Part shown: positions 1 through 64,000 of the stretch, piece by piece
How positions within the stretch are numbered: the stretch's first letter is position 1
Layout of the letters: every line of letters starts with the position of its first letter
NCBI GenBank assembly: GCA_963782055.1
Contig: CAWAIF010000003.1
Span: 320,001-384,000 of the forward strand
Length of the DNA stretch: 64,000 nt
Reading direction: 5' to 3'
Origin: an uncultured delta proteobacterium
GTDB lineage: Bacteria > Myxococcota_A > Polyangia > Polyangiales > Polyangiaceae
The notes under the pieces: model-generated
The model's database searches: none
Seen by the model: the letters and a program-made list of their open reading frames with translations, nothing else
Told to the model about the DNA's origin: nothing
Translations under genes and position numbers: made by a program

Positions 1-1888
1 GTCCGGGAGCAACGAGCGCCACACCCTTCCCGTCGCCCCCGCGCCCCCGCCCCTCCCGAAGCTGGACCTGCCACCACCCTCCGAGTCGGCGCCCGTCACC
101 GCGCCGCCGCCGGAGCAGATCGCCAGCAAGTACCCGACACTCCTCTTCGGCGAGGGGGACGCGCCCGCCCAGAGCAAGTCGGACGCGCCGCCCATCATCG
201 TGCCGCCGCCGGAGCGGAGCGAGGTGAAGAACGCGGTCACACGGCCGCCGCCGTGGGGAGAGGGGGCCGCCTCCATCGCCACCATCCCCAAGAACGCGGC
301 ACCCCCGCGCGTCGCGCAGGAGAGCACCGAGGAGCTGAGCGGCTCGGTCCTGCTCCCGGATCCCGATGCGTCCAGCGGCGCGCACCGTCCCATCGAGCTG
401 AGCTCCTCCGACCTGACGAGCGAGGCGCACATGGAGGTGGTCAAGGCCGCGCCCCTGGCGCCCGCCGAGCGCCCCAACACCACCGTCATCGGAATGGCCG
501 CGCCCCCCCCGCCGGCGCCCGCCCCCGCGCCGACTCCGGCGCCGCTCCCCGCCGCCGAGCCGACCCTCCCGGTCATGCGCGTGGCGGCGCCGCCGCCAGA
601 GGAGCCCGTCTCCGAGCCGAAGCGCGCGGCCGTGCCCATCCCCGCGCCGAGCGGCGCGCGCACCATCGACCTGCGCGAGCTCGCGCGCACCCGACCGCCG
701 TGGTTCCTCGCAGCCTCCGCGGGCGTGGGCGCGGTCATCCTGCTCGGCCTCATCGGGGTGGTCATCCGCATCGCCAAGAGCGGCTCGTCCTCCGACGAGT
801 CCGTCGCGTCGGCCTCCGCGTCCACGGTGAGCAGCGCTCCCCCTCCCACCGCCTCCGCGACACCACCGCCGACGCCCACCCCCATCGCGGCCCCGCGCCC
901 GATGCAGTGCACAGTCTCCGGCGAGCCGAAGGTGCTGGCGGAGAAGGCGATGGTGCGGAGCGGCGTCGAGGTGGATGCCTTCAGCGGCAAGATCGCCCTG
1001 GGGTACGCCACCGGAGCGAAGGCGGGGACGGTCGAGTGGGTCGACCCCAACAACCTCGCCTCCTCGTCCACCGCACACCTGCGCGCCGGCGACACCATCC
1101 GGCGGGTCATGCCCTTGCCGGGCACGGGCAAGGCCGCGGGCGCCGCCGATGTCGATCGCAGGGGCGATGTGTTGCAGGGCCGGCGCACCATGCCCACGCA
1201 CCCCCCGCTCGATCTGGGCGCCGGGGACGATGGCCTCTCCTGGGCGCCTCACGGCAGCAGCAAGGCCATCAAGCTCTGGGCCCTCGGCGATGGGCACGTG
1301 GAGGCGCTTCGCGGACGGCCCCTGTCCGGCGGCAAGGGCGTCGCCGTGGCCTTCCGGCAATCCGGTGCCGTCTACTTCGGGGCCTTCGGCGGGTCTCCGC
1401 CGGCGCCGCTCGGGCCCCTGGTGAAGATCACCGGCCTCGGCCCGCAGCTCGGCTCGCCCGTGATCGCGGTCAGCGGCGATCACTTCATGGGTGCGTGGTC
1501 CGACCGCGCCGCCAAGAGCAATCCGTGGGGCCTGCGCTACGTCATCGCCAAGGTGGGCGACGCGGCGCCGTCCGCGCACAGCTTCGACATCCCCTCCGGT
1601 GGGCTGGGAGGGCAGGCCATGTCACCGGGCGTCGCGGCGCTGCCCGACGATCGCTTCCTGCTCGTGTGGACCGAGGGCGCGGGGAAGGACCACCAGGTGC
1701 GCGCCGTCGTCTACGGCAGCGATGGCAAGCCGCAGGGCAAGCCCATCATCGTCTCCGCCAACGGGGTCAACGCCGGTCAAGGGCAAGCCGCGATCCTCCC
1801 CGATGGCCACGGCCTCGTCGCGTACCTCGCCTCCAACGGCAAGACCTTCGAAATTCACGCCACCGGGATCGTCTGCTCCGCCCCATGA
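1..1888 (+). CDS. Pro-rich single-pass membrane protein with C-terminal extracytoplasmic beta-rich domain (5'-truncated by window edge)
   Basis: The frame of ORF 200..1888 stays open back to base 2. Pro-rich region, one TM segment (WFLAASAGVGAVILLGLIGVVI), Ser/Pro linker, then a beta-strand-rich domain. Confidence 0.75.
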   Translation, partial: SGSNERHTLPVAPAPPPLPKLDLPPPSESAPVTAPPPEQIASKYPTLLFGEGDAPAQSKSDAPPIIVPPPERSEVKNAVTRPPPWGEGAASIATIPKNAAPPRVAQESTEELSGSVLLPDPDASSGAHRPIELSSSDLTSEAHMEVVKAAPLAPAERPNTTVIGMAAPPPPAPAPAPTPAPLPAAEPTLPVMRVAAPPPEEPVSEPKRAAVPIPAPSGARTIDLRELARTRPPWFLAASAGVGAVILLGLIGVVIRIAKSGSSSDESVASASASTVSSAPPPTASATPPPTPTPIAAPRPMQCTVSGEPKVLAEKAMVRSGVEVDAFSGKIALGYATGAKAGTVEWVDPNNLASSSTAHLRAGDTIRRVMPLPGTGKAAGAADVDRRGDVLQGRRTMPTHPPLDLGAGDDGLSWAPHGSSKAIKLWALGDGHVEALRGRPLSGGKGVAVAFRQSGAVYFGAFGGSPPAPLGPLVKITGLGPQLGSPVIAVSGDHFMGAWSDRAAKSNPWGLRYVIAKVGDAAPSAHSFDIPSGGLGGQAMSPGVAALPDDRFLLVWTEGAGKDHQVRAVVYGSDGKPQGKPIIVSANGVNAGQGQAAILPDGHGLVAYLASNGKTFEIHATGIVCSAP

Positions 1889-2703
1889 CCCATCTCTCTC
1901 GCTCCTTCCTGACGATGCTCGCGCTGTTCCTCGCGTCCTGCGCGATCTTTCAGACCCAGTCGCAGGTGAAGTCCGGGCAGCTCTTCCAGCCGGGCGTGGC
2001 GGCTTACAACGACTACTTCAAGCAGGTCCACGACCTGCAGGTCGCCGCCGCCGGCTGGGACGCCGAGAAGGCGGCTGCACGCCGTCCGCTGGTGGACGCG
2101 CTCAAGCTGCCTCCCGAAGCCGCCGACGTGACGATCGTTCAGGCCGCGCACGAGCGCATGGTCGCGGTGGCGCACATGGTGGGGTCGACCAAGATGTCCA
2201 TCCGTGGCGAGGACCCCAAGGTGAACGTGGAGAGCCGCGGCCGCCTGGACGACGCGGGCAAGGAGATCGTCAAGGCGCTGGAGTCGACGGCCAAGGCGGA
2301 GATGGCGCGCACCAAGGCGCTCCGCGACGTCCCGCCCAAGGTGGACGCGCTCGACAAGACCGGCCGCGAGCTGGAGCCCAAGGTGAGGGACGACTTCGCC
2401 GGCCATGGCGGCTCGGCAGTGGCCAATGTCCACGATGAGCTCGTCGCGAGCTATGACGTGCTGAGCAAGCTCTCCACCGACTCCCGCTCGCAGGCGCGCG
2501 AGGCGGAGGACTTCGTGGCGGACCTGCAGCGCGCGGTCTCGGCAGACTCCAGCGAGCCCCTGCTCGGCGAGCCGCAAGGCCGCCCCGCGCCCCACCCGCA
2601 TCCCCATCCGCACCCCCACCCGCAGGGTGGGAGCAAGCCCAAGCCCAAGCCCGCGGGCGGGGGTGGCGGCGGCGGTGGCGGCGGGGACGACTTCGTCCCG
2701 TAG
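1885..2703 (+). CDS. Helical lipoprotein with Pro-His/Gly low-complexity tail
   Basis: ATG at 1885 overlaps the upstream TGA (ATGA). Lipobox LALFLASC; C-terminus PHPHPHPHPHP...GGGGGGGGGGDDFVP. Confidence 0.8.
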   Translation: MTHLSRSFLTMLALFLASCAIFQTQSQVKSGQLFQPGVAAYNDYFKQVHDLQVAAAGWDAEKAAARRPLVDALKLPPEAADVTIVQAAHERMVAVAHMVGSTKMSIRGEDPKVNVESRGRLDDAGKEIVKALESTAKAEMARTKALRDVPPKVDALDKTGRELEPKVRDDFAGHGGSAVANVHDELVASYDVLSKLSTDSRSQAREAEDFVADLQRAVSADSSEPLLGEPQGRPAPHPHPHPHPHPQGGSKPKPKPAGGGGGGGGGGDDFVP

Positions 2704-2823
2704 TCGCGTCGCCTCCAGCACAGGGAAGCACCCACCACATCGCACCGTACGACGCGGGGCGGCTTGCCAGGGTGCTCGGCATGTGGCACAGGCACCCACA
2801 TTCACACTCCTGGAGGAGGCTTC

Positions 2824-4122
2824 ATGCGCTGGCTTCACAGACTCGGATTTGGCGTGGGGTTCGGGGCCCTCGGGCTCCTCGCGCACTGCAGCGGCTCCGA
2901 CAACATCATCCTGCCGGGGAACGACGCCGGCCCGCAGCCGGACACAGGCGTGGCGGAGACAGGCCCCGCGCCCTGCGACAACGGTCTGACCCGCTGCGGG
3001 GACACGTGCGTGGACCTGCAGAAGGACACGGCGAACTGCGGCAAGTGCGGCACCGCGTGCGGCGCGAAGGAGGTGTGCTCGGCCGGCGCGTGCGCGGGCT
3101 GCGACACCATCGACGCCGACAAGGACGGCTTCGACGCGTGCGTCGACTGCGACGACAACGACCCGAACGTCAACCCCGGCGCCTTCGACATCCCCGGAAA
3201 CAACAAGGACGACGACTGCAACGGCAAGGTGGACGACGAGGTCGCGTGCGAGACCAACGCCTCGCCGGACACGAAGAACGCCGCCGACTTCGCCGCCGCC
3301 ATGGAGATGTGCGCGCCGTGGGTCACAGCGTCCTCCTTCCCCACCGTGGCGGACGACACCGCCCACCAGGTCGCGTCCGACTGGGGCGTCTTCAAGCCGC
3401 AGAAGGGGTCGACGATCGCGGCGCTCTCCACCGGCATCGCCGCCGACGAGGACGACACCAAGCCCATGTTCGACAAGGGCGTCACGCCGCAGCAAGGCAC
3501 CGACTTCAACAAGACCGGCACGCCCTACCCGGTGAAGCCGGGCAGCATCACCTGCATCGACAGCAACAAGCAGAAGCAGACCATCCAGGACCCGACGACC
3601 GTCAACGACTACACCGAGCTCTCGGTCACCCTGAAGGTCCCCACCAACGCGCACTCCTTCGCCATCGATCTCAACTACCTGACGAGCGACGCGCCGGAGT
3701 GGCTCTGCTCCAAGTACGTCGACCAGGCGCTGGTGATCCTCGACTCCGCCAGCCTCAAGGGCAACGTCTTCATGGACGCCAACGGTGACCACATGTCCGG
3801 AGACAGCCCGTTCCTCGTGCTCAACAAGGCGAGCGACCTGACCGGCACCGGCATGGATCAGCTCACCAACACGCAGCAGGTGTACGGCGGCGGTACCGGG
3901 TGGATGACGCTGACTGCGCCGGTCACGCCGGGCGACAGCATCACGCTGCGCTTCGCCATCTTCGACGTGCTCGACGGCATCTATGACTCGCAGATCCTGA
4001 TGGACCACTTCCGCTGGCAGGCGGACAAGGTCTGCGCCCCGACCACCACCAACCCGCTCTACGACGGCGGCGCGGCCGATGGCGGCGTGTCGGACGGCGG
4101 GTCGGACGGCGGCTGCCCCTGA
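2824..4122 (+). CDS. Cys-rich lipoprotein with myxobacterial Cys-rich repeat, MopE-like metal-binding motif and choice-of-anchor-L-like domain
   Basis: GGAGGAGG RBS before ATG 2824; lipobox LLAHC; CGDTCVDLQKDTANCGKCGTACG; DADKDGF...DCDDNDPNVNPGA...DDDCNGKVDD; C-terminal GGGTGW...FAIFDVLDGIYDSQILMDHFRW. Confidence 0.8.
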   Translation: MRWLHRLGFGVGFGALGLLAHCSGSDNIILPGNDAGPQPDTGVAETGPAPCDNGLTRCGDTCVDLQKDTANCGKCGTACGAKEVCSAGACAGCDTIDADKDGFDACVDCDDNDPNVNPGAFDIPGNNKDDDCNGKVDDEVACETNASPDTKNAADFAAAMEMCAPWVTASSFPTVADDTAHQVASDWGVFKPQKGSTIAALSTGIAADEDDTKPMFDKGVTPQQGTDFNKTGTPYPVKPGSITCIDSNKQKQTIQDPTTVNDYTELSVTLKVPTNAHSFAIDLNYLTSDAPEWLCSKYVDQALVILDSASLKGNVFMDANGDHMSGDSPFLVLNKASDLTGTGMDQLTNTQQVYGGGTGWMTLTAPVTPGDSITLRFAIFDVLDGIYDSQILMDHFRWQADKVCAPTTTNPLYDGGAADGGVSDGGSDGGCP

Positions 4123-4130
4123 CCTCCTCG

Positions 4131-4149
4131 TTCTCCACTTCGTGGAGAA
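4131..4149. terminator. Hairpin between convergent genes (possible terminator)
   Basis: TTCTCCAC-TTC-GTGGAGAA perfect 8-bp stem, 8 nt after the stop at 4122; no clear U-tract. Confidence 0.4.
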
Positions 4150-4258
4150 GCGGGGATGGGGGAAGCGGGGTTACTCGCTCGCGGAGCTGCGTCGACCGGC
4201 GCTCGTCCCTGTCACCCCTCCATCTTCCTGAACCTCGGCAGGCCGACAGGGGGGAGGC

Positions 4259-5557
4259 TCAGTTCTGCGCGAACTTCTCCTGCGGGAAGCGCTTCGCCGC
4301 GGAGTCGAGGTGGTCGGCGAGCATCTCGGCGGTGATGGTGATGGGGAGCAGGTCGCGCGTGCCGTCGGGCATCATGATGACGTAGGCCGGGATGCCGGAG
4401 CGGCCGAGGTCGTCCAGCATCTTGTCCAGCTCGTCGCTCTCGACCGTCATGTCCGCGCGCATGGGCAGGATGTCGGTGCGGGTGAGGGCGTTGCGGACGG
4501 TGTCCGTCTCGATGAAGGCCTTCTCGTTGGCTTTGCAGGAGGCGCACCACTCGGCGGTGAAGTCCAAGAACACCGGGCGGCCGCGCGTCTTCTCCGCCGT
4601 GAGGCGCTTGGAGTCGAACTTGGCCCACGCGATGTGGCCATCCTTGACGACGGGGGCGTCGTGGTGGGCGGCGGTGGCGGTGCTGGTGATCACCGGCGCG
4701 GCCGTCGCGACGGGCTCAGGCCGCGCGAAGCTGATGAAGAGGTAGCCCACCAGAACGAGCCCTCCCACCTGCGCGACGCGCACGCCCCACCGCCGGATGG
4801 GGGGCGCCGCCACGCCGCCGAAGCGGCCGCCGGCCCAGAGCGCGAAGCCCAGCGCCAGCAGGAACGCCAAAAAGGAGTTGGAGGCCTGCGCCGTGAGCTG
4901 CACCTGCAGCGTGCGGTACAGCCACACCGCGGTGCCGAGCAGGGTGAAGCCCAGGACCTGCTTCACCGTCTCCATCCAGCGGCCGGGCTTGGGCAGCACC
5001 TTGGCGAAGGCGGGCACCAGGGTGAGCAGGAGATACGGCAGCGCCAGGCCGAAGCCGATGGTCGCGAAGATGAGGAGCGTCTGCCACGCGGCGGTGGTGC
5101 CGCCCAGCGCGAAGGCCACCGCGGTGCCGAGGAAGGGCGCCGAGCACGGCGTGGACATGATCGCCGCGAAGAGGCCGTTGACGAAGGAGCCGCTGAACTT
5201 CTCGTCGTCGCCCGTCTCGCCGCCCGTCGACAGGGTGATCTCGAAGACGCCCAGCGCGTTGAGCGCGAAGGCGAACACCAGCGCGGTCATCACGGCGACG
5301 AAGGGCGGGTGCTGGAACTGCATGCCCCAGCCGAGCTTCTTCCCCGAAGCCTTGATGACGAGCACCACCGTGGCCAGAGCCAGAAAGAGGCTCATCGTGC
5401 CCATGGTGTAGGCGAGGCCGTGGAGGCGCCGGGTGCGGGCGTCGTGGCGAGCGTGGTCGACGACGGAGAAGGCTTTCAGGGCCAGCACCGGCAAGACGCA
5501 CGGCATGATGTTGAGGATGAGGCCGCCGGCCAGAGCGATAGCGAGAATCCCGAGCAT
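4259..5557 (-). CDS. DsbD-like thiol:disulfide interchange protein (TM domain + thioredoxin domain)
   Basis: LNIMPCVLPV and MSTPCSAPFLG membrane cysteines; C-terminal DFTAEWCASCKANE thioredoxin motif. Confidence 0.9.
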   Translation of the reverse strand: MLGILAIALAGGLILNIMPCVLPVLALKAFSVVDHARHDARTRRLHGLAYTMGTMSLFLALATVVLVIKASGKKLGWGMQFQHPPFVAVMTALVFAFALNALGVFEITLSTGGETGDDEKFSGSFVNGLFAAIMSTPCSAPFLGTAVAFALGGTTAAWQTLLIFATIGFGLALPYLLLTLVPAFAKVLPKPGRWMETVKQVLGFTLLGTAVWLYRTLQVQLTAQASNSFLAFLLALGFALWAGGRFGGVAAPPIRRWGVRVAQVGGLVLVGYLFISFARPEPVATAAPVITSTATAAHHDAPVVKDGHIAWAKFDSKRLTAEKTRGRPVFLDFTAEWCASCKANEKAFIETDTVRNALTRTDILPMRADMTVESDELDKMLDDLGRSGIPAYVIMMPDGTRDLLPITITAEMLADHLDSAAKRFPQEKFAQN

Positions 5558-5747
5558 GTTTACCTACGCTTTTGTACCAGAACCAGGCAGATGCAAGGCG
5601 AGCGCCGACCGCAAATCCAGGAGTGGGAGCGCTGTTTGCGGCCAAACGGTGCGGGTTTCACCGCATTTTTCCGCCCACGCTCTCCACACTGTACGCCTGT
5701 CGGTGGATCCTTCGTCCCCCTTTCCCCCCCGCGTTCGAGCCTCCCAA

Positions 5748-6479
5748 TCAATTCGCCGCCATCTTCGCGAGGGTCGCCCGGGCCATCTTGAGCTCCCCCT
5801 CCAGCGCGATCCCCATCGCGGGCCGCGACGCCTCGGTGCGCCGCACGAAGGTGTCCAGGTAGCGCCTCGCCGCCCCGAACTCCCCCGCCGCGTAGGCGAG
5901 GTGCCCGAGCACGAAGCGCCCGTAGCCCTGCCCGCATGGCGCGGTGGCCAGATCGTCGATCGTCGCTTGCAGGTCGGTGACCGGCGCGCCCAGGGCGATG
6001 TGCGCCAGCGCGAGGTGGGCACGGTAGAGCGGCTTGTCGCGCGTCGCCCACCGCACCGCGCGCTCCAGCGCGCCGATCGCCTCGGTGTAGCGGTGCGCGA
6101 GGAAGAAGGCCCCACCCAGCGTCCAGAGGTGGAAGCTGCGGCGCGAGGCGGGGCCGCGCCGGGCGGCGGACCGCAGGTGCGCGACGGCGGTGTCCAGGTC
6201 GCCGGAGGCGATGGCGGCGCGCGCGGCGTCCTGGTGCAGCACGTCGGCGAGCACGTCCAGCTCCAGCGCGTCCTCCGCGATCGCGCGCGCGCGGGCGAAG
6301 CGGCGCGTCTCGTAAAGCGAGAGGTAGAGCTGCCGCAGCAGCATCGCTTGGACGGTCTTGTCGAGCGGCCCGCGGGCGGCCAGGCCCTTGCGCGCGTAGC
6401 GCGCGCGTGACGCCGGCGTGGCGGCGGCCATCGCCCGCCGCAACTGCGCTTCCGGGCTCGCGTCCGGGTGCCGAGGCAT
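5748..6479 (-). CDS. Tetratricopeptide-repeat protein
   Basis: Helical repeats such as LGHLAYAAGEFGAARRYLDTF and LAHRYTEAIGALERA. Confidence 0.7.
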   Translation of the reverse strand: MPRHPDASPEAQLRRAMAAATPASRARYARKGLAARGPLDKTVQAMLLRQLYLSLYETRRFARARAIAEDALELDVLADVLHQDAARAAIASGDLDTAVAHLRSAARRGPASRRSFHLWTLGGAFFLAHRYTEAIGALERAVRWATRDKPLYRAHLALAHIALGAPVTDLQATIDDLATAPCGQGYGRFVLGHLAYAAGEFGAARRYLDTFVRRTEASRPAMGIALEGELKMARATLAKMAAN

Positions 6480-6578
6480 GAGGTCTTGTGATCATAGCAT
6501 CCGTCGGGCGCGGCGGCCGCGCGCGCGCTCCGGCGGCATTTGGAAGGCTCCCGGAGGCGTGCTAGGTCGTGGCACCCG

Positions 6579-6878
6579 ATGAAACGTTCGCCGCTGCCCG
6601 TGGCCCTCGGGTCGCTCCTGCTCCTCGGCCCGTGCCTCGGTTGTGGCCGCCGGGCGACGCAGGCGGACTGCGAGATCATCGTCGACCAGACCGTCGCGGC
6701 GAAGCTCCGGGAGCGCAACATCACCGACCCGGCGACGGTCAAGAGCACCCAGAAGGACCTGCGCGAAGAGGTGAAGGGGCAGATGTCCGGATGCGTGGGG
6801 CGTCACATCACCGACTCCGCCATGAAGTGCATCAAGGGCGCGAAGACCGAGGCGGAGATCGTGAAGTGCCTGCGGTGA
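6579..6878 (+). CDS. Small Cys-rich lipoprotein
   Basis: ATG 6579; signal ending CLGC; four further Cys, ending CIKGAKTEAEIVKCLR. Confidence 0.75.
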   Translation: MKRSPLPVALGSLLLLGPCLGCGRRATQADCEIIVDQTVAAKLRERNITDPATVKSTQKDLREEVKGQMSGCVGRHITDSAMKCIKGAKTEAEIVKCLR

Positions 6879-7213
6879 CGTCACCCCCTGGCCCCCTCTC
6901 CCTGCGAGGAAGAGGAGGAAGAGGAAGAGCGCGCGTGGTGTTCGGGGTGAGCGTGGTCGCGCTCTGCGCCTGCAGCAAGAAGGTGTCGCAGCAGCAGTGC
7001 GACGCGTTGCTCGATCACTACGCCGAGCTGGTGGCGAAGGAGAGCATGCCCGACGCCTCGGCCGAGACGATCAAGGCCGAGCAGGTTCGCGAGCGCGAGG
7101 AGGCGCGCGCGGACGAGGGCTTCCGCGACTGCGCGACCCAGCTCCAGCCGGCGCAGTACCGGTGCGCGATGAAGGCCCAGACCCCCGACGCGCTGGAGGC
7201 GTGCCTGGAGTAG
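6875..7213 (+). CDS. Small Cys-rich lipoprotein, paralog of the upstream gene
   Basis: Start uncertain (GTG 6875 overlapping the upstream stop, or GTG 6935). Lipobox ALCAC; same Cys spacing, ending CAMKAQTPDALEACLE. Confidence 0.7.
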   Translation: MTSPPGPLSLRGRGGRGRARVVFGVSVVALCACSKKVSQQQCDALLDHYAELVAKESMPDASAETIKAEQVREREEARADEGFRDCATQLQPAQYRCAMKAQTPDALEACLE

Positions 7214-7215
7214 CG

Positions 7216-7532
7216 CTACCTGGTGTGCGCCGCGCGGCCGCTCACCAGGATCTTGTCCGACTCGTGGCGCATCTGCGCGGGGACTCCCCACACCACGTCG
7301 CCGCCCAGCTTGCAGACCTGGTCCTCCAGCTCGCGCAGGCAGGCGTCCTCGCCCACCTGCTCCGAGCAGTAGGCGTTGACCGGTCCGATGTTGTCCGTCG
7401 GCATCGTGGGAGCGTCCTGGAATACCTGTACCTTGCAACCTTCCGGCTGCGGCGGGTACTTGGAGGGCGGGCCACCCCCGCCGCACGCCGGCGCCAGCGC
7501 CACCGCGGCCATGCCCAGCAGCACCGCGGCCC

Positions 7533-7536
<4 letters not shown>
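7216..7536 (-). CDS. Small lipoprotein of unknown function
   Basis: GTG at 7536 overlaps the glyQ stop; signal [37 protein letters not shown]. Confidence 0.75.
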
Positions 7537-8471
<935 letters not shown>

Positions 8472-8543
8472 GCGCCAGATCTACACCATCCTCACCCCCC
8501 CGGCGGCCCTCTCCCTGCGAGGGCGAGGGGGGGGCGAAGGGGG

Positions 8544-11500
8544 CTACGCTCCCAGCTGGGCGAGGAGCTCGCGGGCGTACTCCAGCGACGGGTCGTCGTC
8601 GATCGCGCGCTTGAGCAGCATGACGGCGCGGCGGGTGTCGCCCTGCTTGACCGCGATGGCGCCCAGACGCTCGTACGCGATGGCGCGCGGCAGCGGCGCG
8701 GCGGTGCGCATCATGGTGATGGCCCGGAGCGCGCGCGTGGCGAGGTCCAGGTTCTCGTCCTCGTAGGCGACGTCCGCCAGCTCGGAGGCGACGACGCCGT
8801 TCTGGCCGTCCATGTCCAGGCCGGTGGTGAGCATCTGCGTCTCGGCGGCGCGATCGCCACGGGCGCGGGCCACGTGGGCCAGCCGCAGGTAGACGTGCGC
8901 GAGGTCCTTGCTGCGGCGCCCCTTCAGCGAGAGCACCGCGGCCTTGAGCGCCTCCTCCGCGCCGTCGAGCCGACCCAGCGCGATGCGCGCGTCGGCGAGG
9001 AGTCCGACGCACTCGAAGTCGGTCGGCTTGAGCTCGTGGGCGGCGGCGAGCACCTCCGCCGCGCGCTCGGCGTCCGCCAGCTTGGTGAGGAGCGTCTGGC
9101 CGGCGCCGAGCAGCAGCTCGAAGCGCCGCGCCGGGTCGGTCGCGGCCTCCGCCTCGGCGACGTAGAGCTCGAGCAGCTCGCGCTCAGCCCCGGTGCGCTC
9201 GTAGATCTCCGCCAGCTTGTGGAGCAGCCGCTCGTCGCCGGGCGCGACGGCGCGGGCGCGCTCGAGCGCCTCGCGGGCGTAGCCCGGGTTCTCGGCGCGC
9301 TCGCAGAGCTCGGCGAGGTGCAGCGCCAGGTCGGGGAGGGCCTCGGCGTCGGCCGCCTCGGCCAGCCGGCCGTAGGCGTCGGCGGCTGCGCCCCACTGCT
9401 CCGACGCCTCCTCCAGCTCGGCGAGCGCCCGCAGCGACGCGAGGTCGCCGGCGTCCGCGGAGAGGTTCTCCTCCAGCGCGGCGCGCGCCTCCTCCCCCCG
9501 GCCCTGCGCGGCGAGCAGCGTCGCGAGTCGGCGTCGTAGCTCGGCCCGGTCCGGTCCCTCCGCCGCATCGGCCGCGGCGGCGAGCACCATGGCCAGGAGG
9601 GCGGCGCCTCGCCCGACGTCCAGGGCGTGTACCCGCTCGGCGTCGGCGATGGCCTCCTCGTGTCGCGCGAGTCCGGAGGTGAGCCGGGCGCGCAGCTCCA
9701 GCAGCACCAGCTCGTGAGGGGCGCCGCCCGCCTGCGCGAACGGCTCCGCCATGTCCTGCAGGGCCTCCTCCAGGTCCTCGCGCGCGCTCATGGCCTCCAC
9801 GAGCATCCCGAGCAGCTCGGCGTCGTCCGGCGCGTCCAGCCACGCGGCGCGCACCGCCCGCGCGGTGCCGGTGCGGTCGTCGCCGGCGCCGTAGAGCCGC
9901 GCGGCCTCCAGGTACGCCGCGCGGCGCTCCGCGCCCTCCAGGCCCGGGGCGGTGGTGACGAGGAGCTCGGCGAGCTTCTGGTCGTCCCCGCGCTCCTCGT
10001 ACGTGGCGCGGAGCCGGTCGCGCAGCGTCTCGCTCGCCGGGTGCGCGCGCAGCCCCATGAGCAGCGCGCGCTCCGCGGCGTCGTTGTCCCACTGCTCGGC
10101 GCGCAGCGCCGCGAGCTCCAGGGCGAGCGCCTCGGCCCCCGGCCCCGTCTCGCTCGCGAGCAGGCGCTCCATCACGTCCGCCCGCTCGATGGCGTCGCCC
10201 GACTCGCGCAGCAGCCGCAGCATCGCCAGGAGCAGGTCGCGGTTGTGCTGCTCCCAGTCCAGACCCGCCGCGTACGCCTGCCGCGCGGCCTCCGCGTCCT
10301 TCGGCTCAAGCATGCGGCCCAGGCGCAGTGAGAGCGCGGCCACGGTCGCCGCGTCCTCGCGATCCTTCGCCGCGTCGAGCTGCGTGCCGAGGAGCTCGGC
10401 CAGCTCCTCGGTCTCTCCGGAGGCCTCCAGCAGCGACACCAGCAGCGCCGCCGCCTCGGCGTCGCGCGGCCGCTCCTCCAGCAGCGCCCGCAGGTCCGCC
10501 TTCGCCTCGTCGGCGCGGTCCGGCCGCGAAGCGAGCACCTTCGCGCGGAGGAGCCGCAGCGTGGCGCGCTCCTCGTCGGAGTCGGCGTGCGGCAGCACGC
10601 GGTCGATCGCCGCGGCGAGGCGTGCGTCGTCGCCGGCGTCGCGCAGCACCGCCACCAGCTCGCCGCGCGCCTGCGCGTCGGTCGGGTCGGCGTCCAGGAT
10701 GAGCTCGTAGGCGCGGGCCGCGAGATCGGCGTCGCCGGGCTCGCCCCGCGCCGCGCTCGCCACCTGCTCGCGCAGCGCCCGGGCCTCCTCGGCCTCGGCG
10801 TGCGCGGAGGCGCGCAGCCGCAGCAAGAGCGCGCCCCTTCGCTCCCCGGCGGCCTCGCGCAGCGCCGCCAGCTCCAGCAGCGCCCAGCGCAGGAAGGCGG
10901 GATCCTGCGCCTCGTCCTCCGCGGCGCGGGCGAGGAAGCGCTCCGCCACCGCGGACTCCCCGCGGCTCATCGCCAGACCCACCGCCTCGCGCACCACGTC
11001 CGGCGGCGCGCCGGGCTGTCCCGCCTGCAGCAGCACCGCCCGCGCGACCGCGTCCTCGTTGCCCGAGGCTCGCGCCACGCGCGCGAAGACGCTGAGGAGC
11101 GGGCCGGGAGCCTCGTCGCCGAAAGCGGCGAGCGCCGACTCGGCGAGCCCGAGCGCGCGCTCCATGTCCGGCGCCAGCGAGAGCGCCGTCTCCAGCATGC
11201 GGCACGCGTCGGCGGTGGTCTCCGGGCGCGCGAGGCGCAGCCCCGCGAGGCGGTAGAGCACGTCGGCGGCGGCGCGCGGGTCGCGCGCGGTGTTCTCCGT
11301 CTGCAGCGCGGCGAGCTTCTCCAGCACCGCCTCCTGCGCCTCGGTGTCGCCCGCCTCGCCGTGGGCCCGGTCCAGCGCGGAGAGCACCTCCATGCGCAGG
11401 CCGCCCGCCTGCTCCGCGCGGCGGAGCACCTCGATGCGGCGCGCGCCGTCGCCCAGCTCGCCGAGCGCGTCGGCGGCGCGCAGGCAGAGGAGCGTCGCCA

Positions 11501-14500
11501 GGCGCGCGTCCTTGCCGGCCCCGTCCGCCAGCTCCAGCGCGTGGTCCACGTACACCGACAGCGCGCCCGCGCGCCGGGCGAGGGCGAGGGTGGCCTCGTG
11601 CACCGCCGGGGCGCCCGGCGCCACACCCAGCGCGCGGAGCTGCGTGGCGAGCGCCTCCGCCGTCTGCCCGAGCGACTCCTGCACTCGCGCGAGCTCGCCG
11701 ATGATCTCGCCCGCCTGCGGGCCCTGCGGCGTGCGCGCGAGCCTCGCCTCCAGCGCCCGCACCAGCGCCTCGTGCTTGCCCTTCTTGCGCAGCGCGCGCT
11801 CCAGGCTCCGCGACTCCGCCGCCGAGGTGGCCGCCGCCTCGAAGGCCGACTCCAGGATCTCGGCGGAGCGCTCCGCCTCTCCCTGCCTGCCCGCGACGTC
11901 GCTGAGCTCGACGAGCACCTCGCTGCGGAGGACCGGCGCGTCGTCGTCGGCGCGGCGAAGCACCGCGAGCAGCGCGCGGTAGGAGCGCTCGGCCTTCTCC
12001 AGCTGGCCGTCGTCGCGCGCGAGCTCGGCGACCATCCGGAGGATCTCCGGGTTGGCCGGGTCGATGCGCGTCGCGGCCTCCAGCTCGGTGAGGGCGTGAG
12101 CGCGCTCGCCGGCGCGGAGCTGGATGCGCGCGAGGTAAAAGTGCACCTGGGCGCGCCCCTTCGGCCGGCGTCCGGCGAAGGCGTCGATCATCGCGCGGAG
12201 CAGGGCGCGCGCGTCGTCCGGTCGCCCCGCGCCCTGCAGCGCCTCGGCGAGGGTCAGCTTCAGGCGGCGGTCGTCCGGGGCTAGCTCGGCGGCCGCCTCC
12301 AGCAGGGGCACCGCGCGGGCGGGGAGCTCGCAGCGCTCCATGAAGAGGTTGGCGGCCTCCTTGTAGAATGCAAGCTTCTGCGGTGACTCGCTCGCCGAGG
12401 CCGCGCGCGCGCTCGTCAGCTCGGCGAGCGGCAGCCACTGCTCGGTGCGCTCGTAGATCTCGGCCAGGTGGACCGCGGCCTCCGCGGGGACGTCGGGCAC
12501 GCCGAGCGAGGCCTCCAGCCGCTGCTGGGCGGCGGCGTCGTCGCCCGCGCGTACGTACGCGTCGGCGAGGCGTACGACGACCGCGCCCTGGCGCTCCGGG
12601 AACTCGCGCACCAGGCGGTCGAGGTGCTGCGCGGCCTCCTCCCACTCCTCGCGGCGCTCGTGGATCCGCGCCACGGCGTCCAGCGCCTCCGGACGGACCT
12701 CCAGCGCCAGCGCGCGGCGGTAGCTGGCGAGGGCGGCACCCAGGTCGGCGAGCTTCTCGTCGGCGATCGTCGCGGCGCGCACCCACAGCTCCACCGCCGA
12801 CAGCGGGTCGGCGTCCTTCTCGGCGAGGGCGGCCTGCTCGGCGCAGAAGCTCGCCAGCTCCTCCCACCGCCCGGCCTGCTCCAGCACCTCCGAGAGGACC
12901 AGCGTGCTCCTGGCGTCGCGCGGGACCTCCGCGAGGTTCTGCTTCAACGCCGCGATCGCCTCGTCGACGCGCTCGAGGGAGCGCAGGATGCCCGCTGCGT
13001 CCAGCCGCAGCTCGACGCGTTGGGCCGGGTCCTCGGCGATGGCGAGCTGGCGCTGCCGCAGGTCGAGCAGCTCGTCGGTCTTGCCCAGGCTCGCGTACAG
13101 CTCGCCGAGGTGGGCGGCCGCCGAAGCGTCGCGAGGCTCGTCGTCGAAGAGCGCGCGCCAGATGCGCATCGCGGTGTCGTGATCGCCGAGGCGGGAGAGG
13201 GCGACGTCGGCGGCCTCGTGGCGGAGCACGCGCGACCGGCCGCCGGTGAAGGGGAGCTGCGCGGTCTGCTCCAGCAGCTCCACGATGCGCTCCGCCGCCC
13301 CCTCCTCGTTGTGGATGCGGAGCAGCTCGGCGAGCGCCCACTCCACGTACTCGTTCGGGTGCGCTGGCGAGCCGAGGGTCATCGGGGGCTCGTCCCCGTC
13401 GCGGCCCAGCCAGCGATCGGAGGCGACCTTGATCAGCCGCTCCAGGATGGTCTTGGCGAGGCTGCGATCCACCACCACCGCCGAGGCCACCTCCGCGGCC
13501 TCCTTGAGCAGGTCCAGATCGCCGCCGGTGGCCTGCGAGAGGCGCAGCAGGCTGTCGATGAGCGGGCGGCCGGCGTTGCGACGCTGGAGCTGCGCGAGGG
13601 CGCGCAATACGTCGGCGCTCGTCGGGTCGTGCACCAGCGCGCGCGTGTAGGCGGCCTCGGCGGCGTCCGCGTCGCCGCGGCGGTCGCGGTGCCACGCGCC
13701 CAGCCGCGCCTCCAGGTCGCGGGCGACCGGGCCCCCGAGCGCGGCGGGCGGCTGATCCTCTCCGCCGGGAGGCGCGGTGCGGCCGGTGCGCTCGGCGAGC
13801 TCGGCCTCCAGCGCGGAGGTGACGGCGTCCCACGCGGAGGGCCCGCTCGCGGCGGTCTCGAGCGCGGCGAAGAGCACCTCGTCGGGCGCGCCGGCGAGCA
13901 TGGATCGGTCCACCGCCACGCGCGCCGCCGCCTCCCAGCGCTGCACGCGCGCCGCGGTGCGGATGGCCGCGAGGCCGGCCGCCTCGCTCGTGGGGTCGTC
14001 GGCGGCCACGCGCAGGTAGGCGGTGAGCGCCGCGCGCGGGTCGTCCAGGCGCGCCTCCAGCGCCTCGCCCAGGCGGTAGCGCAGGCGCAGCAGTCGCTCG
14101 TCGCCGGCGGGGAGCTGCGGCTCCAGCGTGTCGATCACCACCCGGTGCGCGTCGGCGTAGGCCCGCCACTGGCCGGTCGGCTCGGCGAGCCCCGCCGCCT
14201 CGTCCTCGATGGTCGCGTCGCCGGCAGAGAGGACGAAGGCGTCGCGCGCCGCCTCGAAGGCGCGGGGGAGATCGCCCGCGCGCTGCTCGGCCATCTCCAC
14301 CACCTCCAGCAGCACCTTCACGCGCTCGGCGTCGTCCTTCGCCACGTGGAGGCGGTGAGGCAGAAGCTCCAGGATGCGCTGCCAGTCGTCGCCGGCGCGG
14401 TAGCTCTCGAGGAGAACGCGCACGGCGGCCTCCGCGCTCCCCTCGCGGCCGAGCAGCGCGTCGAGCCCGGCGATCGCGCCAGGGTGCGCGGGGGTCGCGT

Positions 14501-17500
14501 GGAGCGCCTGCGCGTAGGCGCGGATGGCCTCGTCGTGCCGCTCCAGGTGCTCGCGCAGCAGGTCGCCCAGGCGCACCAGCAAGGCGGCGCGCCGCTCCTC
14601 GTCGTGAGCGCGCACGGCGGCGCGCTCCAGCGTGGAGGCCAGCTTGGCGTGCTCCTGCCTCGCGTCGTAGAGCGCCGCCAGCGCCTCGCTGGCGTCGTCG
14701 GCCTCGCCGAAGTCCCGCTCGATGCTCTCCCAGCTCGCGACCGCGTCGCCGTCTGCGCCCAGGTTCTCCGCCTGCACGCGCGCGGCACGCACGCGGTCCT
14801 CGCGGCTCTCGTGCGTGCGTTCGGCGGCGGCGAGCACGCGCGCGCGACGGTCGAGCGCGTCGGCCAGCGGCCCGAAGCGGCCCTGCGCCTGGAGGAGATC
14901 CACCAGGCCGATGAGCGCCTCCAGGTCGGACTCCTCGCCCTGCAGTCGGCCCTCCCACGCGGCCACCGCGCGGTCCACCTCGCCGATGCGCGTCGCCAGG
15001 TCAGCCGCCTCGCCGAGCGCCTCCTTGCGCGCTGCGCTGTCGGTCTCCAGCTCGGCGATGCGCTCCAGCACCCCGAGCCGCTCCGCGTCGCGCCCCTGAT
15101 CGCGCAGCAGCGCGTCCAGGCGGCGCGCCGCGCCGAGCAGCACCGCGTCCTCGACGGGGAGCGCCAGCACGCGGAAGAAGAGCTCGGCCGCGCGGGCGTC
15201 GTCGCCGAGCTTCTCGCTCTGCACCACGCCGGACTGGAAGAGGAGGGAGGCGCGCAGCTCGTCGCTGTCGCAGTCGTCCGCCGCCGCGGCGAGGACCTCG
15301 GCGAAGCGGTCGAAGCGTTGCGTCTTCTCGGCCAGCGCGGCGAGGTGCTCGCGGTGCGCGGCGGCGTCCGGCTCCAGCATCACCAGCGAGACGCAGTGCT
15401 CCAGGGCGAGCAAGTTCTCCGAGAGGCGCTCGTAGAGGGCGGCGAGCTCCCGGTGGCGGCGCATGCGCTCCTTGGCGTTCTTGACCGCCTCCAGCTCCAC
15501 CTCCAGCATGCGCGCCAGGTCGCTCTCGCGCCCGGCGGCCGCGTAGCGCTCCCGGAGCAGCGACGCGGTGCGCTGGCGAACGAGCACGCGCTTGCGCCCG
15601 CGGGCCGTCTTGGGCGGCGCCGACGCGCGCGGTGGACTGGAGGCGCGCGGCGCGATGGACTCGTACGCCGCCGACACCCGCTCGCTCACCGGCGACGACG
15701 TCGGCGGCAGCGTCTTCTTGATCGCCTCGCCCTGCGGCGCGGCGCCCAGGATTCGCTCCAGGAGCTCCAGCGAGTTGTCCCCCTCGTCGCCGTGCTGGAT
15801 GAGGTCCTCCACGACCAGCAGCGCGGAGCCGGCGTCGGAGAGCTCGTCCAGCCAGAGGCGCGCCATGCGGCCTCGCAGCGCCTGCCCCTCCTCCTCCGGC
15901 TTGCCGGGGAGCTGCGCGCCCAGGAGGCTGATGAGCTCGCGGTGGCGCCCGTGGCGCTCGTAGAGGCGCTCCAGCGACGCGATGAGCCGCTCGTTGTCCG
16001 GCTTGATGTTGAGCAGCTGCTCCAGGTAGCCGATGGCGCGGGGCGCGTTCTTGGCGAAGTCCTTGGCGACCTGCGCCGCGTCCTCGAGGAGGTCGGTGTG
16101 GCGGATCTCGTCCAGGCCCTCCGCGGCGATCACCCGGTCGTAGAGGATGAAGAGCTCGTCCCATCGCTCCTGCGAGTCGTAGAGCAGCTTCAGCCGGTCG
16201 AAGGCCCACCCGGCCGGGTCGAGATCGACGAGGCGATCCAGGATGCGGATGAGCCCCGCCGCGTCCTCGAACCACTCCTCCTGGAAGGCGACCGCGCGCT
16301 GCCCGACCTCCAGCGCCAGCTCGGTCTCGTGGCCGCCGGCGAGCACCGCCTGGTAGCGCTCGCCCAGCTCGACGGGGCGGTCCAGGCGGCGCGCGAGCTG
16401 CTCGGCGCGGTCCCAGAACGCTGCCTCCTCGGGGAACTCGGCGACGGCGCGGAGCAGCACCGTGTACACCGCGTCCTCCGACTGCGAGCGCGAGAGCTCC
16501 AGCAGCTCCTCGAACCACCCGCGCCGGCGCTCCTTCGGGGCGTCCTTCGCGCCGTCCACCAGCGCGGAGAGCACGCGCATCTTCGCCTCGGCGTCGTGCG
16601 CGGACTCCAGCGACGACTCCAGCAGCGCGGACGCCTCGCGCCCCACGGCAGGGTCCTCCAGCAGCTTGGAGAGAAGGCGCAGCGCCCCCGCGTGATCCGG
16701 CGCCTCCGCCAGCACGCCGCGCAGCTCGGCCAGCGCCTCCCCGGCGCGATCGCCCTGGGCCAGGAGCACACCGGCCAGCTCCGCGCGCACGCGCCGCTTC
16801 TGATCGTCATCGCCGTACGCGAGACGGGACCGGAGCGAGGCGAGCGCGCCGTCCACGTCGCCCGCCGCGAGGGTGAGCCGCGCCACCTCGCTCGCCGCGT
16901 CGGCGTCCTCGGGGTTGGCGTCGCTGAGCTGGCCCCACAGCGCGAGCGCCTGGTCCGGCGCGCGCAGCAGCCCCTCCTCCAGGCGCGCCCACCGCCCGAT
17001 GACCGCGTGACGGTCCTGGGGCGTCGACGCCTGCGCGGCCCGCCACCCGAGCAGCCAGCGCCAGGCGTCGGCGTCGGGCGTCTGGGCGCGCGTCAGGATG
17101 GACTCGCAGACGTCGGCTGCGTGGTGCTTGGCGCCCGCCTCCGAGAAGGGATCGTCCACCACGGCTCGCAGCGCCGCCAGGGCGTCGGTCTGATGCGCCG
17201 GATCCTCCGCCAGCACCTCCGCGCGGGCGGCCCACACCCGCGAGCGCAGCGCCGGGTCCTGATCACCGCCGCGCTCCAGGGCGGTGTCGAGCGTGCGGAA
17301 GTAGGCGGTCTTCTCCCCCGACGTCAGCGCGTAGCGCGTGAGCAGCGCGAGCGCCTCCGGGTCGCTCGGCGCCTCCAGGAAGGCGCGGGCGGCGGCGTCG
17401 AAGGCGCCGGCGGGATCGTTCGCGCGCTCCAGCAGCACCTGGGCGAGCCGCATGAGGGAGAGCTTGCGCTCCTCGGCGCCGGGCGCCGACTCGACGAGCG

Positions 17501-20500
17501 CGGCGAAGAGCTCGGGCAGCGGCGCGAACTCGCCGGCGGCCTCCAGCAGCGCGGCGAGGCGCTCGGTCGCCTCGCGATCGTAAGGAGCGACCTTGCGGAT
17601 GCGCTCGTAGAGCTTGCGCGCGTTCTTGACGTCGCCGGACTGCTCCGCGTGCCCGGCGGCGTCGCGCCACGCCGCCACCGCCGCCGCCGTGTCGCCGCGC
17701 TCGGTGTGCAGGGCGCCGAGGCGCGAGAGCCAGAAGACGCGGTCCTCCGCGGTCTCGGCGAGCTCGGCGCGTCGCGCCGCGGCCATCCCCATCAGCTCGC
17801 CGTCGTCCAGGCGCTCCGCGACCTGCTCGACCACGTCGATCTCCCCGCTCCCGTTGAGCGGGTCCTCCAGAAGCGCGCGGCAGTGCGCCGTCGCGCGGTC
17901 GCGCAGGCCGTGCTCCGCCGCCACCGTGGCCACCCGCGCGTGCAGCGTGCGCTCGGCGTCGCCCGGCGGAGTGCGCGACAGGCGCTCCTCCAGCAGCGCG
18001 CAGATCTCCACCCAGCCGCCGGTCTTGCCGTAGACGTCGAGCAGCGCCTCCTCCACGGCGTCGGTCGGTCCCTCGGTCATCGCGGTCCGCAAGGTGGCCA
18101 CCGCGCTCGCGTCGTCGCCCAGCTCGTGGCGCTGGATGTTGGCGATCGCCATGAGCAGCCCGCGGCGCTTCTCGGTCCCCTGCTCGCGCTCCAGCGCGGC
18201 CGCGTAGAGCCGGAGCCGATCCTGCGGCGTGCCCTGCTCGCGGAGCAAAAGCTCCACGCTGGCGAGGAGGTCCGGGCCGGGGGCGAAGGCGAGCGCGCGC
18301 TGGTAGGCGGAGAGGGCGAGCCCCTGGTCTCCGGCCAGCGTGGCGGCGTCGCCCGCGGCCCGCGCGATGGCCAGTCGCGTGTCGTCGGTCACCGGGCCGT
18401 CGCCCAGCGCCTGGAAGAGCACCTCCGCGCGCCGGGGGGCGTCGGACGCTTGACCGAGGAGGCGGCCGAGCTGCTCGATCCAGGGCGACGGGTCCTGCGC
18501 CTCCGCCACGGCGATGGACAGCGCGTGGCGGAGCAGGTCGGTGGCGCGCCCCTGTTCGCTGGGCACCTGCTCGGCGATGGTGACGGCCTCGCGGATGGCG
18601 TGCAGCCGCTGCCCCGCATCGTCGGCGCGCGTGGCCACGGTGGAGAGCGCGCGGATCACGCCCGTCCGCGAGGCCTCCGTCCGGTACACCGCCTCCAGCG
18701 TCTCCGCCGCGGCGAGCGCGGTCTGATCGTCCTGCGAGGCGAGCAGCTTCTCCAGCGCGCCGCGGCTGCTGCGCTCGGTGGGGTCCGCCTCCAGGGCCGC
18801 GCGGAAGGCCTCGACCGCGCCAGCCACGTCGCGGCGGCCCTGCAGGCGCAGCGCGCCCAGCCGCCCGAGCGCCTCCGCCTTCTCGGTGCCATCGGAGAGG
18901 TCGGCGAGCGCGGCGAGCGCGCGGCTCATGCCCTCGAAGTCGCCCTGTAGCTCCAGCAGCGGGAGCCAGCGCTCCACGACCTCGCGCGTGGGGCCGAAGC
19001 GGTCGACGATGTCCGCCCACGCTTGCGCCGCGTCCGCCACGTTGCCCGAGGCCTCGGTGAGCGCCTCGGCGGCGCGCGTCATCAAAACGCGCTGCTCGTC
19101 CGGCGCGGTGCAGTCCTCGGCGCTAAGCCGGAGCACGCGCGCCAGGCCGATCGCGTCGCCCATCGAGGAGAGCAACGGCGCGAGCGCCTCGAGCGCGCGC
19201 GGTCGCGCCGGCGTGTCGAGCAGGGCCTGCCAGGCCCCGATGGCGCGCGCCGGGTCGTTGAGCGGGCCGGTCGCCAGGGTGGCGAGTTGCTCGCCGGCCG
19301 ACTGCCGCCGCACCAGGTCCGGATCGCCGCGCACCACGCGCTCGAGCATGTCTGCCAGCGAGACGTGGTCCTCGTCCTCGGCGTACAGCCGCGCGAGCGC
19401 GTGTGCCGCGGGGAGCGTCGCCACCTCGTCGACGCCGGGCACCGAGAGCGCGCTGGAGAAGGCGGCGCGGGCGCGCTTCATGTCGCCGGTGGCGAGGAGT
19501 AGCTCGCCCATCTCGGTGGCCAGACGCGCGCGAGCCCCAGGCTCCTTGGTCACGCCGATGAGGCGTCCCAGCGTGCGGGTGGAGTTGTCGTGCTTGCCCA
19601 GCGCGCGCGTGAGGGACACGTAGCGCTCGAGCAGGTCGGTGTCGGAGGCGTCCAGGGCCAGCGCGGCGTCTGCCGACTCGTACGCGCCGTGCGGGTCGTC
19701 CAGGTGGTCCTGGCGGATCGCCGTCAGCCCCTTGAGCGCTGCGGCGCGGTGGGTGCCCCGCGCGTGCTCCAGCTCCAGGGTGAGGAAGCGCGCGGCGTCC
19801 GCCCAGGCGCCTTGCGCCTGCGCCGCGCCGGCCAGGGCGGCCGCGGCGCGCGCCGCCGCCGTCCGCGACTCCAGCAAGGCGAGCGCCGCGTCGCGCGCGG
19901 CGGCGTGCTCCGGCTCGCGCGCGAGCAACCACTCGACGTGGGGCAGCGCGCGCTCCGGCTCGCCCGCCTCGGCGTAGATGCCGAGCAGGCGTGTCCGCAG
20001 CTCCACCTGGGCGTCGTCCTCGGGTGGCGGGTCCGCCGCGAGGTCCTGCTCCAGCAGCCTGGCCATGTCCTTCGGCCGGTTGGCGCGGAGCAGCGCCCCC
20101 TCGAGCCGCGCGCGCGACTCTCCGTCGGACGGCTCGATGCGCACGAGCTGTGCGAGGACGTCGGCGACGCGGTCCTGCGCGTCGGCCTGCTCGAACGCCG
20201 AGAGCGCCTTGCGCAGCAGCTCCGTCTGCTCGGCGCGCGGGCGGTGACCGGCGAGCTCCGCGAAGAACTCGCCGAGGCGCAGGAAGTCGCCCGTCTTGAC
20301 GAGCTGCGTCTCCAGCCGGCCGATGGCGCCCGTGTGGGTGGGCATCGCGGTCATGGCGCGGTCGAGGTAGCTCGCCGAGCCCATGTCGTCGCCGAAGACG
20401 TCGCCGAAGAAGACGGCGGCCTGGAACATGAACTCCGCCACCACGCCCGCCTGCAGCGTGCGGATGCGGCGATCCGCCGCGACCTCCTCGAAGGCGAAGG

Positions 20501-20693
20501 CCAGCTCGGCGAGCCGGTCGTCGCGGCGGGCGGCGTCGTGGAGCTTCGACCAGGCCTCGTCGGGGAGCTGCCCGCGCCCGAGGGCGAGGAGAAAGGCGTC
20601 GAGCACCTCCGGCTCTCGGTCGAGCCTCTCTTCGAGAGAGGAGAGGACGGCGGCCAAACCTGCGGTGGCGCGATGGCGAGACTGTTCGGTCAA
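8544..20693 (-). CDS. Giant TPR/alpha-solenoid protein (4049 aa), resembling myxobacterial AgmK-type proteins
   Basis: 12-kb uninterrupted ORF with TTG start after AAGGAG; dozens of TPR-like helical repeats (e.g. A..AY..AL..DP....AL..L..LY....W..L). Confidence 0.88.
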   Translation of the reverse strand: MTEQSRHRATAGLAAVLSSLEERLDREPEVLDAFLLALGRGQLPDEAWSKLHDAARRDDRLAELAFAFEEVAADRRIRTLQAGVVAEFMFQAAVFFGDVFGDDMGSASYLDRAMTAMPTHTGAIGRLETQLVKTGDFLRLGEFFAELAGHRPRAEQTELLRKALSAFEQADAQDRVADVLAQLVRIEPSDGESRARLEGALLRANRPKDMARLLEQDLAADPPPEDDAQVELRTRLLGIYAEAGEPERALPHVEWLLAREPEHAAARDAALALLESRTAAARAAAALAGAAQAQGAWADAARFLTLELEHARGTHRAAALKGLTAIRQDHLDDPHGAYESADAALALDASDTDLLERYVSLTRALGKHDNSTRTLGRLIGVTKEPGARARLATEMGELLLATGDMKRARAAFSSALSVPGVDEVATLPAAHALARLYAEDEDHVSLADMLERVVRGDPDLVRRQSAGEQLATLATGPLNDPARAIGAWQALLDTPARPRALEALAPLLSSMGDAIGLARVLRLSAEDCTAPDEQRVLMTRAAEALTEASGNVADAAQAWADIVDRFGPTREVVERWLPLLELQGDFEGMSRALAALADLSDGTEKAEALGRLGALRLQGRRDVAGAVEAFRAALEADPTERSSRGALEKLLASQDDQTALAAAETLEAVYRTEASRTGVIRALSTVATRADDAGQRLHAIREAVTIAEQVPSEQGRATDLLRHALSIAVAEAQDPSPWIEQLGRLLGQASDAPRRAEVLFQALGDGPVTDDTRLAIARAAGDAATLAGDQGLALSAYQRALAFAPGPDLLASVELLLREQGTPQDRLRLYAAALEREQGTEKRRGLLMAIANIQRHELGDDASAVATLRTAMTEGPTDAVEEALLDVYGKTGGWVEICALLEERLSRTPPGDAERTLHARVATVAAEHGLRDRATAHCRALLEDPLNGSGEIDVVEQVAERLDDGELMGMAAARRAELAETAEDRVFWLSRLGALHTERGDTAAAVAAWRDAAGHAEQSGDVKNARKLYERIRKVAPYDREATERLAALLEAAGEFAPLPELFAALVESAPGAEERKLSLMRLAQVLLERANDPAGAFDAAARAFLEAPSDPEALALLTRYALTSGEKTAYFRTLDTALERGGDQDPALRSRVWAARAEVLAEDPAHQTDALAALRAVVDDPFSEAGAKHHAADVCESILTRAQTPDADAWRWLLGWRAAQASTPQDRHAVIGRWARLEEGLLRAPDQALALWGQLSDANPEDADAASEVARLTLAAGDVDGALASLRSRLAYGDDDQKRRVRAELAGVLLAQGDRAGEALAELRGVLAEAPDHAGALRLLSKLLEDPAVGREASALLESSLESAHDAEAKMRVLSALVDGAKDAPKERRRGWFEELLELSRSQSEDAVYTVLLRAVAEFPEEAAFWDRAEQLARRLDRPVELGERYQAVLAGGHETELALEVGQRAVAFQEEWFEDAAGLIRILDRLVDLDPAGWAFDRLKLLYDSQERWDELFILYDRVIAAEGLDEIRHTDLLEDAAQVAKDFAKNAPRAIGYLEQLLNIKPDNERLIASLERLYERHGRHRELISLLGAQLPGKPEEEGQALRGRMARLWLDELSDAGSALLVVEDLIQHGDEGDNSLELLERILGAAPQGEAIKKTLPPTSSPVSERVSAAYESIAPRASSPPRASAPPKTARGRKRVLVRQRTASLLRERYAAAGRESDLARMLEVELEAVKNAKERMRRHRELAALYERLSENLLALEHCVSLVMLEPDAAAHREHLAALAEKTQRFDRFAEVLAAAADDCDSDELRASLLFQSGVVQSEKLGDDARAAELFFRVLALPVEDAVLLGAARRLDALLRDQGRDAERLGVLERIAELETDSAARKEALGEAADLATRIGEVDRAVAAWEGRLQGEESDLEALIGLVDLLQAQGRFGPLADALDRRARVLAAAERTHESREDRVRAARVQAENLGADGDAVASWESIERDFGEADDASEALAALYDARQEHAKLASTLERAAVRAHDEERRAALLVRLGDLLREHLERHDEAIRAYAQALHATPAHPGAIAGLDALLGREGSAEAAVRVLLESYRAGDDWQRILELLPHRLHVAKDDAERVKVLLEVVEMAEQRAGDLPRAFEAARDAFVLSAGDATIEDEAAGLAEPTGQWRAYADAHRVVIDTLEPQLPAGDERLLRLRYRLGEALEARLDDPRAALTAYLRVAADDPTSEAAGLAAIRTAARVQRWEAAARVAVDRSMLAGAPDEVLFAALETAASGPSAWDAVTSALEAELAERTGRTAPPGGEDQPPAALGGPVARDLEARLGAWHRDRRGDADAAEAAYTRALVHDPTSADVLRALAQLQRRNAGRPLIDSLLRLSQATGGDLDLLKEAAEVASAVVVDRSLAKTILERLIKVASDRWLGRDGDEPPMTLGSPAHPNEYVEWALAELLRIHNEEGAAERIVELLEQTAQLPFTGGRSRVLRHEAADVALSRLGDHDTAMRIWRALFDDEPRDASAAAHLGELYASLGKTDELLDLRQRQLAIAEDPAQRVELRLDAAGILRSLERVDEAIAALKQNLAEVPRDARSTLVLSEVLEQAGRWEELASFCAEQAALAEKDADPLSAVELWVRAATIADEKLADLGAALASYRRALALEVRPEALDAVARIHERREEWEEAAQHLDRLVREFPERQGAVVVRLADAYVRAGDDAAAQQRLEASLGVPDVPAEAAVHLAEIYERTEQWLPLAELTSARAASASESPQKLAFYKEAANLFMERCELPARAVPLLEAAAELAPDDRRLKLTLAEALQGAGRPDDARALLRAMIDAFAGRRPKGRAQVHFYLARIQLRAGERAHALTELEAATRIDPANPEILRMVAELARDDGQLEKAERSYRALLAVLRRADDDAPVLRSEVLVELSDVAGRQGEAERSAEILESAFEAAATSAAESRSLERALRKKGKHEALVRALEARLARTPQGPQAGEIIGELARVQESLGQTAEALATQLRALGVAPGAPAVHEATLALARRAGALSVYVDHALELADGAGKDARLATLLCLRAADALGELGDGARRIEVLRRAEQAGGLRMEVLSALDRAHGEAGDTEAQEAVLEKLAALQTENTARDPRAAADVLYRLAGLRLARPETTADACRMLETALSLAPDMERALGLAESALAAFGDEAPGPLLSVFARVARASGNEDAVARAVLLQAGQPGAPPDVVREAVGLAMSRGESAVAERFLARAAEDEAQDPAFLRWALLELAALREAAGERRGALLLRLRASAHAEAEEARALREQVASAARGEPGDADLAARAYELILDADPTDAQARGELVAVLRDAGDDARLAAAIDRVLPHADSDEERATLRLLRAKVLASRPDRADEAKADLRALLEERPRDAEAAALLVSLLEASGETEELAELLGTQLDAAKDREDAATVAALSLRLGRMLEPKDAEAARQAYAAGLDWEQHNRDLLLAMLRLLRESGDAIERADVMERLLASETGPGAEALALELAALRAEQWDNDAAERALLMGLRAHPASETLRDRLRATYEERGDDQKLAELLVTTAPGLEGAERRAAYLEAARLYGAGDDRTGTARAVRAAWLDAPDDAELLGMLVEAMSAREDLEEALQDMAEPFAQAGGAPHELVLLELRARLTSGLARHEEAIADAERVHALDVGRGAALLAMVLAAAADAAEGPDRAELRRRLATLLAAQGRGEEARAALEENLSADAGDLASLRALAELEEASEQWGAAADAYGRLAEAADAEALPDLALHLAELCERAENPGYAREALERARAVAPGDERLLHKLAEIYERTGAERELLELYVAEAEAATDPARRFELLLGAGQTLLTKLADAERAAEVLAAAHELKPTDFECVGLLADARIALGRLDGAEEALKAAVLSLKGRRSKDLAHVYLRLAHVARARGDRAAETQMLTTGLDMDGQNGVVASELADVAYEDENLDLATRALRAITMMRTAAPLPRAIAYERLGAIAVKQGDTRRAVMLLKRAIDDDPSLEYARELLAQLGA

Positions 20694-20865
20694 GTCCGGC
20701 TCCTTGGCCGTGACCGTCCACCGCGAGGGGCACGCTCCAGGGGCGCGGCCACGAGCGCGGTGCGGTCACCGGCGAAGGTCGAGGGTATCAACACGGCGCG
20801 GCGCCGTCAGCGGCTCGTGGCACCCTCTGGACCCGCGTTCAGTGAGCCCCCACCGCGCCGCGGCT

Positions 20866-22164
20866 TCAGACGGCGTCGGAGGCGCGGTACGGGCCGCCGC
20901 CGGTCAGCCGGCCGCGCTGCGCGGGGAACGCCCCCGCGCCGCGCGTCGCGACCACCACGCCGATGCCGGTGAGCACCACCGCGAGGGTGATCAGGCCTCC
21001 CACGAAGGGCACCGAGCTGGTCACGAGGTAGAGCGCGCAGCCCACGAGCAGGTGGAGGTACGGGTTGTCCGTCTTGTGGGCGACGAGCGCCTTGCCCACC
21101 GTGGAGAGCACCGAGCAGATGCCGGCGTAGGCCGCGAAGATGCCGACCAGGAGCGCGACGATCGCCACCGGGATGCCGATGACCGTGACGCACAGGGCGG
21201 CGACGCCGACAAGACCGAGAAAGAGGCCCACCACCCCGAGCGCGAAGGACCGCATGGGACGCGACGCGGCCTCCACCCGGAGCGACTCCATCTTGCGCGA
21301 GCCGAGGGCGAAGAGCACCGCACCGAAGACGAAGAGCATCGCCGTGCGGGTGAGCGCGTCGCCGATGCTGCGCAGCACGTGGTGCGGGCGCGAGATGCTC
21401 ACCGCGTCGGTGCCGTCGCCCGTCTTGTGCACCGCGCCGCCGATCTTGGCGCCCTTGGCGCGGTCGAGCACGCCGCCCACGACGCCCACGTTGCCGTCGA
21501 TCTGCGCGCCGTCGTCGACGTGCAGCGCCCCGCCCACCGCGGTGGCGTTGCCCACGACGTGCGCGCCCTTCTCGATGTGGGCGCTGCCGCCCATCACCGT
21601 CACGTTGCCCGTCGCCGTGCCCTGCACGTCGAGGTCGCCGCCGAGCACGGTGACGTCGTGGACGACCTCCTCCGGGCCGACCACCATGTTGCCCCCGTGG
21701 GCGACGCGATCCTCTCCGCGTGTCGTCGCCGCGGGCTTCGGCGCGGCCACGGGCGGCGGCGGCGCGGGCTCGACCGCGGCCGCCGTCGCGCCGGACGCCG
21801 GCGGCGGCGGCGCGGGCTCCGCGGCCTTCGGGGCGGGCGCGGCCTCCAGCGTGATCATGCTGCCGTCGCGCCGCGCGACGTAGTCGCCGTCGTCGAGCAG
21901 CACATCGAGCAGCTTGCCCGGCGGCTCGTTCTTGACGTGCACGTCCACCGGCCCCTTGCCGTCGTCCACGCGCGAGACCAGGTTCCAGCCTGCCGCACCG
22001 GCGAGCCGCGAGAGCGCCTCCGCGCGCGTCACGTGCGTGGCGTCCAGCGACACGGGCTTCTCGTCCTTCGGCCAGTTGCCGTCGTGCTTCACGCCGGCGA
22101 GCGCGCCGCCCGACACGGTGGCGGCGCAGAGGAAGGCGAGGACCATGCGAAACGTTCGGTTCAT
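20866..22164 (-). CDS. Membrane protein: signal peptide, short N-domain, beta-helix (bactofilin/polymer-forming-like) repeats, C-terminal multi-TM domain
   Basis: ATG 22164 overlaps the anti-sigma stop. Repeats GNVTVMGG, GNATAVGG, GNVGVVGG; about 5 C-terminal hydrophobic segments. Confidence 0.78.
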   Translation of the reverse strand: MNRTFRMVLAFLCAATVSGGALAGVKHDGNWPKDEKPVSLDATHVTRAEALSRLAGAAGWNLVSRVDDGKGPVDVHVKNEPPGKLLDVLLDDGDYVARRDGSMITLEAAPAPKAAEPAPPPPASGATAAAVEPAPPPPVAAPKPAATTRGEDRVAHGGNMVVGPEEVVHDVTVLGGDLDVQGTATGNVTVMGGSAHIEKGAHVVGNATAVGGALHVDDGAQIDGNVGVVGGVLDRAKGAKIGGAVHKTGDGTDAVSISRPHHVLRSIGDALTRTAMLFVFGAVLFALGSRKMESLRVEAASRPMRSFALGVVGLFLGLVGVAALCVTVIGIPVAIVALLVGIFAAYAGICSVLSTVGKALVAHKTDNPYLHLLVGCALYLVTSSVPFVGGLITLAVVLTGIGVVVATRGAGAFPAQRGRLTGGGPYRASDAV

Positions 22165-22679
22165 CGAGAGACTCCTGCGGTGGAAGGGGCGCGATGAGCC
22201 CGCGCGACGGCAAAGCCCATGAGGGCGAGAAGCGAGGCGCACGCGACCGACAGCAGTGGCGCGAAGAGGCCCTGCCTCGCGGCGTGGGCGATGGCGAGGG
22301 TGCTGGACACCAGCATCGAGGTCTCCTGCAGCATCGAGACGCCCTGGCGGACCAGGCTGGCGCCCCGGTCGGAGAAGGCGGGGGCGGCGCCGGCGGCGGC
22401 GAGCACGACCGCCGCGGCCACCAGCTTCCACGGGAAGCGGTACGCGGTGGGCGCCTCCCCCACCGGCACGTCCGCGCTCGCCGCCGCGCGCACGGCGACG
22501 CCCAGCTCCACCGACGCGAGCGCCATCTCGCCGACGGCGGCGGCGCAGGCCTCGCACTCCTCCAGGTGGCGCGCGGCGTCGTCCTCCAGCAGGGTGAGCT
22601 GCCCGTCGGCCGCGGCCTGCCGCGCCACCTCCGAGAGGTGGCCTGCGTCCCACACGAGCTCGTGATCCAGCTTCGTCAT
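22161..22679 (-). CDS. Zinc-binding (HxxxCxxC) membrane anti-sigma factor
   Basis: ATG 22679 overlaps the sigma stop; HLEECEAC motif followed by two TM segments. Confidence 0.82.
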   Translation of the reverse strand: MTKLDHELVWDAGHLSEVARQAAADGQLTLLEDDAARHLEECEACAAAVGEMALASVELGVAVRAAASADVPVGEAPTAYRFPWKLVAAAVVLAAAGAAPAFSDRGASLVRQGVSMLQETSMLVSSTLAIAHAARQGLFAPLLSVACASLLALMGFAVARAHRAPSTAGVSR

Positions 22680-23272
22680 CGGGCCCTCCGCTCTCGCTCC
22701 TGGGCGAGCACGTCCGCCAGCGCGCGCCGGGCGCGCAGGATCCATGTCGCGACCGTGCCCAGCGGCACGCCGAGGCGCACGGCGATCTCGGCGTAACTGA
22801 GCCCCTCCACGTGGAAGAGGACGAGCGCTTCGCGCGAGCGCTCCGGCAGCGTCTGCAGCGCGCGGGCGACGATGGCGGCCTGCTCCGCGCTCACCACGCG
22901 ATCCAGCGGGGAGGGCGCCGGGTCGGGCACCGCTTCCACCGGCGAGGGCGACGAGTCGGTGGGCCCGTCCGGCGTCGCGCGCCGCACGCTGCGGGCCCTC
23001 GCGCGCAGCACGTCCAGCGCCACGTGCCGGGCGATGCCGACCACCCACGCGCGCAGCTCGGCACCCTGCCGAAGGCGCTCGCGCCCCTCGATCGCGCGGC
23101 GCAGCGTCTCGCTCACCACGTCCTTCACGTCGGCGTGGGCGGGCGCGGCGCGCAGCGTGGCCGACGCCACCGCCCGCACCAGCGGGGCCAGCGCGGCGAC
23201 CTGCTCGGCGAACGGGTCGCACGCGGGGATCACGCGAGGGGGAGCGGGCGACGGTATCGGCACGGACATCAT
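22676..23272 (-). CDS. ECF-family RNA polymerase sigma factor
   Basis: Region 2 (DVVSETLRRA...WVVGIARHVALD) and region 4 (LPERSREALVLFHVEGLSYAEIAVRLGVPLGTV). Confidence 0.92.
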   Translation of the reverse strand: MMSVPIPSPAPPRVIPACDPFAEQVAALAPLVRAVASATLRAAPAHADVKDVVSETLRRAIEGRERLRQGAELRAWVVGIARHVALDVLRARARSVRRATPDGPTDSSPSPVEAVPDPAPSPLDRVVSAEQAAIVARALQTLPERSREALVLFHVEGLSYAEIAVRLGVPLGTVATWILRARRALADVLAQERERRAR

Positions 23273-23428
23273 CGAGCTTGAGGTGTCTTCGCCGCGGGGC
23301 GCCCGAAAATTTCAGCCCTCACCCAACCCCCTGACATCACGCCCATTTTCGCACATGCCCGTGCCCGTGCCCCTGCCCCTGGAACCGATGGTGTCCGCTC
23401 GTTCTACCGGGCACGGGGTGGTGAGGGA

Positions 23429-24339
23429 TCAGGGCTTCGGGGTGACGCCCAGGACGTTGGGCACCGGACGGTAGTCCACGTTCCGGTCGCTCGCGAAGAA
23501 GCCGGTCTCGTAGCTGCCCACCGCGCGCACCGTCGTGGTGCCCGCGCGGACGTAGAGCGACGCCTCCGGCCCGCCCTCGGTGTGCATCGCGCTCGTCAGC
23601 CCGAGGCGCGGGTCGGCGAGCATCGCCGCGAGCGCGGTCATGGAGTACGGCGTGCGCACGTGACCGAGCACCAGCCGCCCCTGCTCGTCGGTCCCGACGA
23701 AGGACGCCGAGAAGATCTTGGGATCGCGCCACGGCACCGCGCGGCCGTCGCAGTCGAGGAGGCGGTAGTTCTGGATCACCGTGCGGTAGTCGCGCCGCAG
23801 CGCCGAAAGATCGAAGCCGGGGCAGCCGCGGCCCTCCGCCTTGACGGCGGGGAGCCCCGCGCGACGCGGGCCGAAGGCGAGGAAGCCGCCGTACTTCGGG
23901 TTGTCGCCGCCGTTGCCCACCGTCTTGCCGTCCACCATCAGCCCGACGCTGCGCTCGTCCTCGCCGTACATCGCCGCGTTGACCGCGGCGGAGAGCTTCT
24001 CGTCGTCGGCCCACTTCTCCACCGTCCGCGCGCCGCCGCGCGCGCGGCCCATCAGCAGCCGCGCGTCGTAGCGGGTGAGGTCGACGCGGACCAGGGTGAT
24101 GCAGCGGTCCCCCGCCTCGACCGTCGGTGCGGCGCTCGCGCGGACGCGCTCCACCGTCAGGCCGGGTGCGGCCTCGCTCGCGAGCGGCGCGTCCGGACAA
24201 GACGCGCCGCTCGCGGGGGCGCTCGCCGCCGCCGCCGGGCTCGGCGGTTTGTCCTTGCGCGAGCACGCCGCCGGCGAGGCGAGCGCGGCGAGGAGGGCGA
24301 GCCCGAGGGCGCGGGCGCCCGCGCCGCCCCCGGCCGGGT

Positions 24340-24343
<4 letters not shown>
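23429..24343 (-). CDS. Phosphodiester glycosidase (NAGPA-like) family lipoprotein
   Basis: GTG 24343 overlaps the upstream stop; lipobox PAAC; AAVNAAMY, AMHTEGGPEASL, PVPNVLGV motifs. Confidence 0.72.
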
Positions 24344-25605
<1,262 letters not shown>

Positions 25606-25638
25606 GTCAGTCCACCCGGCCGCGCACCATACCCCTTT

Positions 25639-26052
25639 TTACAGAAAGCGCGCGCGGAGCTCGGGTGTCGGGACGCGGCACGTGTCCGACTTGCCGAACC
25701 AGCGGTAGCGGTGCCGCGCGATGAAGCGGTACACGACGTCGCGCACGAAGCGCGGGACGACGATGAACAGGTACAAGAGCTTCCACCCCCCGGCGAGGCC
25801 GCGCGCGATGTGCAGCGCCGCGGTGGAGCGCTCCAGCACGCGATCGCCCTGCACCAGGAGGATGCTGTCGGGATCGCCGGACTCCTGGGGCGTGACGCCG
25901 TGCGCGCGCAAGAGCTCCTTGCCGGCGTCCGACTGCAGCGACGCGAAGCGGAAGTGGTGCCCCGGGTCGCGGTCGATGATGAAGTTCACCGTCGCGTTGC
26001 AGAGGTTGCAGACGCCGTCGAAGAGCACGATGGCCTCGCCACGATCCGCCAT
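25639..26052 (-). CDS. DCC-family thiol-disulfide oxidoreductase (DUF393)
   Basis: VLFDGVCNLCN and YRFIARHRYRWFG motifs. Confidence 0.92.
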   Translation of the reverse strand: MADRGEAIVLFDGVCNLCNATVNFIIDRDPGHHFRFASLQSDAGKELLRAHGVTPQESGDPDSILLVQGDRVLERSTAALHIARGLAGGWKLLYLFIVVPRFVRDVVYRFIARHRYRWFGKSDTCRVPTPELRARFL

Positions 26053-26103
26053 GCGGGCATCGTGGGGCTCCCCGGGCGCGCGAGCAAGCCCCGCGCGCCC
26101 GAG

Positions 26104-26949
26104 CTACTCCGCGGCCGCGGGCAACCCCACGCTCGCCAGGTACTCCGCGGCGAGGTGGTCGACGTCGTTGTGCGAGGGGTGGAAGTCGCGCTGGAGGTAC
26201 TGCCGGATGCCGTGCGCGAAGACGTAGTTGCGGCCGCCCAGCTCGCGCCGGTTCTTGCGCACCGCGAGCCACTCCTTGCCCAGCTCGCGCGCGCTCGTCT
26301 TCTCCTGCGCGAGGAGGGTGACCGCCCCGGCCGCCCAGAAGGCGCACAAGAGCGACCCCGCGAGCGCCAGGCCGGCGACGCGCAGGCGGTAGCTCGGGTT
26401 GACCTGCTGCAGCACGTCGTACGCCACCGCGCGGTGCTCGATCTCCTCCGAGGCGTGCCAGAGCAGGAGGTCGCGCATCGCAGGGTCTGCCACGTCGAAA
26501 AAGCGCGCGGTGAGCGCGTTCTCCGCGAGCATGGCGGTGAAGTGCTCCGCCGCGGCCGTCGAGGCGAGGCGCAGCTCCGGGGAGCTCACGCGCTCGACGA
26601 GGCCGTAACAGACGCGCTCGTAGACCGCGAGGAAGCGGCGCACCTCCAGGCCGCGCTGCTCCAGGATCTTGTTGAAGACGTCGTGCTCCTTCGCGTGGCG
26701 CCCCTCCTGCCCGAAGAAGCCCTTGATGCGGGCGCGCAGCTCGGGGTCCTTCACCTCGTCCACGTAGTGGCGGACGCTGCGGACGAAGAAGCGCTCCCCC
26801 GCGGGGAAGAGCAGGTTGATGCCGTTGGCGATGTGCGTGGCGACGGCGCTGCCGCCGAACCAGTGGCGCGGCACGCCGGAGAAATCGATGTCGAGGTTGC
26901 GGACGCGCAGGCCGCGCGGCTGCCCCTCGTGGGCCGTCGTCTGGGTCAT
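26104..26949 (-). CDS. Predicted metal-dependent hydrolase (ferritin-like fold)
   Basis: FPAGERFFVRSV, FFGQEGRHAKEH, AAEHFTA, WHASEEIEHRAVAYD. Confidence 0.9.
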   Translation of the reverse strand: MTQTTAHEGQPRGLRVRNLDIDFSGVPRHWFGGSAVATHIANGINLLFPAGERFFVRSVRHYVDEVKDPELRARIKGFFGQEGRHAKEHDVFNKILEQRGLEVRRFLAVYERVCYGLVERVSSPELRLASTAAAEHFTAMLAENALTARFFDVADPAMRDLLLWHASEEIEHRAVAYDVLQQVNPSYRLRVAGLALAGSLLCAFWAAGAVTLLAQEKTSARELGKEWLAVRKNRRELGGRNYVFAHGIRQYLQRDFHPSHNDVDHLAAEYLASVGLPAAAE

Positions 26950-26969
26950 GGCACCCCGAGCATAGGAAC

Positions 26970-26988
26970 TATTGAACTGAAGTCAATA
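26970..26988. promoter_or_regulatory. Putative TetR operator
   Basis: TATTGA-N7-TCAATA inverted repeat in the AT-rich 58-bp gap between the divergent hydrolase and TetR genes. Confidence 0.7.
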
Positions 26989-27007
26989 AGGTCCTAGGCT
27001 GAAAATC

Positions 27008-27655
27008 GTGACGACCAGGACACCCGCCCGCGGCCGCCCCGCGCCGCGCACCAAGCCGAAGGCCCGCCCGCGCGAGCGATTGCTCACCGCCGACCGTCGC
27101 GCGCAGCTCATCGCGCTGGGGCTGGAGGCGTTCGGCGTGCGCCCGTACGACGAGGTCTCCATCGACGACCTCGCCCGCGAGGCGAGCATCTCCAAGGGCC
27201 TGCTCTACCACTACTTCCCCACCAAGCGAGACTTCTACGTCGCCGCGCTCCGCGAGGCGGCGCGGCAGCTCCTCGCCGAGACGGCGAGCGACCCGCGCGA
27301 CGAGCCGCTGGTGCGCGCACGCAAGGGGCTCGCGGCGTACCTCGCCTTCGTCGAGCGGCACGGCCCGGCGTACGCGGCGCTCATGCGCGGCGGTATCGGG
27401 TCCGACGAGGAGGTGTCCGGTGTCATCCAGGCCACGCGCGCCGCGCTCGTCGAGCGCATCCTGAGCGAGCCGCACGGCGCCCAGGTGCCGGGCACGCCGG
27501 CGGTGCGCCTGGCGCTCTTCGGGTGGGTCGGCTTCGTGGAGGCGACGGCGCTGCAGTGGCTGGAGGCGCGCGCCGTCTCGCGGGAGCGGCTGCTGGCGAT
27601 GTGGGCGGAGATGCTCGTCCACGCCGTCGAGATGGCGGCGCGACCTCACCCCTGA
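27008..27655 (+). CDS. TetR/AcrR family transcriptional regulator
   Basis: HTH motif YDEVSIDDLAREASISKGLLYHYFPTK. Confidence 0.93.
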   Translation: MTTRTPARGRPAPRTKPKARPRERLLTADRRAQLIALGLEAFGVRPYDEVSIDDLAREASISKGLLYHYFPTKRDFYVAALREAARQLLAETASDPRDEPLVRARKGLAAYLAFVERHGPAYAALMRGGIGSDEEVSGVIQATRAALVERILSEPHGAQVPGTPAVRLALFGWVGFVEATALQWLEARAVSRERLLAMWAEMLVHAVEMAARPHP

Positions 27656-27699
27656 CGAGAGGGCCACCGGTTACAGGAAAAGCCGAGCTTCGAGCGCGC

Positions 27700-29619
27700 T
27701 CAGTGGAGGTGCGCGGCGGTGCGCGGGCCCTTGTCCTTCTTCTTCGGGGGCTTGCCCGGCGCGTTCGCCGTCGCCGCCGGCGCGGTCGCAGTGGCGGCGC
27801 TCAGCGCGGCGACGACCGTCGACGCCACCGCGGCGGGGGTCACCGTCGTCGTGGCCGCGGTCGGCTTGGTGGTCGTCGCGGACGTCGTCTTCGATGCGGG
27901 CGGCGGCGGGTTGGCCGCGGCGTGCGTCGCCGCCTCCGCCGTCGTCGTCGCCACCGCCGCCGCGCTCCCGAGCGGGGCCTCGTCCGCGGTGGCGCCCTGC
28001 GCCGGCGTGCTCGCCGTCGCCGTGGTCGTGGTCGAAGTCCCCGTGGCCGCCGCGATCGTCTCCGGCCCGGCGGCCGGAGCCCCGCCGTGCCCCAGGTAGC
28101 GAAGGCCGAGGAACGCCGCCGCGGTGCCGGCGAGTCCGAGCGCCCCCAGCGCGACGAGCACCCACAGCAGGGGGCTTCGCTTGCGCGCGGGCGGCGGCAG
28201 GGCGCGCTGGACGACCGGCAGCGGGCTCTGCGCCGCGGCCGCGGGCGGGTAGGGCATCGACGGCGGCGGGGTGTCGGCGGGAAGGGGCGCGGTGCGTATC
28301 GAGACGGGCGCCGTCACGGGTGCCGCCGCCTGCGGCGCGGGCGGGCTCACCGCCATGGCCACCGTCCGCTGGGGCATCACCGGCGCTGCGGGCTGCTGCT
28401 CGGTGGCCTGCGCGACCGCCGGCGCCACCACAGGTGCGGTGGCCACGGGCGCGGTGGGCTGCGACGGCACCGCCGCCGTCGGCGAGCGCATCGTCGCGTC
28501 CTGCATCGGCATGCGCTGGCCCTCCGGCGCTGCGGACACCCGGTCGGTGATCGTCGCGCCGGTGGGCGGGCGGGCCATCGGCGTGCGCGCGGCCGTCGCC
28601 GCGGTGGCCGGACGCGGGGGCGCCGGCCGCTGCGCCGCGGTGGCGGCGGTGGGCGTGCCGCCCGCGTGCGGCGCAGGGCGCGTCGGCGCGGCGCTCGCCG
28701 TCGGCGCGCCCTCGAGCGACGTCGGCCTCGCGAAGGGCGCGAGCGCCTCCGCCATCTCCTCCGGGCTGGTGAAGCGTTCTTGCGGGGGCTTGGAGAGCGC
28801 GCGGTCGACGATCGCCGCGAGCCCGGTGTCGATGTCCTGCCGCACCACCGCCAGCGGGACCGGCTTCTCGGTGAGGATGGCCTTGAGCAGCGCGGGCGTC
28901 GTCGGCTGATCGAAGGGCTTGCGGCCGGCGAGCGCGAAGTACATGCACGCGCCCACCGAGTAGAGGTCCGCGCGGCCGTCGACGGGATCCCCGCACGCCT
29001 GCTCCGGCGCCATGTACGAGAGGGTGCCGACCACGAAGCCGGACCGGGTGAGCTTGTCCTTGTCCTCACCGCCGAGGAGCTTCGCCACGCCGAAGTCCAG
29101 CACCTTCACGATGTCGGCCTGCACGCTGGTGCGGGAGAGGAAGACGTTGTCCGGCTTCACGTCGCGATGCACGATGCTCGCCTTGTGGGCCGCGCCGAGC
29201 GCGGAGAGCATCTGCATGGCGATGTACGCCACGCGCTCGGGCGGGAGGCGCGGCGAGCGCTTGAGCAGATCGCGCAGGCTCTCGCCCTGCAGCAGCTCCA
29301 TCACGATGAAGGGCGGCTCGCCGGGGTTGGTCTGGAAGTCGTTGATCTGCACCACGTTGGGGTGGCCGAGCGTCGCCACCGCGCGGGCCTCGCGCTCGAA
29401 GCGGGCGAGCAGCTCGGCGTCGCCGGCGAGGTGGGCGTGGAGCACCTTCAGCGCGACCTTGCGGTTGATGCCCTCCTGCACGCCGTCGTAGACGGCGCCC
29501 ATCCCGCCGGAGCCCAGCAGCTTGCCGACGCGGTAGCGTCCGCCGAGCAGGGTACCGGTGAGCTGCTCCGGGTTGGACACGTCCTCCACCTTACCCGATC
29601 GCCCCGCTCCGTCGGTCAT
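27700..29619 (-). CDS. Hanks-type Ser/Thr protein kinase with Pro/Ala/Thr linker and TM segment
   Basis: LGSGGMGAVY, VALK, HRDVKPDN, DFG, YMAPE, DLYSVG; TM LLWVLVALGALGLAG. Confidence 0.95.
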   Translation of the reverse strand: MTDGAGRSGKVEDVSNPEQLTGTLLGGRYRVGKLLGSGGMGAVYDGVQEGINRKVALKVLHAHLAGDAELLARFEREARAVATLGHPNVVQINDFQTNPGEPPFIVMELLQGESLRDLLKRSPRLPPERVAYIAMQMLSALGAAHKASIVHRDVKPDNVFLSRTSVQADIVKVLDFGVAKLLGGEDKDKLTRSGFVVGTLSYMAPEQACGDPVDGRADLYSVGACMYFALAGRKPFDQPTTPALLKAILTEKPVPLAVVRQDIDTGLAAIVDRALSKPPQERFTSPEEMAEALAPFARPTSLEGAPTASAAPTRPAPHAGGTPTAATAAQRPAPPRPATAATAARTPMARPPTGATITDRVSAAPEGQRMPMQDATMRSPTAAVPSQPTAPVATAPVVAPAVAQATEQQPAAPVMPQRTVAMAVSPPAPQAAAPVTAPVSIRTAPLPADTPPPSMPYPPAAAAQSPLPVVQRALPPPARKRSPLLWVLVALGALGLAGTAAAFLGLRYLGHGGAPAAGPETIAAATGTSTTTTATASTPAQGATADEAPLGSAAAVATTTAEAATHAAANPPPPASKTTSATTTKPTAATTTVTPAAVASTVVAALSAATATAPAATANAPGKPPKKKDKGPRTAAHLH

Positions 29620-32012
29620 TCGATGGTGACGGCCGTGCCCCCCGCGATCTTCAACAAAATCGTCGCGCCCTGGGTCATGTAGGCGCTGGCGGCGGAGGCG
29701 CGCACGTCCGCCTCGGTGGCCAGCGGCGCGAGCGTCGTGCCCCCGGCGGTCACCTTGCCGACGGCCGCGCCCTTCGCGCGCGAGCGGAGGTCGAGCGTGG
29801 CGACCACCGACGAGGCGCGGGATCCCGGCGTGAAGGTGAGCGTCGTCGCCTGCGCGTCGTCCTGCACGTCCAGCGCGGCCCCGTCATCCCACGCCGCGTG
29901 CGCCGCGCCCTGCACCCAGCCGGTGGCGTCGACGCTGTCGGCGCGGTCCTGCGCGCTCACCACGGTGCCGGCGGTCTCCGGGACGAGCGTCTGCACGTCC
30001 GCCTGCAGCATGGGCACCAGCGCGCCGGCCCGGGCGAAGAGCGGCGGCTCGCCGAGCGGCGCGGGCGCGGTGATGTCCGCCGGGCCGTCGGTGACGGTGC
30101 CGTCCCACCACGAGATCCACCGCCCCGGCGGCAGGTGCACCGCGCGGGAGGTGACGCCCGCGGTGACGACCGGCGCGACCAGCAGGTCCGGTCCGAGCAG
30201 GTACTCGTCGTCGGCGTGCGCGCGCGCGGCCACGTCGTCGGGGTAGGCGAGCGGCAGCGGGCGGATGGTGGGCGTGCCGGCGGTCTCGGCGGCGGAGAGC
30301 AGCCACGAGAGGTACGGCTCCAGGCGGGTGTGGAGCGTCGCGAGACGCGTGTAGTCTGCAACTGTCTCGTCGTCGTAGACCCATGGCGCGTGGGTGTCGC
30401 CGCCGCCGCCGAGCTGCATGATCACGCTGAGCGCGGTGTGCTCCGACCAGCGGATGAGCGCCTCCTTGCCCGGCGCGCCGTGGCGGTAGCCGCCGGTGTC
30501 CGACCCGAAGGACGGAAAGCCGCTGACCGCGAGCGACTGCGCGTCCACCACGACCGCGGGCAGGCCGCCCACGTAGCCGGTCCCGGAGCCGGTGGGGTCG
30601 CCGTGCTTCTCGAAGCCGTTGTCGAGGTCGCCGGGCCAGATGATGTCGGCCTGCGCGGCGCCGCCCCAGCTCGACGCGCGAACGATGAGGAAGCCGCCCC
30701 CGGCCTTGTCGAGCGCCTGGTGGTACGCGGCGTCGAAGGCGAGCGGGTAGGCGCGGGCCTGCCGGTCGGTGGTCCCGTCGTTGAAGGCGATGCCGAGGCG
30801 CGCGCCGAAGAGGTCGGCGATGATGTCCTCGCCGTAGTCCAGCTTGAACCCGCGGATGCCCGCGTCCACCGCCCGCGAGGCCACGTTCGCCCAGAAGTCA
30901 CGGCCCGCCGCGGTGGTGAAGTCGAGCATGCCGAACTGCGACTTGGAGTTGAAGCCCGGGGCGGCGAAGAGCTCGCCGCTCTTCAGCTTGACCAGGACGC
31001 CGGCGTCCGCCGCCTGCGTGTACAGGGCGCGCGCCGGGTCGTCCGGTCCGGTGCCCGGCTTCTCCAGGTAGGGCGTGGACCACGCGGACACCCGGTAGCC
31101 CAGCGCAGAGAGCTGACCCATCATCGAGGCCGGGTCGGAAAACCGCGGGTCGAAGCGGAAGTCGTTGTAGGAAGTCTGCCAGGGGTTGTCGATCCAGAGC
31201 GTCGTCGTCGGGATGTGGCGGACGCGCAGCTCCGCCGCGTCGCCGAGGAGCTGCTGGCCGCTCACCCACTCGTTGCGCCAGTACATGGGCCCGAGCGCCC
31301 AGCGCGGGAGCGGCCGCGGGAGCCCCGCCTTCTTCGTGAACGCGGAGACCACCGCCAGCGGGTCGCGGTCGAAGAAGAAGTAGAGGTCGGCCGTCTTGCC
31401 CTCGAAGGTGGCGGTGACGGCCGCGGCGTCGGTGGCCGCGACGTCGAACGCGCCGGACTCGCGCGTGGGCCAGAAGACGCCGTAGCCCCTGGACGAGACC
31501 AGGAAGGGGACGGGGACGTGCGCCTCGTTGGTGCCCGACTCGCTGTTGGCGTCGATCTCCATCTGCATCGGGACGATCTCGCCGCGCGGGCTCACGTGGC
31601 CGAAGCGCTCGCCCAGTCCGGCGTAGAAGCCGTCGTCGGAGGCGAGGGCGAGGGCGACGAGCGCGGTGGGCATGCCGTCGTCGGCGGTCTGCACGTGGAG
31701 CACGCCCGGCGCGGGGCTCTCGAAGGTGATCGATCCGTCCGCGATCGGGTCGAAGGTGACGCCGTCCAGCCGCTTGGGATCGTGCCAGCCGTCGGGGTCG
31801 TCGGGGTCGACGTCGCGGGAGAGCAGCGCGCGCCCGGGGGCGCTCTTCAGGATGGGCACGCCGTCACGCGTGACGACGAAGGTCCCGTCGGCGCCCAGGG
31901 ACGCGACGGTGCCGTCGCCCAGGTCCACCGTACGGGGAGGTGGCTGTGCGGGCGGCGCCGAGTCGCTGCAAGAGAGCACCGCCGCGACCGCGGCCACGAG
32001 GAAGACGCGCAT
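29616..32012 (-). CDS. Glycoside hydrolase family 31 lipoprotein
   Basis: ATG 32012 MRVFLVAAVAAVLSC; YAGLGE, VPFLVSSRGYG, GFKLDYGE nucleophile, WPGD, GSDTGGY, YLLGPDLLVAPV. The track's extension to 32897 is not part of this gene. Confidence 0.9.
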   Translation of the reverse strand: MRVFLVAAVAAVLSCSDSAPPAQPPPRTVDLGDGTVASLGADGTFVVTRDGVPILKSAPGRALLSRDVDPDDPDGWHDPKRLDGVTFDPIADGSITFESPAPGVLHVQTADDGMPTALVALALASDDGFYAGLGERFGHVSPRGEIVPMQMEIDANSESGTNEAHVPVPFLVSSRGYGVFWPTRESGAFDVAATDAAAVTATFEGKTADLYFFFDRDPLAVVSAFTKKAGLPRPLPRWALGPMYWRNEWVSGQQLLGDAAELRVRHIPTTTLWIDNPWQTSYNDFRFDPRFSDPASMMGQLSALGYRVSAWSTPYLEKPGTGPDDPARALYTQAADAGVLVKLKSGELFAAPGFNSKSQFGMLDFTTAAGRDFWANVASRAVDAGIRGFKLDYGEDIIADLFGARLGIAFNDGTTDRQARAYPLAFDAAYHQALDKAGGGFLIVRASSWGGAAQADIIWPGDLDNGFEKHGDPTGSGTGYVGGLPAVVVDAQSLAVSGFPSFGSDTGGYRHGAPGKEALIRWSEHTALSVIMQLGGGGDTHAPWVYDDETVADYTRLATLHTRLEPYLSWLLSAAETAGTPTIRPLPLAYPDDVAARAHADDEYLLGPDLLVAPVVTAGVTSRAVHLPPGRWISWWDGTVTDGPADITAPAPLGEPPLFARAGALVPMLQADVQTLVPETAGTVVSAQDRADSVDATGWVQGAAHAAWDDGAALDVQDDAQATTLTFTPGSRASSVVATLDLRSRAKGAAVGKVTAGGTTLAPLATEADVRASAASAYMTQGATILLKIAGGTAVTIE

Positions 32013-32125
32013 GCGCCATGGTACCACCCGCGACGCGTCTCTCCCGAAAGTTGGCCCCGCCGGTGCCGATCCTGTAGCGGTCGAAGCAGACGGCTGCTGG
32101 GTGATCGCGGCCGCGAGGAGGAGCC

Positions 32126-32554
32126 ATGGTGCGTGCGCGCGCGTGGGGAGTGGTGTTGTGTCTTCTCGGATCGCTCTGGACGACGCCCGCGGGCGCGCGT
32201 GGGACGCGACACGTCGCGCTCGGCGAGGTGAACGTGGTGCCCGCGTCGCGCGCGAACATGGCGCCGCTGCTGCGCAGCACGCTGGAGCACGAGCTCGGCG
32301 CGCTGGACCTGCACGGCGCGAAGAAGGACGCGATCCTCTCGGTGTCGCTGGTGAAGCTGGACTCGGTGCCGGCGAGCGGGGGCGCGGAGGTGACGTGCGT
32401 GGTGTCCGCGACCCTGCGCGGGCCGCGGAGCGGGAGCATCTTCGCCATCCTGGAGGGGCGCGCGCGCGTCGAGGGGCCGGGCGTCGCCACGAAGGTGGCG
32501 GTGGAGAGCGCGGTGCACGGGGCGCTGGTGCGCGTCCCGGAGGCGTTGAAGTAA
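32126..32554 (+). CDS. Small secreted hypothetical protein
   Basis: Signal-like N-terminus and GC3-rich codon pattern. Confidence 0.7.
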   Translation: MVRARAWGVVLCLLGSLWTTPAGARGTRHVALGEVNVVPASRANMAPLLRSTLEHELGALDLHGAKKDAILSVSLVKLDSVPASGGAEVTCVVSATLRGPRSGSIFAILEGRARVEGPGVATKVAVESAVHGALVRVPEALK

Positions 32555-32727
32555 GGGGGGCCCCTCCTGGCGCCATGCTCGGGCTCGTGCTCCCCTTCTC
32601 GCGCGCCCTCGATCTGTGCAGGATGCACGACTCTGGTCGCGCGAGGAGGCTTGCGCGCGAGCCCTGCGCGTGGCGCCTCCTCCCCTCGGTGTCGCGCTCC
32701 GCGCGCCACACGGGGAGGATGGTGCTC
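32555..32727 (+). repeat. ~170-bp intergenic repeat, copy A (diverged)
   Basis: Begins GGGGGGCCCCTCCTGG, contains CCTCCTCCCCTCGG, ends GGGGAGGATGGTGCTC; aligns by eye with 43845-44016 and the reverse complement of 56830-57004. Confidence 0.7.
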
Positions 32728-32739
32728 GTCGGTGTGGCT

Positions 32740-32897
32740 GCCGCGGAGCGCGTCTTCCTCGCCACGCGCCCGGCGTGACGCTCGAGCGTGCGTCGCGCCA
32801 TGCCTAGCTCGTCGCAGATGCGTGTGCGCGCGGCGCCTCGCGCGCGCTCCAGGAGCACGGCCGTCTCAAGGGATGTGAGCCCGTAGGGCCCTTCCAA
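32740..32897 (-). pseudogene. LuxR-type helix-turn-helix fragment
   Basis: YGLTSLETAVLLERARGAARTRICDELGMARRTLERHAGRVARKT matches the LuxR HTH pattern. There is an in-frame TAG just upstream (32904-32906) and no stop of its own; it runs into repeat copy A. Confidence 0.45.
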
Positions 32898-33118
32898 CTC
32901 TCTCTACCCCTCGACGACGTAGCTGCCGCCCAGGAGACCGCGTGGGTCTGGGGGTTGAGCGGGGTTGTCATAGAAGGCGAGCACGGTGGCGAGGAAGGCG
33001 CTGGTCACCTTGCCGAGCAGCGGGACGTTGCACGCGAGGCGATGGCGGATGGCGTGCGGCACCATCGCGCGCGCCGTTCCGCCGTTCCGCCGGCTGCGAA
33101 CTGGTACCCCGATGGGCA

Positions 33119-34774
33119 TCACCCCTTCCGGCGGATCCCCCACAGCATCCACGCGCCGAGCACGAAGCTCGCCGCGCCCCCGATCCCCGCCAGCGCGGGC
33201 CAGAAGGGGAAGCCGAGGAGCCGGCCGTTCGCGGTCACGCCGTGGAGGAACATCGCACCAGCGATGCCCACCATGCCCAGCGCGCAGAGGCACGTCGCGA
33301 GGACCATGCCGGCGACGTCCCGGCGCGTGTCGGGATCGAGGCGCTGCTCGACGCGCGTGGTGAGCTTGCCCGCGTCCAGGCGGCCGAGCACGCGGTGCGC
33401 GAGGGGCGGGATGTCGATGAGCACGTCCTCCATCGCGACGAGGCGCAGGGCGACCTCCTGCGCGAGCTCTCTCGGGCTGAGCAGGCTCTTGCCCAGCTCC
33501 GGCGCGAACTCGCGGAAGACGACCGAGACGTCCAGGTCGGGCGACAGCGTGCGGATGGATCCCTCGAGGGTGCCGAAGGTCTTGTCCAGCAGCACCAGGT
33601 CCGGCTGGTAGTAGAGCTTCTCCTCCCGCAGGAAGTCGATGAGCGCCTCGCTCTGCTGCGCCAGCGAGGTGCTGCCGCCGCGCAGGGTGCGGAAGAGCTC
33701 GCGCAGGCGGCGCGAGAGGTGGAGCAGGTCGACGTCGTAGTCGACCACGCCGTGCTGCAGCAGCGCCCGCGCCAGGGCGTCGTAGTCGCGTCGCGCCATG
33801 GCGATGGCGATCGCCCGGAGCATCTGCATGGTCTGCCGGTCGAAGCGACCGACCATGCCGAAGTCGATGAGGGCGAGGCGCTGATCGCCCTGCACCAGGA
33901 GGTTGCCGGGGTGCGGGTCGGCGTGGAAGAGGCCGTCGTGGAAGACGGTGTGGAGCGTCACGCGCGAGATGAGCTCGGCGAGCTTCTTGCGGTCGTAGCC
34001 GCGGTCCTTGATGACGTCGATGTCGCTGACCTTCACCCCGTCGAAGTACTCCATGGTGAGCACGCGGCGCGCGGTGTGGTCCCAGTGCACCTCCGCGACG
34101 CTCACGCCGTCGAACGTCTCCAGGTTCTTGCGGAACTCCTCGGTCAGGTGCGCCTCGGTGGTGAAGTCAATCTCCCGCATGATGGAGCGGTCGAACTCCT
34201 GCACCAGCAGCACCGGGTCGGCCATCTCGGCGATGGAGGTGAGGCTGCGCGCCAGGCGGGCGAAGTCGTAGAGGATGGAGAGGTCGGCGCGGATGGTCGC
34301 CTCGATGCCCGGCCGCTGCACCTTCACGGCCACGCGGGTGCCGTCCTCGAGCGTGGCGCGGTGCACCTGGCCGATGCTCGCGGCCGCGAGCGCCTCCTCC
34401 TCGAAGTCGGCGAAGAGCTCGCCGAGCGGCTTGCCAAGCTCCTCCTCCACGGTCTTCTTGATCTCGGCGAAGGGCACGGGCGAGACGTGGTCCTGCAGCT
34501 TCTTCAGCTCGGCGATGTAGTCGCGCGGGATCATGTCCGGGCGCGTCGAGAGGATCTGTCCGAGCTTCACGAAGGTCGGTCCCAGGTCCTCCAGGTACGC
34601 GCGGATGCGCTCAGGCATCGTCATCGCGTGGCTCGCCTCGCTGGGTTTCGCGGCGTCCCCGCTGGGCAGCAGCCGGCTCAGCCCGACCTTGTCGAAGAAC
34701 CAGCCGAAGTCGTGCTTCGCGCCCAGCGCGACGATCTGCGCGTAGCGCTTGTACCGTGAGACCTCCTCGGACAT
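33119..34774 (-). CDS. ABC1/AarF/UbiB-family atypical kinase
   Basis: LGPTFVKLGQILSTRPD, AAASIGQVHRA, VAVKVQRPG, FHADPHPGN, IDFGM; C-terminal TM segments. Confidence 0.93.
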   Translation of the reverse strand: MSEEVSRYKRYAQIVALGAKHDFGWFFDKVGLSRLLPSGDAAKPSEASHAMTMPERIRAYLEDLGPTFVKLGQILSTRPDMIPRDYIAELKKLQDHVSPVPFAEIKKTVEEELGKPLGELFADFEEEALAAASIGQVHRATLEDGTRVAVKVQRPGIEATIRADLSILYDFARLARSLTSIAEMADPVLLVQEFDRSIMREIDFTTEAHLTEEFRKNLETFDGVSVAEVHWDHTARRVLTMEYFDGVKVSDIDVIKDRGYDRKKLAELISRVTLHTVFHDGLFHADPHPGNLLVQGDQRLALIDFGMVGRFDRQTMQMLRAIAIAMARRDYDALARALLQHGVVDYDVDLLHLSRRLRELFRTLRGGSTSLAQQSEALIDFLREEKLYYQPDLVLLDKTFGTLEGSIRTLSPDLDVSVVFREFAPELGKSLLSPRELAQEVALRLVAMEDVLIDIPPLAHRVLGRLDAGKLTTRVEQRLDPDTRRDVAGMVLATCLCALGMVGIAGAMFLHGVTANGRLLGFPFWPALAGIGGAASFVLGAWMLWGIRRKG

Positions 34775-34877
34775 GGGCTGAAGTTACAGGGGAATGGTCG
34801 AGCCCGCACCCCTTGCGCCCCTCGTCGGCTCCCATCGTTCGCCGACCCGCCGTCGCGGGCGGCCGGAGGATCTCTAC

Positions 34878-35162
34878 ATGTCGATGCAGTCTCAGCCGCA
34901 CCACCACGAGAGCCGCAGGGCCGTCCATCAGGGCGCCGTCCTGCTCGATGTCCGCACGCGCGCGGAGTTCCACGCCGGGCACCTGCCCGGCGCCGTCAAC
35001 ATCCCGGTCGACGAGCTCCACGGTCGCGCCCACGAGCTGCGCGCGCGCTCGGCGGCGGTGGTGGTGTACTGCCGGTCCGGGGGGCGCAGCGCGACGGCGG
35101 CGTCGGTGCTGCGCGGACACGGCTACACCGTGTTCGACCTGGGCGCGATGCACAACTGGTGA
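34878..35162 (+). CDS. Single-domain rhodanese-like sulfurtransferase
   Basis: GGAGGA RBS before ATG 34878; LLDVRT..EF..GHLPGAVNIP, VVYCRSGGRS. Confidence 0.9.
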   Translation: MSMQSQPHHHESRRAVHQGAVLLDVRTRAEFHAGHLPGAVNIPVDELHGRAHELRARSAAVVVYCRSGGRSATAASVLRGHGYTVFDLGAMHNW

Positions 35163-35230
35163 TTGGCGCCACGCGGCCCCCGCTGGCCGTCCGGATGGAA
35201 CCGCGATAGCCTCCTTGAATGGGAGGTCCG

Positions 35231-35512
35231 ATGAAGCGCCGCAAGCGATTTGCATTCGTCCCGCGGTCGGTGATCGGGGCGAGCTTCGGCGCGGTGGTGC
35301 CCGCGATCGCGCTCTGGGGCCTGGAGGCCTGCTCGAGCAGCGGGCCGGTCATCGGCGTGGCAGGGGTCGCCTACTGCTGCTTCGAGGCCGGCGTGGCGGC
35401 CGACGCGTTCGGCGGCGACGCCTCCGATGGCGGCGACGCGCAGGGCGACGCCCAGGCTGCCGACGCCCAGGACGCGGCGGACGCACCCGGCGACGCGCCA
35501 GGGGACGGATGA
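35231..35512 (+). CDS. 93-aa lipoprotein-like peptide, candidate precursor A1
   Basis: GGAGGT RBS; basic N-terminus, hydrophobic stretch, LEAC; core GVAGVAYCCFEAGVAADAF; acidic Asp/Ala/Gly tail. Confidence 0.8.
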   Translation: MKRRKRFAFVPRSVIGASFGAVVPAIALWGLEACSSSGPVIGVAGVAYCCFEAGVAADAFGGDASDGGDAQGDAQAADAQDAADAPGDAPGDG

Positions 35513-35793
35513 AGAGGCCGACGCGCGCCAAGCGCCCCCGCGTGGTCCCCGGCCTGGTGCTCAGCGCCGGGTTCCTCGGCGTCGTCCCTGCCTGCGCGAT
35601 GGTCGCCTGCGGCGGGACGGAGGTCTCCACCAAGGACGGGGGCACCGACGCCGCGCCCGACCAGTTCCTCGGCGTGGGCGCGGTGGCGTACTGCTGCTTC
35701 GACGCCAGCGTCGCCGTGGTCGGCTTCGACGCCGAGGCCGACGCCGCTGACGCCAGCGACGGCGAGCCGGGCGACGCCGCCGACGGAGGCTGA
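35509..35793 (+). CDS. 94-aa lipoprotein-like peptide, candidate precursor A2 (paralog of A1)
   Basis: ATGA overlap with A1; hidden at the 3' end of track ORF 34756..35793. MKRPTRAKRPRVVPGLVLSAGFLGVVPACAMVAC...GVGAVAYCCFDASVAVVGF, acidic tail. Confidence 0.8.
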   Translation: MKRPTRAKRPRVVPGLVLSAGFLGVVPACAMVACGGTEVSTKDGGTDAAPDQFLGVGAVAYCCFDASVAVVGFDAEADAADASDGEPGDAADGG

Positions 35794-35799
35794 GCGGGC

Positions 35800-36633
35800 G
35801 TGCGGATCCGGCGCGTGCTCACCAACACGCCGCTCGCGCGCGTGCACGAGCGCACCATCCTGCAGCGCGGCCCGCGCAAAGGGACCGCGGTACCGTGGGC
35901 GTCCTTCCGCCGCGAGCGCTACCCCGCTCCGGCGCTCGCCCTGTCATACGACGCGCAGCGCATGCTCGCGCTCGGCGAGTACTCCGCGGTCAGCCTCTTC
36001 GCCCGCTTCGTCGACGGTCTGACGCGCGCCGCCGCACCGTTCGACCTCGTCTCCGCCGCGGCGCGCGTGCCGAGCGACGAGATCCGCCACGCCGACCTCG
36101 CCTTTCGCTTCGCCGCGCTGTGCGCCGGCCGGGAGGTGTCGGTGGAGGCGGGCAAGCAGCACATGACCTCGCGCTTCGACGGCGCCATGAGCCTCGACGA
36201 GCTCGACGACTTCGCCGTCGAGGTCATCGCCGTCGGCGAGACGCTCGCGTGCGCGCTGCTCTCCGCGTGCCTGGAGGGCGCGAAGGATCCCGTGGCCCAC
36301 GCGGTCTACTCCAACATCGTCGCCGACGAGGTGCACCACGCCCGCCTCGGCTGGTACTACCTTCTCTGGCGCGCCCCGCAGTGGACGGGGGCGGAGCGCC
36401 AGCGCGTCGCCGACCACGCCGGGGGGATCGTCGCGCAGGTGGAGACGCGCTTCGCCACGGGGCGCGACGCGCCGCGCGGGGCGCAGAAGGCGGCCCGCAG
36501 CCTCGGCGTGCTGGACACCGCGCGCCAGCGCAAGGTCGTCGCCGGCGTGATGGCGCGCGAGATCGTGCCGGGGCTGGACGGCCTGGGCCTTGGCGCCTCG
36601 CACGCGTGGCGGGTCCGGAAGCGCATCGCGTGA
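35800..36633 (+). CDS. Ferritin-like di-iron carboxylate protein
   Basis: Two E...ExxH ligand sets: LGEYSA...SDEIRHA and VGETLA...ADEVHHA. Confidence 0.82.
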   Translation: MRIRRVLTNTPLARVHERTILQRGPRKGTAVPWASFRRERYPAPALALSYDAQRMLALGEYSAVSLFARFVDGLTRAAAPFDLVSAAARVPSDEIRHADLAFRFAALCAGREVSVEAGKQHMTSRFDGAMSLDELDDFAVEVIAVGETLACALLSACLEGAKDPVAHAVYSNIVADEVHHARLGWYYLLWRAPQWTGAERQRVADHAGGIVAQVETRFATGRDAPRGAQKAARSLGVLDTARQRKVVAGVMAREIVPGLDGLGLGASHAWRVRKRIA

Positions 36634-38033
36634 CGTCGGTGCGAGCCGCACGCCCGGTGGTGATCGGCGCCTCGCTGGTGTGTCTCGGCCGCCCCCTCCG
36701 GCCGCGTGAGCGCGAGAGGCTCCGCGCGTACCTGCGGCGTGCGCTGGCGTGGCAGCGCCGCCTACGCGGATTCCCCGCCCCCATGAGCGTCGCGCCCGAC
36801 GCCACCCCCTACGTCTCCATCTACGCGAGCGGCGCGCTTCGCGGTTGCTACGGCACGCAGGAGGGCGCTGCGGGCGAGCGGGTGGCGCGGGCGGTGCTGC
36901 TCGCCCTCCACGACAGACGCTACGGCGGCATCGCGCCGGCCGAGCGGGCGCACCTGGACGCCGAGATCGCGTACGTCACCGGGGCGCGACCCGCCCGCGC
37001 CGACGAGGCGGAGGCGAGGCTCGAGCCGGGCGTGCAGGGCGTCGCGCTCGCGGAGGGCGGCGCCGCGACGCTTCTGCTGCCGTCGGTCGCCAGGGAGCAC
37101 GGACACGACGCGCGCGCCACGCTCGACCTGCTCGCGCGCAAGGCCGGATACGAAGGTGGGCTCGGCGGCGAGGGTCTGGTCTGGATCGTCGACGTGGAGG
37201 CGGTGTCGACCCACGGCGCCGTCGCGCGGGATGCGAGGGTCGCGGCGCGGCGGTGGCTGGAGTCGCTCGTCGCCGTCGATGGCGCCCTCGCCTTCGAGCG
37301 CGTGCCCGGCTCCGGCGCGCGCGTCGCGAGCGGTCTCATGCGGCACGGGCGGATCGCCGTCGCGGTGGAGGCGCTCGCCGCGCTGCGCTCGCCGAAGGCG
37401 GGGCGCGCACGGGACTGGCTGGCGCGAGAGATCGCGCGCGGGCTGCGCCGTCCTTCGGACGTGCTCGGCTGGCCGGAGCGCGCCGACATGACGCTGGGCA
37501 CGCTCGCCCTCGCCGCGCGCGCCGGTGTGGCGGTGCCGCTGGCGGAGGCGGCGGCCGCTGCCGACCCGGCCACGGTGTCGCCGTGGCACGCCGCGCAGGT
37601 CGCGGCCACGCTGGGGACCAAGACCCCGACCGCCCTGTGGGAGCGCTGCGTCGCCGACCTGGAGGCCCGGCCCTTCGCGCCGTACCTGACGATGGCCGCG
37701 CGGCGGCGGGGGGACGCGCGTGTGCTCGAGCGCACGGCCGGAGCGCTTGAGGCGGCGCTGTCCGCCGAGGCCCCCTTCGCCGGCGGCGCCCACGTCACGC
37801 CCGTCCCCGAGACGGCGCTGACTGCCGTCGCCGTGGAGGCGCTCGCCGGTCTGCCCACGCGCGAGGCGCGGCGGGCCGTCGTCCGGGGTCGCGCCTTCCT
37901 CGCCGCGCGGCAGGTGCTCGACGTGCCCGCCGCGATGCACCCGAGCGCGCTCGGCGCCTTCCGCGCCTCCCCCGTCGCCCCGATCCTGCGCTGTGACGTC
38001 ACCGCGCACGCCGCGCTCGCGTGCTTCGGCTAG
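36630..38033 (+). CDS. AMMECR1-domain + alpha/alpha-barrel fusion protein (copy 1)
   Basis: GTGA overlap. YVSIYASGALRGCYG, DRRY, LEPGVQGV, LLLPSVA..., LARKAG match AMMECR1; helical C-terminal half ends FLAARQ...GAFRASP...LRCDVTAH. Confidence 0.8.
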   Translation: MTSVRAARPVVIGASLVCLGRPLRPRERERLRAYLRRALAWQRRLRGFPAPMSVAPDATPYVSIYASGALRGCYGTQEGAAGERVARAVLLALHDRRYGGIAPAERAHLDAEIAYVTGARPARADEAEARLEPGVQGVALAEGGAATLLLPSVAREHGHDARATLDLLARKAGYEGGLGGEGLVWIVDVEAVSTHGAVARDARVAARRWLESLVAVDGALAFERVPGSGARVASGLMRHGRIAVAVEALAALRSPKAGRARDWLAREIARGLRRPSDVLGWPERADMTLGTLALAARAGVAVPLAEAAAAADPATVSPWHAAQVAATLGTKTPTALWERCVADLEARPFAPYLTMAARRRGDARVLERTAGALEAALSAEAPFAGGAHVTPVPETALTAVAVEALAGLPTREARRAVVRGRAFLAARQVLDVPAAMHPSALGAFRASPVAPILRCDVTAHAALACFG

Positions 38034-38072
38034 CCGGCGAACCGGTTGGGCCGCTCGTCGGCTCCCACAGGC

Positions 38073-38906
38073 ATGTGCGAGCTGCTGGCCATGTCGGCGC
38101 GGTTCCCGACGACGCTGCGTCTCTCGCTCGACGAGCTGGCGCGGCACGGCGGCGGGACCGGCCCGCACGCGGACGGCTGGGGCATCGCGGCGATCCAGGA
38201 CGGCGACGCCTTCGTCATCCGCGAGCCGGAGGCCGCCCACGGCAGCGCCTGGGTGCGCCTCTTCGAGGAGCGGGAGGTGCGCTGCGCCTCCGCCATCGCC
38301 CACGTCCGCAAGGCGACGCAGGGCGCGCGCGCGCTGCGCAACACGCAACCCTTCGCGCGGGAGCTGGGCGGCAGCATGCACGTCTTCGCCCACAACGGGA
38401 TGCTCTCCGGCATCGAGACGGACCCGCGCTTCGTCTCCCGGCGCTTCCGGCGCGTCGGGGAGACGGACTCGGAGCACGCGTTCTGCGCGCTGCTCGAGCG
38501 CCTCGCCCCGCTCTGGGAGGAGGGCACGCCCTCGGTCGACGCGCGCGTGCACGTGATGACCTCCTTCGCCGCGGACCTGCGGGCGCTCGGCCCGGCGAAC
38601 TTCCTGTACTCCGACGGCGAGCTGCTCGTGGCGCACGGCCACAAGCGGCACCACCCCGACGGCCAGATCCGCGCGCCTGGGCTGCACATCCTCCGGCGAA
38701 GGTGCACCTGCGTCGAGGACGCGGTGCCCCGCGGCGCCGGGGTGAATGGCGGCGAGGACGCCGGGCGCGACGCGCTCCAGTCGGTCGCGCTGATCGCGAG
38801 CGTCCCGCTCAGCGCCGAGCCGTGGGAGCCGCTCGGCGAGGGCGACGTGGTGGTCCTCCGCGGGGGGAGCCCGATTCTGCGCGTGCCGGCCCGCGCCGCC
38901 GCGTGA
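38073..38906 (+). CDS. Class II glutamine amidotransferase-like Ntn-hydrolase (YafJ/EgtC-type)
   Basis: Met-Cys start MCELLAM; HADGWG, IAHVRKAT, NTQPF, FAHNG, GETDSE. Confidence 0.92.
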   Translation: MCELLAMSARFPTTLRLSLDELARHGGGTGPHADGWGIAAIQDGDAFVIREPEAAHGSAWVRLFEEREVRCASAIAHVRKATQGARALRNTQPFARELGGSMHVFAHNGMLSGIETDPRFVSRRFRRVGETDSEHAFCALLERLAPLWEEGTPSVDARVHVMTSFAADLRALGPANFLYSDGELLVAHGHKRHHPDGQIRAPGLHILRRRCTCVEDAVPRGAGVNGGEDAGRDALQSVALIASVPLSAEPWEPLGEGDVVVLRGGSPILRVPARAAA

Positions 38907-38966
38907 CATAGTTCCCCCCGAACGGAGAAGGCATGACCACCCCCGAGGATTCTACGCACCGCCACC

Positions 38967-39947
38967 ATGAAGCAGGCGCAGGGCGCCATGGCGCTGGACG
39001 TCGCCTTCGTCGGCGTCGTCAACCGCCTCTTCGAGGCGCTCGCGTCCGGCGACCAGACGGCGCCCGCGCTCGCGGAGCGGGCGAAGGTGGACGCCGGCTA
39101 CGTGGAGCGCTGGTGTCAGGCGGCGTACGCCTTCGGCTACCTGGAAGCACACGAGGGCCGCTTCGGCCTCTCCGAGCCGGGCCGCGCCTTCCTGCCCGAC
39201 GCGCCGGGGTCGCTGATGCCCTTCGCGGTCGGCGCGGTGCTGGGCGCGCACATGGCGGAGCGCGCCGCCGGGCTGATGCGAACCGGCGAGCGCCCAGGGG
39301 AGAGCGTGCTCGCCGAGCGGGAGACCATCCTCCCGTGGTTCGGCCCGATGCTGGAGTCCACCTTCGGCGCTCTCTTCGAGCGAGAGGTCCTGCCGAACGT
39401 GCCGGCGTTCGGCGAGCTGGACGCGCGCGGCGGCGTCGCGGTCGATCTCGGCTGCGGTAACGGCTGGTACCTGCGCAAGCTGGCGAAGCGCTTCCCGCAC
39501 GTGCGCGGCGTCGGCCTGGACGGCTTCGAGGAGAACGTCCGCCAGGCGAGCGAGCGCGCCCGCGCGGAGGGGCTCGGCGATCGCCTGCGCTTCGTCGCGG
39601 GGGACATCTACCACTACACCGTCGGCGAGCCGGCGGACCTCATCGCGATGAACCGCGCCCTGCACCACGTGTGGGATCAGAAGGAGCGCGTCTTCGGCAT
39701 CCTGCGCGACACCCTGCGCCCTGGCGGCGTGGCGGTCATCTGGGAGCCGGCGTGGCCCGCCGACCTCACCGCGCTGCGCGATCCTCGCCGCCGGGCGATG
39801 GCCTTCCAGAACCTGAACGAGCACGTGCAGGGCAACCACTTCCTGCGCCCGGACGAGATCGAGGCGGCCTTCCGCGCCGTCGGCATGCAGGCCTCCACCC
39901 ACCTCTTCGTCGAGGGCACCGAGGCGGTCGTGGTGGCGCGCCGCTGA
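38967..39947 (+). CDS. Class I SAM-dependent methyltransferase with N-terminal wHTH
   Basis: VDLGCGNG, YVERWCQAAY. The true start is probably ATG 38933 with a 1-nt frameshift (see findings). Confidence 0.88.
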   Translation: MKQAQGAMALDVAFVGVVNRLFEALASGDQTAPALAERAKVDAGYVERWCQAAYAFGYLEAHEGRFGLSEPGRAFLPDAPGSLMPFAVGAVLGAHMAERAAGLMRTGERPGESVLAERETILPWFGPMLESTFGALFEREVLPNVPAFGELDARGGVAVDLGCGNGWYLRKLAKRFPHVRGVGLDGFEENVRQASERARAEGLGDRLRFVAGDIYHYTVGEPADLIAMNRALHHVWDQKERVFGILRDTLRPGGVAVIWEPAWPADLTALRDPRRRAMAFQNLNEHVQGNHFLRPDEIEAAFRAVGMQASTHLFVEGTEAVVVARR

Positions 39948-39950
39948 ACC

Positions 39951-40757
39951 TCAGTTCGCGACGCCCAGCGTCATCAGCTTCACCACGTCGAAGCCGGTGA
40001 CGATGCCGACGAGCTTGCGGTTCTCCGTCGCCAGGATGCGCCGCACGCGCATCTCGATGGCGTGGCCCGCCACGCGATAGAGCGGTGTGTGCACGTTCAG
40101 ACAGATGGTCTCGTAGCTCATCACGCCCTCGACCGGCGTCTCCAGCAGGTCCGGCGGGAGGGCGCGCGCCTTGATGGCCTCGGTGTGGGTGAAGACCCCC
40201 ACCGGCCAGTCGCCGTCCACCACCACCAGGCCGTGGACGTTGGCGTCGGCCAGGCGATCGACCGCGGTGGCGATGCTGTCGCCCACGTCGACGGTGATGA
40301 CCGGCGCGCTCAGCACCCGCGCGAGGGGCTCCTCCACGCGGTAGGAGCGCACCGCCCGCATGGCGTCGCGGGTGGTGAGCATCCCGACCGGCGTCTCCCC
40401 GCGCACCACCACCACCCCGTGGATGCGGTGCTCCACCATGGAGCTCGCTGCGTCGCGCAGTGAATCGGTCTCCGCGATGGCGACCACCGGGGCTCGCATC
40501 ACCTCGCGCGCCAGGTGCGGCAGCGCCGTGATGCGCACGACGTCTCCCGGCCGGCGCAGCTCCAGGCGCGCCACGCGGAGCAGGTCGGTCGTCGAGAGGA
40601 TCCCGGTGAGCACCGAGCCCTCCACCACCGGGACCGCCGTGATGTCCTGGCGCTCGAGGAGTCGCTGCACCTCGGTGAGGGGCGTCTCCGGCCGTACGGT
40701 CACCAGGCTGCCGGACTGGTAGTCGCGGACCTGGATGGTGCTCCAGTCAGGGGTCAC
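39951..40757 (-). CDS. Four-CBS-domain protein
   Basis: GTG 40757; repeated CBS units (VPVVEG..LTGILSTTDL, VGMLTTRDA, VGVFTHTEA, LVGIVTGFDV). Confidence 0.85.
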   Translation of the reverse strand: MTPDWSTIQVRDYQSGSLVTVRPETPLTEVQRLLERQDITAVPVVEGSVLTGILSTTDLLRVARLELRRPGDVVRITALPHLAREVMRAPVVAIAETDSLRDAASSMVEHRIHGVVVVRGETPVGMLTTRDAMRAVRSYRVEEPLARVLSAPVITVDVGDSIATAVDRLADANVHGLVVVDGDWPVGVFTHTEAIKARALPPDLLETPVEGVMSYETICLNVHTPLYRVAGHAIEMRVRRILATENRKLVGIVTGFDVVKLMTLGVAN

Positions 40758-40882
40758 GCCCCCTGTCGATGCACACTTCGCGCCGTCGCGGTCCTTGCGA
40801 CAAAGCGGCCTCTGGTCCTCCCCGCCGGCACGCCTTGCGCCTCCCGGCGCGGCTCGTGCGCGGGAGAGAGGGCCGGAGGCGC

Positions 40883-41821
40883 CTACTGCGCGACCTCGCT
40901 CATGTCGCGCGGGTAGATGACGGCGTACTTGGTCACCGACCCGTCCGTCGGCGGGACGAACAGCCCGAAGACGCCCGTCACCGAGGTGAACTTGGTCTTC
41001 TGCCCCTGCGTGAGACCGGTGAAGACGCCGCTCGGCAGGAAGTAGGGGCTCAGGCTGACGATGTTGTTGCTGCCGCCGCCGTCGTAGAAGGTGTTGCCCA
41101 GGCCGAAGATCTGCCCCGGCGACTTGGGCGTGCCGGTGACCGAGTCGACCGTCACCAGCAGCGGGCCGATGGTGTCCTCGTACGCGCCCACGGTGAGGTC
41201 GGAGAGCTGCACGCCGGTGATGGGCGTCGCCGTGCCGCTGCCCGTGGTCTTCATGCAGCCCGGGTTGACCTCGTTGACGAAGAGCATCAGCTCGTTCTGG
41301 CCGCCCTGCGTGTTGCGCTGCGCCCAGGCGAGCACGTCCACCTGGTCGTCGACGGCGACGCTCGTGAAGTACTTCGCGGTGTTCTTGGAGACGAAGACCT
41401 GGATGCCGTGCTGGGCGCCGTCCTTCAACGTGGCGTAGGTGAGGTCCTGCTGCAGGTAGAGCAGGCACTCGGTCCCCGCGACGCAGCCGCCCTTGGAGAT
41501 GGCCGTCACGTAGACGCCGCTGATCCACACCTCGGTGAGCTTGCTGGGGTCGTCCGTCCAGACGTCGGGGATGGTCCTGGTGGCGGCCGACTGCGGCTGG
41601 GTGTTGCAGTCCGGCCACTGAAAGCCCGAGGCGTCGGTCGGCGCGGCGTCCTTGCCGGCGTCCACCGGCCCGGCGTCGGGCGGCGCGGCCTCCGGCGCGA
41701 CGGAGTCCGGCGTGCCGCTGTCCTCCGGCAGCGTGATGGCGACGCCGTTTTCGCCGCACGCCCCCGCGCCGGCAATCAGCAGACCACAAACCCCGAAGCC
41801 AAGTGCCCAAGCCGGTCGCAT
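40883..41821 (-). CDS. Lipoprotein of unknown function, possibly tandem OB-folds
   Basis: ATG 41821; lipobox GAGAC; DAG linkers; LYLQQD, VAVDDQVDV, FTSVTGVF, IYPRDMSE. Confidence 0.75.
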   Translation of the reverse strand: MRPAWALGFGVCGLLIAGAGACGENGVAITLPEDSGTPDSVAPEAAPPDAGPVDAGKDAAPTDASGFQWPDCNTQPQSAATRTIPDVWTDDPSKLTEVWISGVYVTAISKGGCVAGTECLLYLQQDLTYATLKDGAQHGIQVFVSKNTAKYFTSVAVDDQVDVLAWAQRNTQGGQNELMLFVNEVNPGCMKTTGSGTATPITGVQLSDLTVGAYEDTIGPLLVTVDSVTGTPKSPGQIFGLGNTFYDGGGSNNIVSLSPYFLPSGVFTGLTQGQKTKFTSVTGVFGLFVPPTDGSVTKYAVIYPRDMSEVAQ

Positions 41822-41959
41822 CGGCGGGCGATGTAGCACATGGCTGGGGTGGACGCCCGCCGGGAAGGGGCACGGGCAGGGCGACGAAGCGCGGGGCGGG
41901 GACAGGGGCCTTGCTGGGGGCCCAAGAACCATGGGAAAAGGCGGGTCCCAGGAGGAACC

Positions 41960-43093
41960 ATGGGACGCTCTCCCGGCATCGCCGCCTTCGTGCTCGCCCT
42001 CGCCGCCGCTTGTGGCGGGGCCGCCTCGCAAGAGACCACCGTGGCACCCGCACCGAGCGCGGCGCCCTCCGCCACCGCCCCGGGGGCCACGGCGTCGGCC
42101 TCCGCGACCCCGGCGCCCAGCGCCTCCGCCGCCACCCCGCCGAAGCCGGCCAAGTCCGCCGCGTGCGTCGCCCTGGACGCCGAGCGCGCGCCCGTCGTCG
42201 CGCGCATGCGCGCCATGGCCGAGTCGAAGGACCCGCTCAGCCGCGCCGCCGCCATGGGCGACGACGTCCGCACGGCCTTCGCCGAGTGCAAGGAGACGAA
42301 GTCGGGCGGCGCGTGGGGCCTCGGGATCAAGGACCTGACGGAGGACGAGGTGCTCCACGGGTTCCAGGCGCGCGCGGTCGCCTGGCACGTGGACGACAAG
42401 GGCGCGAAGACGTCCTTCGTCCTTCCGTCCCTCCTCAAGCGCCTGGGCGACAAGAGCTTCCAGAGCCACGACAACGACCGCGTCGTCTTCGACGCCCTCA
42501 CCACCTTCGATTTCGACGGCGACGGCGAGGAGGAGCTCATCGTCGCCGGTCACGACCAGACGAAGGAGGGCCCGCGCGAGCCCATCAGCTACATCGTCAC
42601 CGTGAAGAACGGGAAGGCGACCGCCTACGCGCCGGCGGCGGGCATCCTCTTCTTCCGGACCGAGGACATCGATCACGACGGCCGCCCCGACCTGGTCACC
42701 TACGGGCCGTACCGGGCCCACACGGGTGCGCGCTGCAACGACGCGCCCACCGCCTTCAACGGCCCGGCGATGCTCGCCCACTCCCTCACCGACGGCACCT
42801 TCTCGCTGACCGACGGCGTGGCCATCGGCTTCGCCAAGCAGGCGTGCGACCACGCGGGCTTCACCGTCGCCCGCGATGATCAGAAGAACGTCGACGACGA
42901 GCAGACGCTGGTCAACATCGCGTGCGCGCGGCTCTGGGGGATGAGCGCCTCGCAGGCGGTCACGGAGGTCGCCAAGAACTGCCGCGTCCTCACCGGCGAC
43001 GCTGCCTGCAAGGAGACCGCGCTGCAGTACTGCGTGTACCCCAAGGAGATGAAGGCGTGGGCGAAGGTCAACCCGCCGCTCCGCCTGAAGTAG
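41960..43093 (+). CDS. Cys-containing lipoprotein with FG-GAP-like Ca-binding loops
   Basis: GGAGGA RBS; lipobox LAAAC; DFDGDGEEELIV and DIDHDGRPDLV. Confidence 0.78.
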   Translation: MGRSPGIAAFVLALAAACGGAASQETTVAPAPSAAPSATAPGATASASATPAPSASAATPPKPAKSAACVALDAERAPVVARMRAMAESKDPLSRAAAMGDDVRTAFAECKETKSGGAWGLGIKDLTEDEVLHGFQARAVAWHVDDKGAKTSFVLPSLLKRLGDKSFQSHDNDRVVFDALTTFDFDGDGEEELIVAGHDQTKEGPREPISYIVTVKNGKATAYAPAAGILFFRTEDIDHDGRPDLVTYGPYRAHTGARCNDAPTAFNGPAMLAHSLTDGTFSLTDGVAIGFAKQACDHAGFTVARDDQKNVDDEQTLVNIACARLWGMSASQAVTEVAKNCRVLTGDAACKETALQYCVYPKEMKAWAKVNPPLRLK

Positions 43094-43100
43094 GCGCGTC

Positions 43101-43838
43101 GTGACGCGCAGCATCGCGGAGCACTACGAGCTCCACCTCGCCGAGCACTACTCCTGGCTCTTCGGCGGCCTGCCCGGTCGCGTCGCGGAGAACCGCGCCC
43201 TCTTCGAGAGGCTGGGCCTGCACCCCGCGGGCGGCAAGAAGGCGCTGGACGTCGGCTCCGGGTCCGGCTTCCAGACGCTGCCGCTGGCGCAGATGGGCTA
43301 CGAGGTGACCGCGGTCGACCTGAGCAAGCTCCTGCTCGAGGAGCTCGCCTCCCACGCGCAGGGCCTCGCCGTCACCACCGTCCACGACGACATCCTGCGG
43401 TGGATCGAGACCGCGCCGAAGGACTTCGAGCTCGCGGTGTGCATGGGCGACACGCTCACGCACCTGGTCCAGTTCGGCGACGTGCAGCGCCTGCTGCGGG
43501 AGGTTCACCGCGTGCTCGTCCCCGGCGGCAGGTTCGTCCTCGCCTTCCGCGACTACACCCACGCCCTGCAGGGCGCCGACCGCTTCATCCCGGTGCGCGG
43601 CGACGAGCACATCCTGTTCTCTTGCTTCCTCGAGTACGAGGGCGATCACGTTCGCGTCTACGACATCCTGCAGCAGCGCGACGGCGACGCGGGCTGGACG
43701 ATGAAGGTGAGCGCGTACCGGAAGCTGCGCATCGCCCGCGGGTGGGTGGAGAAGCGCGCGGCGGAGGTGGGGTTCGAGGTGCGCTCGAGCGGGGACGAGC
43801 AGGGGATGGTGATGCTCGTGTTGAAGAAGAAGGATTGA
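43101..43838 (+). CDS. Class I SAM-dependent methyltransferase
   Basis: ALDVGSGSG, VTAVDLS, CMGDTLTHL, LVPGGRFV. Confidence 0.9.
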   Translation: MTRSIAEHYELHLAEHYSWLFGGLPGRVAENRALFERLGLHPAGGKKALDVGSGSGFQTLPLAQMGYEVTAVDLSKLLLEELASHAQGLAVTTVHDDILRWIETAPKDFELAVCMGDTLTHLVQFGDVQRLLREVHRVLVPGGRFVLAFRDYTHALQGADRFIPVRGDEHILFSCFLEYEGDHVRVYDILQQRDGDAGWTMKVSAYRKLRIARGWVEKRAAEVGFEVRSSGDEQGMVMLVLKKKD

Positions 43839-43844
43839 GAGAGG

Positions 43845-44016
43845 AGGAGGGGGGCCCCTCCTGGGTTCGTGCTCCGGCTCATGCTCGCGTGCTCGGCCGC
43901 GACGCGCGTGCACGAACGCCGCGCCGCTCGCGGCCTGCGCGCGCTGCGCGTGAGCCGTGCGCGCGAACCCTCCTCCCCTCGGCCATCGCTCCGCTCGGCC
44001 GGGGAGGAGGGTGCTC
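43845..44016 (+). repeat. ~170-bp intergenic repeat, copy B
   Basis: 5' hairpin AGGAGGGG-GG-CCCCTCCT; 3' inverted repeat CCCTCCTCCCC...GGGGAGGAGGG; long identical blocks shared with copy C. Confidence 0.85.
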
Positions 44017-44043
44017 CATCCTGCGCCGGCCTCGGCGAGAGGG

Positions 44044-45090
44044 TTACAGGACCCCCCGGCGCTGCTGGTCGCGCTCGATCGACCGGAACAGCGCCCCGAA
44101 GTTCCCCTCGCCGAACGCCAGGTGGTTCCGGCGCTGGATGATCTCGATGAAGATCGGTCCGATGAGGTTCCTGGTGAAGATCTGCAGCAGGTAGCCGTCC
44201 TCGTCGCCGTCGACGAGCACGTTGCGCCGGGCGATCTCCGCGTGGTCCTCCCTCACGTTGGGCACGCGACCGAAGACCTCGCCGTAGTAGCCGTCCTCGA
44301 TGTCCAGGAAGGAGACGGGCGTGCCCTCCAGCTTCGCCAGCGAGCCGAGGATGTCGTCCGTCAGGAACGCGAGGTGCTGGATGCCCGGGCCGCGGTACTC
44401 CTCGATGTACTCGTTGATCTGGCTCCGCTTCTCCTCCGCCTCGTTGATGGGGATGCAGAACCTCCCGCACGGCGAGCGCAGCGCGTAGGACGTCAGGCCC
44501 GTCTTGACGCCGCGGATGTCGAAGTAGCGCACCTCGGTGAAGCCGAAGACGTCCTTGTAGAAGCTCGCCCACTCCGCCATCGTCCCCTTCTCGACGTTGT
44601 TGGTCAGGTGGTCGATGACGGTGAAGCCCTTGGGCTCCACGCGGTCCGGGTTGTCCAGCGGCACGAAGCCGAGCCGCGCGTAGCGCATGGCGTCGCCGGC
44701 GTCGTCGACGAAGTAGATGAGGCTCTCGCCGATGCCGAAGATCGCCGGCACCCGCGCCTTGCCGCGAAGCAGGTCCCCGCTCGCCGCGCGCGCGCCGCGC
44801 GAGACGGCCTCCTCCATCGCGCGGGTGCCCGTGTGCGTGGTGCGCCAGCCCATGGAGCAGATGCTCGGGCCGTGGCGACGCCGGAAGTCGTCGGCGAAGC
44901 TCCCGGGCTCGCGGCTCAGCAGGAAGCGAATGTCGTTCTGCTCGTAGAGGTCGATCGCCTTGCGCCCGTGGCGCGCCACGCGCGAGAAGCCGAACGCCAG
45001 AAAGAGGCGGTGCAGCGCGTCGGGGTCGGGCGACGCGAACTCCACGAACTCGATGCCGTCCAGGCCGACCGGGTTGATGGGGGTGCTCAT
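44044..45090 (-). CDS. hppD: 4-hydroxyphenylpyruvate dioxygenase
   Basis: GIEFVEFA, IDHLTNNV, GIQHLAF, LLQIFT, FIEIIQR, FGEGNFGALF. Confidence 0.96.
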   Translation of the reverse strand: MSTPINPVGLDGIEFVEFASPDPDALHRLFLAFGFSRVARHGRKAIDLYEQNDIRFLLSREPGSFADDFRRRHGPSICSMGWRTTHTGTRAMEEAVSRGARAASGDLLRGKARVPAIFGIGESLIYFVDDAGDAMRYARLGFVPLDNPDRVEPKGFTVIDHLTNNVEKGTMAEWASFYKDVFGFTEVRYFDIRGVKTGLTSYALRSPCGRFCIPINEAEEKRSQINEYIEEYRGPGIQHLAFLTDDILGSLAKLEGTPVSFLDIEDGYYGEVFGRVPNVREDHAEIARRNVLVDGDEDGYLLQIFTRNLIGPIFIEIIQRRNHLAFGEGNFGALFRSIERDQQRRGVL

Positions 45091-45091
45091 C

Positions 45092-46216
45092 TCAGCGCTT
45101 CTCCTTCTTCGTCTGCCAGCTCTTCCAGTAGTCCTGCAGCTCCACCCCGGCGGCCTCGGCGGTCGGGCGAAGCGGGCGTCGCGTGTCCACCATCACCGCG
45201 ACCTCCTCGGTGCGCGCCGCCCCCCGCGCGCGCTCCTGCGCGCCTCCCTGCGGGCCGTGGTGGATGCCCTGCGGGTGGAAGGTGAGCATGCCGGGGCGGA
45301 TGCCCTCGCGGCTGAAGAACTGGCCGGAGTGGTAGAAGAGCACCTCGTCGAAGTCGATGTTGGAGTGGTAGAAGGGCACCTTCATCGCCACCGGATCGCC
45401 GTTCTCCAGCGGGCGCGGGGCGAAGGTGCAGATCACCACACCCTCGGCGAGGTAGGTCGTGTGGGCCGAGGGCGGCAGGTGGTAGCGGTCGCTGGAGACC
45501 GGGCGGATGTCGCGCACGTTGAGCTGCGTCGGCGCGAGGGTGCCCTTCCAGCCGACGGTGTCGATGGGGCTGTGCGGGTAGAAGACGCGCGTCAGCTCCC
45601 CCTCCCGCTGGACGCGCAGCTCGTACTCGCCGTCGGCGTTGGGGCTCGCGGTGGAGTCCTCCCCCGGCGTGGGGACGCGGATCACCGCAGGGTCGAAGAG
45701 GGCGTGCTGCCCGAGCATGCCGCGGTCGGGCACACCGAGCTCGCCCGTCGCCTCCACGATCAGCGCGCGCGTGGGGCTGGTCGGCGCGAGCCGGTACACC
45801 GTGCCGCGCGGGACGAGCAGGTAGTCCCCCGCCTCGTAGGCGAGCGGGCCGAAGTCGGTCTCCATCCGTCCGGCGCCGGCGTGGACGAAGAGCAGCTCGT
45901 CGGCGTCGGCGTTGCGGAAGAAGTACGGCGCGGGCGCGCGCAGGTCGGCGACGTGGAGGCGCACGTCGGCGTTGTGCAGCAGGCACCGGCGCGCGGCGAG
46001 CCAGTCACCTTCGCCCGGCTCGAGGCGGTTGGCGTCGTAGGCGCGCGGGCGCAGCGGCCCCTCGATGCGTGTCCAGCCGACGGGCGCGTGCTTGCGGTAC
46101 AGGTGCGCGTAGCGCCCGAAGAAGCCGCCGCGCGCGTACTCCTCTTCCACGGTGCCCTCGGGCACCCCGACGTGCGCCTGCGCGGCGACGCGACCACGGA
46201 CGTAAGGGATCTGCAT
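45092..46216 (-). CDS. hmgA: Homogentisate 1,2-dioxygenase
   Basis: ATG 46216 after GGAGGA; FFRNADADELLFVH, VGWKG, HLPPSAH, PFYHSNIDFDE, HPQGIHHGP; adjacent to hppD. Confidence 0.9.
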   Translation of the reverse strand: MQIPYVRGRVAAQAHVGVPEGTVEEEYARGGFFGRYAHLYRKHAPVGWTRIEGPLRPRAYDANRLEPGEGDWLAARRCLLHNADVRLHVADLRAPAPYFFRNADADELLFVHAGAGRMETDFGPLAYEAGDYLLVPRGTVYRLAPTSPTRALIVEATGELGVPDRGMLGQHALFDPAVIRVPTPGEDSTASPNADGEYELRVQREGELTRVFYPHSPIDTVGWKGTLAPTQLNVRDIRPVSSDRYHLPPSAHTTYLAEGVVICTFAPRPLENGDPVAMKVPFYHSNIDFDEVLFYHSGQFFSREGIRPGMLTFHPQGIHHGPQGGAQERARGAARTEEVAVMVDTRRPLRPTAEAAGVELQDYWKSWQTKKEKR

Positions 46217-46279
46217 CTCCGGTCCTCCTGACGGCTCGACGTGTCGAGTCTGAGGGCGGGCCCGCGTGAAAAACAGAAC

Positions 46280-46314
46280 ATAGATTGGCGATAGATTGTC
46301 CAATTATTGAACAA
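46280..46314. promoter_or_regulatory. Putative LysR binding region
   Basis: TTGTCCAAT-T-ATTGAACAA inverted repeat (46296-46314, one mismatch) plus an ATAGATTG direct repeat (46280, 46291) in the AT-rich divergent gap. Confidence 0.6.
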
Positions 46315-46329
46315 AGCTAGGATGCCTTC

Positions 46330-47214
46330 GTGAGCATCACCCTCGATCAGGCGCGCGCCCTCGACGCGCTGGACCGCGGCGGCACCTTCGAGCGCGCCGC
46401 CGCCGCCCTGCACAAGGGCCACACCGCGGTGCTCTACGCCCTGCGCACCATGGAGGAGCAGCTCGGCCTGACCCTGCTCGACCGCCGCGGCTACCGGACG
46501 AAGCTGACGCCGGAGGGGCAGCGCGTCCTGGAGCACGCGCGCAAGCTGCTCGACGCCGAGCGCGCGCTGGAGGACGCGTGCACCGAGATCAAGCAGGGCT
46601 GGGAGCCGCGGCTGCGCCTGGTGTTCGACGGCATCTTCCCGACGCACCCCATCCTGCGCGTGGTGGAGGAGATGGCGCGCGCCGGCGCGAAGACGCGCAT
46701 CGACGTGTCCACCGGGTTCCTCGCCGGCGTGGAGGAGACCTTCCGGCAGGAGGACGCCGAGTTGATGATCAGCGTGCTGCCGCCCGCCGCAGCCGACCTG
46801 CGGGCGGTGCGTCTCGCCCCCATCCGCGCCGTGCTCGTCGCCCACCGCGGGCACCCGCTCGTCGCCGGGGACCGCGAGCTCACGGCGGAGCAGCTCGCCG
46901 CCCACATGCTCATCACCGTGCGCGGGTCGGACCCGCGGCTGCAGCTCAGCACCGCGGGCATCGAGCCGCCCATCGCCGTGCGGTTGAACGACTTCCAGGC
47001 GAAGAAGGCCGCCATCCTGAGCGGGCTGGGCTTCGGGTGGATGCCGGAGTACCTGGTGGCGGCGGAGCTCCGGCGCGGCGTGCTCCGGCGCGTGCGCTGG
47101 CGCGCGGCGAGCGTGCACGTCTTCGAGCCGCGCCTCTACCACCGCACGGGCGCGCGCCTGGGCCGCGCCGCGCAGCTCGTGGTGCAGCGCCTGCGAGAGG
47201 ACGCGAAGCGGTGA
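46330..47214 (+). CDS. LysR-family transcriptional regulator
   Basis: GTFERAAAALHKGHTAVLYALRTMEEQLG..LLDR..YRTKLT; GLGFGWMP. Confidence 0.93.
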   Translation: MSITLDQARALDALDRGGTFERAAAALHKGHTAVLYALRTMEEQLGLTLLDRRGYRTKLTPEGQRVLEHARKLLDAERALEDACTEIKQGWEPRLRLVFDGIFPTHPILRVVEEMARAGAKTRIDVSTGFLAGVEETFRQEDAELMISVLPPAAADLRAVRLAPIRAVLVAHRGHPLVAGDRELTAEQLAAHMLITVRGSDPRLQLSTAGIEPPIAVRLNDFQAKKAAILSGLGFGWMPEYLVAAELRRGVLRRVRWRAASVHVFEPRLYHRTGARLGRAAQLVVQRLREDAKR

Positions 47215-47217
47215 CGC

Positions 47218-48661
47218 TCAGTGCAGCGCCGGCGGCGGCACCCAGCCGCCCAGCTCCTCCTCCAGCACCCGCGCCACCGCGATGCTCACCGCGTCCTGCC
47301 CGCGGCGCGTGGCGACCTGCACGCCGAGGGGGATGCCCTTGCGGTCCAGCCCGGTCGGCACCTGCGTCACCGGCATCTCCAGCGCGTTGAAGATTGCAGT
47401 ATACATCCACTGGATGGGGAACAGGATGGGCGTGTGGTGGCGCGGCGCGGTGCGCGTGTACGGCGCGAAGAGCAGCACGCCGCGGGGGCCGAGGGCGTCG
47501 TCGATCTCGGCGTAGAGGCGGTCGGCGGTGCGCTGGGCGCGCGCCGGATCGCTCGCGCCGACCAGGCCGGGCGCGCTCTCCAGCAGCGCCAGGCCGATGG
47601 CCGGCAGGGTGTGGTCGGAGCGCCGGGCGATCCATCGCGCGAGCTCACGCCCCGGCGAGAGCGGGCTGCCGTCGCCCATCAGCTCGGCGAAGCTGGGGCC
47701 GCCGGCGGCGCTCATCAGCGCCGACCAGACCTGCAGCGAGGCCTTGAAGCGCGGGCTCGTCCAGCGGCGCACGCGGGCCCCGCGGCGCGCGAGGGCCGCG
47801 ACGCAGCGCTCCTGCGCGTCGCGGAGCTCCGTCGAGACGCGCAGGCGCCCGTTGTCCGGCACGTCCAGCACCGTGAGGTCGGCGACGCGCACCTCGTCCG
47901 GGTCGCCGCGCAGGGGCACGTCGCACGCCTCGTCCTCGCCGTCCGGCCCGGCGATCACGCGCAGCAGCGGCCAGAGGTCCTCCGCGCGCCGGGCGAGCGG
48001 GCCGGTGGTGAGGTAGCGGCGCGCCTTGCCGTGCGAGGTGGGAAACTGCCCGGTGCAGGGCACCAGTCCGCCCGTCGGCTTGTGCCCGAAGACGCCGTTG
48101 AAGAAGGCCGGCATGCGGATGGATCCGCCCACGTCCGACCCGAGGCCGAAGGGCGAGGCGCCCGCCCCGATGATCGCGCCCTCGCCGCCGGAGCTGCCGC
48201 CCACGATGCGGCGCGGGTCGTACGGGTTGTTGGTGCGCCCGTAGACCACGTTGCTGGACTCCATCCACATGCAGAGCTCGGAGACGTTGGTCACGCCGAG
48301 GGGGATCGCGCCCGCGGCGCGCAGGCGCGCGACGGTGGTGGCGTCGAAGGAGCAGCGCTGCCCGGCGCGCGAGCGCAGGCCGGCGGTGCGCGGCATGCCG
48401 GAGAGGGCGAAGCACTCCTTGATGGTGCACGGCACCCCGGAGAAGGGCCCCTCGGGCTCCTCCCCGCGGGCGAGGCGGGCATCGGCCGCCCGCGCCTCGT
48501 CCATCGCCGCGGCGAAGCGGTCGGCGACCACCGCGTTGAGGGTGGGGTTGACCGCGCGGACGCGCTCGATGTGCGCGGCGACGACGCGCTCGCTCGTCAC
48601 CTCGCGCGCGCGGATGCGCGCCGCCAGTCGTACGCCCGACTCGTACAGGAGAGGAATCCAT
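47218..48661 (-). CDS. Amidase signature family enzyme
   Basis: GVPCTIKE, GGSSGG, GSDVGGSIRMPA. The clean ORF is 47218..48600; the probable real start is ATG 48661 with a 1-nt frameshift. Confidence 0.9.
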
Positions 48662-48667
48662 CGGCCT

Positions 48668-49189
48668 CTACCCCGGCGCGAAGACCGCCCGGAAGCGTAC
48701 CGTCACCGCGTCCTTGAGCTTGATGGCGCCCATCGGCACGCGCGGCTTGCCGGTGCCGAGCTTCGCGAGGGACAGCTCGCAGCTGCCGGTGACGATCTTG
48801 CGGCCGTCCTCCTCGGCCACCGCCACGCCGGGCGTGACCGACTGGGTGCCCTTCGGGCCGGTGATCTCGATGCGTGCCTGGCCGCCGTCCAGGCTGGCGC
48901 GCACCTCCACGTGATCCACGCCGGAGAACACCTCGTCCCGGATGCGCCCCTCGATGTCGCGCGCGTCGGACGAGGAGGGCGGGTGCCACTCGCTCTTTCC
49001 GTGCCGGCGCGACTCGACGACCTTCATCGCGGAGACCGGGAAGCGCACCACGGCGGAGGCGCCGTCCTCGCTCGAGCCGGCGGCGCCGGGGGCGGCGACG
49101 TGCAGATCGTGGGCGAGCGCGGAGAGCAGGCCGTCGGCGATGGTCTCGACGAGGATCTCGCTCCGCTCGGCGTCGTAGACGAGCGTCAT
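48668..49189 (-). CDS. YceI-like small beta-barrel protein
   Basis: ATG 49189 overlaps the upstream stop; GLLSALAHDL and MGAIKLKDAVTVRF motifs. Confidence 0.65.
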   Translation of the reverse strand: MTLVYDAERSEILVETIADGLLSALAHDLHVAAPGAAGSSEDGASAVVRFPVSAMKVVESRRHGKSEWHPPSSSDARDIEGRIRDEVFSGVDHVEVRASLDGGQARIEITGPKGTQSVTPGVAVAEEDGRKIVTGSCELSLAKLGTGKPRVPMGAIKLKDAVTVRFRAVFAPG

Positions 49190-49539
49190 CCTGCCTTCTC
49201 CTCCGCGGGCGGCGAAGGCGGCTTCTTCGGCGGCGGGGTGTAGCCCTTGGGTACCTTGAGCTTCGGCTTCTTCGGGTGCGGCTTGTAGAGCAGCACGGTG
49301 CGGCCGATCACCTGCACCAGCTCCGCGCCGGTGCCGGCGGCGAGCGCCTCGCCCACCGCGCGCCGCTCCTCCGGCGCCTCCGGGAGCACCTTCACCTTGA
49401 TCAGCTCGTGGTCGAGCAGGGCCCGGGCGACCTGCGCGACGACCGGCGGCGTGATCCCGGCCTTGCCGACGTGAACGACGGGGGTGAGCGGGTGGCCGAG
49501 GGCGCGGAGGGATCGGGCGGCGGATCCGGTGAGGGGCAT
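49186..49539 (-). CDS. yhbY: YhbY-family (CRM domain) RNA-binding protein
   Basis: LRALGHPLTPVVHVGKAG, HELIKVK, VQVIGRTVLLYK. Confidence 0.92.
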   Translation of the reverse strand: MPLTGSAARSLRALGHPLTPVVHVGKAGITPPVVAQVARALLDHELIKVKVLPEAPEERRAVGEALAAGTGAELVQVIGRTVLLYKPHPKKPKLKVPKGYTPPPKKPPSPPAEEKAG

Positions 49540-49774
49540 GGGGTGGGGGGTTATAGCAGCCCCTCCTGGCTCGTGCTCGGGCGCGTCCTCCCGCGGCGTG
49601 AGGCGGTGAGCATGCCGTGGGCGCGGACCGCGGTTCACCACCGGGCGCAGGATTCCGGGATGCTGGCGGCACTCGGAGGTATCGGTCATGCCCGAGGCAT
49701 GACCTCCGGTCGCCCGCCGCGGGGTCAAGTAGAGCAAACACGTCAGACGCCGCGCCGCCCACCGTCCTCCACCC

Positions 49775-50617
49775 ATGAACCTGCACCATCACCCCACGGG
49801 CGCCGCGCTGCTGGAGCGCGCAGGCGACTTCCTCCGCCGGCGCGAGACGGTGCACGCCCTGCTGCTCACCCTCGCCGCGCGGGCGCCGGAGCCGGGAGCG
49901 GCGCCGTACTACCTCGCCACCGTGGAGGATGACGCGGGCGTCGCGCTGGTGGCGCTGCGGACGCCGCCGCACGGGGTGGTGCTGAGCGCGCTGCGGGAGG
50001 GCGCGCCGGACGCCGCGATCGACCTCGTCGTGGAGGACCTCGCGCGCCGCGGCGGCGGGCTGCCCGGCGCCTTCGGTCCGCTGGAGGTGGCCGTGGAGCT
50101 CTCGCGGCGCTGGGAGGCGGCGACCGGCGCACGCGCCCGCGTGCGGCTGCGGATGAGCGTCCTCGAGCTGGACCGCGTCATCGCGCCCGCGTGGCCGCCG
50201 GGGGAGCTGCGCCTCGCGACGGAGCGCGACCTCGACCTCCTGGTGCCGTGGAGCAACGCCTTCATCGACGAGTGCGGGCTGCCGGAGGAGGACCGCCGGA
50301 TGGCGACGCGCGCGGCGATCACGCGGCGGATCGGCAACGGCCTGTTCCGCGTCTGGTCGGTGGACGGCGTGGCGGTGACCATGGCGGTGGGGGGCTCCGG
50401 CTCGCCCGCGCGCGTCGGCTCGGTCTACACGCCGCCGGCGCTGCGACGGCGCGGCTACGCGTCGGCGTGCGTGGCGAAGCTGAGCCAGGAGCTGCTCGAC
50501 CGCGGCGCGGGCAAGGTGGTGCTGAGCGCCGACGCGGCGAACCCCACGTCGAACGAGATCTACGCGGCGATCGGCTTCCGGAAGGTGGGGGACGAGGCGA
50601 TGATCGCGTTCGGGTAG
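49775..50617 (+). CDS. GNAT-family acetyltransferase
   Basis: VYTPPALRRRGYAS, NPTSNEIYAAIGF. Confidence 0.9.
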   Translation: MNLHHHPTGAALLERAGDFLRRRETVHALLLTLAARAPEPGAAPYYLATVEDDAGVALVALRTPPHGVVLSALREGAPDAAIDLVVEDLARRGGGLPGAFGPLEVAVELSRRWEAATGARARVRLRMSVLELDRVIAPAWPPGELRLATERDLDLLVPWSNAFIDECGLPEEDRRMATRAAITRRIGNGLFRVWSVDGVAVTMAVGGSGSPARVGSVYTPPALRRRGYASACVAKLSQELLDRGAGKVVLSADAANPTSNEIYAAIGFRKVGDEAMIAFG

Positions 50618-50673
50618 GGGGGCCACACGAGCGAGGCGCGGCGCGGGATCGCGACGAGGTATCCTCCGACGCG

Positions 50674-52593
50674 ATGCCTCGATGGACGGACGCGCCGATG
50701 TCGCTCGCGTGGCGAACGCGATGGGTCGAAGGCATGCGCGCGCGCTTCGCGGACGAACCCGCGCTCGACCGGACGCTCTCGTGGATCCGGACGATCGCGC
50801 TGGAGGACGACGCGTTCGTCCTGGCGACGGCGAGGGGCCGCGGCGTGTTCGGGTTTCCGTTCCCGTCTCGGCCCGGGCAGCGTCCGGAGCGCCTGGCGCT
50901 CGGCGAGGAGGACGCGCGCGTGCGGTTCGTCGTGCGCGCGGGGGAGGCGGCGCGCGGAGGGCGCGCGGGCGGAGACGCAGCGCCCGGGTGGAGACCGATC
51001 CTGCGCTTCGATGCGCTCTCGGTCTCCGAGCGCGACGCGCCCCACGGAGGCCCGCGCCCGCTGCGGCTCGGCCTGACGGGCGCCGAAGGATGGGCGCTGC
51101 TGCAGGCGGCGCGGGCGGCGGCCGAGGACGTGGTCGCCGGCGGCCCGCCGCCGAGAGAGACGGAGACTCGCGGCGCCGAGCCGCGCCTGTCGCAGCGGAC
51201 GGTGCTCGCGGTCTCGATGTGGACGCGCGGGCGACTGCGCGGGTCGGTCGTGTCCCCGCCCGGGCGTGCGCTCGTGATGGCGCGTCGATCCGGCGAGTGG
51301 GCATGCCAGGACCCGCGCTTCGAACGCCCCACCCTCGCCGAGCTGGACGACACCGTCTTCCAGGTCGGGCTGGTTCATGCGCCGGCCATCCCCCTCTCGC
51401 GCGACGAGATCCGCGAGCGGGACGCCTATCCCGACAAGGCGCTCTTCGTGTCGGAGGGAGCGCGCTTCGGAGCGTACATGCCGGAGGTCTTCAACATCCG
51501 CGCCCCGCGCAAGCTCGCGCCGCTGCTCCGCTCGCTCGCCATAGAGAAAGCCGGGCTCGAGGGGGTCGGCGCCCACACCCGGATCGAGGCGTGTGAGGTC
51601 AGCGAGGTGGTCGAGTCGGCGGACCGCACACGGGCGGTGGCGCTCGACGGCCCGATCGCGCGCGTCGCGGTGGACGAACCGGAGGGCCTGGCAGGCGCGG
51701 CGCGCGCCGCGGGCAGCGCGGCGTGCGCGTGGCTCGTGAGCGTGCAGCAGGAGGACGGCTCGTGGCCGGTGCGGGTGCGACCGGCGACCGGCGAGGGCGA
51801 GGGGCGCGATCCGGTGCGCGTCGCGCTCGTCGCGTTCGCCCTCGCCACCTTCGGCGTCGCCGCGCGGGTCGACGCGGCGCCCCGGGCTGCGAGCCGGGCG
51901 CTCGCCTGGCTCGCGCGCACTCGATCGGAGTGGACCCGCGATCCGGTGCGGGCGCTATGGACGCACTGCTACGTGGGACGGACCGCGACGTGCCTCGATG
52001 AAGCGGATGCGTTCGCGTCGGCCGCGGCGGGCGTACGGGAGGTCGCTCACGCCGCGGCTCGCGATCGGCTGGCCGCGCAGCACGCGGCGTCCTTCTCCCG
52101 CGAAGCCGCGGCGCGAGACGCGGACGCCGCGCGTCGCGCCGGGTCGCTCGGGGGCGCCCTCTACGAGGAGTTTCGCCGCGCGCGGGATGGTGGAAGCCCG
52201 ATGTCGCTCGCCGGGTGGGCGGAGCTCGCGGCAGCCTTCTCGAGCGATTCCCCGCAGGCGCGCGAGATCACCGGTTGGCTGCGCTCCTACCAGCTCCCGG
52301 ACGGCTCCTTCCCCGACACGACGGCGTCGCGATTCGCCTACACGCGTGGTACCGGCAAGGTCTTCGAGGTGCTCGCACGAACGTGCTCCGACGCCGAGCC
52401 CGCGCTCGAGCGTTCACTCGGGTGGCTCCGGACGATGCAGTACCGCCTCGACTCGGTCTTCTTCGTCCCGGAGGAGCACCGCGCGCGCGTGCTCGGCGGC
52501 CTGCGCCACGACGTCTACGACACCGCCGCGTGGGTCGACGCCGCGGGACATCTGCTGATCGGGCTCGCACCCATCGTGCGGAGGCCGTCGTGA
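50674..52593 (+). CDS. AMMECR1-domain + prenyltransferase/squalene-cyclase-like alpha/alpha-barrel fusion protein (copy 2)
   Basis: ATG 50674 or 50698. LLQAARAA...VSMWTRGRLRGS...DPRF...EL...YMPEVF...EKAG match AMMECR1; QW-like repeats WLVSVQQEDGSW, WLRSYQLPDGSF, WLRTMQ; end GGLRHD...WVDAAGH. Confidence 0.8.
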   Translation: MPRWTDAPMSLAWRTRWVEGMRARFADEPALDRTLSWIRTIALEDDAFVLATARGRGVFGFPFPSRPGQRPERLALGEEDARVRFVVRAGEAARGGRAGGDAAPGWRPILRFDALSVSERDAPHGGPRPLRLGLTGAEGWALLQAARAAAEDVVAGGPPPRETETRGAEPRLSQRTVLAVSMWTRGRLRGSVVSPPGRALVMARRSGEWACQDPRFERPTLAELDDTVFQVGLVHAPAIPLSRDEIRERDAYPDKALFVSEGARFGAYMPEVFNIRAPRKLAPLLRSLAIEKAGLEGVGAHTRIEACEVSEVVESADRTRAVALDGPIARVAVDEPEGLAGAARAAGSAACAWLVSVQQEDGSWPVRVRPATGEGEGRDPVRVALVAFALATFGVAARVDAAPRAASRALAWLARTRSEWTRDPVRALWTHCYVGRTATCLDEADAFASAAAGVREVAHAAARDRLAAQHAASFSREAAARDADAARRAGSLGGALYEEFRRARDGGSPMSLAGWAELAAAFSSDSPQAREITGWLRSYQLPDGSFPDTTASRFAYTRGTGKVFEVLARTCSDAEPALERSLGWLRTMQYRLDSVFFVPEEHRARVLGGLRHDVYDTAAWVDAAGHLLIGLAPIVRRPS

Positions 52594-54113
52594 CCGCCGC
52601 CTTCGTCGAGCGCGTGGAGTCCGGGCCGGGACGCCGGGACGTGCCTCTGCCGGTGCGCGAGACGTACTCGCTCTCCGAGCTCTTGCCGAGACGCGCCCCG
52701 GGGGTCGGCTATCGCGTCCCGGGAGAGATGGGGCCCCCGCTGGCGCGCGCGTTCGAGCGGGCGTTCGCGCTCCTCGAGCGCGGCTACGGCCCGCTGTCGG
52801 TGCGCGCCCCGTCCAGGCTGCTCACGCCCCGCTGGTACCGGGTCGTCCGCGCGCTGGCGCGGCACGGGCTCGCCCGGACGCTGACGCTCTCGCTCCCGCA
52901 CGAGCGCGGCATCCCCCTGTACTACTTCGACATCGCCGCGGGGCCCTGCTGGCACGCGACCGACGGCGGGCAGCCCGAGCGCACGCGCTACGGCCGCGGG
53001 GTCTCCGACGACTACGATCACGCGCTGGCCAAGGGCGTGGGCGAGTGCCTCGAGCGCGGCTCCCTGCTCTACTTCCGGATGGCGGACATGATCCGCGGCA
53101 GCGCGCGGTCGCTGCGCGCGCGCGGGCTCCCCTTCGTCGACCCTCGCGCGCTGTCGGTCTTCTCACGGGAGCAGATCGACCGGCGGCCGGCGCTCGCGGT
53201 AGACGACGGCTCGGTGTTCCAGTGGGTGCCGTGCAGGTCGCTCGTGTCGTCGCAGGAGGCGCTCGTGCCGGCGCAGCTCGTGCACTGGAACTACCCGGTC
53301 GGCTGGGGGGACGCTCCGGAGCCCATGCTGCGCGAGCAGAACTCCCACGGCGCGGCCGCGTTCTACTCGCTGGACGGTGCGCTCCTGTCCGGCCTCCTCG
53401 AGTGCCTCCAGCGCGACGGCTTCTTCCGCCACTGGCTCCGCGGGATCGCGCCGCCGCGCATCGCGACCGGCGACGTCACGCGCCCGGCCACCGTGCGCCT
53501 GCTGCAGAGCGCCCGCGACGTCGGGCTGGAGCCGATCTTGCTCGACATCACCTCGCAGCTCGGCGTCCCGACGTGCGTGTGCGTGCTCGCGCGCGACGAC
53601 GGCGAGTCGCCGGCGGTGACGGTGGGCGCGAGCTGTCGGCTCGACGCGGAGAGGGCGATCCACGACGCGCTCCTCGAGGCGGCGAGCGTGCACCACGTCG
53701 TCGCGCAGAGCCCGGAGCGCCTTCGCGCGGCGGCCGGCCGCGATCCGCTCGTGGACGCGTCCTTCGACACCGACCACCGCCTGGCCTTCTGGGCGAACCC
53801 GGAGCACGCGCGCCACCTCGCGTGGCTGCTGGGCGGGGCGACGGAGTCGCTGTCGGACTTCCGTCGCGGGTGGCGTGCGCCCGAGAGCTCGCGCGAGGGG
53901 CTCGAGCGGGTCGTCGAGGTCCTCCGTCGCCATCGCATCGCCGCGTGGTTCCACGAGGTCCGCCACGCCGCGCTCGACGAGCTCGGCTTCGCGGCCGCGC
54001 GCGTGATCGTCCCCGACCTGCTCCCCATGTACTGCGTGGACCGGAACGCGCCGCTCGGTCAGGCGCGCGCGGAGGGCGCCGCGCAGCCACCGTGGCCGCA
54101 CCCCTTTCCGTGA
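52590..54113 (+). CDS. YcaO-family protein
   Basis: GTGA overlap. GECLER, LVPAQLV, NSHGAAA...LLECLQRD, LDITSQLGVP, ALLEA, RVIVPDLLP, C-terminal PWPHPFP. Confidence 0.92.
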   Translation: MTAAFVERVESGPGRRDVPLPVRETYSLSELLPRRAPGVGYRVPGEMGPPLARAFERAFALLERGYGPLSVRAPSRLLTPRWYRVVRALARHGLARTLTLSLPHERGIPLYYFDIAAGPCWHATDGGQPERTRYGRGVSDDYDHALAKGVGECLERGSLLYFRMADMIRGSARSLRARGLPFVDPRALSVFSREQIDRRPALAVDDGSVFQWVPCRSLVSSQEALVPAQLVHWNYPVGWGDAPEPMLREQNSHGAAAFYSLDGALLSGLLECLQRDGFFRHWLRGIAPPRIATGDVTRPATVRLLQSARDVGLEPILLDITSQLGVPTCVCVLARDDGESPAVTVGASCRLDAERAIHDALLEAASVHHVVAQSPERLRAAAGRDPLVDASFDTDHRLAFWANPEHARHLAWLLGGATESLSDFRRGWRAPESSREGLERVVEVLRRHRIAAWFHEVRHAALDELGFAAARVIVPDLLPMYCVDRNAPLGQARAEGAAQPPWPHPFP

Positions 54114-54126
54114 GGTCGCGAGGCGC

Positions 54127-54396
54127 TCAGTCCGTCCCGGCGTCGTAGTAGGGGGCCTCGATGATCGGGCCGGTGTCGCTCCCCCCGTCGAAGTAGGGGG
54201 CCTCCACGATCACGCCTACGTCGACCGGTGCGTCCTTGGGCTGATCGGTGGAGGCATCGGCCGCGGGCCCCGTCGTCGCCCCGCCGCAGCTCGCGACACC
54301 GGCCGTGATGAGGAGCGCGAGCCCCCGCTCCCCGACGGCGCGCGCGCCACGCGAGAGACGGTCGACGATGGCTCGCCTGAGACGGGGATCGAGCAT
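54127..54396 (-). CDS. 89-aa lipoprotein-like peptide with a 15-aa tandem repeat, candidate precursor B
   Basis: Lipobox VASC; DVGVIVEAPYFDGGS / DTGPIIEAPYYDAGT. Confidence 0.75.
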   Translation of the reverse strand: MLDPRLRRAIVDRLSRGARAVGERGLALLITAGVASCGGATTGPAADASTDQPKDAPVDVGVIVEAPYFDGGSDTGPIIEAPYYDAGTD

Positions 54397-54474
54397 GCGC
54401 TTCGAGTATCCGCGGCGACGGAGCGCAGGTCAAGGATGAGCCGTGAGGGCGGGAGCGAGAGGGAGCACGCGGCG

Positions 54475-55377
54475 CTACGGCGTGCTGCAGAAGAGGGGGG
54501 CGACCGAGAGGAACATGCTCTCGAAGTCCGGACCCGCGAAGCACGCGGCGTAGGTCTGCGCGTCGGGGTCGCACTGCCCGTCCTCGTAGTTCTTGCATCC
54601 GCCGGCCATGGCCGCCTGCTCGCATTGCAAGCGATCGTAGTTGTCATGGTCGAAGCAGCTCTCGCACGCGTAGCTCACGCAGTCCTGCGCGGCCTGGTAT
54701 CGGTATGCGCAGCTCCCCGGCGGCGCGGGGTTCTCGCCGGAGAGGAGCTCCATGCAGCCCGCGATGTTCGCCTCGGCAATGCCTTGGTCGAAGACGAGCG
54801 GTCCCCATGCGGGGTCGGTCTTCTTGGAGTCGAGGCACTGCGCGCACGGTGCGTTTGTCCCACCGTCGGCGTCGGATAGCCACGCCGCGCACTCCTGGGC
54901 CGTGGAGCTCGTGTCGAGGCACGCCGCGAAGAAGCCCTGAAGCTGCTGCGCCGTGCACGCGTCCTGTGGCGCGCGCGCCGGCTTCGGGTCGCGCGGCGCG
55001 AAGCCGGAGGGGTCTGGCCAGACGCCCGCCCAGCTTCCGGGCGGGCAGACGTAAGCATGCGATGCAGAGTCGCAGACGGGCGAGACGGTATCGTCCACGC
55101 TGCTGCCAGTGCAGCAGGTGGGAATCGCCGAGGCGTCGGTGGGATCGCAGGGGCACTGCGTGACCGGGAACGCGCCGCCGGGGCAGCCCCAGCCGCTCGC
55201 GGTGCACACCGCGGCGACCTGCTTGCCCGGTTCACACGCCGACACGCAGCTGGCCGGCACGCCCGGGCACGAGAGCGCGCTCGTCTCGATGCCCGCGTCG
55301 GCGGGGCCCTGCTGCGCCGTGCCACACGCAGCAGCGGCGGCGCAGAGGACCCAGACCCACCTCGGCGAGATGCTCAC
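54475..55377 (-). CDS. Cys-rich lipoprotein
   Basis: Lipobox AAAC; more than 20 Cys. Confidence 0.78.
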   Translation of the reverse strand: MSISPRWVWVLCAAAAACGTAQQGPADAGIETSALSCPGVPASCVSACEPGKQVAAVCTASGWGCPGGAFPVTQCPCDPTDASAIPTCCTGSSVDDTVSPVCDSASHAYVCPPGSWAGVWPDPSGFAPRDPKPARAPQDACTAQQLQGFFAACLDTSSTAQECAAWLSDADGGTNAPCAQCLDSKKTDPAWGPLVFDQGIAEANIAGCMELLSGENPAPPGSCAYRYQAAQDCVSYACESCFDHDNYDRLQCEQAAMAGGCKNYEDGQCDPDAQTYAACFAGPDFESMFLSVAPLFCSTP

Positions 55378-55456
55378 CCCTCCACATTCCCGCGCGTGTC
55401 GCGAGCGATCAAAGGATTTTCGTGCGGTGGGACAGCCTCGTTGCTAGATTGCAGTG

Positions 55457-56596
55457 ATGGGGGCACGCCAGAGGCGGGGGATCGTCGTCGCCGCGGTGGC
55501 GACCGCCGGCGTGGCGGCGCTCTGTGTCGGCGCGGCGTGCTGCGGCGGGCAGCCCAAGGCTGCCCAGAGCTGCTCCGGCGAGCCCTCCTTGGTGCGCGGC
55601 AAGTGGCAGCTCGTCGGAGGCGACTTCCCCTGCCAGGCCGTGTGCGACGACGGGTGGACGTCGTGCACCGGCACCTGCGACTGCCGGGTCACCGCTCCGC
55701 TCCCGGAGGCTTCTCTCCAGCCCGCCGACGGGGCCGCCGGCACCGGCGTCACGCGCGTCGCCACGCTCATTGGCGCGCCGGGTGGTGTGGCCATCGAGGG
55801 CACGCGCGTCTACTACCTGGACGGCGACGCGCTGCGCGCGGTCGACGCGGCGGGCGGGCCGGTGACCACCCTCGCGACCGACCTGACGCCCGCCGGCGGC
55901 GTCGCCGTGCGCGACGGCGCGGTCTACGTGCCGGTCGCGCAGTCGCCCAACTCGCCGGGATTGGTCGTGGTCGTGGCCGCGGACGGGGGCACGAGCGCGC
56001 TCGTGGCCGACGCCGACCCCGGCGCGGGGATCGAGGTGGACGACGCGTCGGTGCTCTGGCTCTCCCGCTCCGGGTTCGACGCCGGACCCGGCGTGGTTCG
56101 CTCCGCGCTCGCCGGCGGCGCGTCGACGTGGCTCCTCCCGGCCGACGACGACGCGGGCGCCTACAAGTCCTTCGCCGGGTCGAGGAACGGCGTCTACGGC
56201 ATCGCGGGCGGCGCGCTCGCCCTCGCGCGCCTCGAGGGCGGCGTGATCGCCGTCGGCGATGGCGGCGTGGCCGTGGCGGCGTGCCGGCTCGGCTGGGAGG
56301 TCGCGATCACCCGCGACGCCGATGGTGGCGAGTCTCTCGACGCGATCGTGGACGCTGCGCTCCCTTACCGCTCGCCGCTGAACGGCGCCGTGACAGCGCT
56401 GAGCTGCGCGAGTGACACCACCGTGCTCATGGCGACGGACGAGCGGATCTACGCCGTGGGGGGCGGCACCTCCACGGCCCTGCTCGTCGACGGGCAGGCG
56501 GGCATCGCCTACGTCGCCGGGACCGCGAGCCGCGTCGTCTGGATCACCCGCGCCACCCAGTCGCAGCCTGGGAGCGTGTGGGTCGGACCTCGATGA
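55457..56596 (+). CDS. Exported protein with Cys-rich N-domain and beta-propeller-like repeats
   Basis: Signal ending GAACC; repeats GVAIEGTRVYY, GVAVRDGAVYV, GIEVDDASVLW. Confidence 0.72.
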   Translation: MGARQRRGIVVAAVATAGVAALCVGAACCGGQPKAAQSCSGEPSLVRGKWQLVGGDFPCQAVCDDGWTSCTGTCDCRVTAPLPEASLQPADGAAGTGVTRVATLIGAPGGVAIEGTRVYYLDGDALRAVDAAGGPVTTLATDLTPAGGVAVRDGAVYVPVAQSPNSPGLVVVVAADGGTSALVADADPGAGIEVDDASVLWLSRSGFDAGPGVVRSALAGGASTWLLPADDDAGAYKSFAGSRNGVYGIAGGALALARLEGGVIAVGDGGVAVAACRLGWEVAITRDADGGESLDAIVDAALPYRSPLNGAVTALSCASDTTVLMATDERIYAVGGGTSTALLVDGQAGIAYVAGTASRVVWITRATQSQPGSVWVGPR

Positions 56597-56859
56597 CGGG
56601 GCTCGCCCGAGCCCGGCGGCGGGTCGTGTACGCCGCTCTCGCGGGTGGCGCCCTCGCGATGGGGCTCTCCCTCGGCGTCGCCTGTCAGTCGACCTCGAGT
56701 GCGCCGTGCGCCGGCCTGGTCGAGCACATGCACGGTCATTGGGTCGGGGGTGGCTACGGCGACAGCTTCTGCACGCCTGGAGTGCGACCCGGGCTGGGCC
56801 TCTGGTGTCTTCGGGACGTGCACGGCGGCGCACCCTCCTCCCCGCCCGAGCGAGCGTGA
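56593..56859 (+). pseudogene. Truncated, frameshifted paralog of the N-terminus of the upstream gene
   Basis: ATGA overlap. Same signal and Cys pattern; CDPGWASGVFGTC continues in another frame; interrupted by repeat copy C. Confidence 0.55.
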
Positions 56860-57004
56860 GCGAGCGATGGGCCAGGGGAGGAGGCGTCGCGCGCACGGCT
56901 CACGCGCAGCGCGCGCAGGCCGCGAGGGTCGTGACCCTCGTGCACCGCCGTCGCGGCCGAGCACGCGAGCATGAGCCGGAGCACGACGCCAGGAGGGGCC
57001 CCCC
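56830..57004 (-). repeat. ~170-bp intergenic repeat, copy C
   Basis: Its reverse complement shares TCGTGCTCCGGCTCATGCTCGCGTGCTCGGCCGCGACG and CTCGCGGCCTGCGCGCGCTGCGCGTGAGCCGTGCGCGCGA exactly with copy B. Confidence 0.85.
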
Positions 57005-58471
57005 TCACGGCAAGAGCGCGATCCGGTCCTTGCACGGCTTCGCGTCCTCGTCGGTGCGAAGCCCGGGGATGCGCATCGGGTCGGCGTCCAGCGCCGCCAG
57101 CTCCCGCTTCACCTTGCTCACGATGAGGCCGTCCAGGTTGCCGCTCGCGTACTGCTCCTGCGTGCCGCCGCAGCTCGACTTGGGATCGCCGCCGCCGGTG
57201 GACTGCGGGCCGGCGCCGCCGCGCAGCACGAACATCTCGGTGCCGCCGGTGTACTGCGCCATCTGCCGCCACACCGCCTGGCCCAGGTCGTTCATCCCGG
57301 AGGCGGCGATGGTGAAGAGCTGGACGCCGTGGTGCGCGGCCGTCTTCATGTCGACGGCGTAGTCCACCTCGTTGGGGTAATCGAGGTGCGGGGGCGCGTC
57401 GCCGATGACGAAGGCCATGCGCGAGACGGCGTGGGTGTTCCAGTCGAGCTGGGTGAGGGCAGTGTGCAAGCCCGCCTCCATGTCCTCCGGCATGTCGCCC
57501 CCGCCGCCCGCCTCGATGCCGGCGACCTTCGCCGAGAAGGCGCGGAGGTTCTGCGACATGGGGTAGACCCTGGTCACGTAGGCGTCGCCGTGATCCTTGT
57601 ACTCGACGAGGCCGACGCGCACCCGCACCTGGCCGCTCCCGAGCGTCTGCGCGACCTTCTGGATCGTGGTCTTCACGCTCGCGATCTCCTCGCTCATCGA
57701 CCCGGTCGTATCCAGGATGAAGGCGAGGTCGACGGCCGGCGTGCCGATGTCGCGCGCCTTCTTCAGGCGCAGGTCGACGGTGCCGTCGCCGTCGTCGTTG
57801 AGGGAGAAGTGCGTGGTGGTGGTGTCCTCCGCGCAGCGGGCGACGGCGGTGAAGTCGTGGCCCTCCATGCTCTCGGCGAAGGGAAAGAGGATGGCGCGGC
57901 CGGAGGCGGTGGTGGTGAGGGTGATCGCGTGCTGCTTCGAGTCGGTGACGGTGACCGGGCAGCGCGGGACGGCCTTGCCGGCCGCGTCGCGCACGACGAG
58001 GAAGCGGCGCGAGCGCACGTCCACGCGGTGGATGGCGCTGGTCACCGTGCCCAGGTAACGCTGAAACTCGCGGTAGTTGGCGTTGTCGTCCCACTCGCCC
58101 GCCTTGATGGGGCCGCCGCCGCTGGCGAAGCCGTGGGCGCGCGTGGCCTTCCCCATCGGGATGTCGGTCGGCCCGGCGCCCTCCAGCGCCAGCGTGCCGG
58201 TCGCGGTGGTCGCCGTCGCCGCCGGCAGAGGAGCCATCTCGTCGGGGGCGGTCGCCGCAGACGCCATGGCCGCGGCTCTCCCCCCGGCGCCCGCCGCCCC
58301 CTTGTCCTTCGCCTCCTCCCCGTTGGCCACCGGGCTGGTGGTGGCCACCGGCGAGGCGACCGCGGTCCCGTGCCCATCCTCCGCCTTCGAGGAGGCGGCG
58401 GGGGCCGAGCGGCTGCACGCCGCGGCGAGCGTCAGCAGGACCAGGGAGCCGAACCGGAGGGCGTTTCGCAT
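57005..58471 (-). CDS. VWA-domain lipoprotein
   Basis: ATG 58471; lipobox LAAAC; AGEWDDN; MIDAS DTTGSM; GGGDMPE; IGDAPPH. Confidence 0.88.
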   Translation of the reverse strand: MRNALRFGSLVLLTLAAACSRSAPAASSKAEDGHGTAVASPVATTSPVANGEEAKDKGAAGAGGRAAAMASAATAPDEMAPLPAATATTATGTLALEGAGPTDIPMGKATRAHGFASGGGPIKAGEWDDNANYREFQRYLGTVTSAIHRVDVRSRRFLVVRDAAGKAVPRCPVTVTDSKQHAITLTTTASGRAILFPFAESMEGHDFTAVARCAEDTTTTHFSLNDDGDGTVDLRLKKARDIGTPAVDLAFILDTTGSMSEEIASVKTTIQKVAQTLGSGQVRVRVGLVEYKDHGDAYVTRVYPMSQNLRAFSAKVAGIEAGGGGDMPEDMEAGLHTALTQLDWNTHAVSRMAFVIGDAPPHLDYPNEVDYAVDMKTAAHHGVQLFTIAASGMNDLGQAVWRQMAQYTGGTEMFVLRGGAGPQSTGGGDPKSSCGGTQEQYASGNLDGLIVSKVKRELAALDADPMRIPGLRTDEDAKPCKDRIALLP

Positions 58472-58553
58472 GGTGTCCGTTCCGACGGCCGGCGGGCCGA
58501 AAGGATCTAGGCCCCGACCCGAACGCCCGTTCGGGTAAGCTCGGCCCCGCCCG

Positions 58554-59390
58554 ATGTCCCTGATCCACGAAGTCCGCGACCGGATCGAACGCCTGGAGCT
58601 GCCGTTCAACCGCTTCGGCGTCGACCACTACGGCATCTCCAAGAAGCACCTGCGCTACTGGTTTCTGCTCCTGGGGGCGCTCTACAAGGACTACTTCCGG
58701 GTGAAGTCGTACGGGATGGAGCACATCCCCCCACGTGGCCGGGCGATGCTCATCGGCAACCACTCGGGGGGCGTGGCCTTCGACGGGGCGATGGTGATCG
58801 CCTCCACCTTCTTCGACATGGAGCCGCCGCGCCTCGCGCAGGGGATGGTGGAGAAGTTTCTCAACCGGGTGCCCATCGCCTCCCTGTGGATGAACCGCGT
58901 CGGCCAGTTCACCGGCCTGCCGGAGAACGCGATCCACCTGCTGGAGGACGAGCGGATGCTGATGGTGTTCCCCGAGGGCGCGCGCGGCACCGCCAAGCTC
59001 TACTGGGAGCGCAACTCGCTGGTGCACTTCGGCTCGGGGTTCATGCGCCTCGCGCTCGCGACGCGGACGCCCATCGTGCCGCTCGCCTTCGTGGGCGGGG
59101 GCGACGCCTTCCCGACGGTGGTCAACGCGTACAAGCTGGGCAAGGTCTTCGGGGTGCCGTACGTGCCGCTCACCGCGTACCTGCTCCCGGTGCCGCTGCC
59201 GGTGCAGCTCTCGGTGCACTACGGCGAGCCGATGGTCTTCGAGGGCACCGGCAACGAGGATGACGCGACCATCGAGCACAAGGTGGAGCAGGTGCGCGCG
59301 CGCATCGCCGAGATGCTGGAGCGCGGGGAGCGCACGCGCGAGGGGCTGCTCCTCGCGGCGGGGAATCGCGGGAAGGGCGGGGAGTCGTGA
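58554..59390 (+). CDS. Phospholipid/glycerol acyltransferase (PlsC-like)
   Basis: [10 protein letters not shown] (HX5D variant) and VFPEG. Confidence 0.9.
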
Positions 59391-60328
59391 AGGTCCTGGT
59401 GCCGGGGATCTCCGGGCTGTTCGCGCGCATCGTCGCGCGCAAGCTGCTGGAGCACGGGCACGTGGTCGCGGGCATCGACGCGCGCCCGTGGCCGGACGCG
59501 CCGGCGGGCGTCACGGTGCACCTGCACGACATCCGCAAGCGCGCGGCGGAGGACGTGTTCCGCACCTTCGCGCCGGACGCGGTGATCCACATGGGCACCG
59601 TCACGCACCTGCGCGAGAAGAGCGAGGATCGCTATCGCGTCAACCTGGGCGGCACGCGCGCGGTGTTCGACCACTGCCACACCTACGGCGTGCCGACGGT
59701 CATCTTCGTCGGGCGCCACACGTACTACGGCGCCTCGGCGGACTCGCCGCTCTACCACACGGAGGAGGAGCCGCCCTCGGGCGCGACGCACTTCCCGGAG
59801 CTGGCCGATCTGGTCGCCGCCGACCTGTACGCGGGCTCGGCGCTGTGGCGCTACCCCGAGCTGTGCACCATCGTGCTGCGCCTCTGCTACACGCTGGGAC
59901 CCACCCACCACGGGACGCTCGCGTCCTTCCTCGCGAGCTCGCGCGTGCCGACAGTGCTGGGCTTCGACCCGCTGTTCCACTTCATGCACGAACAGGACGC
60001 GGCCGCGGGGATCGTCACGGCGCTGGAGGCGAAGCAGCGCGGGGTCTACAACGTGTCCGGCCCGCCGCCGCTGCCGCTCTCGATCATCATCCGGGCGGCG
60101 GGTTGCAGGCAGGTGCCGGTGCCGGAGCCGCTCTTCCGCCTGCTGCTCGGCCACTTCGGGCTTCCCCGGCTGTCGGAGGGCGCCATCGCGCACATCAAGT
60201 ACCCGATCGTGATCGACAGCATGCGCTTCCGGAAGCTCACCGGGTTCCGCTTCGAGTACGACGCGCCGGCGACGATCGAGTCGTTCCGCGCGTCACACGG
60301 CACGCGCCGCTCTTCGCCGCCGGAGTAG
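59387..60328 (+). CDS. NAD-dependent epimerase/dehydratase (extended SDR)
   Basis: [29 protein letters not shown]; coupled to the acyltransferase. Confidence 0.87.
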
Positions 60329-60361
60329 GTTGGGCGGCGCCAGGTTCGGGGCGCCGAGTGT

Positions 60362-61189
60362 ATGCTCCCCGCCATGAAGCGCTCCGGGTGGATGCCGATC
60401 GTCGTCGTGTCTCTCTGCGCGTGCGGAGGCGCGAGCCCCGCGCCCGCGTCGTCTCCGGCCACGGCGGTGGCGCCGTCCGCGTCCGGCACCGCGTCGGCCG
60501 TCGTCGTGCCTGCAGCCGTCCGCGCGGCGGTGGACGCGCCGGACCGCAGCGCCGACGATCGCGCGCTGGACGCGGGGCGCCACCCCGCCGAGACGCTCGC
60601 GTACTTCGGCATCGCGCCGGGGATGAAGGTGGCGGAGCTCGGGGCGGGCACCGGCTACACGACGGAGCTGCTCGCGCGCACGGTCGGCGCGGGCGGGACG
60701 GTCTTCGCGCAGAACAACCGGTTCGTGCTGGAGAAGTTCGCCGAGAAGCCGTGGAGCGCGCGCCTCGCGGAGCCGGTGATGAAGAACGTGGTGCGCGTGG
60801 ACCGGGAGTTCGACGACCCGCTCCCCCCGGAGGCGCACGACCTCGACGCGGTGGTGATGATCCTCTTCTATCACGACACCTTCTGGCTCGGCGCCGACCA
60901 GGCCAAGATGAACGCGGCCGTCTTCCGCGCGCTCAAGCACGGCGGTGTCTACGGGATCGTCGACCACCGCGCGGCCGACGGCGCGGGCGCCACGGCGGCG
61001 CAGACGCTCCATCGCATCGACGAGAAGCTGGTCGTCCAGCAGGTGAAGGCCGCGGGCTTCGTGCTCGACGGCGAGGCTGACTTTCTGCGCAACGCCGCGG
61101 ACGCCCACGACTGGAACGCCTCGCCGCGCGCCGCGGGGGTGCGCCGCGGCACGAGCGACCGCTTCGTGCTCCGCTTCAAGAAGCCCTGA
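60362..61189 (+). CDS. Exported SAM-dependent methyltransferase (lipoprotein)
   Basis: Start at 60362 or 60374; LCAC; RHPAETLAYFGI, ELGAGTGY, FYHD, SDRFVLRF. Confidence 0.88.
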   Translation: MLPAMKRSGWMPIVVVSLCACGGASPAPASSPATAVAPSASGTASAVVVPAAVRAAVDAPDRSADDRALDAGRHPAETLAYFGIAPGMKVAELGAGTGYTTELLARTVGAGGTVFAQNNRFVLEKFAEKPWSARLAEPVMKNVVRVDREFDDPLPPEAHDLDAVVMILFYHDTFWLGADQAKMNAAVFRALKHGGVYGIVDHRAADGAGATAAQTLHRIDEKLVVQQVKAAGFVLDGEADFLRNAADAHDWNASPRAAGVRRGTSDRFVLRFKKP

Positions 61190-61262
61190 CGTTCGCGCGC
61201 GTGCGGACCGCCGTACAAGAAGCGCTGGCGGGCGCGTGCGGACCGACTAGATTGCGCGGCCG

Positions 61263-62354
61263 ATGCCCAGCCTCTTCGACCCGCTCGTCTTCCGCAACGG
61301 CGTCCGCGCCAAGAACCGCGTGGTGCTCGCACCGATGACCAACCCGCAGAGTCACGAGGACGGCACCCTCGGCGAGGACGAGCTGCGCTGGCTCCTCATG
61401 CGCGCGGAGGGCGGCTTCGGCGTGGTGACAACGTGCGCGGCGCACGTGGCAAAGGACGGGCAGGGCTTCCCCCACGAGCTCGGCGCCTTCGACGAGATGC
61501 ACCTGCCCGGCCTCACGCGGCTGGCGACCGAGCTGCGCGCGCGGGGGGCGACGTCCATCCTGCAGCTCGTCCACGCGGGCCTGCGCGCGCCCTCGCGGCT
61601 CACCGGATCGCAGCCCTGGAGCGCCAGCGAGGCGGCGGAGGGGCCAGGCGCTCCGGACTCGGCACGCGCCGCGACCGAGGAGGACCTCCGCCGCGTCATC
61701 GGACAGTTCGGCGACGCGGCGGACCGCGCGCGTCGAGCGGGCTTCGATGGCGTGGAGATCCACGGCGCGCACGGCTACCTCCTCACCCAGTTCCTCAGCG
61801 TTCAGACCAATCGCCGCGATGACGCGTGGGGCGGTTCCCTCGAGCATCGCGCGCGCATCGTGCGCGAGGTGGCCCGCGCGATCCGAGCGCGCGCGCCGGC
61901 GTCCTTCGTGGTGGGCGTACGCATCTCGCCGGAGGACTTCGGGCAGGCGAAGGGTCTCGACCTGGACGAGTCGGTCCAGGTGGCGCAGTGGCTCGCCCTC
62001 GATGGCGTGGACTACGTCCACCTCTCCCTGTGGGACGTGAACCCGCCCTCGAAGAAGTACCCCGACCGCCACGCCATCGCGGTCTTTCGCGACGCACTCC
62101 CGCGCGACCTCCCCATCATCGCGGCGGGCTCGGTGTGGACACGCCAGGAGGCCGAGCGGGTGCTGGAGCTCGGGGCCGACGCCGTGGCGCTGGCGCGCGC
62201 GGCCATCGTCAACCCGGAGTGGGCGAACCGCGCGGCGGACCCCTTGTGGGAGCCCCGCCGCCCTCCGCTGACGCCGGAGGAGCTCCACGAGCGCGGTGTG
62301 AGCCCGCCCTTCGTCGAGTACGTCCGCCGCTGGAAGAACTTCGTCGCCCCCTGA
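61263..62354 (+). CDS. NADH:flavin oxidoreductase (Old Yellow Enzyme family)
   Basis: NRVVLAPMT, AGFDGVEIHGAHGYLLTQFLS, NRRDDAWGGS. Confidence 0.94.
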   Translation: MPSLFDPLVFRNGVRAKNRVVLAPMTNPQSHEDGTLGEDELRWLLMRAEGGFGVVTTCAAHVAKDGQGFPHELGAFDEMHLPGLTRLATELRARGATSILQLVHAGLRAPSRLTGSQPWSASEAAEGPGAPDSARAATEEDLRRVIGQFGDAADRARRAGFDGVEIHGAHGYLLTQFLSVQTNRRDDAWGGSLEHRARIVREVARAIRARAPASFVVGVRISPEDFGQAKGLDLDESVQVAQWLALDGVDYVHLSLWDVNPPSKKYPDRHAIAVFRDALPRDLPIIAAGSVWTRQEAERVLELGADAVALARAAIVNPEWANRAADPLWEPRRPPLTPEELHERGVSPPFVEYVRRWKNFVAP

Positions 62355-62530
62355 CCTGACGCGCCAGCCCCGCCCCTGCCGCCACCCCTGTCCCGGGACA
62401 CCCCCCCAGGCCACCCATGCCACCCACGTTTCGACGCCAGATCATTAGCAAGCACTCGAAAGGGCCTCGAAACGTAGGGGGGCGGGGGGGGGGGAGAAGG
62501 GGGGGCACGGGGTGTGCAGTGGGGGAGGGG

Positions 62531-63037
62531 ATGGATGCCATCATGTTCGGGCTCAAGCGGGCCTATCAGTCGACGCTCACCCTCGGGCGCGCCATCTGTT
62601 CCAAGTTTGCGCAGGGGCTGACGCCGGCGCGGCTGGACATGATGTACGCGATTCACGACAACGCGATGAACTACGTGACGCAGATGAAGCTGCGCCGGCT
62701 GCTCGGGGTGTCGCGGCCGACGGTCAGTCGCATGTTGAAATCGCTCGAGGGGCTGGGATGGGTGGAGCGCGGCCCGGGGCCGCACCTGGACAGGCGCACC
62801 CGCAAGGTGCGGCTCACCGAGCGCGGCGTCGCGCTGCTCAAGCGCGTGCTCGCCGCCGTCCTCGCCACCGACATGGTGAAGTTCATCGTCGACACCTCGC
62901 TCTCGATGGGGAGGTTCTGGGACGCAGGCCGCTGTCTGGTGGAGCGCGATCGCACCGAGGGCATCCTGCGGCGCATACGGCACGACTTCGGCGACACCGC
63001 GAGCATCGAGTACCCGTGGGACCACCCCGACGACTGA
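62531..63037 (+). CDS. MarR-family transcriptional regulator
   Basis: ATG 62531 after GGAGGGG; GLTPAR, LGVSRPTVSRMLKSLEGLGWVER, DRRTRKVRLTERG. Confidence 0.88.
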   Translation: MDAIMFGLKRAYQSTLTLGRAICSKFAQGLTPARLDMMYAIHDNAMNYVTQMKLRRLLGVSRPTVSRMLKSLEGLGWVERGPGPHLDRRTRKVRLTERGVALLKRVLAAVLATDMVKFIVDTSLSMGRFWDAGRCLVERDRTEGILRRIRHDFGDTASIEYPWDHPDD

Positions 63038-63127
63038 CGCGCGGGCCATCCGGGCGGGCGCCCCGCAACGCCCCCCACACATCGTGATCGCTTGACGGAC
63101 CGCTGTGCCCTTGCAAGCCTGCGGTTC

Positions 63128-64000
63128 ATGCTGCGCGCCTCGCACCTGGCCTGGGTCGCCGCGGCGCTGGCGGTCGCCGGTGCGTGCGGAGCGTGCGACG
63201 CGTGCGACGCGAACCGATCCGCGGCGGACGCCGGCTCGCCTCCCGTTGCCTCCACCACCACCCTCACCGTCGCCCCCCCCGTGCCTAAGGTCGCGTGGGA
63301 CCCGAAGGTGAAGGCGGACGCCATCGCCCGCGGCAAGGAGGTCTTCGCCAAGAACGAGTGCACCCGCTGCCACGTCATCGACGACGTGGCGAAGCCGACG
63401 CGCCCCAACCACTGCACCGGGTGCCACGAGTTCCTGCATGGTCTGAAGCCGGGCGGGCGCCAGTACGAGGAGATCAAGGCCAAGTACGGTCCGGGCATCC
63501 TGGAGCGCTACCAGAGGAACATCGTCGACCTGCTCCACGTGCCCAACCTGAGCGACATCGGCAAGCGGGTGCGCGGCGACTACATCGCCAGGTTCCTGGC
63601 CGAGCCCTACGACCAGCGCCCGACACTGGACGACAGCATGATCCGCCACAAGCTCTCGCCCGACGAGATCAAGGCGGTGGTGCGTTACTTCGTGGCCGTC
63701 TCCGACGCGCCGGACCCCTACGCCCCCGGCTACGCCGCCCCGACGCTCCCGCCGAAGCCGGACGCGGCGCGCCTGCAGCAGGGCAAGCACCTCTTCATGT
63801 CGCGCGGGTGCACCGCGTGCCACACCTTCGGCAACGTCGAGACCGGCATGACGCGTCAGGGGCTGGAGGGCGCCGCCGCGGCCAACGCGCTCGCTCCCAA
63901 CCTGCGCTTCGCCCCCGAGCGCACCCGCCCGGACGTCATCGTCTCGTGGATCGTCAACGCTCCCTCCATCCTGCCCGGCACCGCCATGCCGCCCGGCGCG
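63128..64000 (+). CDS. Exported multiheme c-type cytochrome (3'-truncated by window edge; absent from ORF track)
   Basis: MLRASHLAWVAAALAVAGAC signal; CTRCH, CTGCH and CTACH heme motifs; frame open to the window end. Confidence 0.88.
   Translation, partial: MLRASHLAWVAAALAVAGACGACDACDANRSAADAGSPPVASTTTLTVAPPVPKVAWDPKVKADAIARGKEVFAKNECTRCHVIDDVAKPTRPNHCTGCHEFLHGLKPGGRQYEEIKAKYGPGILERYQRNIVDLLHVPNLSDIGKRVRGDYIARFLAEPYDQRPTLDDSMIRHKLSPDEIKAVVRYFVAVSDAPDPYAPGYAAPTLPPKPDAARLQQGKHLFMSRGCTACHTFGNVETGMTRQGLEGAAAANALAPNLRFAPERTRPDVIVSWIVNAPSILPGTAMPPGA

Follow-up and report, generated by a model that had tools for sequence, protein, structure and literature searches.

A ferritin-like protein gene paired with double-proline, lipoprotein-like peptides in Polyangiaceae: a candidate lipidated RiPP cassette

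The window, that is, the whole 64,000-nucleotide stretch of DNA that was analysed, contains two short precursor-like genes, A1 and A2. Both are real, coupled ORFs and head a cassette with two larger genes, B and C. The features of the cassette are as follows.

35222..35226, + strand: Shine-Dalgarno-like GGAGG ahead of A1 (sequence)
35231..35512, + strand: precursor A1, 93 aa; basic n-region, double-Pro hydrophobic leader, lipobox-like LEA/C34, core, and Asp/Gly/Ala-rich tail
35258..35302, + strand: A1 leader block V10-P11 ... V22-V23-P24, predicted to dock on B; residues 9-27 lie in the predicted interface
35330..35332, + strand: A1 Cys34, candidate diacylglycerol attachment site, invariant in alignment A3
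35354..35410, + strand: A1 core GVAGVAYCCFEA, made of two V[AG]xxx[FY] units that overlap, and second unit VAADAF; residues 44-54 lie in the predicted interface
35509..35793, + strand: precursor A2, 94 aa; leader at 35545-35589, lipobox-like MVA/C34 at 35608-35610
35671..35727, + strand: A2 core GVGAVAYCCFDA and second unit VAVVGF (sequence, pN/pS)
35800..36633, + strand: B, 277-aa ferritin-like dimetal-carboxylate protein with E60, E94xxH97, E147 and E177xxH180; predicted maturation enzyme
36630..38033, + strand: C, 467 aa; fusion of an AMMECR1 domain (RGCYG and DRRY motifs) and an (alpha/alpha)6 barrel; its start overlaps the end of B as GTGA

The ATG of A2 overlaps the stop codon of A1 as ATGA, B begins 6 nt after A2 behind a GGAGG held in the last codons of A2 (35785-35789), and the start of C overlaps the end of B. 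Because of these overlaps and spacings, the four genes look translationally coupled. A2 is masked in ORF lists by a longer open frame of 345 codons, which starts at 34756 and whose 3′ end A2 forms; its standing as a separate ORF, proposed in an earlier sequence-only reading of this DNA, is supported. GC3 is 0.89 for A1 and 0.96 for A2, like that of the neighbouring genes. No sigma-70-like promoter or terminator was found in 34700-38200. Two soil metatranscriptomes yielded a single identical 188-nt contig within B (36151-36338), which may be DNA and was not taken as a sign of expression, and none over A1/A2.

As that reading also described, A1 and A2 keep a leader and a core block in common: a VP...V[VI]P leader, Cys34 at an AC, the core GV[AG][GA]VAYCCF[ED]A, and a second VAxxxF nine residues on. 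V10, P11 and P24 of A1 are invariant in alignment A3. Throughout the 7.58-Mb genome, read in six frames, VAYCC occurs in A1 and A2 only. A leader HMM likewise exceeds 20 bits at these two alone among 80,727 six-frame segments, and of the 482 ORFs in the genome that a heuristic marks as lipoprotein-like, the two with the double-proline leader are again A1 and A2. The leader is therefore not generic. Pfam and NCBIfam give no family name for A1, A2 or B, and NCBIfam none for four homologous precursors or three paralogous enzymes.

The cassette was followed across 116 B loci (6, plus the best 80 of 123, plus 30), from which 14 with identical B were removed to leave 102. A leader-bearing ORF adjoins the start of B at 70 of the 72 unique loci with at least 700 nt upstream (the misses are L012 and L057), a count that is partly circular, the leader HMM having been seeded from the same loci. 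The precursor gene is in this way tied to the gene of a predicted cytoplasmic enzyme, B, whose enzymatic role is putative. At least two precursors precede B at 17 of the 72 loci. Two further leader-bearing ORFs lie on the opposite strand and outside the precursor count, one about 400 nt upstream of B (L042) and the other about 1450 nt from its start (L104). C follows B at 63 of 84 loci with at least 400 nt downstream. Within the family, B occurs in 34 of 251 genomes, including 5 of the 6 others of the genus, and C in 29 of 251, all of them among the 34 with B; B was not found in 277 genomes of other families (phylum sample, E<=1e-40).

The genes around the cassette are not shared. Matches to the flanking rhodanese, UbiB, GATase and methyltransferase were absent from every locus but the window's own, among 66 loci with at least 1.5 kb upstream and 27 with at least 2.6 kb downstream. 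In the window, a co-oriented rhodanese gene lies upstream (34878-35162, +), and genes for a class-II glutamine amidotransferase and a methyltransferase, also co-oriented, lie downstream (38046-39947, +). Further away, a 4049-aa TPR-repeat protein adjoins glycyl-tRNA synthetase alpha (8547-20693, -). The cassette contains no protease or exporter gene, and no gene for a reductase, ferredoxin or other oxygenase subunit.

This distribution bears on the plainest explanation of A1 and A2, that they are ordinary low-complexity myxobacterial lipoproteins that chance to precede B. Lipoprotein-like ORFs do number about 482 in the genome, and Asp/Gly/Ala-rich linkers are frequent among them. However, the adjacency persists across B proteins that are 44-100% identical while the flanking genes change, the leader occurs in the genome at the window's locus only, leader and core are under selection, and the genes look translationally coupled. 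Chance juxtaposition is thus already largely refuted and must be considered extremely improbable.

Of 104 unique precursors, 101 were analysed, three being left out as truncated or N-containing. Their leader follows [KR]n-x-x-[FILV]-V-P ... [GAT]-V-[VI]-P-[AL]-C, with the first proline present in 101/101, the second in 99/101, and 13-15 residues between the two in 91/99. At least two K/R residues form a basic n-region in 98/101, and the best 11-residue Kyte-Doolittle mean is at least 1.75 in 101/101. The candidate lipobox Cys, picked by a rule of our own, sits at position 23-46, after A/G/S in 99/101 and before G/S in 84/101; in agreement with the sequence-only reading, such a Cys follows the basic and hydrophobic region in every precursor. 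The double-proline leader and a lipobox-like Cys are thus family-wide. A strict lipobox is written [LVI][ASTVI][GAS]C, and this pattern is found in 26/101 precursors and in neither A1 (LEAC) nor A2 (MVAC).

Export through the Tat pathway was also considered. The twin-arginine motif of that pathway is RRx[FGAVML][LITMVF], which is present in 10/101 precursors and absent from A1 and A2. Tat export is thereby ruled out as a family feature, and the Tat/SPII route, which the sequence-only reading had named as an alternative to Sec/SPII, is unlikely.

The non-canonical lipoboxes, together with two prolines within the h-region and a leader that is predicted to be buried on B, raise the question of whether the peptides are lipidated at all. 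The N-terminal segment could be an enzyme-binding leader only, in a true RiPP whose product is released by a host protease. The nearly universal basic n-region and hydrophobic stretch speak against this, as do the invariance of the Cys, its small neighbours on either side, and the retention of a candidate lipobox Cys in paralogous lipopeptide families. A RiPP without the lipid is accordingly rated as quite unlikely.

The sequence-only reading invoked an enzyme that it did not name; the predicted candidate is B, immediately downstream of A2. No signal peptide or hydrophobic N-terminus is visible in it. Among the 73 of 102 B sequences that were assigned to tree groups, E60, D93-E94-x-R96-H97, E147 and D176-E177-x-x-H180 are invariant, and a third histidine, H179, is kept in 67. 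The structure model (pLDDT 90) is an all-helical ferritin-like bundle. Its nearest solved folds in Foldseek are PaaA/PaaC, aldehyde-deformylating oxygenase, VlmB and R2lox (TM 0.5-0.6, 12-19% identity), with a best E of 1.0e-3 and none at E<=0.001. Weak Pfam matches to DUF455 (22/30) and AurF (14/30) were obtained, and the ESM Atlas placed B near rubrerythrin, AurF, PaaA and desaturase clusters at 0.92-0.95. A PDB sequence search with the B profile returned two designed helical bundles only, and the nearest named relatives of B come from Polyangiaceae MAGs (86% and 74%). Taken together, the fold neighbours of the model, the invariant ligands, the weak family matches and the Atlas clusters identify B, at the level of model and sequence, as a ferritin-like dimetal protein. 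Its centre is likely di-iron, with Mn/Fe as the other candidate.

In one clade of eight loci (L054, L055, L057, L059, L065, L076, L080 and L086), B is 44-49% identical to the window's B and has a His at position 141, where Glu is otherwise found, and a Ser at 146. The precursors of this clade have G[IV]xP-type cores, and C is absent from all seven of its loci with enough downstream DNA.

A physical association between B and its neighbour is predicted by modelling. ESMFold2 gave B with A1(1-64) a score of 0.66, compared with 0.00 for the best control, the controls being unrelated proteins with no other hydrophobic signal peptide among them. In a calibration that is roughly applicable here, where our own alignments were used, 116 of 157 solved complexes attain the mark set for such scores, as do 2 of 215 mismatched pairs. 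At least 81% of contacts agreed between runs, and the partner pLDDT was at least 61. The best-resolved pairs join A1 leader residues 10-24 to W185, Y186, 201-208 and 258-269 of B, positions that are nearly invariant; interface columns of B are more conserved than the others (0.78 vs 0.63). The wider interface lists also include A1 core residues 44-54 and the B ligands E60, E147 and E177, with no core residue among the best-resolved pairs. The A1 leader is thus predicted to dock on the conserved C-terminal surface of B. This is consistent with the proposal, made from the sequence, that the leader serves enzyme recognition as well as export, for it is kept beyond what export needs.

Protein C is less easily placed. 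Its AMMECR1 domain matches PF01871 (E 1e-17) and scores 58.5 bits against TIGR04335, below the 99-bit cut-off; G72, C73, D95 and R97, which belong to the RGChG and DxRa motifs, are invariant in 33/33 sequences. Residues 196-467 form an (alpha/alpha)6 barrel, for which a fold search tied glycosidases, epimerases and terpene cyclases at Z 16-18 and picked no function; the absence of LanC from that listing excludes nothing. Since it is missing from 21 of the 84 loci, C is accessory. Several of the 29 C-bearing genomes have the barrel part only, and around one copy of C (G037:C4) there is neither a B nor a leader for 6 kb. At L105, L110, L112 and L114 (genomes G020, G219, G166 and G072), C is a barrel without the AMMECR1 domain; these loci belong to the clade whose precursors are long and Gly-rich with LAVxGF cores.

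A distant full-length relative of C (probability 92.6%, 383 columns) lies 13 kb away in the window, within 50674-54396. This second AMMECR1-like/barrel protein (to 52593, +), for which 43 homologues were found, has a motif that reads RGSV and lacks the Cys. Beside it are a YcaO gene (to 54113, +) and a lipoprotein-like ORF of 89 aa that runs convergently (54127-54396, -) and contains the repeat I[VI]EAPY[FY]D twice. This AMMECR1-barrel/YcaO locus has no close relative in 250 family genomes.

These data could also be read with the peptide bound by B as a partner, inhibitor or membrane tether and not as a substrate, in which case B would act with C on a small molecule or lipid, like PaaA, ADO or R2lox. 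The solved structures listed as neighbours of B all belong to proteins that have small-molecule substrates or bind fatty acids, the barrel of C resembles terpene cyclases, epimerases and glycosidases, and the strongest predicted contacts involve the leader only. Such a role would nevertheless leave unexplained a selected multi-copy core set between neutral spacers, as well as the family-specific cores of the paralogous pairs described below. On balance, this alternative is judged unlikely.

The core itself is best described by its variation. A Gly/Ala/Asp-rich sequence follows the lipobox Cys in the 101 precursors, and the pattern V[AG]xxx[FY] occurs in 80 of them, up to 11 times, with a total of 287 against a shuffle mean of 17.5 and maximum of 32 (500 shuffles). 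The GVAGVAYCCF of the window is two such units sharing three residues. Relatives have GVAAVAY-PAYE, GVAAVGF-CAF or plain GVAAAGF, and the general core, as judged from sequence, can be written [GST]V[AG]xx[GA][FY], repeated up to 11 times. Uncorrected pN/pS among 11 A1-type orthologues is 0.29 for the leader, 0.13 for the core, 0.83 for the linker and 0.64 for the tail; among 9 A2-type orthologues the values are 0.28, 0.27, 0.54 and 0.71. These ratios indicate that leader and core are under purifying selection within the window's clade, and linker and tail much less so.

The specific elements that the sequence-only reading had singled out do not extend to the family. VAYCCF, taken there as the conserved core, is present in 17/101 precursors and CCF in 29/101; in a quickly built tree of 79 B sequences, VA[YM]CCF is limited to one 13-member clade that includes the window (SH-aLRT 100) and one outlier. 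The 9-residue periodicity holds in A1 and A2 and fails elsewhere: a spacing of 9 accounts for 12 of 259 core intervals, with 7, 8 and 10 commoner, and in the 23 precursors with VA[YM]CCF the next unit lies 9 residues on in 6, 10 residues on in 5 and 11 residues on in 1, while the other 11 have none. Periodicity was thus rejected as a family feature. A universal Cys-Cys site was ruled out as well, because 51/101 precursors have no Cys after the lipobox; 20/101 have neither Cys nor Tyr, so that a cross-link or metal site built on these residues is not a general feature. Phe or Tyr, by comparison, is present in 101/101. Nothing in the core comes near to constancy except a beta-branched residue, the small residues and Phe/Tyr.

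A functional Tyr-Cys-Cys site that forms a cross-link or binds a metal, within a repeat of 9 residues, therefore has to be weighed chiefly for the window's own lineage. CCF is kept in all precursors of that clade and in four loci of another, the core pN/pS of the A1 type is very low, and MNIO DAG-RiPPs modify Cys, some of them binding copper, according to the available text of PMC13056109. Conversely, half of the family lacks the cysteines, the spacing is irregular, and the Tyr is replaced by Met or dropped even within the clade. As an account of the family this is very improbable; a site of this kind could exist restricted to the window's clade, in which the Cys-Cys is a variable part of the core. 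Core type follows the B tree, with 17 changes vs 52.9 after shuffling, where labels were set by regular expression (one known mislabel, L103) on the quick version of the tree. Because kin share labels, this clustering was not counted as co-evolution.

The genome contains 13 ferritin-like matches to the profile of B. Three of these genes stand behind small lipoprotein-like ORFs (G000:C3:6019149, +; C3:4592639, -; C3:3362014, -), and in relatives (L120-L161) the upstream peptide was recovered at 13/20, 5/6 and 12/16 loci of the three subfamilies, two of the remaining loci having less than 130 nt upstream. Each subfamily has its own conserved leader and its own core: [VS][AG]NLxxP repeats, a C-terminal Cys/Trp motif, or [HTV]NA[PT] repeats. 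RiPP precursors and their enzymes pair in just this way, each enzyme subfamily having a single leader and a single core; ordinary lipoproteins do not predict such a pattern. Four other ferritin-like domains are fused in frame behind a lipoprotein-like signal and a Cys-rich region (G000:C2:270337, C2:392473, C3:5134382 and C3:5070114); they are possibly self-modifying versions.

The reading that we favour, with a probability of roughly 0.7, is that A1 and A2 are precursors of a lipoprotein-pathway, DAG-RiPP-like RiPP, whose signal peptide also serves as the leader and whose maturation is carried out by a ferritin-like di-iron enzyme; catalysis, lipidation and the order of steps are what we infer for it. 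The RiPP part is supported by a constant leader, a hypervariable multi-copy core and neutral spacers. In this scheme, B would bind the double-proline signal/leader in the cytoplasm, as the model predicts, and would there oxidise each V-[AG]-x-x-[GA]-[FY] core unit using its two-metal, likely di-iron, centre and O2. C, which is optional, may be a partner or a second tailoring enzyme. Sec export, diacylglycerylation of Cys34 by Lgt and cleavage by signal peptidase II would follow, and would stand in for a protease and exporter; since the lipoprotein pathway would do both, no gene for either is expected in the cassette. Ferritin-like enzymes that activate O2 need electrons, and the missing reductase or ferredoxin gene therefore counts against this reading.

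Assuming a RiPP, the chemistry can be proposed only tentatively. The leading candidate, itself somewhat doubtful, is hydrogen abstraction from the beta-branched residue, which is Val or, for some clades, Ile, leading to hydroxylation, desaturation, or a cross-link to an aromatic residue. Attack at Val C-beta is favoured because the near-constant features of the core include little else. As described in the accessible text of PMC6060897, the ether that R2lox makes between Tyr and Val can also form with Ile in place of Val, and not with Leu or Ala. A universal reactive residue is nonetheless lacking, since 21/101 precursors have no V[AG]xxx[FY] and Phe, found in 256 of 339 core units, cannot form a Tyr-type ether. 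By analogy, oxidation of the Phe/Tyr ring, as in PaaA, would be the next most likely chemistry.

On a broader scale, the cassette may be one branch of a larger myxobacterial radiation. Ferritin-like di-iron enzymes would constitute a new RiPP class by maturing membrane-anchored lipopeptides whose signal peptide is the enzyme's leader as well; every subfamily would have a leader and a repeat core of its own (VAxxGF; [VS][AG]NLxxP; [HTV]NA[PT]; C-terminal Cys/Trp) or a lipopeptide fused to itself, and AMMECR1-barrel proteins would provide a second tailoring step. We hold this wider proposal to be somewhat better than an even bet. If true, it would bring ferritin-like di-iron enzymes into the RiPP toolbox, open a new route to modified membrane peptides, and supply a substrate class for many unannotated "ferritin-like domain" genes of myxobacteria, such as the 13 in this genome. 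The system is small (2-4 genes) and tolerates very different cores behind one leader, and its co-expression in E. coli is feasible. Neither a published account of the cassette nor one of an FDO acting on a RiPP precursor or a separate ribosomal peptide was found in a search of a literature collection with few subscription papers.

Among known enzymes, B resembles PaaA/PaaC, aldehyde-deformylating oxygenase, AurF/VlmB and R2lox in fold and in the ligand set E...ExxH...E...ExxH, and it has the four-helix bundle and the E, ExxH, E, ExxH ligands that define FDOs. It differs from FDO oxygenases in its low identity to them (12-19%) and in a cassette without a reductase or other oxygenase subunit. 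R2lox makes its Tyr-Val ether in its own scaffold (PMC6060897, in the part available), whereas the putative substrate of B is a separate peptide. HDOs, as far as the consulted text of PMC13108848 describes them, are also helical dimetal enzymes that activate O2, an activity predicted for B. That text distinguishes the alpha7 fold and 3His/3carboxylate set of HDOs from the four core helices of FDOs, and it cites ribosomal peptide modification for HDOs only, in one role. The listed structural neighbours of B and its paired ExxH motifs are of the FDO type, yet the third histidine, H179, is kept in most sequences.

C retains the RGChG and DxRa motifs and the putative catalytic Cys of AMMECR1/AmmeMemoRadiSam protein A (PF01871, TIGR04335); these motifs were proposed as an active site in PMC2034487, to judge from its available portion. 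Unlike AmmeMemoRadiSam protein A, C is fused to an (alpha/alpha)6 barrel, has no radical SAM and Memo partners, and is linked to peptide precursors. If this link is true, it would give a bacterial AMMECR1 domain a testable role.

The closest parallel is with the DAG-RiPPs DybA/DybH and NedA/NedBC (PMC13056109, in its accessible text), which likewise combine a short precursor, a lipoprotein-type signal and a lipobox Cys (both putative in the cassette) with an adjacent cytoplasmic non-heme iron enzyme (a predicted role for B), have repeated cores in some members, and need no dedicated protease or exporter. By analogy, the cassette would work like a DAG-RiPP, a class of which it is a candidate member. 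The DAG-RiPP enzyme of that paper is a TIM-barrel MNIO, in contrast to the ferritin-like four-helix bundle of B, and the word "ferritin" has 0 occurrences in its main text, so far as this was available. B is not a TIM-barrel multinuclear iron enzyme and DUF692 has no match among the cassette genes; the cassette is not an MNIO system. It also differs from DAG-RiPPs in that Cys is not required in its core. Finally, lipidated RiPPs are expected to be leader-independent in the available text of PMC13056109, whereas the signal peptide of the cassette appears to double as leader, an arrangement which that paper thought unlikely and which, if true, would be new.

Follow-up and report, generated by a model that had tools for sequence, protein, structure and literature searches.

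A four-gene cassette from an uncultured member of the Polyangiaceae as a possible RiPP-lipoprotein system built on a ferritin-like di-iron protein

Genes and products of the cassette

The window analysed here is a stretch of 64,000 nucleotides from an uncultured member of the Polyangiaceae (assembly GCA_963782055.1, contig CAWAIF010000003.1, positions 320,001 to 384,000), and positions below are those of the window. The first-pass annotation of this DNA had described four tightly coupled genes at 35231-38033 on the plus strand, and all of these elements are indeed present there (Table 1): A1 and A2 share an ATGA overlap (35509-35512), a gap of 6 nt separates the A2 stop from the GTG start of FER at 35800, and FER and AMM share a GTGA overlap (36630-36633). 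The GC3 values (A1 0.89, A2 0.96, FER 0.96, AMM 0.93) are similar to those of the neighbouring genes. The start of A1 was placed at ATG 35231 and not at the upstream ATG 35219, because the position of the GGGAGG element supports this choice; A1 orthologs start at the equivalent Met. No start codon lies between the preceding in-frame stop and the GTG at 35800, therefore FER has no room for an N-terminal extension. The four genes flanking the cassette were assigned as ABC1 kinase, rhodanese, class II glutamine amidotransferase and methyltransferase. An exact 151-nt match to a piece of A1 (35269-35419) was seen in one soil RNA library, a weak hint.

Table 1. Features of the cassette, in window coordinates.
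Feature	Position	Strand	Description	Basis
A1	35231-35512	+	93-aa precursor-like lipoprotein peptide: signal/leader, core, Asp-rich tail	translation
A2	35509-35793	+	94-aa precursor-like lipoprotein peptide, A1 paralog	translation
FER	35800-36633	+	277-aa ferritin-like di-iron carboxylate protein, GTG start	
AMM	36630-38033	+	467-aa AMMECR1-toroid fusion	translation
Shine-Dalgarno-like GGGAGG	35221-35226	+	4 nt 5' of the A1 ATG	read from sequence
A1 leader / lipoprotein-type signal peptide	35231-35332	+	residues 1-34, the last being the lipobox Cys34	
A1 core region	35357-35410	+	V43-F60: overlapping VAGVAY, VAYCCF, VAADAF	
A2 core region	35677-35727	+	G57-F73: VAYCCF and VAVVGF	
AMMECR1 domain of AMM	36762-37214	+	about residues 45-195	
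Alpha/alpha-toroid domain of AMM	37228-38030	+	about residues 200-467	

The translations bear out that A1 and A2 are short paralogous peptides which both contain VAYCCF, and orthologs of the A1 type and of the A2 type were each found in 5 related genomes. The N-termini of both peptides consist of a basic stretch, [FI]VP, V[VI]P, a hydrophobic h-region and a lipobox Cys, and by this pattern A1 and A2 are lipoprotein precursors; the signal-peptidase-II signal was assigned from patterns and by eye rather than with a trained predictor. These lipoprotein-type signal peptides had been overlooked in the earlier annotation. In the leader alignment (A4, 30 sequences) P11, P24 and C34 are invariant and V10 and V22 occur in at least 90% of the sequences, while the lipobox Cys is preceded by A or G and followed by G, S, A or T in all 30; the A2 leader matches the model of this alignment with an E-value of 4.4e-11.

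Conservation is much stronger in the leader than in the mature part, in which the core regions diverge quickly yet retain the short motif [V/L]-A-x3-[F/Y], mostly as tandem repeats with up to 9 cores per peptide, and the precursor genes themselves are tandemly duplicated. Of the 43 upstream peptides, 32 have two or more matches to the pattern [VLI]A...[FY], and for 31 of the 43 no more than 5 of 500 composition-preserving shuffles reach the observed motif count. The A1 core contains 3 matches against 0.08 expected (reached by 0 of 500 shuffles) and the A2 core 2 against 0.09 (1 of 500). The pattern is missing from 8 of the 43 peptides, which carry variants instead, some of them devoid of an aromatic residue (e.g., PVVAAM-type repeats). 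The earlier emphasis on YCCF as the core is thus only partly sustained: VAYCCF is found in both peptides, but its Cys-Cys pair is confined to the close relatives of the window, and V/L-A-x3-F/Y is the conserved element. No universal core residue with an obviously reactive side chain was found among the compared peptides.

Two E...ExxH sets of di-iron ligands had been noticed in FER, and homology and modeling uphold them: the six residues (E60, E94-x-x-H97, E147 and E177-x-x-H180) are all invariant in 34 homologs, and the AlphaFold model (pLDDT 90) has a ferritin-like fold by Foldseek. The best PDB matches are PaaA/PaaC, aldehyde-deformylating oxygenase (ADO), VlmB and soluble methane monooxygenase, with TM-scores to solved structures of only 0.5-0.58. 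No Pfam or NCBIfam model matches FER (P0003) above its threshold (DUF455 reaches only E 0.12), and neither FER nor AMM has an MNIO match in the two collections. Since the six ligands are invariant and the fold is that of di-iron oxygenases, FER looks catalytically competent. The longest hydrophobic run within its first 45 residues is 2, and judged from its sequence FER has no signal peptide.

AMM had been read as an AMMECR1 domain fused to a helical barrel, and this assignment holds as well. Residues 58-176, which carry LRGCYG, match the Pfam family AMMECR1 (PF01871) with an E-value of 1e-17 and 64.6 bits (cut-off 25); the PDB profile matches of the domain are 1zq7, 1wsc and 1vaj, and Foldseek returns 1zq7 and 1vaj. 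The residues G72, C73, D95 and R97 do not vary among 41 homologs and correspond to the AMMECR1 signatures RGChG and DxRa (PMC2034487). The C-terminal half of the structure model (pLDDT 96) is an alpha/alpha toroid, whose Foldseek matches are class II terpene cyclases (8pak, 8paj, 5bp8, MstE) and six-hairpin glycosidases; the toroid of AMM (P0004) has no match in Pfam. The search for AMM homologs found 163 proteins, and PF01871 is present in 119 of the 120 listed. Thus the check that the first-pass annotation had proposed, HMM searches and structure prediction on both enzymes, leaves its fold and motif assignments standing.

Synteny, co-distribution and the wider family

In 36 of 38 ortholog loci, at 44-87% FER identity, the gene immediately 5' of FER encodes a peptide with leader and lipobox; this crude lipobox pattern is found ahead of just 156 of the 3866 long ORFs (4%) on the main contig of the organism. 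The peptide also stays with FER in the five FER loci that were retrieved apart from an AMM locus (L112-L116), in two of which (genomes G524 and G401) AMM lies on another contig than FER. In one sample of 401 Polyangiales genomes, which are kin so that the counts overstate independence, FER orthologs are found in 30 and AMM in 28, all 28 of the latter having FER; the leader model A4 (E<=1e-4) is positive in 30, and 29 of these carry FER. In the sole exception (G709) the peptide ORF is truncated and FER is absent within 7 kb. Where FER-bearing genomes have orphan leader peptides at other places, these show the core type of that very genome. Therefore, neither of the two outcomes that the first-pass annotation had named as contrary to its proposal, enzyme homologs devoid of conserved peptides and peptides occurring independently of the enzymes, was observed.

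FER is located directly 5' of AMM in 26 of the 28 AMM loci, while AMM does not adjoin FER in 6 of the 38 FER loci. AMMECR1 is missing in L109-L111, and FER-toroid fusions of 570-620 aa form about 40 protein clusters, of which two members were checked (P0260, P0245). Because AMMECR1 is missing in some lineages and because such fusions exist, the constant partner of FER is, among the compared sequences, the toroid domain and not AMMECR1; the fusions point to an enzyme complex. In two loci (L110 and L111) FER and a toroid occur with no peptide, preceded by a FAD-binding/geranylgeranyl-reductase-like gene, thus the FER/toroid pair can exist peptide-free and may take non-peptide substrates. Around 35 compared loci only FER and AMM recur: no conserved genes of isoprenoid or other small-molecule pathways, no conserved protease or transporter gene and no conserved amino-acyl-tRNA-dependent ligase were found there.

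A search with the profile of FER orthologs yields 6371 clusters (50% identity). Among 25 loci of distant FER paralogs (27-33% identity) 11 likewise place a lipobox peptide immediately before the paralog, its motifs being different ones, repeated or rich in Cys, and one locus harbors five tandem peptide genes; the toroid, unlike the lipobox peptide, has not been kept by these distant paralogs. The arrangement is also seen for 2 of the 5 FER paralogs in the organism's own genome. One distant paralog (L042) passes the threshold of the Pfam family AurF (PF11583; 35.1 bits versus 29.6).

Relation to described systems

By the general definition of a RiPP cluster in the nomenclature reviews of the field, a precursor gene lies beside genes of modifying enzymes and encodes a conserved leader followed by a variable core. 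In the cassette the genes of the presumed modifying enzymes, FER and AMM, are coupled to A1 and A2, the arrangement recurs in 36 of the 38 loci, and the leader of alignment A4 precedes variable V/L-A-x3-F/Y cores. We infer the label RiPP from this gene layout. The RiPP interpretation of the first-pass annotation stands as far as synteny and co-distribution are concerned and needs correction in its paradigm: because the peptides carry a putative signal peptide and lipobox Cys, the nearest one is a RiPP-lipoprotein hybrid and not the classical small RiPP cleaved from its leader.

Such hybrids are represented by the DAG-RiPPs, in which iron enzymes of the cytoplasm, lacking a signal peptide and accompanied by a partner protein, modify lipobox precursors ahead of lipidation; in some of these precursors the core is repeated (EGKCG three times in NedA; PMC13056109). 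In the accessible texts on the relatives, namely lipidated bufferins, oxazolins and chryseobasin-like peptides, an MNIO enzyme again acts with a partner protein (PMC13056109, PMC11626156, PMC11252979), and the genome mining for DAG-RiPPs, as far as its available text describes it, covered MNIO neighbourhoods (PMC13056109). The cassette resembles these systems in the lipoprotein signal and lipobox Cys of its peptides (here assigned by pattern), in a signal-less iron-type enzyme that would act before export, in a partner protein beside this enzyme, in short core motifs that can repeat, and in that a dedicated protease or exporter is not needed. In contrast, FER is a ferritin-like four-helix bundle di-iron protein, whereas the DAG-RiPP enzyme is a TIM-barrel MNIO/DUF692 protein in all described examples; the partner here is an alpha/alpha toroid, to which AMMECR1 may or may not be joined, and there of the DUF2063/MbnC type. 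Moreover, the cores of the cassette are hydrophobic and have no conserved Cys, and its signal region is itself strongly conserved.

The AMMECR1 domain invites comparison with the AmmeMemoRadiSam system (AMMECR1, Memo and radical SAM; NCBIfam TIGR04335 and partners). AMM keeps the RGChG and DxRa signatures and is again paired with an O2/iron-type enzyme, but it scores 58.5 bits against the TIGR04335 cut-off of 99, is fused to a toroid and is coupled to a ferritin-like protein, and neither a Memo nor a radical SAM activase-like gene adjoins the cassette. The first-pass annotation had seen neither in the window; the four flanking genes have other assignments, and the Memo matches of the genome lie outside the window, at C3:4226817 and C3:5267589. 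The first of them adjoins another AMMECR1 gene; this pair (G000:C3:4226817-4228134) is about 3.87 Mb away from the cassette.

FER shares the fold and the two E...ExxH sets with ferritin-like di-iron oxygenases (PaaA/PaaC, AurF, ADO, VlmB, soluble methane monooxygenase), from which its subthreshold family scores and its low TM-scores set it apart. To our knowledge, the substrates of these oxygenases are small molecules and not ribosomal peptides. The likeness of AMM to class II terpene cyclases and squalene-hopene cyclase-like toroids concerns only the fold of residues ~200-467: the DxDD motif is absent from AMM and present in only 2 of 41 family members, and the toroid is fused to AMMECR1 or to FER. 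Literature searches found no description of a FER/AMM-type pairing, nor any report in which ferritin-like enzymes or AMMECR1 are connected with such lipobox precursors, which agrees with the earlier view that this combination is not a described class.

A putative route to modified lipopeptides and its alternatives

On balance, we consider it somewhat probable, from the sequences and by analogy to DAG-RiPPs, that the cassette is a RiPP-lipoprotein system built on a different enzyme and makes modified, lipid-anchored peptides. A1 and A2 would be the ribosomal precursors, in which the conserved lipoprotein-type signal probably doubles as the recognition leader and is followed by short hydrophobic cores (VAYCCF plus VAADAF or VAVVGF) and the Asp-rich tail. 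Before export, cytoplasmic FER could use O2 to oxidise a position in each core by hydroxylation, desaturation or cross-linking, the aromatic ring or the V-A pair being our best guess for the site. In a complex with FER, the AMM toroid would serve as a substrate-binding or second catalytic partner, and the AMMECR1 domain with its invariant Cys may perform an extra step only in the lineages that have it. The product would then leave via Sec, become lipidated at Cys34 and lose its signal to signal peptidase II, and thus be anchored in the membrane.

One would argue that FER and the toroid/AMMECR1 protein instead act in the synthesis or modification of a small hydrophobic compound, for example an isoprenoid or a lipid, for which the lipoprotein is a carrier, receptor, scaffold or export aid and not the substrate. 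The nearest solved folds of the toroid are class II terpene cyclases, the fold neighbours of FER (PaaA, aldehyde-deformylating oxygenase, VlmB) convert small substrates that are hydrophobic or aromatic, lipid binding by the hydrophobic repeats is conceivable, and the two peptide-free loci follow a FAD-binding/geranylgeranyl-reductase-like gene. However, the DxDD motif of the cyclases is lacking in AMM and in nearly all of its family, pathway genes for such molecules are not conserved around the 35 loci, and it is the peptide and not the toroid that the distant FER paralogs have retained. Nor would it account for the conservation of the leader, the rapid evolution of the tandem cores, the arrangement of precursor genes in tandem or the orphans that follow the core type of their genome, and we regard this alternative as improbable. 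It is less probable still, and in our opinion clearly unlikely, that the peptides are surface lipoproteins of an ordinary structural or adhesive kind, co-transcribed with enzymes that serve iron, oxidative stress or regulatory physiology. The near-perfect synteny, coupling and co-distribution at FER identities of 44-87% speak against it, as do the strong conservation of the leader relative to the mature part, the oxygenases rather than storage ferritins among the fold neighbours of FER, and the enzyme complex to which the FER-toroid fusions point. In its favour, Gly-rich repeats and Asp-rich tails are common among exported low-complexity proteins, hydrophobic motifs amid Gly-rich linkers could have a structural or adhesive role, ferritin-like folds also serve metal storage and peroxide detoxification, and the rubrerythrin family scored weakly for one FER paralog. 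The lack of a conserved protease or transporter gene would fit as well, but the lipoprotein pathway can itself provide processing and export, as the available text of PMC13056109 indicates.

A third alternative, which appears very improbable to us, is that the peptide acts as a catalytic scaffold of the 3-thiaglutamate/pearlin type, where the repeated cores are the site on which a small molecule is assembled, or from which it is excised, before its release, and the role of the lipoprotein signal is limited to positioning the scaffold. Many identical tandem cores would increase the yield of such a route, and ribosomal peptide scaffolds with iron enzymes are known from the accessible part of bioRxiv 10.1101/338681, but a lipobox would be counter-productive on a cytoplasmic scaffold and the cassette has no conserved amino-acyl-tRNA-dependent ligase or protease.

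If, as in the preferred RiPP-lipoprotein reading, the peptides are the substrates, ferritin-like di-iron oxygenases would join the classes of enzymes that modify ribosomal peptides, and the recent RiPP-lipoprotein principle would extend from MNIO to a structurally unrelated family of iron enzymes. The FER-type family is greatly expanded in predatory soil myxobacteria, which would then hold many unexplored lipid-anchored modified peptides. More tentatively, and with a probability that we place below even, the cassette could be one branch of a large undescribed superfamily, mostly of Myxococcota, in which ferritin-like di-iron oxygenases modify the repeated cores of lipobox precursors to give lipid-anchored peptides displayed on the surface or on vesicles, with AMMECR1 acting here on a peptide substrate. 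The AMMECR1 family is conserved from archaea to humans, where the gene lies in the Xq22-23 region, and we know of no reaction of this family. A role on a peptide would place AMMECR1 in a concrete biochemical context for the first time, and the peptide, the iron enzyme and the AMMECR1-toroid protein would provide it with a tractable system, provided that the peptides are substrates.

A further locus of the same window adds context in favour of the peptide reading. YcaO is a hallmark peptide-modifying enzyme, and at 50674-54113 the gene of a distant AMMECR1-like-toroid paralog and a YcaO gene are GTGA-coupled; with 0/190 such pairs elsewhere in each of two genome searches, this is a single case.

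The cassette and its occurrence in related genomes

The first-pass annotation described four tightly coupled genes at 35231-38033, joined by an ATGA overlap, a 6-nt gap and a GTGA overlap, and this description is right throughout. The genes encode two paralogous precursor-like peptides (A1 and A2), a ferritin-like di-iron protein (FER) and a fusion of an AMMECR1 domain to a toroid (AMM). The genome has 7.58 Mb in three contigs, the window (G000:C3:320001-384000) has a G+C content of about 73% and the GC3 of the four genes (0.89-0.96) is like that of the flanking genes. The motif GGGAGG can be read upstream of A1, and the promoter and terminator scan of 34700-38400, which is uninformative at 73% GC, returned no sites. 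Three soil metatranscriptome runs each held one exact contig (151 or 188 nt, depth about 2) within A1 or FER, and the rest of the cassette had no cover in these runs; since RNA libraries may contain DNA, these contigs do not establish transcription of the cassette.

Coordinates of the cassette, its surroundings and other loci discussed in the text
Feature	Position	Strand	Remarks
ABC1/UbiB-type kinase and rhodanese	window 33119-35162	- and +	upstream of A1
A1	window 35231-35512	+	93 aa
A2	window 35509-35793	+	94 aa; ATGA overlap with A1
FER	window 35800-36633	+	277 aa; GTG start; 6-nt gap from A2
AMM	window 36630-38033	+	467 aa; GTG start; GTGA overlap with FER
Class II glutamine amidotransferase	window 38073-38906	+	GATase_4, E 1e-57; starts 39 nt past AMM
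SAM methyltransferase	window 38967-39947	+	follows the amidotransferase
GNAT gene	window 49775-50617		upstream of the 639-aa protein/YcaO pair
639-aa AMMECR1-like protein	window 50674-52590	+
YcaO gene	window 52590-54113	+	PF02624, E 1e-51; GTGA-coupled to the 639-aa protein
300-aa Cys-rich protein	window 54475-55377	-	convergent on the YcaO gene
Own-genome FER paralog with lipobox peptide	G000:C3:3362095-3362856	-
Own-genome FER paralog with lipobox peptide	G000:C3:6019353-6019922	+
Adjacent Memo and AMMECR1	G000:C3:4226817-4228134		160.7 and 130.2 bits; ~3.87 Mb from the cassette
L045, five tandem peptide genes	3771-5318 (G299:C127)		upstream of a FER paralog
L092, peptide gene with in-frame stop	2703-3128 oriented (G414:C4)
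L110, second FER copy	2155-3318 (G556:C5)
L117, peptide ORF	~2470 (G709:C20)

In the relatives checked, none of the four flanking genes (rhodanese, UbiB, amidotransferase, methyltransferase) turned up next to the cassette, and the last two are therefore probably not members of it. We compared 38 distinct FER-ortholog loci with a FER identity of 44-87%, taken from the window, three phylum-search genomes, three further MAG contigs, 25 AMM-anchored loci and five FER loci unlinked from AMM. A peptide gene with leader (the N-terminal lipoprotein-type signal) and lipobox stands directly 5' of FER in 36 of them, which confirms that short peptides recur beside homologous FER genes. As a baseline, the same crude pattern gives an upstream ORF for 156 of 3866 long ORFs (4%) on the organism's own main contig. 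The two loci without such a peptide gene (L110, and L111 on G624:C808) are second FER copies with a downstream toroid that lacks AMMECR1, and a FAD_binding_3/geranylgeranyl-reductase-like gene precedes FER in the peptide's place. AMM comes immediately after FER in 26 of the 28 AMM loci; in the other two, FER is on a separate contig and the peptide or peptides are retained. Besides FER, AMM and the peptides no conserved neighbours were found, the remaining clusters being antisense ORFs over FER or AMM. One peptide gene among the 36 (L092) has an in-frame stop between its signal and its FSVxAP repeats, which could mean that the gene is split or a pseudogene, or that the sequence contains an error.

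The co-distribution was followed across a single sample of 401 genomes from the order. Of these, 30 have a FER ortholog (E<=1e-45) and 28 have AMM (E<=1e-10), all within the 30. The leader model matches at E<=1e-4 in 30 genomes, 29 of which carry FER, so that the peptides do not occur independently of the enzymes, as the earlier proposal implied; the FER genome outside those 29 has a leader at E 0.005 in the expected position. The sole leader-positive genome without FER (G709, 94% complete) yielded no FER ortholog, either overall or within 7 kb of its peptide ORF. This ORF is truncated, stopping soon after the lipobox, and may be a decaying remnant. Nine more genomes with leader matches at E ~1e-3 to 1e-2 are taken as noise. 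The genomes are kin and the counts are therefore not independent; nonetheless, the distribution inside genera is patchy (for example, 2 of 17 and 4 of 14).

Lipoprotein-type peptides with repeated cores

The N-termini of A1 and A2 open with a basic stretch and continue into a hydrophobic segment that closes in A/G-Cys-G/S. Across 30 aligned N-termini of this kind from related loci, P11, P24 and C34 never vary and V10 and V22 hardly do, while the residue preceding the Cys is A or G and the following one G, S, A or T in all 30. By the pattern of this lipobox A1 and A2 are lipoprotein precursors. The conserved [FI]VP ... V[VI]P within the signal is unusual for an export signal alone. The leaders were also checked against the twin-arginine (Tat) consensus, and Tat export is not supported as a general leader feature, RR before the first VP motif being present in only 18 of 30 leaders. 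Scans of Pfam and NCBIfam assigned no family to the window peptides or to the paralog-associated peptides, and a protein search of the own genome for A1 paralogs returned, apart from A2 (E 0.0014), nothing but low-complexity matches at chance level.

Beyond the lipobox, the peptides consist of Gly/Ser/Asp-rich linkers and short hydrophobic motifs with the consensus V/L-A-x3-F/Y, often flanked by one or two hydrophobic residues on the N-terminal side and by G, D or E on the C-terminal side (VAYCCF, VAYPAY, VAAGGF, VADSGF, LAIGAF, LAVAGF, LAQQGF, VANMAF). Such cores occur at least once in 35 of 43 peptides and at least twice in 32, with up to 9 copies per peptide, and in 31 of the 43 the observed count was reached by no more than 5 of 500 shuffles. 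The eight non-matching peptides contain related repeats, e.g., FSVAxPxD, VAAxY, PVVAAM, DVSAHFD and IFAGDVS. The conserved YCCF core proposed in the first-pass annotation thus holds as a short repeated motif of the more general form, but not in its Cys-Cys pair, which is limited to the window and five close relatives. Where FER-bearing genomes encode additional, orphan leader peptides at other places, these have the same core type as the FER-linked peptide of the genome in question.

The enzymes and the wider FER family

FER falls into no curated family of Pfam or NCBIfam (best, DUF455, E 0.12) and has no signal peptide. Its model (pLDDT 90) has a fold similar to those of PaaA/PaaC, aldehyde-deformylating oxygenase, VlmB and methane monooxygenase (TM-scores 0.5-0.58). 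Across 34 homologs, E60, E94, H97, E147, E177 and H180 do not vary; these observations agree with the ferritin-like assignment and the two sets of di-iron ligands noticed before. A profile search of solved structures gave nothing meaningful (best, a de novo helix bundle, E 0.0012). In the ESM Atlas, whose matches for FER and the toroid are leads at fold level only, the closest clusters of FER are unnamed Myxococcota proteins and then AurF, rubrerythrin, ADO and PaaA sets, and the toroid scores are all below 0.9.

The view of AMM as AMMECR1 plus a helical barrel is likewise upheld: residues 58-176 form an AMMECR1 domain (E 1e-17) and residues ~200-467 an alpha/alpha toroid like that of class II terpene cyclases (model pLDDT 96). 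The RGChG and DxRa signatures, described for AMMECR1 in the accessible text of Balaji and Aravind (PMC2034487), are invariant in 41 homologs, and the DxDD motif is not present in AMM. A prediction of the FER, AMM and A1 complex with an alignment for each scored 0.53; the controls gave 0.41 with AMM replaced and 0.00 with the partner replaced, and these scores are counted neither for nor against a complex. Among 45 longer FER homologs, about 40 have 570-620 aa and a full FER domain; the toroid lies at the C-terminal side in the two fusions checked (P0260 and P0245), and one longer homolog (P0285) has an AMMECR1 segment. The fusions argue for a physical complex of FER and toroid, to which AMMECR1 would be an optional addition.

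The profile of FER orthologs matches 6371 representatives (clusters of 50% identity) at E<=1e-3, with the number falling to 1309 at E<=1e-10 and to 38 at E<=1e-30. At E<=1e-5, 159 of the 401 genomes in a phylum-level sample contain at least one match, and often several. At distant FER paralog loci a lipobox peptide is directly upstream in 11 of 25, with a twelfth ambiguous; the peptides have Cys-rich domains ending in a PGPF-type motif or repeats of the types PCxGxPCG...PPD, GNLLPPDTDV and PGNPKGSxYD. One such locus (L045) has five tandem small peptide genes directly upstream of a FER paralog of 28% identity, each combining a conserved RKRALRAAKAV-type signal and a lipobox with a Cys-rich C-terminal domain that finishes in a PGPF(V/I)AP-type motif; this type, also seen in L043, L046, L031 and L032, has no Pfam or NCBIfam match. 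In the own genome, two of five FER paralogs likewise have a small lipobox peptide ahead of them, one of these peptides with NLVAPPQD / NLLPPPMD-type repeats. One FER paralog exceeds the Pfam AurF threshold.

Interpretation and other AMMECR1-type genes

The most economical explanation, which we hold to be somewhat better than an even bet, is that the cassette is a RiPP-lipoprotein system built around a new set of enzymes. In it, FER would be the oxygenase, partnered by the toroid (with or without AMMECR1), and the repeated cores would be the sites of modification; processing and export would proceed via the general lipoprotein pathway. As the fold neighbours of FER act on aromatic rings or aliphatic chains, hydroxylation or cross-linking at F/Y or at the V-A pair are our best guesses for the chemistry, made with low confidence. 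The original idea of a RiPP-like operon is thereby retained in its coupled enzymes, repeated cores and conserved peptides, but modified in that the peptides are lipoprotein precursors by pattern. The main rival, in which the lipoprotein would be the carrier for a small-molecule or lipid pathway, rests largely on the terpene-cyclase-like fold of the toroid and on the two peptide-less loci beside a FAD-dependent reductase-like gene; we consider it unlikely.

The closest precedent to the cassette in the accessible text of PMC13056109 is a set of lipobox-bearing precursors on which signal-less iron enzymes, together with partner proteins, act in the cytoplasm before the lipoprotein pathway triacylates them; the enzymes there are MNIO, and the genome mining described there covered MNIO neighbourhoods. 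Our literature search (RiPP, ferritin-like, diiron, lipoprotein signal, Myxococc) found no such system, in agreement with the earlier remark that the enzyme combination is not a described class. It found nothing joining AMMECR1 with ferritin-like proteins and only unrelated papers for AMMECR1 with RiPP, and the accessible texts mentioned AmmeMemoRadiSam in passing only.

The window holds a further protein of related architecture, in which an AMMECR1-like segment, with the motif Cys replaced by Ser, is joined to a squalene-hopene-cyclase-like toroid. Its two Pfam matches (AMMECR1 and toroid) are each just under threshold and its six-frame AMMECR1 match has 25.2 bits, while hhalign against the AMM family gives 92.8% probability (E 4e-7, 381 columns). 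It is coupled to a YcaO gene. YcaO proteins are classic peptide-modifying enzymes, so the pairing fits AMMECR1-toroid proteins as partners of such enzymes, and the two may be a second, unusual peptide-modifying pair. Searches of 190 other genomes of the family and of 190 other genomes of the order found this pair in none, metagenomes gave one irrelevant weak match only, and the pair is thus a single case. The neighbouring Cys-rich protein has a lipoprotein-type N-terminus and no Pfam match. A canonical Memo-AMMECR1 pair is also present, and the genome therefore has three AMMECR1-type genes in three different contexts.

Follow-up and report, generated by a model that had tools for sequence, protein, structure and literature searches.

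A conserved AMMECR1-barrel fusion and YcaO gene pair with a convergent repeat-peptide gene forms a candidate RiPP-like cassette in a Polyangiaceae genome

We analysed a 64,000-nucleotide stretch (hereafter, the window) of contig CAWAIF010000003.1 from the genome assembly of an uncultured member of the Polyangiaceae (GCA_963782055.1). The window contains a cassette of three genes spanning ~3.7 kb, which encode an AMMECR1-barrel fusion protein, a YcaO enzyme and, in convergent orientation, an 89-aa peptide (Table 1). The layout agrees with that described in the first-pass annotation of this DNA: the TGA stop codon of the fusion gene is overlapped by the GTG start codon of the YcaO gene, the 507-aa YcaO product terminates with PWPHPFP, and the repeat peptide is encoded on the opposite strand, with its stop codon beginning at position 54127, 13 nt away from the YcaO stop codon, which ends at 54113. 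The start position of the YcaO is shared by its homologues; for the fusion gene, an alternative start is located 8 codons downstream, at 50698, and the database's own call is a 631-aa protein (P0004).

Table 1. Coordinates of the cassette genes and their features (positions within the window).
Feature	Coordinates	Strand	Description
Fusion gene	50674..52593	+	639 aa; three domains (N-domain, AMMECR1 fold, (alpha/alpha)6 barrel)
Fusion N-terminal domain	50674..51084	+	aa 1-137
AMMECR1-fold domain	51085..51678	+	aa 138-335
(alpha/alpha)6 barrel	51679..52590	+	aa 336-639; single-domain squalene-hopene-cyclase/class II terpene cyclase-like
YcaO gene	52590..54113	+	507 aa; GTG start, GTGA overlap; P-H-P-F-P C-terminus
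Peptide gene	54127..54396	-	89 aa; convergent with YcaO, 13-nt gap
Two 14-residue acidic repeats	54130..54216	-	aa 61-74 and 76-89; bases of aa 75 included
Peptide conserved N-terminal part	54280..54396	-	aa 1-39
Promoter-like site TTGACC-17-GATACT	54405..54433	-	just upstream of the peptide ATG; consensus match only

The YcaO protein matches the Pfam profile PF02624 over residues 138-477 (E = 1.1e-51; 176.5 bits against a cut-off of 25.7), which places it in the YcaO superfamily. The nearest relatives of known structure, with similarity spanning the whole YcaO domain, are the cyanobactin heterocyclases TruD, LynD and MusD (E = 5e-44 to 6e-42), which have a PxPxP-type C-terminus as well; solved relatives also include protein-modifying representatives, namely, archaeal MJ1094, 6ci7, and E. 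coli YcaO, an S12 methylthiotransferase accessory factor. Both the G-E-x-L-E-R glutamate/arginine motif and the C-terminal P-H-P-F-P are invariant among the aligned YcaO sequences (37/37 in each case). The PxPxP motif is canonical for azoline-forming YcaOs (bioRxiv 10.1101/2025.07.11.664356), and the window enzyme, which carries it, is by its sequence of this type. Counting against the reading that we favour below, the score of this YcaO with the SagD family model TIGR03604 is 177.6 bits, under the curated cut-off of 219.25. At the N-terminus, profile position 97 is aligned to TruD residue 377, which we take to lie inside the YcaO domain of TruD, a placement that would not allow for an RRE here.

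This is the only YcaO in the genome, which is 97% complete. The first-pass annotation had seen no E1-like/ThiF protein, TfuA or FMN dehydrogenase near the gene, and indeed, none is encoded by the 10 flanking genes tested, which include no nitroreductase gene either. The genome as a whole yielded no match to TfuA (PF07812), the SagB-type FMN dehydrogenase (TIGR03605) or the SagC-type/E1-like partner (TIGR03603). The cassette resembles TOMM/LAP systems of the McbBCD and SagBCD type in that a putative YcaO cyclodehydratase adjoins a small putative precursor, but differs from these in lacking a dehydrogenase and any SagC/E1-type model match in the genome, and in its peptide family. The lack of a canonical C protein is shared with the stand-alone D proteins of bottromycin biosynthesis, TfuA-YcaO thioamidation and DapY-catalysed imidazoline formation, and YcaOs devoid of an E1-like partner can yield natural products (PMC4603692); unlike in those systems, the YcaO considered here is accompanied by a dedicated protein of an unrelated family, which is conserved and in some cases fused to it.

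The structure of this companion was predicted with confidence (pLDDT 91.4). The N-terminal domain is modelled as two helices and three beta-hairpins, with a conserved P-L-R-x-G-L stretch at its end. PDB searches with this domain gave no structure that clearly resembles it (best Z 4.4; Foldseek E = 0.23), so that an RRE-like role is only a candidate assignment, a point that counts against the reading favoured below; comparison with Pfam yielded no match at E<=10. The central domain matches the Pfam AMMECR1 profile (PF01871) over residues 144-297 with a score below the cut-off (E = 1.7e-4; 21.6 bits against 25), and PF01871 is carried by 33 of the 43 fusion homologues among those listed. Profile matches of this domain to the AMMECR1 family range from E = 2e-13, for 1zq7, to 1.5e-5, and the model confirms the AMMECR1 fold (PH0010/1vaj, E = 8e-9, TMt 0.81), so that domain and fold alike assign the protein to the family. 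AMMECR1 proteins occur in archaea and in eukaryotes, including humans, and are not known to have any biochemical activity (PMC2034487; see also PMC5502304). Their characteristic motifs are R-G-C-h-G, in which the Cys is predicted to be catalytic, and D-x-R-aromatic (PMC2034487). Like PH0010, MM0484 and ST0229, the fusion protein retains the D-x-R-aromatic motif (D213, R215 and F216) and the L-P-x-V/F stretch, whereas the predicted catalytic Cys is replaced by Ser191 (Ser in 39 of 41 sequences, Cys in 1 and Gly in 1) and the domain is fused to two others. The rest of the predicted active-site frame is conserved, with R189 present in 41/41 sequences and D213 together with R215 in 40/41. The score with TIGR04335, the model of AmmeMemoRadiSam system protein A, is 24.6 bits, far from the cut-off of 99, and in contrast to that protein, the fusion is linked to YcaO rather than to Memo and radical-SAM genes, a scan of the 10 flanking genes having revealed no member of these two families.

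The C-terminal barrel is similar in the model to single-domain squalene-hopene-cyclase-like and class II terpene cyclase barrels (8pak, E = 1.6e-5; MstE, 6sbd, E = 8e-4; also 8paj), with which it shares the (alpha/alpha)6 fold and QxxDG-type repeats, here in the form Q-x-x-D-G-S-[WF], which occurs twice, at residue 358 and at residue 540; the match to Pfam SQHop_cyclase_C is sub-threshold (residues 348-418, E = 3.2e-5). Class II terpene cyclases and squalene-hopene cyclases are defined by the DxDD general-acid motif, which is absent anywhere in the fusion protein. The barrel further differs from these enzymes in its marginal sequence similarity and in its context, which is one of putative peptide modification rather than of isoprenoid genes. 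Nine polar residues of the barrel are invariant (R382, E517, R558, K562, E565, R611, H612, D622 and H626).

Eight related loci, labelled as Polyangiaceae/Myxococcales or metagenomic, were available for comparison, and their surroundings differ. The fusion gene is located directly upstream of the YcaO gene in all seven loci with enough flanking sequence, and a convergent peptide gene follows the YcaO gene in all eight, whereas none of the 10 other window neighbours tested recurs in these loci. The stop of the fusion gene and the start of the YcaO gene overlap by 4-11 nt in all 6 loci with both ends visible, and the gap between the YcaO and peptide genes is 3-36 nt (6 loci). Given its recurrence at eight further loci amid other neighbours, the arrangement is not due to chance, and the genes for the fusion, YcaO and the peptide form a conserved module. 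The cassette is small and rare: it was not found in 6 genomes of the same genus, 60 genomes of relatives and 400 sampled genomes of the phylum. Such scarcity could be taken to indicate an incidental adjacency or decaying remnants with no joint function, but the frames are intact, the catalytic motifs are conserved in 37 YcaOs and 41 fusions, the synteny recurs in unrelated surroundings and the fusion family comprises as many as 266 representatives at E<=1e-30, so that this explanation is strongly disfavoured and appears extremely improbable. In the reading that we favour below, the three genes represent a single accessory, horizontally spread RiPP-like cassette.

The pairing extends beyond myxobacteria. 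Adjacent fusion and YcaO genes are present in eight more distant loci of the CPR/Bdellovibrionales type (L011, L013, L017, L019, L031, L032, L036 and L044), and of the best 150 representatives of the fusion, three (P0209, P0221 and P0224) are single-chain AMMECR1-barrel-YcaO polypeptides, resembling the fused E1-like/RRE-YcaO proteins TruD, LynD and MusD in their multi-domain organization with a C-terminal YcaO. All 13 fusion-linked YcaOs belong to one 28-row clade (SH-aLRT 97), compared to 0 of the 56 rows outside it. The first-pass annotation had proposed that the AMMECR1 fusion takes the place of the usual partner or acts as a second tailoring enzyme, and had named beforehand a lack of conservation of the adjacency elsewhere as the outcome that would speak against it. 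Given that the adjacency is conserved, in the seven myxobacterial-type loci as well as in the eight distant ones, this interpretation is supported, as it is by the single clade, the natural fusions and the convergent peptide conserved in all eight related loci; which of the two roles applies is a matter of inference. In the wider clade, either gene can occur unpaired, which counts against the favoured reading: the fusion is missing from the CPR-type clusters L030, L035 and L042, with ~10 kb covered on both sides, and five loci (L012, L014, L015, L016 and L018) encode the fusion with no YcaO within the stretch covered, a YcaO being found elsewhere in one of these five genomes, which are small and probably incomplete.

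In the CPR relatives, small Cys/Gly/Asp-rich anchored peptides adjoin the same enzymes, and a nitroreductase-family gene and Cys/Gly/Ser-rich peptides are found as well. In this respect, these loci resemble the CPR LAP clusters, which comprise a YcaO, a nitroreductase, a peptidase and Cys/Gly/Ser-rich peptides, with no AMMECR1 protein named in the available text of the respective study (Sharrar et al. 2020, PMC7298704). In the literature searched, AMMECR1 and YcaO are not named together in any paper; new here are the myxobacterial branch of the AMMECR1-YcaO pairing and its peptide family.

Some of these observations would also fit a scenario in which YcaO modifies the peptide by itself, like stand-alone YcaOs, and the AMMECR1-barrel protein, rather than being a partner, carries out a second tailoring step, in which it acts on the invariant hydrophobic-hydrophobic-Glu-Ala-Ala/Pro units of the peptide or installs or prepares a nucleophile for YcaO. 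The retained AMMECR1 active-site frame (R189, D213 and R215), with Ser in place of the family Cys, and the invariant polar residues of the barrel are consistent with a catalytic role, as are the CPR-type clusters devoid of the fusion and locus L012, which has the fusion and a peptide gene but no YcaO in the stretch covered. Furthermore, DapY is a PxPxP YcaO that uses a non-classical nucleophile installed by other enzymes (bioRxiv 10.1101/2025.07.11.664356). Nevertheless, we consider this scenario unlikely: single-chain fusions and the 4-11-nt overlaps suggest a stoichiometric complex, even if tailoring enzymes can be fused too, AMMECR1 is not known to catalyse any reaction, and the barrel lacks DxDD.

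The peptide belongs to a newly recognised family of 74 members, with a conserved lipobox-like N-terminus followed by 0-8 acidic repeats built on hydrophobic-hydrophobic-Glu-Ala-Ala/Pro; in the window peptide, the two repeats have the form G-x-I-[VI]-E-A-P-Y-[FY]-D-[GA]-G-[ST]-D. Repeated units are also a feature of the PatE-type precursors of cyanobactins, which contain 1-4 cores with short recognition sequences on either side (PMC4663559). Unlike in cyanobactin systems, the repeats are acidic and mostly Cys-free, the N-terminus is signal- or lipobox-like, the putative partner combines an AMMECR1 fold with an (alpha/alpha)6 barrel instead of being E1-like/RRE, and the cassette includes no genes for a PatA/PatG-type protease, oxidase or prenyltransferase. 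When the 10 flanking genes were compared with Pfam, no peptidase family was named, and three of the genes had no match at all; A-Y-D-[AG] occurs 11 times in the peptide family versus 0.3 in shuffles, and AYDG is a PatG signature (PMC4663559). A Cys-Gly-Gly anchor motif is recognisable in 73 of the 74 members, and both Cys37 and Thr41 are invariant in a six-sequence alignment. All 73 peptide cores contain Ser, Thr or Cys somewhere, and Gly-[Ser/Thr] is about twofold more frequent in the family than in shuffles. Nonetheless, judging from the sequences, the peptide is poorly accounted for by classical azole chemistry, which counts against the favoured reading: a single Cys is present in 62 of 73 peptides, and 105 of the 316 repeat units are free of Cys, Ser and Thr, the invariant part being hydrophobic-hydrophobic-Glu-Ala.

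The lipobox has the pattern [LVI][ASTVI][GAS]C and follows a signal-type hydrophobic stretch. Residues 1-39 of the window peptide encompass a basic stretch, an 11-residue hydrophobic stretch of the kind that characterises signal peptides and V-A-S-C-G-G, in which V-A-S-C, ending in Cys37, is a canonical lipobox; accordingly, the peptide could simply be an exported lipoprotein. Moreover, being convergent and preceded by its own promoter-like site (1 found upstream versus a shuffle mean of 0.1), the peptide gene is not co-transcribed with that of YcaO. Both points count against a role as a YcaO substrate and, with the protein-modifying enzymes among the solved relatives, would fit a peptide that is only carried along, as an anchor, immunity or accessory factor, while the target of the YcaO-fusion pair is a different one, for instance, a protein of the cell or a small molecule. 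However, the peptide is the sole neighbour conserved with the pair (8/8 loci, versus 0/10 for other neighbours), and across the family, the residue preceding the Cys fits a lipobox in just 21 of 73 members (Ser/Gly/Ala), with His in 45. Furthermore, 20 of the 74 members have the same length of the longest contig as a YcaO or fusion match, a proxy that is no proof of co-location, and by the same proxy, short two- or three-repeat peptides go with the YcaOs that are 81-84% identical, suggesting that peptide subfamily and YcaO subclade go together. Considering also that the nearest solved YcaOs are peptide heterocyclases rather than protein-modifying enzymes, a lipoprotein-only function of the peptide seems quite improbable.

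On balance, we lean towards a RiPP-like system with the fusion as the partner of YcaO and the peptide as the substrate of YcaO, a reading that we hold to be slightly more probable than not. The cytoplasmic YcaO would activate backbone amides of the small peptide with ATP, and the AMMECR1-barrel protein would be its physical partner, in the textbook place of the E1-like/RRE protein, binding the peptide, potentiating YcaO, or both. The conserved N-terminus of the peptide would be the leader, through which the peptide is recognised, and would probably double as an export or lipoprotein signal, with modification taking place in the acidic repeat region or in the invariant Cys-Gly-Gly-x-Thr stretch. 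The likeliest chemistry would be the formation of thiazoline or oxazoline at Cys37, Thr41 or Gly-Ser/Thr sites; because no dehydrogenase gene is present, the rings would stay azolines.

YcaO enzymes provide one of the main routes to peptides with a modified backbone, and what these enzymes bind and how fast they act is determined by their partner proteins. A conserved and sometimes fused AMMECR1-family partner would add a new class of such proteins. Taken further, AMMECR1-barrel proteins could be a third, undescribed class of YcaO partners beside E1-like/RRE proteins and TfuA, with the myxobacterial pair making an exported, possibly lipid-anchored, multi-repeat acidic peptide, the hydrophobic-hydrophobic-Glu-Ala-Ala/Pro units of which, a third of them Cys/Ser/Thr-free, are modified by a chemistry new for YcaO, for example, with a partner-prepared nucleophile; we put this forward as a speculative and rather doubtful proposal. 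Reconstitution would be more practical than for the CPR clusters, given that the cassette is compact, has a defined 74-member peptide family and comes from a large-genome lineage, as opposed to uncultured CPR bacteria. If the proposal is true, the pairing would make AMMECR1 function directly testable and provide this enigmatic fold with its first biochemical context.

The cassette, made up of the gene of the AMMECR1-barrel fusion protein (hereafter the fusion), the YcaO gene and the gene of the 89-aa repeat peptide, lies in a part of the window with a G+C content of ~73-76%. The fusion TGA and the YcaO GTG start overlap as GTGA, and a promoter-like site is found just 5' of the peptide ATG. On re-reading, the open reading frames, this overlap, the proline-rich YcaO terminus and the 13-nt gap between the convergent stops proved to have been described correctly throughout in the first-pass annotation. 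We have little doubt that the three genes form one functional unit. The neighbouring GNAT-family acetyltransferase gene was considered as a further member and rejected, given that it is absent from all related loci; it is probably unrelated to the cassette. On the other side of the cassette, the window encodes a Cys-rich protein of 300 aa whose N-terminus is lipoprotein-like (54475-55377, minus strand) and a 380-aa protein (55454-56596, plus strand), both without a Pfam family and not conserved with the cassette. A ~165-base sequence at window positions ~56826-57000, ~43853-44017 and ~32559-32725, of which the genome has at least 30 copies with 70-93% identity, resembles a small repeat of dispersed type.

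Coordinates of the cassette genes and of the adjacent acetyltransferase gene in the window
Feature	Position	Strand	Remarks
GNAT-family acetyltransferase gene	49775-50617	+	ends 57 nt before the fusion gene, same strand
Fusion ORF	50674-52593	+	639 aa
YcaO ORF	52590-54113	+	507 aa; GTG start; C-terminal P-W-P-H-P-F-P
Peptide ORF	54396 down to 54127	-	89 aa; stop 13 nt from the YcaO stop

Word-based searches yielded 43 fusion homologues, none below 46% identity, and 54 YcaOs with identities of 46% or more, with 12 contigs apparently common to the two lists, as a proxy for co-location. We compared 11 loci from species genomes, reached via the fusion alignment, and 80 from metagenomes, reached via the YcaO alignment. 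In the closest set (L009, L010 and L020-L025; YcaO 59-81% identical to that of the window), the fusion gene is directly upstream of YcaO in all seven loci having upstream sequence, and a homologue of the 89-aa peptide is encoded convergently, downstream of YcaO, in all eight, several of which are near-duplicates, with six distinct peptides among them. This genome-neighbourhood comparison bears out the coupling of the three genes proposed in the first-pass annotation. The same search found none of the ten other window genes around the cassette in these eight loci. The YcaO start and the fusion stop overlap by 4 nt in the window, L009 and L024 and by 8-11 nt in L020, L010 and L023, and 3-36 nt separate the YcaO and peptide stops (six loci). 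The cassette is rare: the six same-genus genomes and 60 relatives sampled yielded no close YcaO homologue, and 400 sampled genomes of the phylum yielded no fusion at E<=1e-20. The same-genus genomes are only ~70% identical at the DNA level and not syntenic at the cassette, as judged by insertion-site comparison, and small shares (0.06-0.13) of the searched sequence words turned up in three metagenome DNA runs only, with no RNA dataset among the runs listed.

The fusion has only sub-threshold Pfam matches (AMMECR1, E 1.7e-4; SQHop_cyclase_C, E 3.2e-5), in agreement with NCBIfam, and its fold is predicted with a pLDDT of 91.4 and a pTM of 0.89 (41-sequence alignment). In Foldseek searches of the PDB, its middle part resembles the AMMECR1 proteins PH0010 (1vaj, E 8e-9, TMt 0.81), MM0484 and ST0229, and its C-terminal part resembles single-domain squalene-hopene-cyclase-like or class II terpene cyclase barrels (8pak, E 1.6e-5; 6ij1; MstE, 6sbd), with glycoside-hydrolase (alpha/alpha)6 barrels ranking after these. 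A profile search of PDB sequences aligned the L-R-G-S-V/I motif of the fusion family with L-R-G-C-I-G of archaeal AMMECR1 proteins. In the accessible text of Balaji and Aravind (PMC2034487), a catalytic role is predicted for the R-G-C cysteine and the D-x-R-aromatic motif of the AMMECR1 family is defined; Ser replaces this cysteine in 39 of 41 fusion sequences, and the D-x-R-aromatic motif is retained in 39-40 of them. The barrel carries two QxxDGS[WF] motifs, and no DxDD motif was found in it. The N-domain (first 137 residues) is predicted to consist of two helices and three hairpins (pLDDT 76.7 when folded alone) and has no convincing structural match (highest VIA-align Z of 4.4 among 48,161 chains; lowest Foldseek E of 0.23); an Atlas search gave no usable match, and neither this domain nor the YcaO N-terminus had a Pfam match at E<=10 in any of the three lineages tried for each. 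In one homologue, P0046 (763 aa), the sequence diverges close to the barrel end and continues as a long Cys-rich extension at the C-terminus, which may reflect a frameshift or a different fusion.

YcaO, the sole YcaO of the genome (7.58 Mb, 97% complete), belongs to the Pfam YcaO family (E 1.1e-51), again in agreement with NCBIfam. Its P-H-P-F-P end and the Glu/Arg motif positions are invariant in a 37-sequence alignment, and among solved structures a profile search places it nearest to the cyanobactin heterocyclases TruD, LynD and MusD (E 5e-44 to 6e-42). The match to TruD begins at profile position 97, corresponding to TruD residue 377; given the domain limits of TruD, the window protein would have no space for an RRE or E1-like module. 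With the SagD-family NCBIfam model, the protein reaches 177.6, below the cut-off of 219.25. Neither E1/ThiF nor TfuA nor nitroreductase genes were found among the 10 genes flanking the cassette, and models of TfuA, SagB-type dehydrogenases and SagC-type partners had zero matches in the 97%-complete genome; the first-pass annotation, which had seen no E1-like/ThiF protein, TfuA or FMN dehydrogenase nearby, thus holds for the flanks and, for the partner models searched, genome-wide. In L009 (5100-5300), as in L021 and L022, a single-base difference immediately ahead of the YcaO stop yields P-H-P-F-R instead of P-H-P-F-P; in the L009 lineage, the stop is removed and the frame continues for ~60 codons across the convergent peptide gene, which may reflect either misassembly or a genuine frameshift.

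The 89-aa peptide matches no Pfam or NCBIfam family. A profile of six peptides gathered a family of 74 proteins, 20 of which are apparently on the same contig as a YcaO or fusion match (again a co-location proxy), the other contigs being mostly shorter than 3 kb. The conserved N-terminal part, located in 73 of the 74, comprises a basic stretch, a hydrophobic stretch of 11-12 residues and x-Cys-Gly-Gly, most often followed by Ser/Gln-Thr. The residue preceding Cys is His in 45 peptides, Ser in 17 and Gly or Ala in 4, indicating a canonical lipobox in the subfamily of the window peptide but not in most members. The Cys of Cys-Gly-Gly is the only one in 62 of 73 peptides. Two alternative assignments of this region were rejected by eye against consensus sequences: a double-glycine leader ending at Gly-Gly, as the spacing of the hydrophobic and Glu positions is unlike the consensus, and a Tat signal, as the Arg pair lies ~15 residues before the hydrophobic stretch.

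The remainder of the peptides is rich in Ala, Gly and Pro and acidic (Asp+Glu 16.9%, Lys+Arg 1.2%), with 0-8 repeat units per peptide (mean 4.8), built on a hydrophobic-hydrophobic-Glu-Ala-Ala/Pro core often followed by Asp-[Ala/Gly]-Gly-[Ser/Thr]-Asp. Compared with composition-preserving shuffles, [VILM][VI]-E-A occurs 185 times versus 1.5, D-[AG]-G-[ST] 76 versus 3.2 and G-[ST] 200 versus 103, ratios that overstate independence because the peptides are related. Cys, Ser or Thr is present in 211 of 316 units and Gly-[Cys/Ser/Thr] in 117; the window peptide has two 14-residue units, both ending in Gly-Ser/Thr-Asp. In the subfamily nearest to it (L025:559-843, P0296, P0303), E-A-P is directly followed by A-Y-D-[AG]-G. 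AYDG is given as the PatG macrocyclase signature of cyanobactins in the accessible text of PMC4663559, and A-Y-D-[AG] is seen 11 times versus 0.3 in shuffles; given that the 10 flanking genes (three without a match) include no Pfam peptidase family, the likeness may be coincidence.

Other loci that encode the fusion are labelled Saccharibacteria, Moranbacteria, Paceibacterota, other Parcubacteria and Bdellovibrionales. With HMMs of its three parts, the fusion was found adjoining or within ~5 kb of YcaO in eight such loci (L011, L013, L017, L019, L031, L032, L036 and L044). Also present in these clusters are a nitroreductase-family gene, in some cases a second YcaO, a phosphoribosyltransferase/beta-propeller fusion, a membrane protein of 360-390 aa and methyltransferase/AMP-binding genes, as well as small membrane-anchored peptides in which an A-[HK]-A-D-[VA]-P-like motif precedes Cys/Gly/Asp-rich tails. 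They resemble the LAP clusters of CPR bacteria reported by Sharrar et al. (PMC7298704), the accessible text of which names YcaO, nitroreductase and peptidase and no AMMECR1 protein. In L012, L013, L014 and L017, a recurrent 545-aa phosphoribosyltransferase-like/PQQ-type beta-propeller fusion and the family-less 360-390-aa membrane protein stand beside the fusion/YcaO/peptide genes. In L032 (3295-9364), a gene for a small peptide and one for a membrane protein lie between two YcaO genes of the same clade; rhodanese and DsbA-like thioredoxin genes come next, which hints at sulfur or disulfide handling.

In a quick maximum-likelihood tree (IQ-TREE, SH-aLRT support) of 84 YcaO rows, built after excluding matches with E>1e-20 or under 300 aa in length and merging seven identical sequences, all 13 fusion-linked rows fall into one 28-row clade (SH-aLRT 97) and none among the 56 rows outside it. 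The five myxobacterial rows form a subclade with support of 100 on a long branch. Within the 28-row clade, nine rows are uninformative on linkage, their upstream sequence being shorter than 1.4 kb, and six lack the fusion despite 2.4-9.7 kb upstream; L030, L042 and L035 (YcaO identical to that of the short-flank row L034) lack it despite ~10 kb on both sides. Conversely, five fusion loci have no YcaO within the stretch examined; of the five small genomes concerned, just one encodes a YcaO at another site. When all 1.84 billion representatives were scanned by HMMER using the fusion profile, 266 proteins reached E<=1e-30, and three of the best 150 of these (1131, 1055 and 1043 aa) additionally have a YcaO domain at the C-terminus, matching the order of the two window genes.

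The start/stop overlap, the cross-phylum linkage and these natural fusions make it very probable that the fusion and YcaO work together physically. A complex prediction of fusion residues 1-335, YcaO and the peptide, with the peptide as the partner (score 0.00, peptide fold uncertain), counts neither for nor against the model. The fusion may act as a partner that binds the leader or activates YcaO, or it may be a tailoring enzyme. With some reserve, we favour the peptide as the substrate, given that it is the only conserved neighbour, resembles a leader with a repeated core and has analogues in the CPR clusters. By sequence, YcaO belongs to the azoline-forming type, and candidate modification sites in the peptide are Cys37, Thr41 and the Gly-Ser/Thr sites. 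However, the most conserved repeat feature lacks a classical nucleophile and a dehydrogenase is absent. According to the accessible part of a preprint (10.1101/2025.07.11.664356), PxPxP YcaOs are able to use other nucleophiles. No paper naming both AMMECR1 and YcaO was found in the main texts searched, which include few subscription journals, and no description of the pairing was found in the accessible parts of the literature on YcaO with CPR, myxobacteria or cyclase/prenyltransferase. New from the window are the absence of the dehydrogenase, the myxobacterial branch and its convergent repeat-peptide family.
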